Positions 1 through 31,304 of a stretch of DNA of 31,304 nucleotides are shown here, one piece after another. The first letter of the stretch is position 1. Each line of letters opens with the position of its first letter. The notes beneath the pieces were generated by a model that was not told the DNA's origin, did no database searches, and was given only the letters and a program-made list of their open reading frames with translations. The DNA lies in NCBI GenBank assembly GCA_964448915.1, contig CAYUXS010000001.1:34940-66243 (forward strand), read 5' to 3'. The stretch is from an uncultured Peptococcaceae bacterium. Its GTDB lineage: Bacteria > Bacillota > Desulfotomaculia > Desulfotomaculales > Desulfocucumaceae. The position numbers and the translations under genes were made by a program.

Positions 1-2
1 GT

Positions 3-359
3 GCGTATTTTTACCTGGTCTTATTTGCCACATTAATGATGATTATAGGTGGAAGCGTCAGTGCCTTTATGGCCATTGCGGACATAGTATACCCGGCGCC
101 TTACTACCAGTCTTTTGATGAGTATAAGAATATGATTGAGACTAAAGATTTCAAAGATCCCAATAATACTGGAGATACTGGTGATACTAAGCTTTCCGAA
201 GAAGAGCTGCAAGAAAAGTATAACGCTATGGTAGCCTCGGAAAAGGAAAGACAAATTAATAGAGCCAAAAACACACTAATCAAAAGTTTTGGCTGGATAA
301 TAATTCCCTTACCGGTATTCCTTTATTTTAGAAAATTCCTGGCCAAAAAAGAAGCTTAA
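3..359 (+). CDS. Conserved hypothetical membrane protein, 5' end probably outside the window
   Basis: Frame 3 is open from base 3 (AYFYLVLFATLMMIIGGSVSAF...). Hydrophobic N- and C-terminal segments flank a charged linker. TAA at 357-359 is followed by a terminator. Confidence 0.75.
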   Translation, partial: AYFYLVLFATLMMIIGGSVSAFMAIADIVYPAPYYQSFDEYKNMIETKDFKDPNNTGDTGDTKLSEEELQEKYNAMVASEKERQINRAKNTLIKSFGWIIIPLPVFLYFRKFLAKKEA

Positions 360-375
360 CTTTAATTATAATTGT

Positions 376-411
376 AAAAAACGTGTGAATGATATCATTC
401 ACACGTTTTTT
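376..411. terminator. Bidirectional intrinsic terminator
   Basis: Perfect 36-bp palindrome AAAAAACGTGTGAATGAT|ATCATTCACACGTTTTTT between convergent genes. Confidence 0.9.
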
Positions 412-441
412 CTTAGTTGACTGTTACGGCCTGCTGCCGAT

Positions 442-591
442 TTAATCAAACCTGGGGGGCATAATTTCATCTACCCAGTCAACTATTCGCTCTTTTAAAC
501 TCTTTCTTTTTTTTACCCTTCCATCCCGCAAAACTGAAGTTTTTTCAATTGGGTTATTTTTAAAGGGGTTAACTTTTTCAGTCTTAACCAT
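442..591 (-). CDS. Unannotated 49-aa small protein MVKTEKVNPFKNNPIEKTSVLRDGRVKKRKSLKERIVDWVDEIMPPRFD
   Basis: ATG at 591-589 preceded by GAGGAGG. Lies just downstream of the symporter stop and ends before the terminator. Translated by hand. Confidence 0.65.
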   Translation of the reverse strand: MVKTEKVNPFKNNPIEKTSVLRDGRVKKRKSLKERIVDWVDEIMPPRFD

Positions 592-626
592 GATGCAACC
601 CTCCTCTTCCTTCACCCTGCTAACTT

Positions 627-2126
627 CTAGTATTCTCCTGACAGCACTTGTTCTTCAGTTGGGGTTTCATAGATTATCTCGTGGTTGGGTTTATCTCTTT
701 TTTGAGTCATTAAGCTGACCGGCACCATAACCAACAAGGAGGCAACCGGAGGTATTAAAGTATCTAAACCTGCCAAATGCTCCGGTATGGCGAAATAAAG
801 GATCAAACGGAGTATGGAACCGGTCAAAACACCAGCCAATGCTCCTGATGTATTGGCTTTTTTCCAGAATAAACCCAATGTCAAGGGAATAAAACCACCG
901 GCAAAAACCACGTCAAACGCCAGTACCAATAATACACCCGGTTCCGGCCTGATATATGCGAAGATAATTGCAATTATCATCACCGGGACTCCCGCCAACC
1001 GGGTTGCGTTTAACAGCCACTGGTCGAATTTTTCTCTTTCCTCTTCCCCCATTTTCTTCAACTTATTGGCAAAGACATTTCTTTGAAGAATGTTTCTTGA
1101 TAAAACCGCGCTTACAGCCAACAATCCCCCGCTGGCGGTAGAAGCGCCTGCGCCGATAACACCGGCTAAAATAAACAATCCAAAAATAAACGGTACAGCT
1201 TCGGTTGCTATTTGCGGCAGGATATTCCTTACATCAGCTATTTCCGGGAAAAGTGACAGGCCCATTAATCCAAGCATTGAAGCACTGATACCGATTATGA
1301 CTGTAAAGAGTGCGCCAATAAAACAACCTTTCTGGGCTACTTCAGGGGTTTCAGCACAAAATACCCTTTCCATAAAATCCAAAGCAACCACATCACCAAA
1401 AGCCAGTGCCAAAAGGGATGCCCAAAAGGTGAGTGCTCCATGTTCCAATGAAATGATACCGGTTAAGTTCACAAAGTCAGCCGGTATTGAAGCAGCAAAA
1501 AAGTCCCAGCCATGCTTATTAATCAACCAAATCACACCGCCGGCAAAAGCGGCAATTGCCGGGTACAGTTGTATAACGTTTGTTGTAACACTGGCAAATA
1601 TCCCGCCTGTAACGGTGTAGGCAAAAACTATCAAAGCCATTACCAGCATACCCTCAACAAAATTGACCGGGAATACCCAGGAAGCTATCCAACCTACACC
1701 CGCAATATTACCGGCAACCAAAATAATGTAGCTGATAATCATCAAAATACTTATTAATAATTCAACATTCTTCCCATACCTTCTGAAATAAAAATCCGGC
1801 AAAGTGATCAAATGCATCCTATTTAAAGGTTTGGCATAAAACAGACCGGTTACAATAAGACACGCAGTTAATCCCAAAGGAAACACAAATCCCGGCCAAA
1901 AACCGTTTAAATATGCTTGAGACGAACTGCCCAGTGTAGAGTTGGCGTCAACAGCTTGGGCCATGAGCATTGTACCAACCAATACCAATGGGAGGCTCTT
2001 ACCTGCAACAATAAACTTTTTACCGCTTCTTCCCACAAAAATCATCGAAGCAATACCAACAGATGCATAAATTAAAACAATGATAGCTAAACCTATTTGC
2101 ATTCCAAGAGTAATACCTTGTCCCAC
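627..2126 (-). CDS. Sodium:solute symporter (SSS/SLC5) family transporter, choline/urea-like branch; substrate unknown
   Basis: 499 aa with many hydrophobic helices and SSS-type motifs (FIVAGKSLP, TLPDFYFRRYG, YTVTGG). GTG start with upstream AAGGAG. Confidence 0.85.
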   Translation of the reverse strand: MGQGITLGMQIGLAIIVLIYASVGIASMIFVGRSGKKFIVAGKSLPLVLVGTMLMAQAVDANSTLGSSSQAYLNGFWPGFVFPLGLTACLIVTGLFYAKPLNRMHLITLPDFYFRRYGKNVELLISILMIISYIILVAGNIAGVGWIASWVFPVNFVEGMLVMALIVFAYTVTGGIFASVTTNVIQLYPAIAAFAGGVIWLINKHGWDFFAASIPADFVNLTGIISLEHGALTFWASLLALAFGDVVALDFMERVFCAETPEVAQKGCFIGALFTVIIGISASMLGLMGLSLFPEIADVRNILPQIATEAVPFIFGLFILAGVIGAGASTASGGLLAVSAVLSRNILQRNVFANKLKKMGEEEREKFDQWLLNATRLAGVPVMIIAIIFAYIRPEPGVLLVLAFDVVFAGGFIPLTLGLFWKKANTSGALAGVLTGSILRLILYFAIPEHLAGLDTLIPPVASLLVMVPVSLMTQKRDKPNHEIIYETPTEEQVLSGEY

Positions 2127-2152
2127 CTTCTCATTCTCCTTTTCCTTGCATT

Positions 2153-2192
2153 TTTACGAAACAGAATTCTTATTTACGGAACATAATTCTTA
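2153..2192. repeat. Tandem 20-bp imperfect direct repeat in the symporter leader
   Basis: TTTACGAAACAGAATTCTTA followed by TTTACGGAACATAATTCTTA, 18/20 identical. Confidence 0.8.
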
Positions 2193-2318
2193 GCAAAACA
2201 TTTAGATTTCTTGAAATATCCCTCCTTGCCGTTAACATGCTGTTAAGTTTTAAAGTTCGACAAAAACACCCTTGTTTTTACCCTTAAATATTCTACATTA
2301 ATAAAAATAAGTGTAATA

Positions 2319-2357
2319 TTAGGAGATTCCTTATTTTCCAGATAGGAAAAAACCCTA
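2319..2357. promoter_or_regulatory. Candidate NarL/LuxR-type operator upstream of the symporter
   Basis: TTAGGAGATTCCTTA (2319-2333) and TAGGAAAAAACCCTA (2343-2357) resemble the palindrome TAAGGATGATCCTTA at 4544-4558. Confidence 0.45.
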
Positions 2358-2418
2358 GGTTTTTTTCAAAACAGCACTTAATTATAAGCCGAAGGTATCC
2401 TAAACCGGTTATAAGCAC

Positions 2419-2440
2419 AAAAAAAGCCCCTGCGGGCTTT
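2419..2440 (-). terminator. Intrinsic terminator of the two-component operon
   Basis: On the minus strand AAAGCCC-GCAG-GGGCTTT followed by a T run, ~40 bp after the response regulator stop. Confidence 0.85.
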
Positions 2441-2478
2441 CATATAACAACCTAAGAATCGTTATTTAATAGAAGGCT

Positions 2479-3120
2479 TTAATATATTGAAGTAAGTCCT
2501 TCCCGGATAGCATATTTAATTATATCTGCCAGGTTTGACATGCCAAGTTTATTATAAATTTGGCTCCTGTGCACTTCTACTGTTTTTTTGCTGATATTCA
2601 AACAAGCAGCGATTTCACCTACTGTTTTTCCTTCTGCAATTAACTGCAATACTTCCCTTTCTCTTGCCGAGATAACTTCATTGGTTATCCCTGAATTTTT
2701 AATGTTCCCCACAAAATCATTAACAATGGTTTTTGACATATCCAGGCACAGGTAAAATTCATTGTCCATCACGGTATTAACGGCTTGAACCAACTCTTCA
2801 AACGCAGAATTCTTTAAAACATAACCGGATGCTCCTGCCTTAATCATCTTTTCCAATGACCACCTGTCAGAGCAGATAGATAATGAAATTACTTTAATAT
2901 TTGGATTTTCTGCAGTAATTTTCCGGGTAGCTTCAATACCGTTTAAAACCGGCAGGCCGATATCCATTATGATTACATCAGGCTTAAGCTCCCTTGCCAA
3001 GTTAACCGCGCTGACACCATCCTCGGCTTCGGCAATTATTTCTATATCAGGTTGCTTCTCAAGAAGGGAACGAAGGCCATCCCGGATAATTTTATGATCG
3101 TCAACCAATATTATCTTCAT
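2479..3120 (-). CDS. NarL/FixJ (LuxR-HTH) response regulator
   Basis: Receiver domain (LVDDH, DVIIMD, GYVLK) plus LuxR HTH (SAREREVLQLIAEGKT...ISKKTVEVHRSQIYNKL). Confidence 0.95.
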   Translation of the reverse strand: MKIILVDDHKIIRDGLRSLLEKQPDIEIIAEAEDGVSAVNLARELKPDVIIMDIGLPVLNGIEATRKITAENPNIKVISLSICSDRWSLEKMIKAGASGYVLKNSAFEELVQAVNTVMDNEFYLCLDMSKTIVNDFVGNIKNSGITNEVISAREREVLQLIAEGKTVGEIAACLNISKKTVEVHRSQIYNKLGMSNLADIIKYAIREGLTSIY

Positions 3121-3123
3121 AAA

Positions 3124-4488
3124 TCACACCTCGTTACTGATAAATTCTAAAGGGACTTCTATAGTCACAGTTGTGCCGCAACCTTTTTTTGATTCAATTT
3201 TCATATTCCCACCAAGATACTGCACTCCTTCACTGATGCTGAAAAGCCCAAAACCACCGGTTTCATCAAATTTAAAACCCTTTGACTGGGGAGCATTAAA
3301 ACCAATTCCATTATCTTTGACAATAATTCTAAGAATTTTATTTATTTTGCTTATTTTCACCAAAACGTGATCGGCTTTTGAATGTTTTACCACATTGTTG
3401 AGCAGTTCCCTGACTGCCCTTAAAAGCAATATCCGGGCATTTTTATTAACAGATTTGAGATGCCGTTCATTTTCAACTTTTACACGAACTCCATAATCTT
3501 TAGAAAACTGGCGGCAAATCCATTCCAAGGCTTCTGTAAATTCAATATCCGTATGGGTAGGCAGGTTCAACTTGAACGTTAGCCCTTGTATATATTTTAT
3601 AGCTTGATTAACAAAATTTTTTATTTGTTCGATATTATCTTTATCCTCATCTGAAGTTACTGATTCCCCCAATAGGCCCAGCTTTATTTTGACAACTGAC
3701 AAGGACTGCCCTATATAATCGTGTATTTCAGTAGCAATAAGGCTGCGTTCATTTTCTTGGACTTTGGATAACTCGGTACCCAGTGCTCTAAGGTTCTTTT
3801 GATATACACGGGTTTGTCTTTCCCATTCTTTTCTCTCGCTGACTAAAAGAATGCAGATGAATATGCTTATTATTGCAGTTAACAGGCCGGTAAAAACAGA
3901 ATACATCTGTAAATCAGCACTTTTTTGAACATCTTTTTTAGCATGTTCGACAATAAAGCTTTTCCTGCTATCAACAAAATCCTCCAAAATATTTTGAAGC
4001 TGGTTTCTAATCTGGGTATACTCGCCTTTATAAATTAATACCGCTTCTTCCGGTGATGTAGCCGCTTTGCTTATCATTTGGGATTCAAGTTCAAACAGCC
4101 TTTTATTTAATTTGTCAACTTCATTAAAGGTTTGGATACTGCCCGGTTCAATTTCTTTAATCTTTAATATAGAATCATTTATTTTATCATGATATTCATA
4201 ATAAACCTGCAAATCCTTCCGGCTTGAAGGGTTAATGATCAAACCCCTCACTGCATCCGTTAATGTTAAATCCTGAAATTGGATATCTTTTGCCAATATT
4301 AGAATTTCAATATCTTTGTTGGCCAACTGTTCAAGCATGCCAACCGTAAAATTTAAACCGTTAAAAGTTATTAAAATGGACGCAATAAATAAAATAATTA
4401 TTAAGCCTAAACCTAATATATACCTGTTGTTCCGTAACAACCGCAACCCCTCCGATGAAAAAATGCGCCTTTTAGTTATTGTTTTCAC
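3124..4488 (-). CDS. HisKA_3-type membrane sensor histidine kinase
   Basis: Two TM segments around a helical extracytoplasmic domain. H-box EIHDYIGQSL; HATPase motifs ELLNNVVKHS, DNGIGF, GFGL. Confidence 0.92.
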   Translation of the reverse strand: MKTITKRRIFSSEGLRLLRNNRYILGLGLIIILFIASILITFNGLNFTVGMLEQLANKDIEILILAKDIQFQDLTLTDAVRGLIINPSSRKDLQVYYEYHDKINDSILKIKEIEPGSIQTFNEVDKLNKRLFELESQMISKAATSPEEAVLIYKGEYTQIRNQLQNILEDFVDSRKSFIVEHAKKDVQKSADLQMYSVFTGLLTAIISIFICILLVSERKEWERQTRVYQKNLRALGTELSKVQENERSLIATEIHDYIGQSLSVVKIKLGLLGESVTSDEDKDNIEQIKNFVNQAIKYIQGLTFKLNLPTHTDIEFTEALEWICRQFSKDYGVRVKVENERHLKSVNKNARILLLRAVRELLNNVVKHSKADHVLVKISKINKILRIIVKDNGIGFNAPQSKGFKFDETGGFGLFSISEGVQYLGGNMKIESKKGCGTTVTIEVPLEFISNEV

Positions 4489-4543
4489 ATGCCCATTCTT
4501 AGTTTATTATTGAAATCTTAACATAATAAAAGAACTCGATATA

Positions 4544-4602
4544 TAAGGATGATCCTTAGTAAATGCCCCCCAGATCCTTAGTTAAAAGATTTAAAACCCT
4601 TA
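4544..4602. promoter_or_regulatory. Candidate response-regulator operator array
   Basis: Perfect palindrome TAAGGAT-G-ATCCTTA (4544-4558). CCTTA half-sites end at 4558, 4580 and 4602, a 22-bp period. GATCCTTAGT occurs at 4551-4560 and 4573-4582. Confidence 0.55.
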
Positions 4603-4830
4603 TTTTTGCAATTATTATCCTTTATTTTATTCGCAATAACAGCTATAATGGTAATAAGCAAACAATTAGCCAATAAACAACATATTATAATCAAGTAATT
4701 CTTAAATCAATTAACTCTTTTTGGTATTAGGTTAAAAAACTACGGTACATTTTGGATCATCTTCCGAAGTTATTGAAGGCTTACAATCTTATTCAGTTTA
4801 AGTTAATAATAACAAAGGAGTTGATGTCTA

Positions 4831-5034
4831 TTGAATTTTTGGCAAAAAGTATGTATTGTAGTTGGTGTTATTGGAACTGTACTTATTTTTTTAGCGTTTC
4901 CGGTTAAAGTTCAAGTTATCGGGTCAACATATACTCATTTCCCCGCCACATTACTAAGGGCTGTGGCAGTGGCTTCATGTACCGCCGCTTTTACTACCCT
5001 GCTTGGGATTATTCCAAGGAACAATAATATTTAA
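4831..5034 (+). CDS. Small two-helix membrane protein of unknown function (67 aa)
   Basis: AAAGGAG upstream of a TTG start, two hydrophobic stretches, own terminator downstream. Confidence 0.55.
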   Translation: MNFWQKVCIVVGVIGTVLIFLAFPVKVQVIGSTYTHFPATLLRAVAVASCTAAFTTLLGIIPRNNNI

Positions 5035-5057
5035 TTAAATTTTTGAGTATTTGCCGG

Positions 5058-5095
5058 GGAAGCTCCCTGCTTTATTTAGCCGGGGCTTCCTTTTT
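5058..5095 (+). terminator. Intrinsic terminator
   Basis: GGAAGCTCC...GGGGCTTCC followed by TTTTT. Confidence 0.7.
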
Positions 5096-5295
5096 GCTTT
5101 CATCTATTCCAGAAGCGGGTATTAACCAGTTGTAAAGCAAAAAGAAAATATACTAATACTAAAGCAAAAAATAAATAGGTCCTTTTATTATATAAAATAG
5201 TGTCAATTGGTGTTTGAAAAATAAGAATTTTCCCGATACTGAAAAAATAAGGAATTGGGTATAATGAAGCTGTCCAATAATAACACCTTTTTTTT

Positions 5296-5317
5296 AGCCC
5301 GACAGGGCTTTTTTTTT
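5296..5317 (+). terminator. Orphan plus-strand intrinsic terminator
   Basis: AGCCC-GACA-GGGCT followed by a long T run. Confidence 0.7.
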
Positions 5318-5327
5318 GCCAATTAGC

Positions 5328-5368
5328 AAATAAATAACCCCTCCCAATTTAGGAGGGGTTATTTATTT
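5328..5368. terminator. Long hairpin or bidirectional terminator
   Basis: Perfect 17-bp stem AAATAAATAACCCCTCC / GGAGGGGTTATTTATTT with a 7-nt loop. Confidence 0.75.
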
Positions 5369-5684
5369 GGTTTCTTATGAGGTAAGGTATGCTGTTAGGT
5401 ATGGTTAAATTTAAAAAATGAAATCAAGGTAAATTGATCTTTCCAACAATTGCCGCACAATAACACTCTGTTAATAAATAACCATTGCAAGCCTATTAAT
5501 GTAAGGTTTAGATTTTGTATGACTTTATTATGTCTAGCATTATACATATATAATGTCATAATGTCAAGCAAACTGGGATAAAAAAACGATTGCAGTGTTA
5601 GCAAATATTGCATCCCCTGTGCCCTTCAACTTTTCGCAGTATTTGCATAGTATACTGAAGTGTATTTTAAGAGGAGGGTTATTT

Positions 5685-6473
5685 TTGATAAGAGAGATTA
5701 CCATACTGCCCGGTCTTGATAAGAGCGGGAATAAGGAGTCATTTGAGGAAATTACATTATCCCTCGGAGACACAATTTCAATTGTCGGCCCAACAGGAAG
5801 CGGCAAAACCGCATTTATTAATGACATTGAACTGTTGGCCCAAGGAGACACTGTTACAAAACGGACTGTCTTAATAAATGGGCAAAAACCATCTGATGAA
5901 ATGAGAGAAAATCCTTCATCTAAACCTATCGCTATGATTACGCAAAATACTAAATGCTTTGCCGACCTCTCGACAGAAGAATTCCTAAAAATACATGCTC
6001 GTGCACGTGGTATTAAAGATACCGGGATTATCATGGAAACAATCGAACTGGCAAATAAATTTACCGGTGAGGCTATTATGCCTGAGTCAAGGGTAACAGT
6101 CCTTTCCGGAGGGCAGACCCGCTCTCTTTTGGTCGCAGATGCGATTTTAATTGGCTCTTCTCCTATTATTCTCCTTGATGAAATAGAGAATGCCGGCATT
6201 TTTAAACAGGAAGTTATAAAGTTAATACAATCTACAGGCAAAATTGTAATTTTTGTGACTCATGAGCCGGTGATTGCACTTCTGACAAAACAACGAATCA
6301 TCATGAAAAACGGTTCGGTTAAAAAAATAATTTCCCGGAGCGATTCGGAAACCAAAGCTGCCAATAACCTGATAGAACTTGATAAAAATGTTTGTTTAAT
6401 TCGAGAACTTTTAAGGGCTGGCAAGATCATAACACACGAAACAATATCCGGATTCGCTTTGGGAGGGGTGTGA
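5685..6473 (+). CDS. Soluble ABC-type ATPase with no permease partner
   Basis: Walker A GPTGSGKT, Q-loop ITQ, signature LSGGQ, Walker B ILLDE, H-loop VTHE. Likely start is TTG 5685 after GAGGAGG, rather than the track start 5595. Confidence 0.88.
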   Translation: MIREITILPGLDKSGNKESFEEITLSLGDTISIVGPTGSGKTAFINDIELLAQGDTVTKRTVLINGQKPSDEMRENPSSKPIAMITQNTKCFADLSTEEFLKIHARARGIKDTGIIMETIELANKFTGEAIMPESRVTVLSGGQTRSLLVADAILIGSSPIILLDEIENAGIFKQEVIKLIQSTGKIVIFVTHEPVIALLTKQRIIMKNGSVKKIISRSDSETKAANNLIELDKNVCLIRELLRAGKIITHETISGFALGGV

Positions 6474-6475
6474 AT

Positions 6476-7186
6476 ATGAAACTGGTAGTAATTGCAGGGC
6501 CTCCTTCTGCCGGGAAAACAGCCCTAATAAGGCAGGTTGTTAAAGAACTCAAAACAGAGTTTAAAATAGCCTTCCTGAAAATAGATGTTGTTAAAGCCTA
6601 TGAAGATATAGAGTTAAAAAAAGAATTCAATATTTTAACTAAAAAAATATATTCCGGGGATCTATGCCCGGACCATGCCGGGGTAATGATTACGTCTGAT
6701 GCCATTGAATGGGCTGAAGAAAATTTATGCGATTTATTGATTATCGAAAGTGCCGGCCTTTGCCTGCGCTGCTCGCCCTATATTAACCAGGGGCTTGGCA
6801 TTGCAGTATTAAGTTCAATCTCCGGGATTCATGCCCCGGAAAAAATGGGGCCGATGATCAGCCTTGCAGATGTTGTTGTTGTTACAAAAATCGATTTGGT
6901 CAGCCAGGCCGAGCGTGAAGTACTAATTCAAAAAATTAAGGAAACAAACCAAAATGCTATTTTAATAGAAACTAACGCTTTACAGGGAACAGCATTACAA
7001 AGGTTATACAGATTAATCAAAAACTCCGAGGAAATTGATGAGAGTAATCTTTATCTAAAAGGCAACCCGCCTCTGGGTACCTGTACCATATGTATCGGCA
7101 AAAAAGAAATTGGTTGGAAGCATCATTTTGGAGTAGTTCGAAAGTTAGACGGTGATGTGGCAGAATACTTATACCGGGGTGAATAA
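6476..7186 (+). CDS. HypB/UreG/CobW-like (SIMIBI G3E) GTPase, Cys-rich
   Basis: Walker A GPPSAGKT, G3-like ESAG, G4 TKID. Cys motifs LCPDH, CLRC, CTIC. ATG 6476 after GGGAGGGG, 2 nt after the ATPase stop. Confidence 0.85.
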   Translation: MKLVVIAGPPSAGKTALIRQVVKELKTEFKIAFLKIDVVKAYEDIELKKEFNILTKKIYSGDLCPDHAGVMITSDAIEWAEENLCDLLIIESAGLCLRCSPYINQGLGIAVLSSISGIHAPEKMGPMISLADVVVVTKIDLVSQAEREVLIQKIKETNQNAILIETNALQGTALQRLYRLIKNSEEIDESNLYLKGNPPLGTCTICIGKKEIGWKHHFGVVRKLDGDVAEYLYRGE

Positions 7187-7187
7187 G

Positions 7188-7829
7188 ATGTTGACAAATA
7201 CTTGGAACCCTCCGGGGAAAAATTGTGGCTTGTGTGGTGAGAACAGCTGTACTGATTTTATAAATACTGTCAATAGCAACCAAAAAACATATCATGACTG
7301 CCCGTTTTATAATAGCCGTACGATCAAAAAAGACACCCCTCTTATGGAAGCTGTTTACTTGGGTTCAGATGTATTGGGGCATAGTTATGATTTCGTATTG
7401 GCTCCTTTACAAGGAGAAATTTCAGCGAGGAAAATAGTCTTGCCATTTCGATCGGACTTAGTGGAAAAGATGGAGATAAAGAAAGGGGATATTGTTGTAG
7501 GCAGGCCAATGGGAGCGGGCTGTCCTATCCCACACACCTTGCAGGTTATCGAAGCTGACTACATAACGGGGCTTCTTTATACTTGGGTCGTAGGGCCCAA
7601 ATTTTCGAGAGGCAGCGAAGTTAAAGACCTTGTTGCCTACCATATGATTGGTTTTGAGGGAATTGCATCTCGAATTGTTCATGAGCCGGTTTTAGGCAGC
7701 AGGGTTACATTTTTACCGGGTTTTTGTATGATGAATTTAAACCACACCGGCGTAGTAAACATGTCTTTACAAAAAAAATCCGGGCTTCACGTTCGAATAG
7801 AAGACATTCGCATCCTGGCAAAAGCTTAA
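7188..7829 (+). CDS. Fe-S cluster-binding protein of unknown function
   Basis: N-terminal PGKNCGLCGENSC...CP (FeS domain type of RnfB/AcsC), plus PMGAGCP and PGFCM. ATG 7188 lies 1 nt after the GTPase stop. Confidence 0.8.
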   Translation: MLTNTWNPPGKNCGLCGENSCTDFINTVNSNQKTYHDCPFYNSRTIKKDTPLMEAVYLGSDVLGHSYDFVLAPLQGEISARKIVLPFRSDLVEKMEIKKGDIVVGRPMGAGCPIPHTLQVIEADYITGLLYTWVVGPKFSRGSEVKDLVAYHMIGFEGIASRIVHEPVLGSRVTFLPGFCMMNLNHTGVVNMSLQKKSGLHVRIEDIRILAKA

Positions 7830-7832
7830 CCC

Positions 7833-7910
7833 AATAGAACAGGGGACGGTTCTCCAATATAACAGGGGACGGTTCTCGATATATAACATATAACAGGGGA
7901 CGGTTCCTTG
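7833..7910 (+). repeat. REP-like repeat array (3 copies) downstream of the transposase
   Basis: AACAGGGGACGGTTC(TC) at 7838-7854, 7861-7877 and 7892-7906. The third copy can fold with the following CTTGTT. Confidence 0.9.
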
Positions 7911-7912
7911 TT

Positions 7913-8674
7913 CTACGCCCTGTAGATTTTATTTACAGTAAACCCAGTTAGCCGGGATAGTTGTCTTAATGAGCTTCCCTTTAACTTCTTTGCATACTTT
8001 AAAACTTCTGTCTGAATTCCTGGATCCTCATTTTGCAGTACCGCTAATTCAATTTTATACTTGTCCAACACTAACTGCCTGATCTCTTTGTCGGAAATAG
8101 TTTTCCTTAAAGGGGTCATTTCTAAGCACTGATCATCATTTTCCGCCATATTAAAATCTTTAAACCTTTTTATAGCCTCGTCCCTATCTTCCGCAAACAT
8201 TGCTAAAGCATAGTCTGTATTTACAATCTTTGCTTTTGTCATATATTCTATATAACTACTCCATCTATATGAGGCAATGTTATTAACCAAACCTGCTTTT
8301 AACGGATTCTGATGTATGTATCTTAATACTGTTAAAAAGTAAGTTTCATCTTCTATTGGTTCACTTTTATATCTATCCTGAAACAAGTGCCCCTTTCTGT
8401 TATACTGCCAATTATACCAGTACACATAACTTGCACCTATACGCCTCATGCTATTTGCCAGTTCATCATTTCCTTCCTTCACCAGCAAGTGAACATGATT
8501 GCCCATGAGACAGTAGGCGTATATTTCGAATTCATTCTCTTTCTGATATTTAGCAAGTATATCAATAAATTTTTCATTATCCTCATCATTTACAAATATA
8601 TTTTGCTGGTTTATACCCCTTACCATTACATGGTATATATTAGTTTTACTTTTCTTTCTCGCTATTCTTGGCAA
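7913..8674 (-). mobile_element. REP-associated tyrosine transposase (RAYT)/IS200-like Y1 HUH transposase
   Basis: YHVMVRGINQQNIF, HUH motif MGNHVHLL, GHLFQDRYKS, YIHQNP, WSSY and an HTH-like C-terminal tail. TTG start after GCGGGGTGG. Flanked by inverted REP-like repeats. Confidence 0.9.
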
Positions 8675-8721
8675 AAAAAACCACCCCGCTGATAGTGTAT
8701 TATAATAGCCTGGGTAACGTC

Positions 8722-8785
8722 AAATAGAGAACCGTTCCTATTTACCTTACCTGCAATGAAACAGAGAACCGTCCCCTGTTCTATT
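8722..8785 (-). repeat. REP-like repeats (2 copies, inverted orientation) upstream of the transposase
   Basis: GAGAACCGTCCCCTGTTCTATT (8764-8785) is the exact reverse complement of 7833-7854. A degenerate hairpin copy AAATAGAGAACCGTTCCTATTT lies at 8722-8743. Confidence 0.9.
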
Positions 8786-8858
8786 TTGAAAATTGTACTA
8801 AAGTGGGAAATAATTCCACCCGAACATTTAATTAATAACAAAAATTTGAGGTGGTTTT

Positions 8859-9964
8859 TTGAGTGCCAAGATACTGGAAGACAGAAAAATTTCTTTGGGT
8901 TCTGAGGGCAAAAACAATCGTAAATATCTCTTACTTGCCTCATACACTTTTTCTGCCTTAATAGCGGTCATCGTTTATTTTACCGGAGGGACCACAAAAG
9001 TATATACAAATTTAATGTACATACCTATTGCCATAGTTGCATCAACAAACGGCAAAAAACAAGGTGTTATACTCGCAGTGGTAAGCGGATTGGCTTTAGG
9101 GCCTTTTATGCCTTTAGATGTGGCGTCAAATATAAGCCAGGACTTTATAAATTGGGTATTGAGGTTATTAATATATTCAACTATTGCATATGTGATTGGT
9201 TTCTTTTCGGAGTATTATAAGCAAGAGTATGAAAATACCATTAAAAAAGATAAAGAGCTAAGTGAAGCACAAATGGCCACTATCTACTCTTTAGTAAAAT
9301 TATCAGAATCCCGGGATTACGAAACAGGTGCACATATTGAGAGGGTAGCTTCGTATTGCAAACTCTTGGCTCATAAACTTCGCGATATACCCAAATACAA
9401 AAATTATATAATGATGACTATGTTGAAAATATGGCCAAGGCCAGTACATTACATGATATCGGCAAAGTAGGCATACCGGATAGTATCTTACATAAACCCG
9501 GCAAACTTACTTCGCAAGAATTCGAGATTATGAAAAACCATACAAATATTGGGGCTAATACTTTACTGGAAGTCAAGAAAAAATATCCGGACAGCAAATT
9601 TTTGGAGCTTGGAATTAATATTACTCTTTATCATCATGAAAAGTGGGATGGCAGTGGATATCCCCATGGGTTACGCGGGGAAAATATTCCATTATCGGCA
9701 AGAATTATGGCTATTGCAGACGCTTATGATGCATTAAGATCAAAGAGGGTTTACAAAGAAGCTTATTCCCATGAAAAAAGCCTGGAAATTATCAAGCAAG
9801 GTAAAGGTACCCATTTCGATCCTGAAATTGTAGATGTTTTTATCGAGAATGAAGCAGAGTTTAACAATATTTTTAATAATTTAGACAGTAGAACAGGAGA
9901 ACAGGATATAACTATAAATCAAAAAAACCCCCTCCTAAAAATTGCAGAGGGAGTTATTAATTAA
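8859..9964 (+). pseudogene. Membrane-anchored HD-GYP domain protein (putative c-di-GMP phosphodiesterase), frameshifted near 9410
   Basis: N-terminal TM domain, then ESRDYETGAHIERV. Restoring one A at ATAAT (9408-9412) gives YINDDYVENMAKASTLHDIGK and joins the two track ORFs. HHEKWDGSGYPHGL motif intact. Confidence 0.85.
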
Positions 9965-9966
9965 AA

Positions 9967-10116
9967 TTAATTCTTACTTTTCGCATATTCAATGGTTTCA
10001 TGAAGTGACTGTAATGAATTTTTCACATTGCGAAGTGATTGTGCGAAAGAAACTAACGACTTACTATAAAATACAAGTGCATCTGAGATTTCTTTTTGGC
10101 CCGTTTTAACCTTCAT
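9967..10116 (-). CDS. Unannotated 49-aa helical protein MKVKTGQKEISDALVFYSKSLVSFAQSLRNVKNSLQSLHETIEYAKSKN
   Basis: ATG at 10116-10114 preceded by GAAGGGGG. Ends 2 nt from the convergent HD-GYP stop. Heptad-like hydrophobic pattern. Confidence 0.5.
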   Translation of the reverse strand: MKVKTGQKEISDALVFYSKSLVSFAQSLRNVKNSLQSLHETIEYAKSKN

Positions 10117-10248
10117 TACATCCAGCCCCCTTCAGCTTTTTATCATAATATTCGGAATATTGCCACAAAACAATAAATTTTTCGCTAATTGTCAAATAAT
10201 AGGGTTTAACGGTCTACTGGTAAACTTATAGGCTTAAATAGTATTTAA

Positions 10249-10285
10249 GGCAAGCAATCCTCCCATTTAGGGAGAATTACTTGCC
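10249..10285. terminator. Hairpin downstream of cysN, probable operon terminator
   Basis: GGCAAGcAATcCTCCC-ATTTA-GGGAGaATTaCTTGCC imperfect stem. No strong U tail on the minus strand. Confidence 0.5.
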
Positions 10286-10319
10286 CTGGTTGTAAAAAAA
10301 AAAGAATTATTTTTTTGTA

Positions 10320-12128
10320 TTACAAGTAATACTCAAGTATTATTTCCTGCTTCTTTAGCAGTTCACAAACTGCATCTACTGCACCTTCAAAATTATTTAT
10401 GTCATCAATACTGGCATCCGGTTTAAAGTTGCTGAAAGGCGATTCACCAGTATTGATAATTAAAATCTCATTTGGTTGATTTAATAATTTAAGCATTTCA
10501 GCTTCATAATCGTCCAGGTTAAATATTGAAGTAATGAAAATCTGCCCCGAATCAGTAAATATTCTTGCAAGCTCGCCAATCTGCCTTATTTGATGATCTC
10601 TTCCTTCAGTATCAGGTGTAAAATCATAACTTAGTCCATGAACAAGACTTGAAACTCCGAGATAGTACGCCTTATATCTCATCTTGAAAAGTCTTTTTTC
10701 CAGTAACTTTGCTATATCCTGTATAGTATTTTCATATCCAAGGCTGCCGGATGTAATAACTATAAATTTCGATTTATGCCCGTATCCGGCACTTCTTTCA
10801 TCTGCTGAGATCAATCCTTTTTCCCATAAAAATTCCCTGTCTTTGACATGATCAATCAAGGTATTGTCGTCATCTGGAACGCTTTCTAAAATAATTCCCC
10901 CACCTGATATTTCATAGTTATCAACAATTACAAACCTTCCAGTTTGCTCAATTTCGGAAACGGCGTCAAAAGCAATGGGCTTTGCAGTTTCCAATATGCA
11001 CTCCGCAACATCATGTCTTTCCACCTGATCCTTATAAGTTTCAATATTTAACCCTGCCGCATCAATTATATTTAATATTTCGATAAGCTTTACTCGAACT
11101 CTCGCCGTACCTATTTTAAGTTTATAATTTTTATTTTTTATTAAGGGTGCCTTGCCAACCCAAAAGATATTTGCTTTAAAGCGGGAGCTTACAATTGGCG
11201 GCTTTTCATCCGCTTTAACCATAAGCTCTCCAGGTTTAATGTAGATTTGGGTTTCCAGCGTGACTCCTATTGCTTCGCCGGCATATGCAGTATCTCTGGG
11301 TTTAACATTAAACCTTTCAATACTCTTAATGATGCTTCTCTTATTTGAGGGTAAAAAAACAACCTCATCCCCTGTATTGATCACACCACTTAAAACCGTA
11401 CCTGCTACAATCCGTCTATCATCCCCTTCCTTGGTAAACTTGTAGATATCCTGAACAGGCATACGAACCGGAAGCTCTATATTTTTCTTTTTGTTAGTAA
11501 AACCATCTAATTGTTCTAAAACAGTTGGGCCGTTATACCATTTTAGATTGCCGGATCTGCTTGCAATATTATCTCCACCAAAAGCACTGATAGGTATAAA
11601 ATTAAGCGGCCTGATATTCACTTTATCCAAAAATCCAGCAAACTCATTGCGTATGGAATTAAATACACTCTCCTGAAAGCCCACAAGATCCATTTTATTA
11701 ACCAGTACAACAACCTGCTTAATTCCCAGCATGGAAACTATATGGCCATGTCTTTTGGAATTTTCCTTTATCCCTTCCTTGGCGTCTATAACCAAAAGTG
11801 CAGCCTCGGCTCTTGATGCTCCCGTAACCATATTTTTTAAAAATTCTATATGTCCGGGTGCATCAATAATAATGTAATCTCGTTTTTTAGTATTAAAAAA
11901 GCATCTCGCAGTATCAATGGTAATCCCTTGTGCTTGCTCGTCCTTTAACGCATCAAGAAGAAATGCATATTCAAAGGGTTTCGAATTTTTACGGCAATAT
12001 TCTTTTACCAATTCCAATTTTCCCTCAGGGAGAGAACCGGTATCCGCCAGAAGCCTGCCTATTACAGTACTTTTGCCGTGGTCCACATGCCCGACAATAA
12101 CAATGTTCATCTGTTCCCTGGTTTCCAT
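10320..12128 (-). CDS. cysN: Sulfate adenylyltransferase large subunit (EF-Tu-like GTPase) with a degenerate C-terminal APS-kinase-like domain
   Basis: [29 protein letters not shown]. The C-terminal domain lacks a P-loop. Confidence 0.93.
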
Positions 12129-12130
12129 AT

Positions 12131-13012
12131 TTACATGTAACCCCCCCTGCGCAGGGTCTCAAGACCTCCACCATCATCCTTATCCTGGGCACGGCCGGAC
12201 CTTTCAGCTATATTTGAAAACTTGCCGCTTTTTAGCTCTTCAATAATGTCGCTTACATTCTTTGCATCTGAATCTACTGGAAAAGTGCATGGATAACAAC
12301 CTAAAGACCTGTAACGTTTACCATTGCCCTGGTCAAAGTAAAGAGAAGTTACAGGTATATTCTCTCTTTCTATATACTCCCAGATATTTAATTCAGTCCA
12401 ATCTAACAATGGGTGTATCCTGATATGAGTTCCGGGAGCGAAATCCGTCTTGAACTGGTTCCAAAATTCAGGTGGCTGATCCCCGACATCCCAGTCATTT
12501 TCCTTATCTCTTGGAGAAAAATACCTCTCTTTTGAACGGCTTCCCTCCTCATCTGCCCGTACCCCGACAATAACACCGGTATATTTTTCTCTACTTGTAT
12601 CCGGTACATATTTACCAGTTTCATGATCCAAAACATACCGGTTCCATTTTCCTGAAAGGGTATGTTTTAAGGCCTCAGTTTTTAGCGCTTGACAGCAAGT
12701 AAGCCGGTCGACTTTCCCCTCAGGAAAGGTTTCCTTCTTTAACAAAGCATCGCTATTTTCGCCATATATCATGGTAAGATTCCACTTCAGTGCAAGTTCA
12801 TCTCTATATTTAATCATTTCAGGAATTTTATAGTGGGTATCAATGTGTACAAGGGGTATCGGTACATGTCCAAAAAAAGCTTTTCTTGCCAGCCATAGCA
12901 GTACAGTACTGTCTTTACCGATAGACCAGAGCATGCAGATATTTTTAAATTCCCGGTAGGCTTCTCTTAATATATAAACGCTTTGTGCTTCCAACTTATC
13001 AAGATGATTCAT
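12131..13012 (-). CDS. cysD: Sulfate adenylyltransferase subunit 2
   Basis: [11 protein letters not shown]-loop, [34 protein letters not shown]. Likely start ATG 13012 after GGAGGA. Confidence 0.95.
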
Positions 13013-13031
13013 ATTAAATCCTCCAAGGTCT

Positions 13032-13838
13032 TCAGCTTTTGATATGGCAAGATGGAAGTTCATAATCTATCAACTCATTAATTACGGGTTGATTACCACA
13101 AACAGGGCAATTTGTATTTCTATTAACTTTAATATCTCTAAATTTCATCGATAGTGCATCGTATGTCAGTAACCGTCCAACCAAAAGTTCCCCTATACCA
13201 AGCAGATACTTGAGTACTTCTGTTGCCTGGATTAAACCGATTGTTCCAGCCAGGACACCCAACACACCTGCTTGTGAACATGTAGGTACAGCACCTGCAG
13301 GTGGGGGTTCGCCAAATACACAGCGAAAACAAGGCCCCTGGCCCGGGATAATAGTAAAAGCCTGTCCGGAGAATTTTAAAATTCCTCCATGAACAAAAGG
13401 TATTCCGGACATAACACAAGCGTCATTTGTTACGAAACGGGTTGAATAATTATCAGTACCATCCACCACTATGTCATAATCCTTTATGATTTTCATAATA
13501 TTGCCAGCCATAAGTCTTTCTTTATAAGTAACAATATTGCAGTCAGGATTTAGATTTTTAAGCTTTTCTGCTGCCGACTCAACTTTCGGCCGGCCAATAT
13601 CTTTAGTGCTGTGGAGTATTTGTCTTTGCAGGTTACTCAAATCCACTACATCGTCATCTATTATCCCCAGTGTACCAACGCCTGCAGCAGCCAGGTAATA
13701 AGCTACTGGCGAACCAAGACCTCCTGTACCGATAATCAGAACACGTCCATCACAGATTTTTTTCTGCCCTTCTCCCCCGACTTCCGGCAGGATAATGTGT
13801 CTACTGTAACGAATTACCTGTTCTTCATTAAAGTTCAC
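13032..13838 (-). CDS. ThiF/MoeB/HesA (E1-like) sulfur-carrier adenylyltransferase, HcyF-like, no rhodanese domain
   Basis: [34 protein letters not shown], Zn motifs CFRC and CPVC, active-site [10 protein letters not shown]. Confidence 0.93.
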
Positions 13839-14800
13839 TGCCTTACACCCCTTCTCTTTAAGTCCAGGCGAAAATACGGCTCCATACTAAAGTACCTTTC
13901 ACCCGAATCTGGGAAAATGGTAACAACACGCTTTCCGGGACCCAACTCCCCGGCCACCTTCAAAGATGCAGAAAGGGCGGCCCCCGACGAAATCCCTGCG
14001 GAGATTCCTTGTTTCCTGGCTAATTCCCGGGAAAGAATATATGCTTCACTGTCATCTACACTAATAATCCTGTCTATTACCTTAAGATTTAAGGTTTCAG
14101 GTATAAAGCCGGCGCCAATTCCCTGAATTCTATGCGGCCCCGGCTTTCCGCCGGACAATACCGGCGACTGGGCAGGTTCAACACCAATGATGCGAACCCC
14201 TGGAATTTCTTTTTTTAAAACCTCTCCAACCCCACTGATGGTACCCCCGCTTCCAATGCCTGCCACAAAAGCATCTATTTTCCCGCCGGTTTGTTCCAGT
14301 ATTTCTTTAGCTGTGGTAAGCTGGTGTGCTTCCGGATTTGCAGGGTTGCTAAACTGCCTTGGCATATAATAATCAGGATTTTCGGCAAGGATTTTTTCTG
14401 CTTTTAAGACGGATTCTCTCATCCCGGCGGGATTTGGAATAAGAACTAGGCTGGCCCCGTAAGCTTCCAAAATCAACTTCCGTTCACTGCTCATTGTCTC
14501 GGGCATTACTAGGATTAGTCGATAACCCCTGGCGGCTGAAACCATCGCCAGTCCTATTCCGGTATTGCCGCTAGTCGCTTCAATAATAACCCCGCCGGGT
14601 TTAAGGAAACCTGATTTTTCGGCATTTTTCACCATGTGTAAAGCAATCCGATCCTTTATACTTCCACCGGGGTTAAACATCTCCAATTTAGCAAAAACGG
14701 ATGCGGAGTCTTTATTAGATACTGATATTTCTACCATGGGGGTATTACCTATTAAACTTGTTATATCACCATCAATTTTATTGACTAACTTGCCAGTCAT
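13835..14800 (-). CDS. cysK: Cysteine synthase (O-acetylserine sulfhydrylase, CysK-like)
   Basis: PLP lysine motif NPGGSIKDRIA, EATSGNTGIGLA, GIGSGGT, HRIQGIGAG. Likely start ATG 14800 after GGAGGT. Confidence 0.92.
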   Translation of the reverse strand: MTGKLVNKIDGDITSLIGNTPMVEISVSNKDSASVFAKLEMFNPGGSIKDRIALHMVKNAEKSGFLKPGGVIIEATSGNTGIGLAMVSAARGYRLILVMPETMSSERKLILEAYGASLVLIPNPAGMRESVLKAEKILAENPDYYMPRQFSNPANPEAHQLTTAKEILEQTGGKIDAFVAGIGSGGTISGVGEVLKKEIPGVRIIGVEPAQSPVLSGGKPGPHRIQGIGAGFIPETLNLKVIDRIISVDDSEAYILSRELARKQGISAGISSGAALSASLKVAGELGPGKRVVTIFPDSGERYFSMEPYFRLDLKRRGVRQ

Positions 14801-14804
14801 GAAA

Positions 14805-15008
14805 TTAATGACCTCCACCCATAAAAAAAAGTATATCGATGGAGTCTCCGTCTTTAATAATTGTTGTCTGGAAAGAATCCTTTTCCACAATCGAACCATT
14901 TAAACTTATATTGATCATTTCCGGGCTAAACCCATATTCTGTGATCAGTTCCAAAAGCGTATATTCTTTATTTAGCACTTCCTTGTCTCCATTAAGATAG
15001 ATTTCCAT
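14805..15008 (-). CDS. thiS: ThiS/MoaD-family sulfur carrier protein (HcyS-like) ending ...FFMGGGH
   Basis: 67 aa beta-grasp pattern (MEIYLNG...LNGSIV...IKDGDSIDIL) with a Gly-rich C-terminus and one residue after the GG. Confidence 0.9.
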   Translation of the reverse strand: MEIYLNGDKEVLNKEYTLLELITEYGFSPEMINISLNGSIVEKDSFQTTIIKDGDSIDILFFMGGGH

Positions 15009-15010
15009 GT

Positions 15011-15250
15011 TTACTCCCCCTTTTCAATCAATAACTTGTACTTTTCTCCAAGTTTTTCTACCCTAATTATTTTATGCCCCTCATCTTTAACACTGCGGGG
15101 AACATTTTTAATCGGCTCCCCGGAATTAAGTATTACTTCAAGAACTTCCCCTTTTTTCATCTGCTCCAACTTTAGATTGGTTTTTACAAAAGTAATTGGG
15201 CAGACATCTGAAGTAATATCCAGTGTGGAACTTATTTTAATTTCATTCAC
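15011..15250 (-). CDS. TusA/SirA-family sulfurtransferase
   Basis: LDITSDVCPITFVKT (LD..G..CP-type motif), GEVLEVIL, NVPRSV. Confidence 0.9.
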   Translation of the reverse strand: MNEIKISSTLDITSDVCPITFVKTNLKLEQMKKGEVLEVILNSGEPIKNVPRSVKDEGHKIIRVEKLGEKYKLLIEKGE

Positions 15251-15284
15251 AGCAATCGCCCCATTTTTTTAGAACTTTTTTATA

Positions 15285-16133
15285 TCAGATTTCCATCTTT
15301 TCTTTAAAAGCATCCACACCTACCCTGGCAATGGTGTCAGCAATCCGCTCACCTTGGGTCGATAATTTTTCATAAGCCATTAGGACCTTATTAACAACCT
15401 CAATTATTTCATTTTGTTGTACGAATTTTATTAACACCTGACCTAAGCATGGCTTTCGGCCAATTTTGCCCCCTGCATACAGCAGATATCCCCTTCTTTT
15501 TTCTTTCCATGCATCAACCGGACAGGAAAATATGCAGTTTCCTTCCATAAGGCATTTAGACTCATCTCTTTCCGGTTTACCCTTAATCATCGTTATTGCC
15601 TTGCTGGGGCAGACTTTTTCACAAATAGCACAACCTATACATTTCTCCTCATCCAGAATAGGCTCAATTACCCCGAGTAAGCCAATATCGTTTTCCTGGG
15701 GCTTGGCGCAGGAATTTGGGCAACCCGAAACTGCTATTTTAGTCTTCATGGGTACCTGGCGTCCAAAAAAAGCTTTATCCAATTCTATGGCTGCTTCTCT
15801 CGTATTCATGAGACCGGAGGAACAAACCTCAATCCCCGGGCAAGCAACCACCGACCTGATACGAGGGCCGCATGTGCCGGTATGAAGACCCAGCTTCTTT
15901 ATTTCCTCACTCATTTTTTCATAATCGTTAATGTTTACCCAGGGAATTTCGGTTCCTTGCCTGGTTGTAACATGAACGTATCCCTTACCATATTTTTCAG
16001 CAAGATCAGCCAGTTGTCTCAAATTCTCACTGGTTAAATTCCCTGCAAGACTTCGAAAACGAACTATAAAAGTGTCTTTTTGTTTTTGCTTTAAAAAACC
16101 GCCCTTTTTTAAATCGTCATAGTTAATAGCCAT
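15285..16133 (-). CDS. Small siroheme sulfite/nitrite reductase with an inserted ferredoxin domain (AsrC/Sir-like)
   Basis: HVTTRQ, siroheme-[4Fe-4S] ligands CPGIEVC and GCPNSC, ferredoxin motifs CIGCAICEKVCP and CLMEGNCIFSCP. Confidence 0.9.
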   Translation of the reverse strand: MAINYDDLKKGGFLKQKQKDTFIVRFRSLAGNLTSENLRQLADLAEKYGKGYVHVTTRQGTEIPWVNINDYEKMSEEIKKLGLHTGTCGPRIRSVVACPGIEVCSSGLMNTREAAIELDKAFFGRQVPMKTKIAVSGCPNSCAKPQENDIGLLGVIEPILDEEKCIGCAICEKVCPSKAITMIKGKPERDESKCLMEGNCIFSCPVDAWKEKRRGYLLYAGGKIGRKPCLGQVLIKFVQQNEIIEVVNKVLMAYEKLSTQGERIADTIARVGVDAFKEKMEI

Positions 16134-16151
16134 ATCTTTACTCCTAAATAT

Positions 16152-16490
16152 TTAATCATTTTTAATTTTCATAGAGTTGTGGACCTTTATCGAAAATTCT
16201 TCTTTCTTCCCGTCAAATCTATTTAACTTCCATACAACCGTCTCACCAATAGCCCGGGCGGTAAGGGTAGATCCCCTACCGCCGATTTGTATTGGCAAAA
16301 ACATTTCAATAGCCTGGCGAGGACATTCTTTTATACAAGCTGCACAATCCCAGCAATCATTGGGGTCTCTGATGCTGCATTTCCCGTTTGCACCTTTGTA
16401 CAATAAATCCCCGGGGCATACTGCAACACACCTTGCTTCTTTCATCTTCCCGCAGCCGTTGCACAGGGTACTATTGATCCTTACAGCCAT
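16152..16490 (-). CDS. aprB: APS reductase beta-subunit-like 2x[4Fe-4S] ferredoxin
   Basis: CNGC...CVAVCP and CWDCAACIKECP. Directly downstream of the AprA-like gene. Confidence 0.8.
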   Translation of the reverse strand: MAVRINSTLCNGCGKMKEARCVAVCPGDLLYKGANGKCSIRDPNDCWDCAACIKECPRQAIEMFLPIQIGGRGSTLTARAIGETVVWKLNRFDGKKEEFSIKVHNSMKIKND

Positions 16491-16537
16491 ACCACTACAC
16501 CATCCTGACTTTCTTGCTAAAAGTCCTACCTAATTCG

Positions 16538-18220
16538 TCACATTCCTTTGTTTAAAGGCTTTTCCAAAACATTAAAGGTATCTGTTTTGGAGTCATACAG
16601 TGAATTAACAAAAACCAACCATCTTTGATCATCCCTTCCGGGATAATCAACCCTCTCCTGGTAACTCAACCATCTGGTTTCTTTCCTATATAAAAGGTGT
16701 TCTACAACAGCTCTGGCAACTAAAACCCGGTCAATAACTTCATGGGCTTTAACCAGTTCGTAAATATCAGAAGAAAAAATACTTAAATTAATATCTTGAT
16801 CCAGCTTTTTAAGCAAATCCTTTGCTATTAAAAGCTTACTGGCACAAGTTTCATAGTTTGTGGTAATTCCCCCGGCATATTCGTCCATAACCTTTTGTAA
16901 TCTTTCTTCATATTCATCCGGCGAAGGGCCACTCAACCTGCCTAGAGGTGTATAAACCCTGCCGTACTCATCTTTAATACTTTCCTCTCCGACTTCCAAT
17001 AACTTTGGAACACCATCCAAATAATTCAATGCTGCTGTCGCCGCTATTTCCGCCTCTGCAAAACATCCGGTTACATATTTCTTAGGTGCGCCTCCTGCCA
17101 CGTCGCCGGCTGCAAACAGCCCTTGGATACTGGTCTGCCGTGAAACATCCACCCAATACCCCGCTTGACCATGCCCTCCCACTATATAGGGTTCAGAACC
17201 ACACAATTCAAGAAGCATTTCATTTGGTTCAACACCCTCATCAGCCCACTTTAAAACCATTCCAGGAGACATGTTAAGATAAGCTTCTTTAAGTTTTTCG
17301 TTAACTGATTGAGGTATATGAGTCATATCAAGGTAACAGGGGCCCTTGCCGGCTTTGTTCTCTTGGATAGTGGCGTACAACCTGGAAGGAGTTGTTTGAT
17401 CCTGGTACTTTTTTAGGTACTCTTCCCCCAGTGCGTTGATCTGTCTTGCCTTAAATCCTTGTACCACTGTACCGGTTGGTGAAATAACATCCTTTATCCT
17501 AAGAGCAATAAATCTCATCTCAAAAGTGGTCATTTCAGCCCCGGCCCTAAGTCCCATTGCAAAACCCGTTCCTACATTAAATGGGCAGTACCACATTTTG
17601 TGCCCGGCTGAACCGGCATTGTTGGGTTTATATATTCCAGAAGCCCCTCCAGTTGTGCAAATTACAGCCTTGGCTAAAATAACATAAAATTTGTTATCCC
17701 TGGAAGAGAAAGCATATACCCCAGCTGCCCGCCCTTTGTCTACGATATAATTGGTAGCTACAGTCCTGTTTAAAACCTTTGCGCCTGATTTTTCAACAAC
17801 AGATGCCAATATTGGCTTAATATGTTCACCGGTGATTTCAATGCTTCTTTTACCCCTGGGTTTATATCCACCCGACTCGTCTTTAACAATAGGCAGACCC
17901 CACGATTCTATCTTTTCTGTGACTTTATTTAATCTCTGCCCAATGGTCAGGACCAAATCTTCCCGGATTAGGCCTGCCGAATCTTTCTTTACGTATTCAA
18001 GGTAACTTTCTGGGGTTTCCCCCGGATTTAAGTAAGCATTAATAGCATTTACCCCCGCTGCCAAGCACCCGCTTCTTTTTATATTTGCCTTCTCAACTAT
18101 AATCACCTCAGTTTGAGGGCTGATTTCTTTAATAGTGGCCGCAGCATAGCATCCTGCAGTCCCTCCTCCAACAATAACAATGTCGGTAAAAAGTCTTTCT
18201 ATTTCGATTCGATCATGCAA
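16538..18220 (-). CDS. aprA: Adenylylsulfate reductase alpha subunit-like flavoprotein (AprA, SdhA/FrdA superfamily)
   Basis: FAD motif VGGGTAGC, KRSGCLAAG, WYCPFNVG, EMRFIALR, GLFAAGD, RKETRW. Genomic context of sulfate activation genes. Confidence 0.85.
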   Translation of the reverse strand: MHDRIEIERLFTDIVIVGGGTAGCYAAATIKEISPQTEVIIVEKANIKRSGCLAAGVNAINAYLNPGETPESYLEYVKKDSAGLIREDLVLTIGQRLNKVTEKIESWGLPIVKDESGGYKPRGKRSIEITGEHIKPILASVVEKSGAKVLNRTVATNYIVDKGRAAGVYAFSSRDNKFYVILAKAVICTTGGASGIYKPNNAGSAGHKMWYCPFNVGTGFAMGLRAGAEMTTFEMRFIALRIKDVISPTGTVVQGFKARQINALGEEYLKKYQDQTTPSRLYATIQENKAGKGPCYLDMTHIPQSVNEKLKEAYLNMSPGMVLKWADEGVEPNEMLLELCGSEPYIVGGHGQAGYWVDVSRQTSIQGLFAAGDVAGGAPKKYVTGCFAEAEIAATAALNYLDGVPKLLEVGEESIKDEYGRVYTPLGRLSGPSPDEYEERLQKVMDEYAGGITTNYETCASKLLIAKDLLKKLDQDINLSIFSSDIYELVKAHEVIDRVLVARAVVEHLLYRKETRWLSYQERVDYPGRDDQRWLVFVNSLYDSKTDTFNVLEKPLNKGM

Positions 18221-18263
18221 ATACGTATCACCCCTATCCCAACCAACCGGTTATATAATCAAG

Positions 18264-18896
18264 TCAGCTTTTTATTTGATCTATAATTCCTTTTTGCTGT
18301 AAGAAACCAATAACCTTATCAACTGATTCTTCAAGGTTTTCATTTTGAGTATCCAACACAATTTCAGGTTCCAAAGGTTCCTCATAAGGAGATGAAATCC
18401 CGGTAAACTCCTTTATCTCCCCGGCCCTGGCCTTATGGTACAAGCCTTTGACATCTCTTTTTTCACATTCATGCAACGGGCATTTCACAAATACCTCAAT
18501 GAAATCTCCTTTACCCAGTAAACTCCTGGCCATGTCTCTATCTGATCTAAAAGGCGAAATAAAAGCTGTAATGGTGATTATCCCTGTATCAGCGAATAAT
18601 TTCGCCACTTCACTGATACGCCTTATGTTTTCTTTCCTGTCCTCAGATGAGAAGCCAAGATTTTTGTTAAGGCCAAGCCGGATATTATCACCATCCAAAA
18701 CATAAACCAAATAGCCATTTTCAAAGAGTCTTTTTTCCAGTTCTACGGCTATAGTGGACTTCCCGGAGCCGGAAAGGCCTGTAAACCAGATCACCACGCC
18801 TTTTTGCCCTAATAATCTTTCCCTGTCTTGTTTTGTGATGTTTCTTTCATGCCGGACAATATTCGTTGCTTTTTGCACATTGAACCATCTATGCAT
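18264..18896 (-). CDS. cysC: Adenylyl-sulfate kinase
   Basis: WFTGLSGSGKST, LDGDNIRLGL, ENIRR, RDVKGLY, FTGISSPYEEP. Start is probably ATG 18896 or GTG 18878. Confidence 0.95.
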   Translation of the reverse strand: MHRWFNVQKATNIVRHERNITKQDRERLLGQKGVVIWFTGLSGSGKSTIAVELEKRLFENGYLVYVLDGDNIRLGLNKNLGFSSEDRKENIRRISEVAKLFADTGIITITAFISPFRSDRDMARSLLGKGDFIEVFVKCPLHECEKRDVKGLYHKARAGEIKEFTGISSPYEEPLEPEIVLDTQNENLEESVDKVIGFLQQKGIIDQIKS

Positions 18897-19674
18897 TGTT
18901 ATCCAGTCCCCAACGCAATCGTATTTTACTCTCCAACTTTCCAAACATAAGTTTGTCGATTATCAGGCCAATGGAAATTATTATTATCATGACTCCAACC
19001 ACTTGATTCATGTCATGCAGATCACGTCCTATCAGCAAGGCATAGCCTAAACCGTCTTTTGGTGATAAAAGCTCACCTGCCATTAGTGCGCGCCAGGCAA
19101 AGGACCATCCCTGCTGCATACCTGTTATTATTGACGGTAGGGCTGCCGGGATAACTACAGTGGTATAGGCCTTAAGTCCTTTTGCCCCCATGGTTTTGGC
19201 AACCCTCATATACAGTGGTGGAACATTTTTTATTCCAGAAATAACTGCTGTAGAAATTGAGAAGACAGAACCTATGGCAACAACAAAAATAATTGAATCT
19301 TCTCCAATACCAAACCAGAGAATGGCCAGCGGCAGCCAGCAAATACTGGGCAGTGCCTGCAAGCCCAGGAGTAGGGGTCTTAATGTATCATCAAGATAAC
19401 GAATTCTAATTATTGCCAAGCCTAAAATTAAACCCGACAAAAGTGAAATTATGTAGCCGGTGGCAACTCTTTTGATACTCACAGCTATTGCTATTGAATA
19501 AGATGTGTCCTTAAAACCCACCAAGAGATTACTAAATACACCCAGGGGTGATGGCAGGAGATATTCCGGCCAAATTTGGAGTCTAAATACCATCTCCCAT
19601 ATTGCTATAAGGACTAGGTAAAAAAGAATCTTTTTGCAAAGACCACTGGCTGTCGAATTCACTTTTAGCGACAT
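18889..19674 (-). CDS. ABC transporter permease (SsuC/TauC/NitT type)
   Basis: LLPSP, LQALPSICWLPLAILWFG, EAA-like region AKTMGA...VVIPAALP, WRALMAGEL. Confidence 0.92.
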   Translation of the reverse strand: MSLKVNSTASGLCKKILFYLVLIAIWEMVFRLQIWPEYLLPSPLGVFSNLLVGFKDTSYSIAIAVSIKRVATGYIISLLSGLILGLAIIRIRYLDDTLRPLLLGLQALPSICWLPLAILWFGIGEDSIIFVVAIGSVFSISTAVISGIKNVPPLYMRVAKTMGAKGLKAYTTVVIPAALPSIITGMQQGWSFAWRALMAGELLSPKDGLGYALLIGRDLHDMNQVVGVMIIIISIGLIIDKLMFGKLESKIRLRWGLDNNA

Positions 19675-20419
19675 TTTCCACTTCCTCCTTAAGTTCTTTC
19701 ATGATCTGTTTAGTGAAAAATGCCAGATCAATATTTTCTATAGTTCTTGGCCTGGCCAACTTAATGTCAAATATTTTTTTTATCCGCCCAGGATTTGCTG
19801 ACATGACGATAACCCTGTCTGCAAGTAAAACTGCTTCCTCTACGTTATGAGTTACGAAAACTATAGTTTTTCCTGTAGCCCTCCATATCTCCTGGAGTTC
19901 CATGTGTAGTATGGTTCTTGTCTGGCTGTCAAGGGCTGCAAAGGGTTCATCCATTAACAAAACATCTGAATCGACAGCCAACGCCCTGGCCAGTGCAACC
20001 CTTTGTCTCATCCCACCGGATAATTCATGAGGGTATGATAGGGCAAACCGGGTTAAGTGAACCATCTTCAAATATTGATAAGCCCTTTCTTTTCTTTCTT
20101 TCTTGGGGACTCCAGCCATCTTCATCCCGTATTCAACATTGTCTATCACTTTTGCCCAGGGAAATAAAGCTGCCTCTTGGAACATCATGGCCCGGTCCGG
20201 CCCGGCCCCGGTAATTTCAGTTCCTTCTTTAAGGACTCTCCCACTGGAAGCCCCGTCAAGACCGGCAATAATATTTAGCAAAGTTGATTTGCCACAGCCT
20301 GATGGCCCTACAATGGTAATAAATTCCCCTCTGTCAATGGTAAGATCCACGTTTTCCAATGCATTTATCAAGCCATTATTACTTGAATAACTTTTTACTA
20401 CGCCTTCGAGCTTTATCAA
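19583..20419 (-). CDS. ABC transporter ATP-binding protein (SsuB/TauB type)
   Basis: GPSGCGKST, FQE, LSGGMRQR, LLMDEPF, VTHNVEEA. Confidence 0.95.
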   Translation of the reverse strand: MIKLEGVVKSYSSNNGLINALENVDLTIDRGEFITIVGPSGCGKSTLLNIIAGLDGASSGRVLKEGTEITGAGPDRAMMFQEAALFPWAKVIDNVEYGMKMAGVPKKERKERAYQYLKMVHLTRFALSYPHELSGGMRQRVALARALAVDSDVLLMDEPFAALDSQTRTILHMELQEIWRATGKTIVFVTHNVEEAVLLADRVIVMSANPGRIKKIFDIKLARPRTIENIDLAFFTKQIMKELKEEVENVAKSEFDSQWSLQKDSFLPSPYSNMGDGI

Positions 20420-20431
20420 ATTAACACTTCC

Positions 20432-21484
20432 TTAGTTGACAGTTAATTCTGTTTGGCCTTTTTGCTTTAGAACCTTATTAATTAATTCCAAGTTAAACAA
20501 GTTGCTTGTATCCGGCTTTTCTTTCAAGTACCCTGCCGTTAAAGAAAAGTTTATAAACTCTTTAATCGATGCGACTACAGGGTCATTTGTAACATTTACC
20601 CTGGCAAATGAACTATTTAGTATGTCTTCAGGAAGTTCTTTCTTAGTGAGTTTTTCTAACTGATCTTTAATAAGGGCTTTACTTGCTTCTTTATCTTGTT
20701 TAATCCGATCTGTCAGTTCGACATGTGCGGCCAGCCATTTTTCAACTAGATCAGGGTGCTTTTCTAAAAATTTTTTATTAACTATAACAACTGTAGTTGC
20801 ATAGTTGCCATCCAGCCAAAGTTCATTTGAATCCAATATGATTGTGGCCCCAGTCTGCTTAATAATGGTTGAAGCCCAAGGTTCGGGAACCAAAGCTGCA
20901 TCTATATCACCCCTGGCAAAAAGCGTAAGAATATCTTGATTTTCTGCAGGAATGATCGTTACAGTTCCACCTTTTGAAGAATCCTTTAAGTTAGCCTGGT
21001 TCAAGAGGTTTCTCAATAGAATATCCTGGGTATTTCCCAGTTGAGGTATGGCGACAGTTTTCCCATCAAGTGCCTTGACATTTTTTATATCAACACCTTG
21101 GCGGGCCAACAGTACAGCACCACCCGTGGAAGCCCCGGCAATTTTGTGAATTTGCCCTTTAGATCTTGCTTTGACAGTATTTGCCTGTCCGGGTCATTTA
21201 TACTCCAAATCGATTTGTACGGCTAACAGCGCTTCGATTTCTGCGGGGCCTGCATTAAACTTGTGTTCTTCTATCACTACATTGTCCCCAAGCGTTTTTT
21301 TGAACGTTCCATCATTAAGTCCGACCAGTGCCTGAGTATGTGTGATATTGGGGAAATACCCGACTTTCATTACTGTTTTGCCATCTTTTTCTGGATTAGA
21401 ATTTCCACAACCGGACAGCGAAACGGCTCCAATTAAAATTACTGACAATAATGTTGCAATCTTAAAACCAGCCTTACGAATCAT
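20432..21484 (-). pseudogene. ABC substrate-binding lipoprotein (SsuA/aliphatic sulfonate type) interrupted by an in-frame TGA at 21196-21194
   Basis: ATG 21484 after AAGGAG, lipobox LSGC, VGYFPNITH, PQLGNTQD, VPEPW. The two track ORFs are in the same frame and would total 350 codons if the stop were read through. Confidence 0.85.
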
Positions 21485-21523
21485 AATTATCTCCTTAAAC
21501 AACTAATTGATTTATACAGCCAC

Positions 21524-22753
21524 CTAGGCTTTTAAAGCTTGTTCAAAGTCCTCAATCAAATCCTCGATATCTTCGACACCAACGCTTACCCGTATCAAAT
21601 CTTCAGTAACCCCCATAAGCTGTTTTTCCTCATTTGAAAAAGATGAATAAATAGTGGATGCAGGATGAATCACAAGGGTTCTGATATCGCCAATATTGGC
21701 CAGGTTGTAGGCATACTTTAAATTGTTTATAACCTTAAATGCCCTTGTCTTCGAACCCACCCCAAAAGTTAACAGGACTCCATATTTGTTATTGAACTGA
21801 ACTTTGGCAATGTCATGATACCGGTTATCAGGCAGTCCGGGGTAATTAACCCAGGAAACCCCAGGGTGAGAGCTCAAAAACTGGGCCAGTTCCATTGCGT
21901 TGCTACACATACGATCCATCCTAAGGCCTAATGTTTCAAGGCCAATGGTGTTTAAAAAAGCATTGAAGGGCGAAATGCATGCCCCAATATCCCTGTGTAA
22001 ACCTTTTCTAAGTTTCGCCAAGTAAGCTAGAAAACCAAAGGTTTGACTTAACTTATTAAGCTTTGGAAATTTATCTGCCGGCCATGAAAACCTGCCCCTG
22101 TCAACAATAATCCCACCAATTGAGTTGCCGCTGCCATTTATTAGCTTTGAAGTTGAGTGAATAACTATGTCCGCCCCGTAATCAAAAGGCCTCAATAAGT
22201 AGGGTGTGGTCACGGTATTGTCCACGACTAGTGGTATACCGTGCGAATGGGCTAATTGGGCCAGTTCTTTTATATTTGGAACATCCATTTTAGGGTTTCC
22301 AATTGTTTCTACAAAAATGAGTTTGGTTTTACCAGTTAACTTCTTGGCAAAGCTTTCCGGTTCTGCCGAAATGGCAAACTTCGTTTTGATACCATAATCT
22401 TTAAGACTGTTAAACAAAGAATACGTGTCACCAAAAATCCCAGTGTTTACAACCAACTCATCGCCTTGTTCCATCAGGTTTAAAATTGCCAAAGTAATTG
22501 CCGCCATTCCGGAAGCACAGGCAATAGCCCCAACCCCATTTTCAAGAAGAGCAACTCTTTGTTCAAAATAATCAATAGTAGGGTTATTTATCCGGGTGTA
22601 TATGTAGCCATAACCAGTTCCTTCAAAAATCCTCTCCAATTCCTCGGCAGAATTATGGTAAAAAGAAGTAGATTGGTATATAGGAATTGTTGTAGCTCCA
22701 ATTTTCATATCCGCCTTATGTCTGCCATGCAAAAGCTTGGTGTTGAAACGCAT
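21524..22753 (-). CDS. O-acylhomoserine sulfhydrylase / Cys-Met metabolism PLP enzyme (MetY/MetZ-like)
   Basis: PIYQSTSF, YTRINNPT, ASGMAAI, ETIGNP, VDNTV, PLP lysine in HSTSK, IRVSVGVEDIEDL. Confidence 0.88.
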   Translation of the reverse strand: MRFNTKLLHGRHKADMKIGATTIPIYQSTSFYHNSAEELERIFEGTGYGYIYTRINNPTIDYFEQRVALLENGVGAIACASGMAAITLAILNLMEQGDELVVNTGIFGDTYSLFNSLKDYGIKTKFAISAEPESFAKKLTGKTKLIFVETIGNPKMDVPNIKELAQLAHSHGIPLVVDNTVTTPYLLRPFDYGADIVIHSTSKLINGSGNSIGGIIVDRGRFSWPADKFPKLNKLSQTFGFLAYLAKLRKGLHRDIGACISPFNAFLNTIGLETLGLRMDRMCSNAMELAQFLSSHPGVSWVNYPGLPDNRYHDIAKVQFNNKYGVLLTFGVGSKTRAFKVINNLKYAYNLANIGDIRTLVIHPASTIYSSFSNEEKQLMGVTEDLIRVSVGVEDIEDLIEDFEQALKA

Positions 22754-22788
22754 TATTCATTCTCCTGCCAAAAGTTTGTCTATTGCTT

Positions 22789-23196
22789 TTAAATAATCTT
22801 CAAAGGTATTTCATCATAATTCCCATCTTTAATCTGAAAACACTTTATAACAGGATTTTCCTGGGATAAGGAAATGATCATATAAACGGCATCCGGATTA
22901 TACGCCAGTTTTATATCCTCCTTTGAGGGACGAGCTGGAGTTGAAGGGTGACTGTGATAATTACCAAGTATTACAAAGCCTTTTTCTCTGGCAGCATAGT
23001 AAGCTTCAAACTGCTCCTTGGGATCCATAGAAAAATGTTCGGGGCTATGATCCACGTTCTTCATTGGGTATATTTCCTTTATCTCAATTAAATCTTGTTC
23101 AACAGTTCCGGCAAGGATACCGCAACACTCTATAGGCAGGTGTTCTTTAGCTTGCTTGATAATTTTTTTTATTTTATCCGGGGAAATAATTACCAT
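22789..23196 (-). CDS. JAMM/MPN+ (M67) metalloprotease, Mec+/HcyD-like
   Basis: ECCGIL, JAMM motif YHSHP..PARPSKED. Confidence 0.93.
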   Translation of the reverse strand: MVIISPDKIKKIIKQAKEHLPIECCGILAGTVEQDLIEIKEIYPMKNVDHSPEHFSMDPKEQFEAYYAAREKGFVILGNYHSHPSTPARPSKEDIKLAYNPDAVYMIISLSQENPVIKCFQIKDGNYDEIPLKII

Positions 23197-23312
23197 TTAC
23201 AACTTCCACCTTATATAAGCAGTAATGGCAAAAGCAATTATTCCTAGAATAATATTAATATTATTATATAAGTATTAATATTATTCCTACTGATTTAATA
23301 TTGTTAAGGCAT

Positions 23313-23341
23313 AGCTTATATTATGGATTCATACTTGTCAA
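23313..23341 (-). promoter_or_regulatory. Candidate sigma-A promoter of the sulfur operon
   Basis: On the minus strand TTGACA (23341-23336), 17-nt spacer, TAAGCT. Confidence 0.55.
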
Positions 23342-23393
23342 TACCTGAATAAAAATTTTACCTTTTCTTAAGCCATGGAATTGTAAATGAAAT

Positions 23394-23420
23394 AAAAAAG
23401 CGGTTGAATACAACCGCTTT
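23394..23420 (-). terminator. Intrinsic terminator after larE
   Basis: On the minus strand AGCGGTTG-TATT-CAACCGCT followed by TTTTT, starting at the larE stop codon. Confidence 0.85.
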
Positions 23421-24249
23421 AGATGAACTTAAGAGGCATGACATCATTCATGCTTCCACTGCGATAGCCCCTTAAATCGAGAGTAATATATAAAAAACCA
23501 ATCTGTTTAAATGCTTCATACACTCTTTCCCTTACCTCTCCATGAAGAAACTTATTAAATTCTGATGGTTCAACTTCAATTCTGGCTACACTGCCATGAT
23601 GGCGCACCCTAATTTGTTTAAAACCCAATGAAAGTAAATAGTCTTCTGCTTTTTCCACCATGGCTAATTTTTCACGAGTGATTTTTTCACCATAAGGGAA
23701 TCTGGATGACAGGCATGCACATGCAGGCTTATTCCAGGTATTTAAACCCAATTTTTTCGACATTAACCTTATCTCTTCTTTCGTCAGGCATGCATCTTTT
23801 AATGGACTAATAATACCAAGCTCTTCAACAGCTCTCATGCCAGGCCTGTAATCATTTAAATCATCTAGATTGGAGCCCTCTGCTACATGTTCAATACCTT
23901 TTTCCTTGGCAATTTGCTTTATTTTAGTAAATAACTGTGACTTACACAAATAGCAACGGTTTAAAGGATTCTCTGAGAAACCTTCTATATCCAACTCCTC
24001 AAGATCAATTATCAAATGGGTGACACCAAGCATTTGGGCAAAAGCCGAAGCCTCATATAGTTCCCTCACAGGATATGTGGATGAGTTGGAAGTTACAGCA
24101 ATAACGTTTTTCCCCAGCAAATCATGGGCTACTTTTAAAAGAAATGAACTGTCTACCCCACCTGAAAATGCTACTGCCAATTTACCCAGTTTTTTGATAT
24201 TAGATTTAAGCAATTCAAATTTTTGCTCCAGATCAACCATATTAACCAC
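23419..24249 (-). CDS. larE: LarE-family ATP-dependent (PP-loop) sulfur insertase
   Basis: AFSGGVDSS, RCYLCK, GSNLDDLNDYRPG, SPL, KPACACLSSRFPYG, RVRHHG, GYRSGSMN. Start GTG 24249 or ATG 24240. Confidence 0.88.
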   Translation of the reverse strand: MVNMVDLEQKFELLKSNIKKLGKLAVAFSGGVDSSFLLKVAHDLLGKNVIAVTSNSSTYPVRELYEASAFAQMLGVTHLIIDLEELDIEGFSENPLNRCYLCKSQLFTKIKQIAKEKGIEHVAEGSNLDDLNDYRPGMRAVEELGIISPLKDACLTKEEIRLMSKKLGLNTWNKPACACLSSRFPYGEKITREKLAMVEKAEDYLLSLGFKQIRVRHHGSVARIEVEPSEFNKFLHGEVRERVYEAFKQIGFLYITLDLRGYRSGSMNDVMPLKFI

Positions 24250-24263
24250 TGCTCCATTTTAAG

Positions 24264-26015
24264 TTAAGGATTTGGAAATGTCAAAGTGAATACTGTCCCT
24301 CCCCCTTCCCGGCTTTCCACTTGGATAGTTCCTTTATGAGCCTCGACCAAATTTTTTACAATAGCCAGTCCCAAGCCGGTCCCGCCACTTTCCCTGTTGC
24401 GGGATTTATCAGCGCGGTAAAAACGTTCAAAAACAAAGGGCAGGTCACTTTCGGGTATACCTTTCCCTGTATCACTAATACTTACTACTGTGCCCCGTTC
24501 ATTTTTTTCACTGCGAAGTTTAATAAGGCCACCCTGTGCAAACTTAATAGCATTACCTACCAAATTTATTAAAATCTGCTCAAACCGGAACCTATCTGCC
24601 CAAAGCATTTCTGATCCGGGACTGATTTCTACTTGGAAGGCAGTTTTATCTTTATTTAAAACATGATAGAATTTTTCTCTTACTCCCTGGGCAACTTGTT
24701 CAATATCAACCCATTCTTTTTCTATGGTAATTGAGCCGGCTTGAAGCCTTGAGAGCTCTAATAAGTCTTCTACTAACAATTTAAGTCTGTTAGCTTCTTC
24801 ATGAATTACCCGTATAAAATTATTGCGTTGTTCAGTATTTTCAGCAACCTCATCAATGATTGCCTCGGTATAACCTGTGATTAAGCTGATCGGGGTTCTT
24901 AATTCATGGGATACATTAGCTATAAATTCCCGCCGCATTTCCTCCAGTTTTTGCGCCTGGGTTATATCCTGAAGAACAGCTATTACACCGGTTAAGTTGT
25001 TGCTGTTTGGTTCGAATAACGGTGAAAGCCGTGCAGCAATAGTTTTGTCTTCTACTTTTATCCTTCCTTCAGTTAACTCCTTAGTTTCAAGTATTTTGTT
25101 ATACAAAGAGTTTAACTGGCTCAAATATACACAATGCTCCAGAAGTTCACCTTTTTCAATGTTAACACAATCTTCCAAAAGCTCTTTTGCCTGGGGATTA
25201 AACAGGACAATTTTTCCCTTGGTATCAAAAGCAATCACACCATCTGTCATGCTCAGCAGGATGTTTTCTATTTTTTCTTTTTCATAAGACAGTGCGGAGA
25301 TATTGTCTCTTAATTGTTCGCTTAAATAGTTTAGGGAAGCCCCTAACACGCCGATTTCATCACTGCTGTTAATAGGGATTCGCTGTGTATAATTACCTTG
25401 AGCCAATCCCAATGCTACCTGATTCATTTTAATTAACGGTTTGGAAAGCGATCTGGAAATGAAAAATGCCAAAATAGCGGACATGATCAGTGAACCAAGT
25501 AGAGCCCAATAGATTAAGCTTCTTAAATTATTTAGCGTGGCGGTAAGGGGGGCTACCGGGGTATAAATAAGGAGTGCATTTGAAATTTTATCCCCTGCCT
25601 TTACAGGAATCCCAACTGATAGCATTTGGGTCTGAAAATTATCGTGATAGCCCCTTTCAGTGATTATTTCACCGGCAAAAATCTTGCTTAAATTATCTTC
25701 TTTAAAGACTGAACCTGGTGGCATATGCAAAGACATGTTGCAATCTATTATTTTACCTGCTTCATCCAGGAGCAGGACATGAGCATTCAAAAGGCGGGAA
25801 ATCCTATTTAACTCTTTGTCGTCTTGAAGAATATCAGGTTCATTACTGTACATGCCTGCAATCTGCAATCCCTGGGTCACCAGGTTCTTCGTTATCTGAG
25901 AATAGTAAAAGTCCTCCGTTAGCCAAAACAGGCCCAACCCCAAAGACGTTACTATTAAGACCATAAAAACAACAATGGTTAGCCACAGCTTAAAGACAAT
26001 ACTTTTCAAAAACAT
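24264..26015 (-). CDS. Sensor histidine kinase (ResE/SrrB-like: 2 TM, HAMP, PAS, HisKA, HATPase)
   Basis: HAMP DEIGVLG, PAS start SMTDGVIAFD, H-box ANVSHELRTP, NLVGNAIKF, DTGKGI, GGTGLGL. Confidence 0.92.
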   Translation of the reverse strand: MFLKSIVFKLWLTIVVFMVLIVTSLGLGLFWLTEDFYYSQITKNLVTQGLQIAGMYSNEPDILQDDKELNRISRLLNAHVLLLDEAGKIIDCNMSLHMPPGSVFKEDNLSKIFAGEIITERGYHDNFQTQMLSVGIPVKAGDKISNALLIYTPVAPLTATLNNLRSLIYWALLGSLIMSAILAFFISRSLSKPLIKMNQVALGLAQGNYTQRIPINSSDEIGVLGASLNYLSEQLRDNISALSYEKEKIENILLSMTDGVIAFDTKGKIVLFNPQAKELLEDCVNIEKGELLEHCVYLSQLNSLYNKILETKELTEGRIKVEDKTIAARLSPLFEPNSNNLTGVIAVLQDITQAQKLEEMRREFIANVSHELRTPISLITGYTEAIIDEVAENTEQRNNFIRVIHEEANRLKLLVEDLLELSRLQAGSITIEKEWVDIEQVAQGVREKFYHVLNKDKTAFQVEISPGSEMLWADRFRFEQILINLVGNAIKFAQGGLIKLRSEKNERGTVVSISDTGKGIPESDLPFVFERFYRADKSRNRESGGTGLGLAIVKNLVEAHKGTIQVESREGGGTVFTLTFPNP

Positions 26016-26016
26016 T

Positions 26017-26706
26017 TCAATCTACCTCGAATTTATAGCCTACTCCCCATACTGTCTTAATAAATTTTTCCTCTTTGTCGTTTAGTTTCTCCCTGATTTT
26101 TTTAACATGGGTATCCACTGTTCTTTGGTCACCGTAATACTCGTAGTCCCAGACTTTTTCGATGATCTGTTCTCTGGACAAGACTTTTCCCTTGTTTTTT
26201 ATAAGATAAACCAGAAGTTCAAATTCTTTGGGAGTAAGGCTTATTTCCTTACCTGCCAATTTAACCTCCCATCCTTCTATATCCACAACCAGATCACCAA
26301 ACTGCAGTATGCTTTCAGCTTTGTTGCCCTTATCAATCCTTTTTAACACTGCCTTAACCCGCGCTACCAATTCTCTTGGGCTAAATGGTTTGACAATGTA
26401 GTCGTCGGCGCCAAGTTCGAAACCCATTAAACGATCATGCTCTTCACCCCGGGCAGTTAGAAATATTACCGGTATATCCTTAAAACTATGGACCTCATTG
26501 CATAAAGTAAAGCCATCCATCTTGGGCATCATCACATCAACGATTAACAACTGAAAATCATTGTCTTTTTTTAACAAATTTAATGCATCCAAACCGTCTT
26601 CCGCAGTTACAACCTTATAGTTTTCTTTCGTGAGGTAAAGAGAAACCAGTTCCCGCATTTTGGGCTCATCATCTACAACTAGTATCCTTGCTTTGTTCTC
26701 CAGCAT
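26017..26706 (-). CDS. OmpR-family response regulator (ResD/SrrA-like)
   Basis: VVDDE, DVMMP, FLTA, GADDYIVKPF, winged helix LTPKEFELL...RTVDTHVKKIR...KTVWGVGYKF. Confidence 0.95.
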   Translation of the reverse strand: MLENKARILVVDDEPKMRELVSLYLTKENYKVVTAEDGLDALNLLKKDNDFQLLIVDVMMPKMDGFTLCNEVHSFKDIPVIFLTARGEEHDRLMGFELGADDYIVKPFSPRELVARVKAVLKRIDKGNKAESILQFGDLVVDIEGWEVKLAGKEISLTPKEFELLVYLIKNKGKVLSREQIIEKVWDYEYYGDQRTVDTHVKKIREKLNDKEEKFIKTVWGVGYKFEVD

Positions 26707-26746
26707 ACTTATCCCTCGCGCCCAATTATTTTATTTTGTTAATATT

Positions 26747-26776
26747 AATCCCTGCCAGTCTTACTGGCAAGGGATT
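26747..26776. terminator. Hairpin between copA and the response regulator
   Basis: AATCCCT-GCCAGT-CTT-ACTGGC-A-AGGGATT stem with one bulge. Short AT tails. Confidence 0.6.
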
Positions 26777-26803
26777 TCCATTTATCTCCGTTTAAATTAA
26801 TAT

Positions 26804-29233
26804 TCAATGCTTTTTATATTGAAATGGTTTATACGACCAACGTTTCAAGCGCAAGGCATTTGTAACAACAGATACCGAACTAAAAGCCATGGCCCCTCCG
26901 GCAATGACCGGGTTAAGCAAACCAAAGGCAGCTATGGGAATACCCAAGGTGTTATAGATTAAAGCCCAGAACAGGTTTTGCTTAATATTTCTCATGGTAG
27001 AACGACTTAAGGCAATACTGGCTGTAATACCCCTGAGGTCACCCCTCATTAAGGTAATATCAGCAGCCTCCATGGCAACATCAGTGCCTGTTCCAATGGC
27101 TATACCCACATCAGCGGTTGCCAGGGCAGGCGCATCGTTAATCCCATCGCCTACCATAGCTACTTTCTTATCCTGGGTTTTGAGTTTTTCTACTTCATTA
27201 GCCTTATCCTCGGGCAGTACTTCGGCCAGGACGTGGGCAATACCGACTTGCCTGGCAATAGCTTGGGCTGTTCTTTTGTTATCTCCAGTTATCATAATTA
27301 CGTCTATCCCCATTTGCTGGAGTTCACTAATGGCTTCTCTGGAATTTTCTTTTACTGTATCGGCAACTCCTAAAATAGCTGCGATGCTCCCGTCTATTGC
27401 CATAAGCATGGCAGTTTTACCTTGGTTCTCCAGGGAATTCATTTGTTTTTCAATTTGTTCTACCGCTATATTTTGCTCATTCATGAGTTTTCTGGTTCCC
27501 AGGATAATTTCTTTTCCTTTTACCCTTGCTTTTACTCCCCTGCCTGGAATGGCAACAAAGTTTTCAGCATCAGTTAGTTCCCCGAATAATTCTTTCCCAC
27601 GCTTCGCTATTGCCTCACCCAAGGGATGTTCAGAGCCCTTTTCAGCAATAGCAGCCAAAAGGAGAATCTCCTTTTCCTCAAGCCCCGTGTAATTAATGAT
27701 ATCGGTAACTTCCGGCTGGCCCTTGGTAATAGTGCCGGTCTTATCAAGAACAACAGTATCGATTTTATGGGCATTCTCCAGGTGTTCGCCACCTTTTATC
27801 AGGATGCCGTTTTCCGCACCCTTGCCTGTTCCTACCATGATCGAAGTCGGAGTAGCCAGGCCAAGAGCACAGGGGCAGGCAATTACCAGAACTGCAGTGA
27901 AGTTAATGAGAGCCCGGGTAAAGTTACCCGGTTCAACTGCTACAAACCAAACCAGAAAAGTTACAATAGCAACACCAATTACTGCTGGGACGAAATAAGC
28001 TGAAATAATATCGGCCATTCTTTGAATGGGGGCTTTAGAACCCTGGGCGTCCTCCACCACCTTAATTATCTGGGCTAAAGCCGTATCTTTACCAATTTTA
28101 GTGGCTTCGAATTTAAAGACACCATGCTTATTAATGGTGGCACCGATTACTTCATCACCGGGCTTTTTGTCGACAGGAAGGCTTTCACCAGTTAGCATTG
28201 ATTCGTCTATTGAGGAATATCCTTCCTTGATAAGCCCGTCTACCGGAATTTTTTCACCGGGCCTCACTATAATCAAATCACCCACGACCACTTCATCGAT
28301 GGGTATTTCCTGTTCTTTTCCATCCCTGATAACCCGAGCGGTTTTAGCCTGCAACCCCATTAATTTCTTGATGGCTTCCGAAGTCTTGCCCTTTGCGATA
28401 GCTTCTAAAAGCTTGCCGAGAATAATCAGGGTGATAATAATGGCTGATGTCTCATAATAAACGTGCATCTCTCCAAGCTGATGACCCCAGAAGGTTATCA
28501 CCAGGCTAAAAAAATATGCTGCGGAAGTTCCCAAAGCCACCAGCACCGACATGTTGGCACTTTTATTTTTCAGGGCATAGTAAGAATCTTTATAAAACTG
28601 TGCACCTGCTACAAACTGGATTGGAGTAGCCAAAGCCAACTGAAAATACTTGTTAAAAATAAATTCAGGTACCCAAACCCATTTAAAAAGCTCTGCAAAC
28701 ATGAAAAGCGCCAAGGGTAATGAAAGTAAGGCTGAAAAAACAAATAAATTTTTTTGACGCCTAATTTCTTTTTCCCTGGACTCCTGTTCCTTGTCAGTGT
28801 CCAGTTTATCCTCAATAGCTTCCGCCTGATAGCCTAGTTTTTCAATGGCCTGTTTCAGATCATTAATTGTTATTGAAGACGGGAAATAGGCGACTGTGGC
28901 TTTTCCCGTAGCAATATTGACATTGGCCTTGCTTACTCCCTGCATAGAATTAAGTTTTTTCTCGACTTTTGCTGCACAGGCCGCGCAGGCCATTCCTGAA
29001 ATCTTAAAATCTACCTTGTCTGCTACTATTAAATAACCCAAATCAGCTATCTTTTTATTGAAGTCATCAATACCAACTAATTCCGGGTTATATTCAAGGG
29101 TGGCTTTCTCCATCGAAAGATTGACTACAGCATTTTCCACGCCGCTCATTTCATTTAAGGCCTTTTCAATCCTGGTGGCACATGCTGCACAAGTCATCCC
29201 TTTAATGCCAAAACTAATCTTCATCAACTCCAC
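26804..29233 (-). CDS. copA: Copper-translocating P1B-1 ATPase
   Basis: Two HMA domains (GMTCAAC, GMACAAC), [29 protein letters not shown] and MAFSS Cu+ ligands. Confidence 0.96.
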
Positions 29234-29250
29234 CCCCTAACTTGGTGCTT

Positions 29251-29988
29251 TTACATACCTATAGGTAGTTTAAAAGGCATAAACTTTGCAATAAGAACTG
29301 TCAGAACAGTGAATTTATCAAACATAATTAGAATTCCCATTCCCAATATGGATAATCCTAAAACCGTATTTATTGCTTTTTCCCTTCGCTTCACCCTATG
29401 AATCACCTTAATGATTCGATCCATATACAAACCTGCCAGTAAGTATGGAATAGCCAGACCCAAAGAAAAAAAGAGCATTACTGACATTCCAGCGGAAAGC
29501 GAACCCAGGGAACCAGCCATAATCAGGATAGAATAAAGGACGGGGCCCAGGCAGTGAGAGCAGGCAACAGCAAAGGCAATTCCAATTCCAAAAGACTTCA
29601 GATAAGAGCTCCCGGCTGCTTTTTCTTGTCCTGGAATCTTACAACCAGAATGTTTCCTTTTCCCTAACAACCCTAAAATATTTAAGGCCAAAAGCACTAT
29701 TGCCGCCCCAGCTATGAAATTAAGCACCTGACTATACTGGCGCAAAAACTTGGCAAATATCCCTGCTGTTGCTCCGGATAGGGTAAAGATAATGATAAAA
29801 GCCAATACAAACAGCAGTGTTTTTAAGAAGATGTCTCTTCTTAAATGGCGGCTATCCGGTAGATTTCTAAGTTCTTTTAATGATAAACCTGTTATAAAGG
29901 AAAAATATCCTGAAAGCATGGGTATGATGCAAGGCGAGATAAATGACACGATACCTGCACCAAATGCAATCAACTGGTAACTCCCCAT
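29251..29988 (-). CDS. ccdA: CcdA/DsbD-like transmembrane electron transporter (cytochrome c biogenesis family)
   Basis: SFISPCIIP in TM1, second Cys site ACSHCLGP, about six TM helices. Confidence 0.85.
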   Translation of the reverse strand: MGSYQLIAFGAGIVSFISPCIIPMLSGYFSFITGLSLKELRNLPDSRHLRRDIFLKTLLFVLAFIIIFTLSGATAGIFAKFLRQYSQVLNFIAGAAIVLLALNILGLLGKRKHSGCKIPGQEKAAGSSYLKSFGIGIAFAVACSHCLGPVLYSILIMAGSLGSLSAGMSVMLFFSLGLAIPYLLAGLYMDRIIKVIHRVKRREKAINTVLGLSILGMGILIMFDKFTVLTVLIAKFMPFKLPIGM

Positions 29989-30032
29989 CCGTAATCTCCT
30001 TGTTTTTGATTATCTCCAACACACTTTACTGC

Positions 30033-30581
30033 TTAAAAAGCCAAGTCTTGCTTTTCCCAAATAAACTCCCGTTTACCTGCACCACCAACGTTATTTATCA
30101 CTAATTTAAGCCCATCAATATTCTTTAAATCTTTTTTTGTTTTAAAATGAAGCTTCCCAATGAGATGATGACTATCCCCTTCTGTCTCCCACTCTGACTG
30201 GGCTGCCAATAAATCTCCATTGTTGTCAAAAAGTTTGGAGTTTTGATTTAAAGGGTACCGGGATAAATCCATAGAGTGAGTATTGAGTATGACTATAAAA
30301 CTTAAATATCCTTCTTTGTGCTGTCCAAGAGGGTTGGCAAAGGTAACATTAAAACTAACCTCGCCCTCTTCGTTAATACGCTGCAAGCTACTTGAACTTG
30401 GTTTTGTACTGCCGGTTTCATCAATGATCTCACTTGAATTACCGGGAACCTGCAACAATGGGCTGTTATCTTGCAAATCTTCTATAGGGTCCGGTTCTTC
30501 TTGAAACCCGGAATTACAGCCACTTAAAAAAATAATAAAAGTTATGCAAAGCACAAGTAATAAAATCAGTCGTTTTTTCAA
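30033..30581 (-). CDS. Uncharacterised lipoprotein with His motifs
   Basis: TTG 30581 after GGGAGGA, lipobox FLSGC, motifs LNTHSMDL and DSHHLIG. Confidence 0.75.
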   Translation of the reverse strand: MKKRLILLLVLCITFIIFLSGCNSGFQEEPDPIEDLQDNSPLLQVPGNSSEIIDETGSTKPSSSSLQRINEEGEVSFNVTFANPLGQHKEGYLSFIVILNTHSMDLSRYPLNQNSKLFDNNGDLLAAQSEWETEGDSHHLIGKLHFKTKKDLKNIDGLKLVINNVGGAGKREFIWEKQDLAF

Positions 30582-30623
30582 CAGGACTTTTCCTCCCAAA
30601 AGGCCTCATGGGTACTATGGACT

Positions 30624-30884
30624 TTAGCTATCTTGCACGCTGCTAAGCCCGGTCTTGTTCTCCCGTATATTCTCGTGATCTTTACCATGACAGCTTTCTT
30701 TTTTCCCGAGCATTCCTTTCATCATAAAGATATGCATAAGAGGACATAGCAACAGCATTAGCCAGGACCAGTTAAAACCGGATGCCGCGTTTTTTATTTG
30801 AGGTAAGAACGCCAACAAGGCGAGCATTGGCACGATACAGCAAGCCATCATCAACAAACCATGAATAATACCTTTTTTCCTCAT
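30624..30884 (-). CDS. DUF2933-like small Cys/His/Met-rich membrane protein
   Basis: MMACCIVPM, LLLCPLMHIFMMKGM, SCH. GGAGGT RBS. Heads the copA unit. Confidence 0.75.
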   Translation of the reverse strand: MRKKGIIHGLLMMACCIVPMLALLAFLPQIKNAASGFNWSWLMLLLCPLMHIFMMKGMLGKKESCHGKDHENIRENKTGLSSVQDS

Positions 30885-30952
30885 CTCTTTACCTCCATTT
30901 AATAAATTGGCTTGATGAATATTTTAAAACATAAAAATGACCAAACTTTTTT

Positions 30953-31006
30953 GAATTTGTGAAGAATTTGTGAAATAAGGACTGTTCATAAAAAGTACAC
31001 AATTTC
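30953..31006. promoter_or_regulatory. Candidate OmpR-type (ResD-like) direct-repeat boxes in the divergent promoter
   Basis: GAATTTGTGAA twice in perfect tandem (30953-30974). Opposite-orientation degenerate pair TTCATAAAAAG/TACACAATTTC (30985-31006) versus TTCACAAATTC. Confidence 0.6.
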
Positions 31007-31090
31007 ATTAAAGTTTAATCACCTTTTTTTTGTAGAATGAAATTGTTTTTTAAGTCATTACAGTTACAACGAAAAGAGGTTTAGATTATT

Positions 31091-31304
31091 ATGGTTGAAC
31101 TCTTTTCTATCGGACATATATCCGTATATTTATTTGGTCTAACTGTTGCGTCCGGGATGTTAGCCGGGATTTTTCTTGCGTATAGGAATGCCAAAAAAGT
31201 TGGCATTCCGGAAGATCATTTTATTGGTGTAATTCTTTATGCCTTACTTGGAGGCATTGCAGGTGCACGTTTGGTTTTTATACTGATTTATGATCCCGCC
31301 TATT
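31091..31304 (+). CDS. lgt: Prolipoprotein diacylglyceryl transferase-like protein, 5' part (runs off the window)
   Basis: ATG 31091 after AGAGGT. MVELFSIGHISVYLFGLTVASG...LLGGIAGARLVFIL; GAR motif typical of the Lgt N-terminus. Confidence 0.75.
   Translation, partial: MVELFSIGHISVYLFGLTVASGMLAGIFLAYRNAKKVGIPEDHFIGVILYALLGGIAGARLVFILIYDPAY

Follow-up and report, generated by a model that had tools for sequence, protein, structure and literature searches.

The window analysed here, a stretch of 31,304 nucleotides from an uncultured Peptococcaceae bacterium, carries three co-directional genes encoding a soluble ABC-type ATPase, a GTPase of the G3E superfamily and an Fe-S protein. As the sequence-only reading of this DNA had reported, the spacers are of just 2 nt (ABC/GTPase) and 1 nt (GTPase/FeS), and no membrane protein is encoded within the trio. 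The corresponding plus-strand open reading frames extend over positions 5595-6473, 6392-7186 and 7152-7829 in the ORF listing. The start of the ABC gene was set at the TTG at 5685 because the N-termini of homologues, which read MI[KR]EITILPG, align there, while the other two genes start with ATG, at 6476 and 7188. The features of the locus are the following:

5646..5657, + strand: upstream motif CATAGTATACTG, family pattern CATA-N2-5-T[TA]nAC[TA]G (recurrence across loci)
5672..5676, + strand: Shine-Dalgarno sequence GGAGG, 8 nt 5' of the ABC TTG (read from the sequence)
5685..6473, + strand: soluble ABC-type ATPase, 262 aa (PF00005 match, homologue N-termini)
6476..7186, + strand: G3E-superfamily GTPase, 236 aa (PF02492 match)
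7188..7829, + strand: COG2000-type Fe-S protein, 213 aa (PF04060 match, Foldseek, AF2 model)

The upstream pattern was found 37-45 nt 5' of the ABC start codon in 20 of 73 loci of the clade to which the window belongs (Firmicutes and Methanomicrobiales, hereafter the window clade), with 0.8 expected from shuffles; judging from the sequence, CATAGTATACTG is probably a promoter -10 region or an operator. No riboswitch or leader RNA was detected upstream of the trio in the window with Rfam at gathering thresholds, and 15 related loci gave only a tRNA. Stop and start codons of module genes overlap in two of the loci (L088 and L084). The trio had no coverage in the only metatranscriptome of the source sample, a tiny dataset with no contig across these genes.

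Conservation and distribution of the trio

These three genes are found in this order in about 160 independent loci, an arrangement far beyond chance. Considering only loci with enough flanking sequence, the ABC-GTPase-FeS order is kept in 79/80 and 73/76 cases in the window clade, 41/41 in the sister clade and 4/4 in other clades. The three proteins all co-diverge, with between-clade identities of 48%, 54% and 32%. The trio is thus a genuine, strongly syntenic and permease-less unit, and the synteny that had been left to be checked when the locus was first read is real. A pattern scan of 185,579 species gave 114 matches, and the 1.84 billion proteins searched contained 132 clusters at the 50% identity level. 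Carriers are mostly bacteria (Pelotomaculum, Heliobacteria, Dethiobacteria, Hydrogenispora, Planctomycetota, Deltaproteobacteria), where the trio either stands by itself or is accompanied by desulfurase, CysK or CysE genes. Very few sister-clade proteins carried a taxonomic name, the names being Thermoguttaceae, Phycisphaerae and Deltaproteobacteria.

All three proteins exceed Pfam domain cut-offs, none reaches the cut-off of a curated family, and no characterised operon matching the trio was found. A literature search gave no functional study, the sole mention being a figure legend published in 2025, in which genes for an ATPase, a "Ni-binding GTPase" (an automatic annotation) and a COG2000 Fe-S protein are drawn beside coenzyme M (CoM) genes of methanogens (PMC12068725, Fig 2B). 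That report describes the colocalisation with CoM genes in six methanogen orders, records colocalisation only and calls the role of the trio unknown; HypB, CobW and COG2000 gave no match in its supplements. The methanogen genes are almost certainly the same trio as described here, from which the window copy differs in being bacterial and standing alone, without CoM genes, and the bacterial, desulfurase-containing clade is not described in that paper. The idea of an undescribed system thus holds with respect to curated families and characterised operons, but not in the strict sense, since the genes were already present in that legend.

Features of the three proteins

The first protein matches PF00005 (ABC_tran) with 51.7 bits (Pfam cut-off 25). 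It consists of a single nucleotide-binding domain (NBD) with all the catalytic motifs (Walker A GPTGSGKT, Q-loop, LSGGQ, Walker B ILLDE and H-loop VTHE), which are invariant across 122 homologues, together with an invariant and unusual D-loop region, DEIENAGI, and a C-terminal extension of around 45 aa. The nearest relatives of this protein are importer NBDs, the identity with the importer NBD of the same window being 27%, and its top NCBIfam matches are of about 50 bits, with cut-offs above 240. Both the complete set of motifs and the lack of a permease partner had been noticed in the sequence-only reading; the latter extends to about 120 loci, where a permease is never a recurrent or conserved neighbour of the ABC gene. 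Instead, the GTPase gene comes directly after it (73/76 in the window clade, 41/41 in the sister clade, 4/4 in other clades), and ABC transporter was discarded as functional class on these grounds. Identity with SufC/SmsC was also discarded: BLASTP with E. coli SufC aligned only 15 residues, limited to Walker A (E = 0.006), sufC is absent from the top 25 NCBIfam matches and SufC from the PDB matches with E <= 1e-8, and the comparison of the FeS protein with SufB gave a hhalign probability of 0.2. Component A2 of methyl-coenzyme M reductase (MCR) activation was rejected because it has two NBDs, where the protein studied here has one, and carriers are mostly bacteria.

The second protein matches PF02492 (cobW/HypB/UreG) with 56.8 bits (Pfam cut-off 20.7), and the GPPSAGKT, ESAG and G4 TKID motifs are conserved in 136 homologues. 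In the same set, the CPDH (C64-H67), CLRC (C96, C99) and CTIC (C203, C206) motifs that had attracted attention in the window are each at least 97% conserved, and five Cys and two His are invariant. The C-terminus has an extra element with invariant C203-x2-C206...W214..H217, followed by a ...RGE tail. When aligned to Methanocaldococcus jannaschii HypB (2hf8), C64/H67 and C99 fall on the Cys-His...Cys ligands of HypB; the HypB/UreG-like character initially attributed to this protein is therefore borne out by a Cys-His-Cys metal site that is kept across homologues. HypB and UreG are its best curated matches, both below cut-off (TIGR00073, 68.3 bits vs 121.2; TIGR00101, 44.8 bits vs 204.2), and ZigA scores 20.6 bits vs 600. 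In spite of the agreement in ligand positions, HypB was rejected on its score and on the lack of hyp or hydrogenase genes among the recurrent neighbour clusters inspected, and UreG on its score, the presence of CPDH instead of CPH and the lack of urease genes nearby. Assignment to COG0523/CobW/ZigA was rejected as well, given that ESAGLCLRCSP occupies the position of GCxCC and CobW_C gave no match.

The third protein has PF04060 (FeS) as its sole Pfam match (31.9 bits, cut-off 23). Its N-terminus is a [4Fe-4S] domain like those of CFeSP and RnfB, with the four invariant Cys C13/C16/C21/C38-P39, followed by a flexible linker (residues 42-58, approximately) and a beta-rich C-terminal domain. The CxxCxxxxC...CP domain, GAGCP (C112) and GFCM (C180), all pointed out previously in the window, are conserved in 166 homologues. 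The beta domain has two universally conserved Cys and as many His, and its invariant residues are C112, H116, C180, H186, R81, R106, R141, R172, R203, D61, D68, D147 and E205; Tyr and Asn are also among the many invariant residues of the protein. The AF2 model has a pLDDT of 89.9, with all five models at 88-90; an earlier one was weaker (pLDDT 80, one of five models, best Foldseek E 0.27). Foldseek gave a 37-residue local match to the CFeSP cluster domain with probability 0.98 and rmsd 1.2 Å, the local matches being 2ycl, 9fzy and 4djd (probability 0.94-0.98, rmsd 1.2-1.5 Å). Two Foldseek searches retrieved no structural relative of the beta domain in the PDB (best E = 0.12 and TM <0.25 with the strong model), and a sequence-profile search of the PDB returned CFeSP N-termini only. 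According to Pfam and the PDB profile search, the protein lacks a NifU_N-type domain and is unrelated to IscU, NifU and SufU, and a relationship with SufB/D was dismissed on the hhalign result mentioned above. It is probably a member of COG2000, an assignment made by gene arrangement and not by score against the COG profile, because the trio reported beside MMP16 (PMC12068725) matches that of loci L081, L082, L084, L170 and L175. The sister-clade versions have additional conserved Cys, in SCGCP..HC and WC.

Genomic neighbourhood and connection with sulfur metabolism

A minus-strand sulfur-assimilation cluster begins 2.5 kb downstream of the trio and comprises a CysN/C-like gene (10320-12128), CysD, CysK, a small sulfite reductase, AprA, APS kinase and MetY; LarE is encoded at 23419-24249 (346 bits, cut-off 150). 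The sequence-only reading had noted both and given weight to their proximity. Their presence is confirmed, but not the meaning: CysD/N, AprA, Sir and APS kinase do not recur at other loci, LarE does so in 2 loci only, and hydrogenase, CODH, urease and lar genes show no recurrence among the conserved neighbour clusters inspected. A link with sulfur metabolism does exist, far stronger than the window alone could show, and it resides in desulfurase, Rrf2, CysK/CysE/MetY and COG1900/CoM genes.

The flanks of the trio are mostly unconserved in the window clade, with no neighbour present in more than 12 of 79 loci, and the operon is without a desulfurase. In the sister clade, 43 of 57 loci have a gene for a NifS/IscS-type cysteine desulfurase (478 bits to TIGR03402, SSGSACS loop) between the GTPase and FeS genes, often overlapping the start of the latter. 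By analogy, a desulfurase directly before the FeS gene is the classic desulfurase-acceptor arrangement. A Cys-less Rrf2 regulator is encoded upstream in 16 of 37 loci, where the spacer contains an operator-like palindrome, ATCCTA...TAGGAT; the regulator scores closest to CymR, then IscR, and has no cluster-ligating Cys. Other flanking genes appear in varied arrangements (CysK in 27 loci, CysE in 9, MetY-like in 12 and ComA-like in 14), the ComA-like gene being directly upstream of the trio in 8 Firmicute loci. A COG1900d+ferredoxin protein, similar to the MMP16/ComF sulfurtransferase, adjoins the trio in three divergent clades. Within Methanomicrobiales, the 4/4 loci with enough downstream sequence have cysteate-synthase-like and ComDE-like genes next to the trio, and translational coupling links it to these and to MMP16-like genes.

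Comparison with known systems

As far as sequence comparison goes, the trio is not SUF, ISC, HypB or UreG, although it shares traits with all of them. A soluble ABC-type ATPase with a Cys-bearing acceptor, and Rrf2-family control at some loci, are reminiscent of SUF/SMS. The desulfurase is present in one clade of the trio and missing in strict anaerobes able to use sulfide, in parallel with the contrast between SUF and SMS. However, the trio has an ATPase other than SufC and an acceptor without relationship to SufB/D, and it has in addition a G3E GTPase and a [4Fe-4S] relay domain built into the FeS protein. With an ABC protein unlike SufC and an FeS protein unrelated to SufB, IscU and NifU, the analogy with SUF is one of function only.

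With HypB, UreG, MeaB and CobW systems the GTPase has in common the Pfam family, Cys/His ligands at HypB/UreG positions and a gene that adjoins its presumed client. Unlike them, it is below every subfamily cut-off, lacks the N-terminal CxxCGC of HypB or GCxCC of COG0523, has its own invariant C-terminal CxxC...W..H tail, and is paired with an ABC ATPase and COG2000, with no hydrogenase or urease genes seen alongside. The sister-clade type I desulfurase directly precedes the putative acceptor, as in IscS-IscU, NifS-NifU, MIS and cymR-iscS, and a CymR-like Rrf2 heads the operon, with cysE and cysK nearby, as in the cymR-iscS of Firmicutes. Here the differences are the lack of IscU, NifU or SufU domains in the acceptor, the two interposed NTPases and the operon of the window clade, without desulfurase. 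Finally, MCR activation (A2) and RACo activators also combine a soluble ATPase with a low-potential, CFeSP/RnfB-type Fe-S carrier, but A2 has two NBDs instead of one, McrC or Mmp partners do not accompany the trio, and the latter is found in many non-methanogens.

Possible function of the trio

A conserved, sulfur-linked module with no assigned function may therefore be an unrecognised builder or donor of metal-sulfur centres. The explanation we favour, plausible though still short of probable, is that the three proteins act together as one soluble complex, in which a metal-sulfur centre is built, or from which it is passed on, for the metabolism that incorporates sulfur; that this would be a cofactor assembly machine, as initially suggested, is something we infer from genomic context. 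The GTPase could bind a metal (likely Fe, possibly Ni or Zn) at Cys-Pro-Asp-His/Cys-x2-Cys, and GTP hydrolysis would pass it to a site formed by Cys112/His116/Cys180/His186 in the beta domain of the COG2000 protein. Sulfur might reach that site as persulfide from the NifS-type desulfurase in the sister clade, and as sulfide itself in sulfide-rich anaerobes, such as the organism of the window and methanogens. The tethered N-terminal [4Fe-4S] domain would give electrons for persulfide reduction or cluster coupling, while a dimer of the ABC protein could act as an ATP-driven clamp that opens and closes the assembly and frees the product to clients, in a role analogous, not homologous, to that of SufC on SufB/D. 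Its clients could be COG1900 aldehyde sulfurtransferases (ComF/MMP16, L-ASST), and perhaps further enzymes that form thiols or contain Fe-S centres. The strict co-inheritance, translational coupling and sulfur context favour this explanation, and the HypB/UreG-type ligands, [4Fe-4S] relay domain and invariant Cys2His2 set suggest metal handling. Against it, a cluster scaffold would be expected to have more than two Cys and two His, except if the protein worked as a dimer, the five invariant Arg would better suit the active site of an enzyme with an anionic substrate, and most bacterial loci encode no client, in flanks that are mostly unconserved in the window clade.

An alternative that seems to us rather unlikely makes the COG2000 protein the client: a redox metalloenzyme, or a low-potential electron donor coupled to ATP, whose Cys2His2 site is loaded by the G3E chaperone. 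G3E genes are normally found next to the gene of their client, and here COG2000 alone, among possible clients, is co-inherited throughout. The ABC protein might then gate or energise electron transfer, in analogy with component A2 or RACo/activases, with reductive thiol formation (aldehyde + S + 2 e-) or persulfide reduction as the output. A CFeSP/RnfB-type cluster domain on a flexible linker suits an electron relay, the many invariant Arg, Asp, Tyr and Asn suggest a substrate pocket, and the neighbours of the module include MMP16-like enzymes, whose thiolation reaction requires 2 e-. However, MMP16-type proteins have their own ferredoxin insert (this analysis; PMC12068725), no known reductase fold was detected with Foldseek in the PDB, and a desulfurase placed directly before COG2000 is not explained by this alternative alone. 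The sister-clade operon, with Rrf2, NTPases, NifS-type desulfurase and a Cys-rich acceptor whose extra Cys (SCGCP..HC, WC) resemble scaffold sites, and with CysE and CysK nearby like isc, nif and cymR-iscS loci, could also be read as a general Fe-S biogenesis system, standing beside NIF, ISC, SUF, MIS and SMS and serving the whole Fe-S proteome. We consider this quite improbable in view of the patchy distribution described above (114 matches, 132 clusters), of an Rrf2 that is without cluster-ligating Cys and nearer CymR than IscR, and of the repeated pairing with COG1900d, which argues for a dedicated role.

A biosynthetic or accessory role specific to CoM, for example in making its sulfite or thiol sulfur, would fit the coupling with MMP16-like, cysteate-synthase-like and ComDE-like genes in Methanomicrobiales, the colocalisation in six methanogen orders (PMC12068725) and the ComA-like gene directly upstream in 8 Firmicute loci; most carriers, however, are bacteria without CoM context, and this makes such a restricted role very improbable. 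The chances are slighter still for a Ni, Co or Zn chaperone set for hydrogenase, CODH/ACS, urease or Lar, or for an orphan transporter NBD. HypB and UreG are the best curated matches of the GTPase, annotated automatically as Ni-binding (PMC12068725), LarE is in the same window, and importer NBDs are the nearest relatives of the ABC protein. Yet the GTPase falls far short of the HypB and UreG cut-offs, the clients are missing from the recurrent neighbour clusters inspected, with LarE in 2 loci only, and the ABC gene has nearly always the GTPase gene next to it and no conserved permease, so that synteny largely refutes both possibilities.

Returning to a metal-sulfur centre as the product of the trio, a more specific proposal, possible although doubtful, is that these proteins, with a NifS-type desulfurase where sulfide is scarce, constitute a sulfur-mobilisation machine of anaerobes in which a labile centre donates sulfur to COG1900 enzymes. 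If this were the case, the labile metal-sulfur centre would sit on a fold without solved relative, and the trio would be the physiological sulfur donor for ComF/MMP16 (coenzyme M), L-ASST (homocysteine) and perhaps other thiolations. This would answer what the in vivo sulfur source is for COG1900 reactions in methanogens and other anaerobes, a matter on which PMC12068725 discusses MA1715 and free sulfide only. With a putative metal chaperone, ATP clamp and electron relay and, in one clade, a desulfurase encoded beside those enzymes, the questions can be tested by three- or four-protein reconstitution. The trio would also add a fifth functional subfamily of G3E GTPases and a new family of soluble ABC ATPases. 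The supply of coenzyme M is a control point in methanogenesis, and the trio would also bear on how Fe and sulfide are delivered in anaerobic Fe-S biogenesis.

Gene content and conservation of the trio

The trio region is made up of three ORFs, all in the same direction:

5685 (TTG start), + strand: ABC ATPase gene, start set by homologue N-termini (MI[KR]EITILPG)
6476 (ATG start), + strand: G3E GTPase gene
7188 (ATG start), + strand: FeS gene, encoding protein 3 (COG2000)

A GGAGG motif ends eight bases ahead of the TTG, and the spacings noted in an earlier sequence-only reading (2 nt between the ABC and GTPase genes, 1 nt between the GTPase and FeS genes) were borne out. The products scored over the Pfam cut-offs as ABC_tran (51.7 bits), cobW/HypB/UreG (56.8 bits) and the PF04060 "putative Fe-S cluster" domain (31.9 bits), respectively. 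All motifs listed in that reading were found, most being at least 97% conserved among homologues (ABC, n=122; GTPase, n=136; FeS, n=166), and the adjoining minus-strand sulfur-assimilation cluster and LarE are both real. The observation of the trio is confirmed.

The protein 3 family comprised 612 close matches, every one named just "Fe-S cluster protein", and 132 clusters at 50% identity among 1.84 billion proteins. In the clade of the window, the gene order was ABC, GTPase, FeS, with the GTPase gene in place in 79/80 loci and the ABC gene in 73/76 (denominators being loci with enough upstream sequence); these 80 genome loci came from Pelotomaculum, Desulfotomaculaceae, Thermincola, Dethiobacteria, Heliobacteria, Hydrogenispora, Phosphitispora, one Smithellaceae and five Methanomicrobiales. 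A profile from distant members retrieved more than 1,000 additional proteins, and in 80 metagenome loci of a sister clade the ABC gene was present in 41 of 41 and the GTPase gene in 57 of 60, the remaining three contigs being truncated there. Other divergent clades kept the order in four of four loci. Identities between window and sister clades were 48%, 54% and 32% for the three proteins, and the trio has therefore co-diverged as a unit. Its flanks vary between loci; in Heliomicrobium and Hydrogenispora it is a stand-alone operon, and the window copy, from a Pelotomaculum-like Firmicute of anaerobic sludge, is a typical stand-alone family member. The sequence-only reading had named three findings that would speak against a module, and none was made: gene order was kept, no permease recurred among the neighbours, and no characterised operon matched the trio. 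As a module, the trio is real, ancient and tightly conserved. Exceptions are rare: two loci (L031, L074) carry GTPase and FeS genes with no ABC gene detectable upstream, and in L073, which has the ABC gene and an N-terminally truncated FeS gene without a GTPase, the trio is probably decaying.

Literature searches on the domain combination, on G3E GTPases with desulfurases and on new Fe-S systems gave no functional study. The trio is mentioned in one paper (PLoS Genet 2025, PMC12068725), the only relevant one in the library searched in which "COG2000" appears, and no published description was found of its bacterial distribution or of the desulfurase/CymR-like clade; it has therefore been noticed but is uncharacterised.

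Family membership and structure of the proteins

No NCBIfam model was passed by any trio protein. The best matches of the ABC protein were assorted importer NBDs (~50 bits, cut-offs >240), those of the GTPase were HypB (68, cut-off 121) and UreG (45, cut-off 204), and protein 3 matched through its 40-residue cluster domain only; PDB sequence searches had the same outcome. Since C64/H67 and C99 of the GTPase fall, in the alignment, on the Cys-His...Cys metal ligands of Methanocaldococcus jannaschii HypB, it is predicted to be a metal-binding G3E GTPase of a distinct subfamily, with C203-x2-C206...W214..H217 as a further invariant motif at the C-terminus, plus an RGE tail. With the importer NBD encoded in the window itself, the ABC protein shared 27% identity. 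SufC identity was rejected, the alignment with Escherichia coli SufC being confined to Walker A, and no relation of protein 3 to SufB was seen.

A first AF2 model of protein 3, built on 24 close homologues, was unstable; with 72 sequences from two clades, all five models reached pLDDT 88-90. In them, a low-confidence linker (residues ~42-58) joins the helical cluster domain at the N-terminus to a beta-rich domain. The sole Foldseek match in the PDB was the 37-residue CFeSP [4Fe-4S] domain (probability 0.98), the beta domain having no PDB relative (best E = 0.12, TM <0.25). This domain keeps C112, H116, C180 and H186 in every clade, along with R81, R106, R141, R172, R203, D61, D68, D147, Y151, N191 and E205. 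Within the trio, the G3E subfamily and the soluble ABC family are both new, and one domain has no solved structural relative.

Sulfur-related neighbours

The sequence-only reading had pointed to the neighbouring sulfur-assimilation operon and to LarE. Neither association was conserved: the sulfate-activation genes (CysD/N, AprA, Sir, APS kinase) did not recur beside the trio in other loci, and LarE-like genes were near it in two related loci only (L018, L073). The window's cluster (10320-23196, -), which also holds parts of a protein-thiocarboxylate route, and LarE are as follows:

10320-12128, -: CysN-like GTPase, APS-kinase domain only partial
within 10320-23196, -: CysD
13032-13838, -: MoeB/UbaA-like E1 (thiocarboxylate route)
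13835-14899, -: CysK (thiocarboxylate route)
15285-16133, -: small AsrC/Dsr-like sulfite reductase
16538-18220, -: AprA
18264-18944, -: separate APS kinase
18889-21109, -: NMT1-type ABC importer
21524-22753, -: O-acetylhomoserine sulfhydrylase (thiocarboxylate route)
22789-23196, -: JAB/desampylase-like protease (thiocarboxylate route)
23419-24249, -: LarE, beside the cluster (TIGR00268, 346 bits, cut-off 150); no LarB or LarC was noticed in the window

Other sulfur genes do recur. CysK (27 loci), CysE (9) and MetY-like (12) genes flank the trio in both clades, and a ComA-like phosphosulfolactate synthase lies nearby in 14 loci, directly 5' on the same strand in eight of them. In all five Methanomicrobiales loci the trio runs on into further genes (in L084 its stop codon overlaps the next start codon), encoding a COG1900 plus ferredoxin protein (PF01837, MMP16/ComF-like), a ThrC/cysteate-synthase-like PALP enzyme and a ComDE-like TPP enzyme. 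An MMP16-like gene also adjoins the trio in L170/L171, of the P0125 clade, and in L175, of a bacterial-looking clade, where the ABC gene has a ThrC-like gene ahead of it. In the sister clade, the GTPase and FeS genes are separated in 43/57 loci by a class-V aminotransferase gene (390-400 aa), which often overlaps the FeS start codon and in two more loci is found 3' of the FeS gene; with 478-482 bits to NifS (TIGR03402), ~390 to IscS and an SSGSACS loop, its product is assigned by sequence as a type I cysteine desulfurase. The gene for a cysteine-free Rrf2 regulator, which scores highest with CymR and next with IscR, is directly 5' of the trio in 16/37 sister-clade loci, and the Rrf2-ABC spacer holds an inverted repeat ATCCTA...TAGGAT (L088, L091, L114, L121, L133, L140, L150 and others), likely the operator of this regulator. 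The repeat takes the form ATCCTAnTAA-N3-5-TATAGGAT, 20-50 nt 5' of the ABC start, in loci with the Cys-less Rrf2. Through several independent lines of context, the trio is linked to sulfur mobilisation.

On the archaeal-looking contig of L170/L171 (GCA_014859735.1), Thi4, NadA, a class-V aminotransferase and an HMA P-type ATPase also stand beside the trio and MMP16-like gene. Archaeal Thi4 is a sulfide-dependent thiazole synthase. The window has an HMA P-type ATPase as well (26804-29233).

Proposed function and alternatives

Our tentative preference, held at somewhat less than even confidence, is that the trio is a machine that assembles or hands over a metal-sulfur centre. Gene content, motifs and associations are shown; all further steps are our inference. 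Of the candidate clients of the G3E GTPase, the COG2000 protein alone is universally co-inherited, and its Cys2His2 site is therefore taken as the metal acceptor, to which the GTPase would deliver metal. The sister-clade trio shares the desulfurase-then-acceptor gene order of iscS-iscU, nifS-nifU and sufS-sufE/U, which would mark the COG2000 protein as an acceptor of sulfur too. Its tethered CFeSP-type cluster could serve as an electron relay, and the soluble ABC dimer as a nucleotide-driven clamp. Sulfur would come from cysteine in loci with the desulfurase, and sulfide would be the source in the clade of strictly anaerobic Firmicutes and methanogens, a division paralleling that of SUF and SMS.

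The same universal co-inheritance would fit COG2000 being itself a metalloenzyme, or an ATP-coupled reductase, with the two NTPases serving its maturation, which we consider unlikely, though the most credible of the alternatives. That the trio is a new general Fe-S biogenesis system, as the isc/nif-like operon order might suggest, is improbable, and a role specific to CoM, for which the ComA- and MMP16-like neighbours speak, is more doubtful still, numerous bacterial carriers being CoM-free. Repeated pairing with COG1900d/ComF, CysK, MetY and CysE suggests that what the trio makes is used for incorporating sulfur and not by a Ni enzyme; a classical Ni/Co/Zn chaperone, despite the HypB-like ligands, or an orphan transporter NBD as the ABC protein, is very improbable.

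Other features around the trio

An IS200-like Y1 transposase (PF01797, 253 aa; 7913-8674, -) directly follows the trio and parts it from the remaining region, where an HD-GYP-type protein (8859-9964, +) is seemingly split over two overlapping ORFs, possibly by a frameshift or assembly error:

8859-9470, +: N-terminal membrane part, no Pfam match
9431-9964, +: HD_5 part (Pfam)

A HisKA_3 kinase and LuxR/GerE response regulator adjoin the trio divergently (2479-4488, -) and, co-directionally, in distant-clade L086 (3796-5390, +), the two regulators being 37% identical; the pair was not seen beside the trio in other loci, and its adjacency in these two may be coincidence. Upstream, a small hydrophobic ORF (4831-5034, +; 67 aa) is overlapped by the sole metatranscriptome contig mapping to this stretch (4788-4961). 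It is followed by three terminator-like hairpins (5055-5069, 5296-5309, 5327-5369), and ~300 nt between this region and the trio are untranslated.

Follow-up and report, generated by a model that had tools for sequence, protein, structure and literature searches.

On balance, we favour the view that a single ThiS-like carrier encoded by an uncultured Peptococcaceae bacterium supplies two enzymes, CysK and MetY, with sulfur moved as a protein thiocarboxylate rather than as free sulfide. The genes lie in one operon within a stretch of 31,304 nucleotides, henceforth termed the window. An initial annotation had put forward one carrier for CysK and MetY, with free sulfide as the fallback, and every computational test run favoured the former reading over the latter; from the sequences, we infer that the one carrier is used by both enzymes. 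The operon class as such is already known: Iyer, Burroughs and Aravind (2006) defined it as type 4e by comparative genomics and tied it to thiocarboxylate chemistry, and cysteine-synthase/ThiS/JAB/E1 operons in general were described in the same work (PMC1779556). New here are the findings on the two acceptor enzymes, CysK and MetY. We found no published laboratory test of a cysteine synthase that belongs to the ordinary CysK type and is linked to a carrier.

An operon for assimilatory sulfate reduction

The locus is one real operon for assimilatory sulfate reduction, with 16 genes read from the sequence in a minus-strand series from 23196 to 10320 (Table 1). All seven genes first named for it (JAMM protease, ThiF/MoeB, ThiS-like carrier, TusA, sulfite reductase, MetY-like enzyme and CysK) are present with strong family matches. 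They lie within 13032-23196 as originally delimited, but that interval is not the full unit, which continues after the E1 gene (thiF) with CysD and then CysN. An NMT1/SsuA-type ABC transporter, CysC and an AprAB-like APS reductase, located between MetY and Sir, complete the set together with CysDN. No intergenic gap exceeds 47 nt, so the operon has no space for an extra gene.

Table 1. Features of the sulfate-assimilation operon in the window.
Feature	Coordinates	Strand	Supporting match or remark
Promoter-like site TTAACA-16-AATAAT	23280..23307	-	Upstream of JAMM; consensus match alone
JAMM/MPN+ metalloprotease (HcyD/Mec+-like)	22789..23196	-	Prok-JAB 8e-24; HxHx7Sx2D motif intact
MetY-type O-acetylhomoserine sulfhydrylase, candidate second acceptor	21524..22753	-	Cys_Met_Meta_PP 5e-120; TIGR01326 480 bits
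NMT1/SsuA-type substrate-binding lipoprotein (ABC transporter)	20432..21502	-	Reading frame broken by a single in-frame TGA (21194-21196)
ABC transporter ATPase	19583..20419	-	G001 ortholog, 76% identity
ABC transporter permease	18889..19674	-	BPD_transp_1
APS kinase CysC	18264..18944	-	APS_kinase 1.5e-72
AprA-like APS reductase flavoprotein	16538..18220	-	NF005331 847 bits, over cut-off
AprB-like ferredoxin subunit	16152..16490	-	Family match
Small AsrC/DsrB-like assimilatory sulfite reductase (Sir)	15285..16133	-	NIR_SIR + ferredoxin insert
TusA/SirA sulfurtransferase	15011..15250	-	Conserved Cys-Pro; between Sir and ThiS
ThiS-like sulfur carrier, 67 aa	14805..15008	-	TIGR01683 60.8 bits; ends FFMGGGH, then stop
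CysK, candidate first acceptor	13835..14800	-	TIGR01139 431 bits vs cut-off 351
ThiF/MoeB-type E1 adenylyltransferase, 268 aa	13032..13838	-	PF00899 only; both CxxC pairs + GTGGLGS loop present
CysD, sulfate adenylyltransferase small subunit	12131..13012	-	GGAGGA 7 nt ahead of ATG at 13012
CysN, GTPase subunit	10320..12128	-	C-terminal APS-kinase-like domain, weak match

Upstream of the promoter-like site lies a strong terminator (23397-23420) that belongs to the preceding gene, a larE-like sulfur insertase gene directly upstream of the operon. A search upstream of JAMM for a riboswitch or T-box found none. The carrier region is tightly packed: the tusA stop codon lies 2 nt ahead of the thiS ATG, the thiS stop 4 nt ahead of the cysK ATG with GGTGGAGGT as Shine-Dalgarno sequence, and the cysK TGA and thiF GTG start overlap as GTGA. 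The wedging of cysK between carrier and E1, noted at the outset, is thus borne out, with translational coupling on both sides. Across related loci, TusA directly follows Sir in 42 of 80.

A genome of the same genus (G001) shares the syntenic backbone RR-HK-SBP-ABC-CysC-AprAB-Sir-CysDN and lacks both JAMM-MetY and TusA-ThiS-CysK-ThiF; a search of this genome for a ThiS-like match found none. The two carrier blocks are gained or lost as a unit. Where the window's substrate-binding lipoprotein has its in-frame TGA, G001 reads YIGP.

The operon resembles type 4e in its ThiS/MoaD-like protein and JAB, in an E1 that in this type is always without rhodanese, in the invariable presence of SirA (TusA), and in a class distribution that is sporadic and includes low-GC Gram-positive members (PMC1779556). 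It departs from type 4e in its cysteine synthase, which is listed not there but for types 4c and 4d with an E1-rhodanese fusion (PMC1779556), and in having an AprAB-like APS reductase in place of PAPS reductase. Features of type 4e and HcyS systems found in the window comprise a masked Gly-Gly carrier, JAMM, a rhodanese-less E1 with TusA, and co-operonic Sir, sulfate activation, transporter and O-acetylhomoserine sulfhydrylase.

Carrier, E1 and peptidase

The carrier ends, as initially read, in GGG-H, with MGGGH directly before the stop codon, and in its relatives a single variable amino acid (R, K, F, L, A or V) comes after GGG. For its Gly terminus to be exposed, the predicted protein must lose its last residue, His67. 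The JAMM protein has a complete metal motif (E23 ... H-S-H-PSTPARP-S-KE-D), with both the HSHPSTPARPSKED motif and the Glu that precedes it present, and its best solved relative is 2kks (128 bits). The domain search of the E1 returned no rhodanese domain, and the MoeZ model NF005902 matches it over only the first 270 of 392 positions. Only one strong ThiS-like gene was found, both in the operon and in a search of the whole metagenome-assembled genome (MAG, 88% complete).

The Wolinella succinogenes member of this operon class, a thiocarboxylate homocysteine pathway consisting of HcyS/HcyD/HcyF/Sir/MetY, was reportedly characterised by Krishnamoorthy and Begley in 2011, in work cited in PMC8191291. 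That cluster shares with the window a ThiS-like carrier bearing an additional residue at its C terminus, a JAMM protein, a rhodanese-less E1, and a sulfite reductase and MetY within one sulfate-assimilation cluster. Unlike it, the window reduces APS by an AprAB-like enzyme and places CysK, apparently the primary acceptor, between carrier and E1.

The ubiquitin-like system might serve purposes other than amino-acid sulfur donation, namely SAMP-like conjugation regulating CysK or MetY, or sulfur supply for cofactors or tRNA. Consistent with this, JAMM finds its best NCBIfam match in a haloarchaeal desampylase, those of the E1 include SAMP-activating UbaA, both below cut-off, and the larE-like gene is located just upstream; yet neither E2/E3-like genes nor genes for cofactors or tRNA thiolation occur in the operon, the linkage to Sir, TusA and PLP sulfhydrylases is tight and recurs across phyla, and the carrier is of the ThiS type. 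We consider this alternative highly improbable.

CysK as the apparent primary acceptor

A joint CysK/CysM tree, as proposed with the initial annotation, places the window CysK inside canonical CysK and apart from M. tuberculosis CysM; the cysM model reaches 293 against a cut-off of 394. Within canonical CysK, it groups with the CysKs of the ten closest Sir-TusA-ThiS clusters (SH-aLRT 99), and its sister group is made up of eight natural fusions of ThiS to CysK, in which the junction is an invariant (Y/F)MGGG and a linker of variable sequence length, 4-14 residues, comes next. The resulting carrier-linked subclade is supported at SH-aLRT 98 with 19 rows and at 95 with 27 rows, the latter being the same clade enlarged with CysK-anchored metagenome loci. 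ThiS-adjacent or ThiS-fused proteins make up 21 of the 27 members. In five, neither a carrier nor a JAMM gene lies next to CysK; four of these (L164, L168, L172, L175) show no query gene anywhere in the locus, and in the fifth (L046) Sir and TusA adjoin CysK. A modest C-terminal signature, GERY[FL]S[MIV]EPYF replacing GERYLSTxLF, accompanies the subclade along with a few other changes. The window CysK both carries this signature and is monophyletic with the ThiS-following and ThiS-fused CysKs.

Genomic context places CysK among the core members of the cluster family. It lies 2-50 nt behind ThiS in 10/10 of the closest Sir-TusA-ThiS clusters, contrary to the concern raised at the outset that it might be a sporadic insert in orthologous clusters, and a cysteine synthase is present in 27 of the 34 loci that are anchored on Sir and include an E1. 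Several clusters have CysK as their sole PLP enzyme. One (L024) keeps carrier, E1 and JAMM. Four others (L027, L031, L032, L036) contain carrier, E1 and CysK alone, with JAMM replaced by a CpsA-like M20 carboxypeptidase (TIGR01891) directly behind CysK; the same CysK/M20 order occurs in L030, a 3.4-kb contig that stops before any E1. M20 carboxypeptidase activity is what trimming one C-terminal residue needs. The persistence of such peptidase clusters without MetY suggests that the carrier can serve CysK alone.

The catalytic motifs of the window CysK are canonical in the alignment (Lys in SIKDR, TSGNTG, GxGTGGT, GISSGA, GPHRIQGIG), and because of this active site and the cysK equivalog score, free sulfide would also work for the enzyme. 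The same properties, the frequent occurrence of cysK in sulfate-assimilation operons, and homocysteine as the reported product of the only pathway of the class known to be biochemically proven would fit a Wolinella-like arrangement, in which carrier, E1 and JAMM serve MetY only and CysK is an ordinary O-acetylserine sulfhydrylase, merely co-transcribed and using sulfide released by Sir. We regard this as unlikely: CysK is retained in the five clusters (L024, L027, L031, L032 and L036) that have carrier, E1 and peptidase without MetY, the ThiS-CysK fusions are sister to the window CysK group, and cysK is translationally coupled to both carrier and E1. Moreover, the genome has a separate, ordinary housekeeping-type CysK, encoded by a second cysK on contig C207, which in the tree falls with the ordinary CysKs of relatives from the same order. 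In those relatives, the identity of the best CysK does not exceed 59%, whereas cluster CysKs of other lineages show 65-72%.

A carrier-dependent CysK would resemble the M. tuberculosis CysO/CysM/Mec+/MoeZ system, for which thiocarboxylate, PLP-aminoacrylate, an acyl shift and JAMM hydrolysis are likewise proposed to yield cysteine; in both, the carrier gene adjoins that of the cysteine synthase and the cluster includes a JAMM gene. Unlike the mycobacterial system, the window has a CysK-type synthase, a carrier that needs trimming (GGGH), an E1 without the rhodanese domain of MoeZ, and sulfur that would come from the operon-encoded Sir/TusA. An O-phosphoserine sulfhydrylase of the M. tuberculosis CysM type was considered and rejected. 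The O-phosphoserine-binding Arg220 of that enzyme aligns with Gln in the window GPHRIQGIG, its C-terminal ...LW tail was sought in the alignment and is absent from the window CysK, and the enzyme itself does not appear among the 60 best-scoring solved relatives and, in the tree, lies outside the clade of CysKs.

The active-site cleft of CysK takes up the C-terminal tail of its partner serine acetyltransferase, which makes insertion of a carrier tail into CysK mechanistically plausible. The window protein shares its family with the canonical CysK/CysE complex; its partner would differ in being a substrate carrier that ends, once charged, in Gly-Gly-Gly-COSH instead of the inhibitory ...GDGI. 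Searches of the 88%-complete MAG returned neither cysE nor metA or metX above cut-off, so the activated substrates of the two enzymes are putative.

A divergent MetY beside JAMM

MetY is far less widespread: apart from the window, a true MetY occurs in only 2 of the 34 Sir-anchored loci with an E1. All three clusters with this MetY type have JAMM directly upstream, and the window MetY groups with the other two JAMM-adjacent MetYs at 100% support, their clade having a long branch (0.74). The three share a deletion of about nine residues that removes the conserved PDPSYHG loop. The structure of Wolinella succinogenes MetY (3RI6) is said to come from Tran et al. in 2011. At the loop, a 55-residue stretch corresponds to a span of 52 in this structure and of 62-66 in eight other solved homologs, the shortness of 3ri6 being taken from matched spans and not from a residue alignment. 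By this measure, the Wolinella enzyme is short at the same region of about nine residues and is the only one among the solved MetY structures compared to be equally short; it is described as using a carrier thiocarboxylate (PMC8191291). The window and Wolinella MetYs are, however, not closely orthologous: the window enzyme scores 313 bits against the Wolinella one and 422 bits against the sulfide-using T. maritima MetY, and because of this closer relationship to the T. maritima enzyme the loop deletion common to window and Wolinella MetY may be convergent. Being JAMM-adjacent, divergent and loop-deleted, the window MetY looks carrier-adapted.

The overall similarity to T. maritima MetY would also suit an arrangement in which the carrier is reserved for CysK, MetY uses free sulfide and its adjacency to JAMM is incidental. 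Most clusters of the family are without MetY, and related two-acceptor systems, which combine a ThiS-CysK fusion with a ThrC-like enzyme, serve the homocysteine branch by a second carrier. Against this stand the invariable JAMM-MetY order in the three clusters, the divergent MetY clade with its loop deletion, and the absence of both JAMM-MetY and the carrier block from the congener G001, and we give this arrangement little credence. Carrier sharing is nevertheless not a general rule, since those related systems carry two carriers.

Proposed sulfur relay

In the favoured reading, with one carrier serving both enzymes, CysDN would form APS, the AprAB-like reductase would convert it to sulfite, and the small Sir would reduce the sulfite, with TusA as the presumed immediate sulfur handler. 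JAMM would cut His67 off the carrier (ThiS-GGGH to ThiS-GGG), the rhodanese-less E1 would adenylate the C-terminal Gly, and Sir/TusA would supply the sulfur for conversion to ThiS-COSH. This thiocarboxylate would attack the PLP-aminoacrylate derived from O-acetylserine in CysK, and a vinylglycine-type intermediate derived from O-acetylhomoserine in MetY. After an S-to-N acyl shift, JAMM would hydrolyse carrier-Cys or carrier-Hcy to release the free amino acid and regenerate the carrier. Of the two acceptors, CysK seems primary and ancestral in the cluster family, and the JAMM-MetY pair looks like an added second outlet on the same single carrier. Sulfite-derived sulfur would then, if this holds, reach both cysteine and homocysteine and never occur as free sulfide.

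Streptomyces MetM/MetO, listed in GapMind 2026 as a MetO-thiocarboxylate-dependent homocysteine synthase (PMC13759103), resembles this scheme in that a carrier thiocarboxylate would feed a PLP enzyme. ThrC-like and MoaD-like pairs of this kind occur in the sister clusters carrying ThiS-CysK fusions; unlike them, the window lacks both a ThrC-like enzyme and a second carrier, and its homocysteine branch is MetY.

More broadly, we advance tentatively, with slightly less than even expectation, that the ordinary-looking CysKs of one subclade draw their sulfur from a ubiquitin-like thiocarboxylate, and that the single carrier here forms the branch point between CysK and MetY. If true, this would reveal a large unrecognised family. 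It would include the ThiS-CysK fusions, which would have to be cut free by JAMM and of which at least 120 clusters go by no other database name than "cysteine synthase A". The 120 best database relatives of one such fusion all combine PF02597 and PF00291 and are named, if at all, only "cysteine synthase".

Organization of the operon

The initial annotation had described a protein-thiocarboxylate sulfur relay built on seven genes between 13032 and 23196. All seven were found on the minus strand within these limits, each with a strong family match; the operon itself extends further, to 10320, with genes for CysD and CysN following that for the ThiF/MoeB E1 enzyme. An NMT1/SsuA-type ABC transporter, CysC and an AprAB-like APS reductase are encoded in the interval between MetY and the small sulfite reductase (Sir). 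The operon genes are tightly coupled. Intergenic gaps do not exceed 47 nt, thiS starts 2 nt behind the TusA stop codon, and the cysK ATG lies 4 nt behind the thiS stop, with a Shine-Dalgarno sequence formed by the glycine codons of the carrier (GGTGGAGGT); the cysK TGA in turn overlaps the thiF GTG. A promoter-like site lies upstream of the JAMM protease gene, as does a strong terminator; neither a riboswitch nor a T-box was detected with Rfam in the window and the operon leader.

Genes of the putative relay and related features in other loci
Feature	Location	Strand	Remark
JAMM protease	22789-23196	minus	strong family match
MetY	21524-22753	minus	strong family match
Small sulfite reductase (Sir)	15285-16133	minus	strong family match
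TusA	15011-15250	minus	strong family match
ThiS-like carrier	14805-15008	minus	strong family match; 67 aa, C-terminus MGGGH
CysK	13835-14800	minus	strong family match
ThiF/MoeB E1	13032-13838	minus	strong family match; without rhodanese
M20 carboxypeptidase genes	L027:12284-13501; L031:12336-13619; L032:12291-13472; L036:10714-12033		
ThiS-CysK fusion loci	L048, L062, L064, L066, L067, L068, L070, L081		relatives P0121-P0240

CysK in related clusters

With Sir as anchor, 80 loci were fetched from one-genome-per-species contigs. TusA directly follows Sir in 42 of them, and 34 contain an E1; among these 34, a cysteine synthase occurs in 27, a ThrC-like enzyme in 13 and a true MetY in only two (L025 and L033). 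The ten loci most similar to the window come from Bacillota metagenome-assembled genomes (MAGs), one of them assigned to Thermincola ferriacetica, and without exception show the order Sir-TusA-ThiS-CysK with a ThiS-CysK gap of 2-50 nt. CysK is thus not the sporadic insert that the initial annotation had named as evidence against its participation.

Some clusters appear to rely on CysK as the sole partner. In L024, it is the only PLP enzyme, and JAMM, carrier and E1 are kept. Four others (L027, L031, L032 and L036) are without JAMM and MetY and place an M20 peptidase directly behind CysK, an order repeated on the 3.4-kb contig L030. BLAST also located the peptidase in L030, L038, L040 and L042; Neomoorella has it immediately after ThiS, in the order ThiF-Sir-TusA-ThiS-M20. 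Among protein families, it matched carboxypeptidase CpsA (409 bits) and the TIGR01891 amidohydrolase family best, the latter above its cut-off. The carriers of these M20 clusters likewise end in GGG plus one residue. A carboxypeptidase would suit the removal of a single C-terminal residue, which could be a masking residue or a cysteine bound to the carrier. In L024 and the M20 clusters, CysK is the only partner in view for the carrier system. These clusters speak against the alternative that the carrier serves MetY only, which we consider unlikely while giving it some weight. The CysK active site is canonical, so the enzyme may also use sulfide.

ThrC-like PLP enzymes also adjoin E1, Sir and TusA in several phyla (L028:7642-8904; L041, L043, L072, L074, L091, L094, L103). 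They are probably carrier-dependent homocysteine synthases of the type of Streptomyces MetM.

Phylogeny of CysK and natural fusions

The window CysK scored 431 bits against the cysK equivalog model (cut-off 351) and failed the cysM model. Among solved structures, it is most similar to ordinary CysKs such as M. tuberculosis CysK1, and the best 60 do not include M. tuberculosis CysM. A tree with CysM, suggested at the outset, was built with E. coli CysK and CysM from NC_000913.3 and M. tuberculosis CysM from a PDB alignment as references. It placed the window enzyme with E. coli CysK in the canonical CysK clade, outside which both CysMs and a CysM-like group branched. The window CysK has Gln aligned with Arg220, the O-phosphoserine-binding residue of M. 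tuberculosis CysM, and lacks a C-terminal ...LW tail like that of CysM. Membership in the M. tuberculosis CysM lineage was rejected on the strength of these differences, the branching and the absence of this CysM from the best 60 solved relatives.

Within the canonical clade, the window CysK groups with ten Bacillota cluster CysKs (SH-aLRT 99), and the sister group consists of eight natural fusion proteins (377-386 aa) encoded by Omnitrophota, Planctomycetia and unclassified bacteria. In these, an N-terminal ThiS domain with the invariant end (Y/F)MGGG is joined to CysK through a variable linker of 4-14 residues. The fusion family is large (372-419 aa): when one fusion was used to query 5.8 billion proteins, PF02597 together with PF00291 was present in all 120 of the best matches listed, at identities of at least 73%, and source names, where given among these 120, read only 'cysteine synthase'. 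Together with the replacement of JAMM by M20 peptidases, the fusions predict cleavage of a single C-terminal residue.

An enlarged clade around the window CysK (27 rows, support 95) contains 21 members that are ThiS-adjacent or fused. One other has JAMM beside CysK and a ThrC-like enzyme and second ubiquitin-like protein behind; in another, Sir and TusA are the only linked genes, and for the remaining four no linked gene is seen. In a CysK-anchored metagenome sample, the most similar CysKs (58-62% identity) lie in JAMM-ThiS-CysK or JAMM-CysK-ThrC-like-ubiquitin-like arrangements and carry the C-terminal signature GERY[FL]S[MIV]EPYF, whereas lower-scoring ones read GERYLSTxLF and have no carrier. 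Across 60 genomes of the order, the best identity to the window CysK is at most 59%, compared with 65-72% for cluster CysKs of other lineages.

A second cysK of the MAG adjoins a second metY (C207:2-1911). It is 59% identical to the window gene product, groups in the tree with housekeeping CysKs of same-order relatives, and is apparently frameshifted, being split into two frames around 1364-1411, which could reflect an assembly error or a pseudogene. The accompanying metY is a fragment (47% identical to the window's), and the two look like a housekeeping pair. No cysE, metA or metX was found above cut-off in the MAG (88% complete, 315 contigs).

A separate CysK group, about 51% identical to the window enzyme, was seen on soil metagenome contigs (L196, L197, L202, L203, L218, L220, L221, L230, L232, L240). 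Its tail reads GERYVSTPFFAPEP..., and TusA and a ThiF-like gene follow. This group may represent another independent link of CysK to E1 and TusA.

One carrier and a divergent MetY

The same-genus genome G001 (94% complete) has the syntenic backbone on one contig, with proteins 62-87% identical to those of the window, in the order response regulator, kinase, substrate-binding protein, ABC ATPase, permease, CysC, AprA, AprB, Sir, CysD, CysN. Its gaps of 108 nt between Sir and CysD and 437 nt between kinase and binding protein mean that TusA-ThiS-CysK-ThiF and larE-JAMM-MetY are both missing; no ThiS-like match was found in G001, and the whole operon is absent from a further comparison genome, G002. 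The two blocks thus occur jointly or not at all, which fits one functional module. When all six-frame ORFs of the MAG were searched with a profile, one strong ThiS-like protein was found, the window's own; a second candidate, on contig C188, is weak and unrelated. An additional gene would not fit into the operon.

Most of the eight fusion loci carry alongside a ThrC-like enzyme with its own, second MoaD-like carrier, and four of the eight have a JAMM. Since these sister clusters possess a second carrier, sharing of one carrier would be a feature of the Bacillota variant and not a general rule.

The window MetY is a genuine member of its family, with T. maritima MetY (422 bits) as the nearest solved relative and the Wolinella succinogenes enzyme (3ri6) at 313 bits. 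It forms a fully supported clade (100%) on a long stem (0.74) with the JAMM-adjacent MetYs of L025 and L033, apart from same-order MetYs, which are at most 51% identical and occur in only 14 of 60 other genomes. All three clade members share a deletion of about nine residues in the conserved PDPSYHG loop and several motif changes. Measured as matched spans, not as a residue alignment, a 55-residue stretch at this loop corresponds to 52 residues in 3ri6 and to 62-66 in eight other solved homologs; the same difference between Wolinella and the others is seen in matched spans over 114 residues. By this measure, the thiocarboxylate-using Wolinella enzyme appears to be the only solved homolog as short at the loop as the window's, a likeness that may be convergent. 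We regard the alternative that the carrier serves CysK only as quite improbable.

Proposed relay and known systems

Our best reading, which we favor slightly, is a seven-step relay in which a single carrier thiocarboxylate would feed both CysK and MetY, as the initial annotation had proposed. Sulfate would be converted via APS to sulfite, and its sulfur handled by Sir and TusA. The carrier would be trimmed by JAMM, adenylated by E1 and turned into the thiocarboxylate, from which CysK would form carrier-Cys and MetY carrier-Hcy; JAMM would then cleave both adducts. A non-biosynthetic role of the ubiquitin-like system seems highly improbable.

Two thiocarboxylate routes have long been characterized, to cysteine through M. 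tuberculosis CysM and to homocysteine through Wolinella MetY, and each relies on a single dedicated enzyme. The Wolinella member of operon type 4e reportedly makes homocysteine from the HcyS thiocarboxylate, work attributed to Krishnamoorthy and Begley in 2011. The window neighborhood corresponds to this type 4e of Iyer, Burroughs and Aravind (2006; PMC1779556), which was reported sporadically from Wolinella, Geobacter and a number of low-GC Gram-positive bacteria. The genes given for type 4e do not include a cysteine synthase, an enzyme that occurs in types 4c and 4d, to which the M. tuberculosis CysO/CysM system belongs (PMC1779556); the window operon contains CysK, yet its E1 lacks the rhodanese fusion of those two types. 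Use of a carrier thiocarboxylate by Wolinella MetY is confirmed in PMC8191291. Streptomyces MetM/MetO, which the ThrC-like/MoaD-like pair of the fusion clusters resembles, provides a third route, to homocysteine and likewise with one enzyme (PMC13759103). In the literature library searched, we found no description of a thiocarboxylate-using enzyme in the CysK clade. The type of system is already known; a carrier-using enzyme of the CysK clade would be the new part.

If the CysK subclade uses the carrier, it would constitute a third enzyme lineage, with the trait having arisen within canonical CysK, and annotation pipelines would be unable to distinguish it from enzymes that use sulfide. Assimilation without free sulfide may in that case be widespread among anaerobic Bacillota, Omnitrophota, Planctomycetota and other groups, and a single carrier that supplies two PLP enzymes would offer a model of how flux is partitioned between cysteine and methionine. 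As markers for annotation, the C-terminal signature of CysK and the loop deletion of MetY could be useful.

Additional features of the region

Immediately upstream of the operon is a larE-like PP-loop gene (23419-24249, minus) that has a strong terminator of its own (23397-23420); a 2026 preprint describes LarE, ThiS, ThiF and CysK as recurring near Thi4 genes. In the assimilatory operon (10320-18944), the APS reductase is AprAB-like and CysC is separate. The C-terminal kinase-like domain of CysN (residues 429-548) is a weak match, and neither a PAPS reductase nor another enzyme that uses PAPS was seen in 10320-18944. G001 shares this arrangement. A single in-frame TGA at 21194-21196 (minus) interrupts the ABC substrate-binding protein gene between DLEYK and PGQA, where the G001 counterpart (DLGYIGPVPA) leads one to expect Gly. 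Recoding was considered, and a mutation or sequencing error was judged more likely, because the TGA is a single case at a position where the congener has Gly. The second ferredoxin motif of Sir (15519-15554, residues 194-205) reads CLMEGNCIFSCP. At its differing position, 16 of 18 homologs have Glu or Asp and two have Cys, with C194, C200 and C204 invariant; the residue there is a family trait and not a peculiarity of the window gene.
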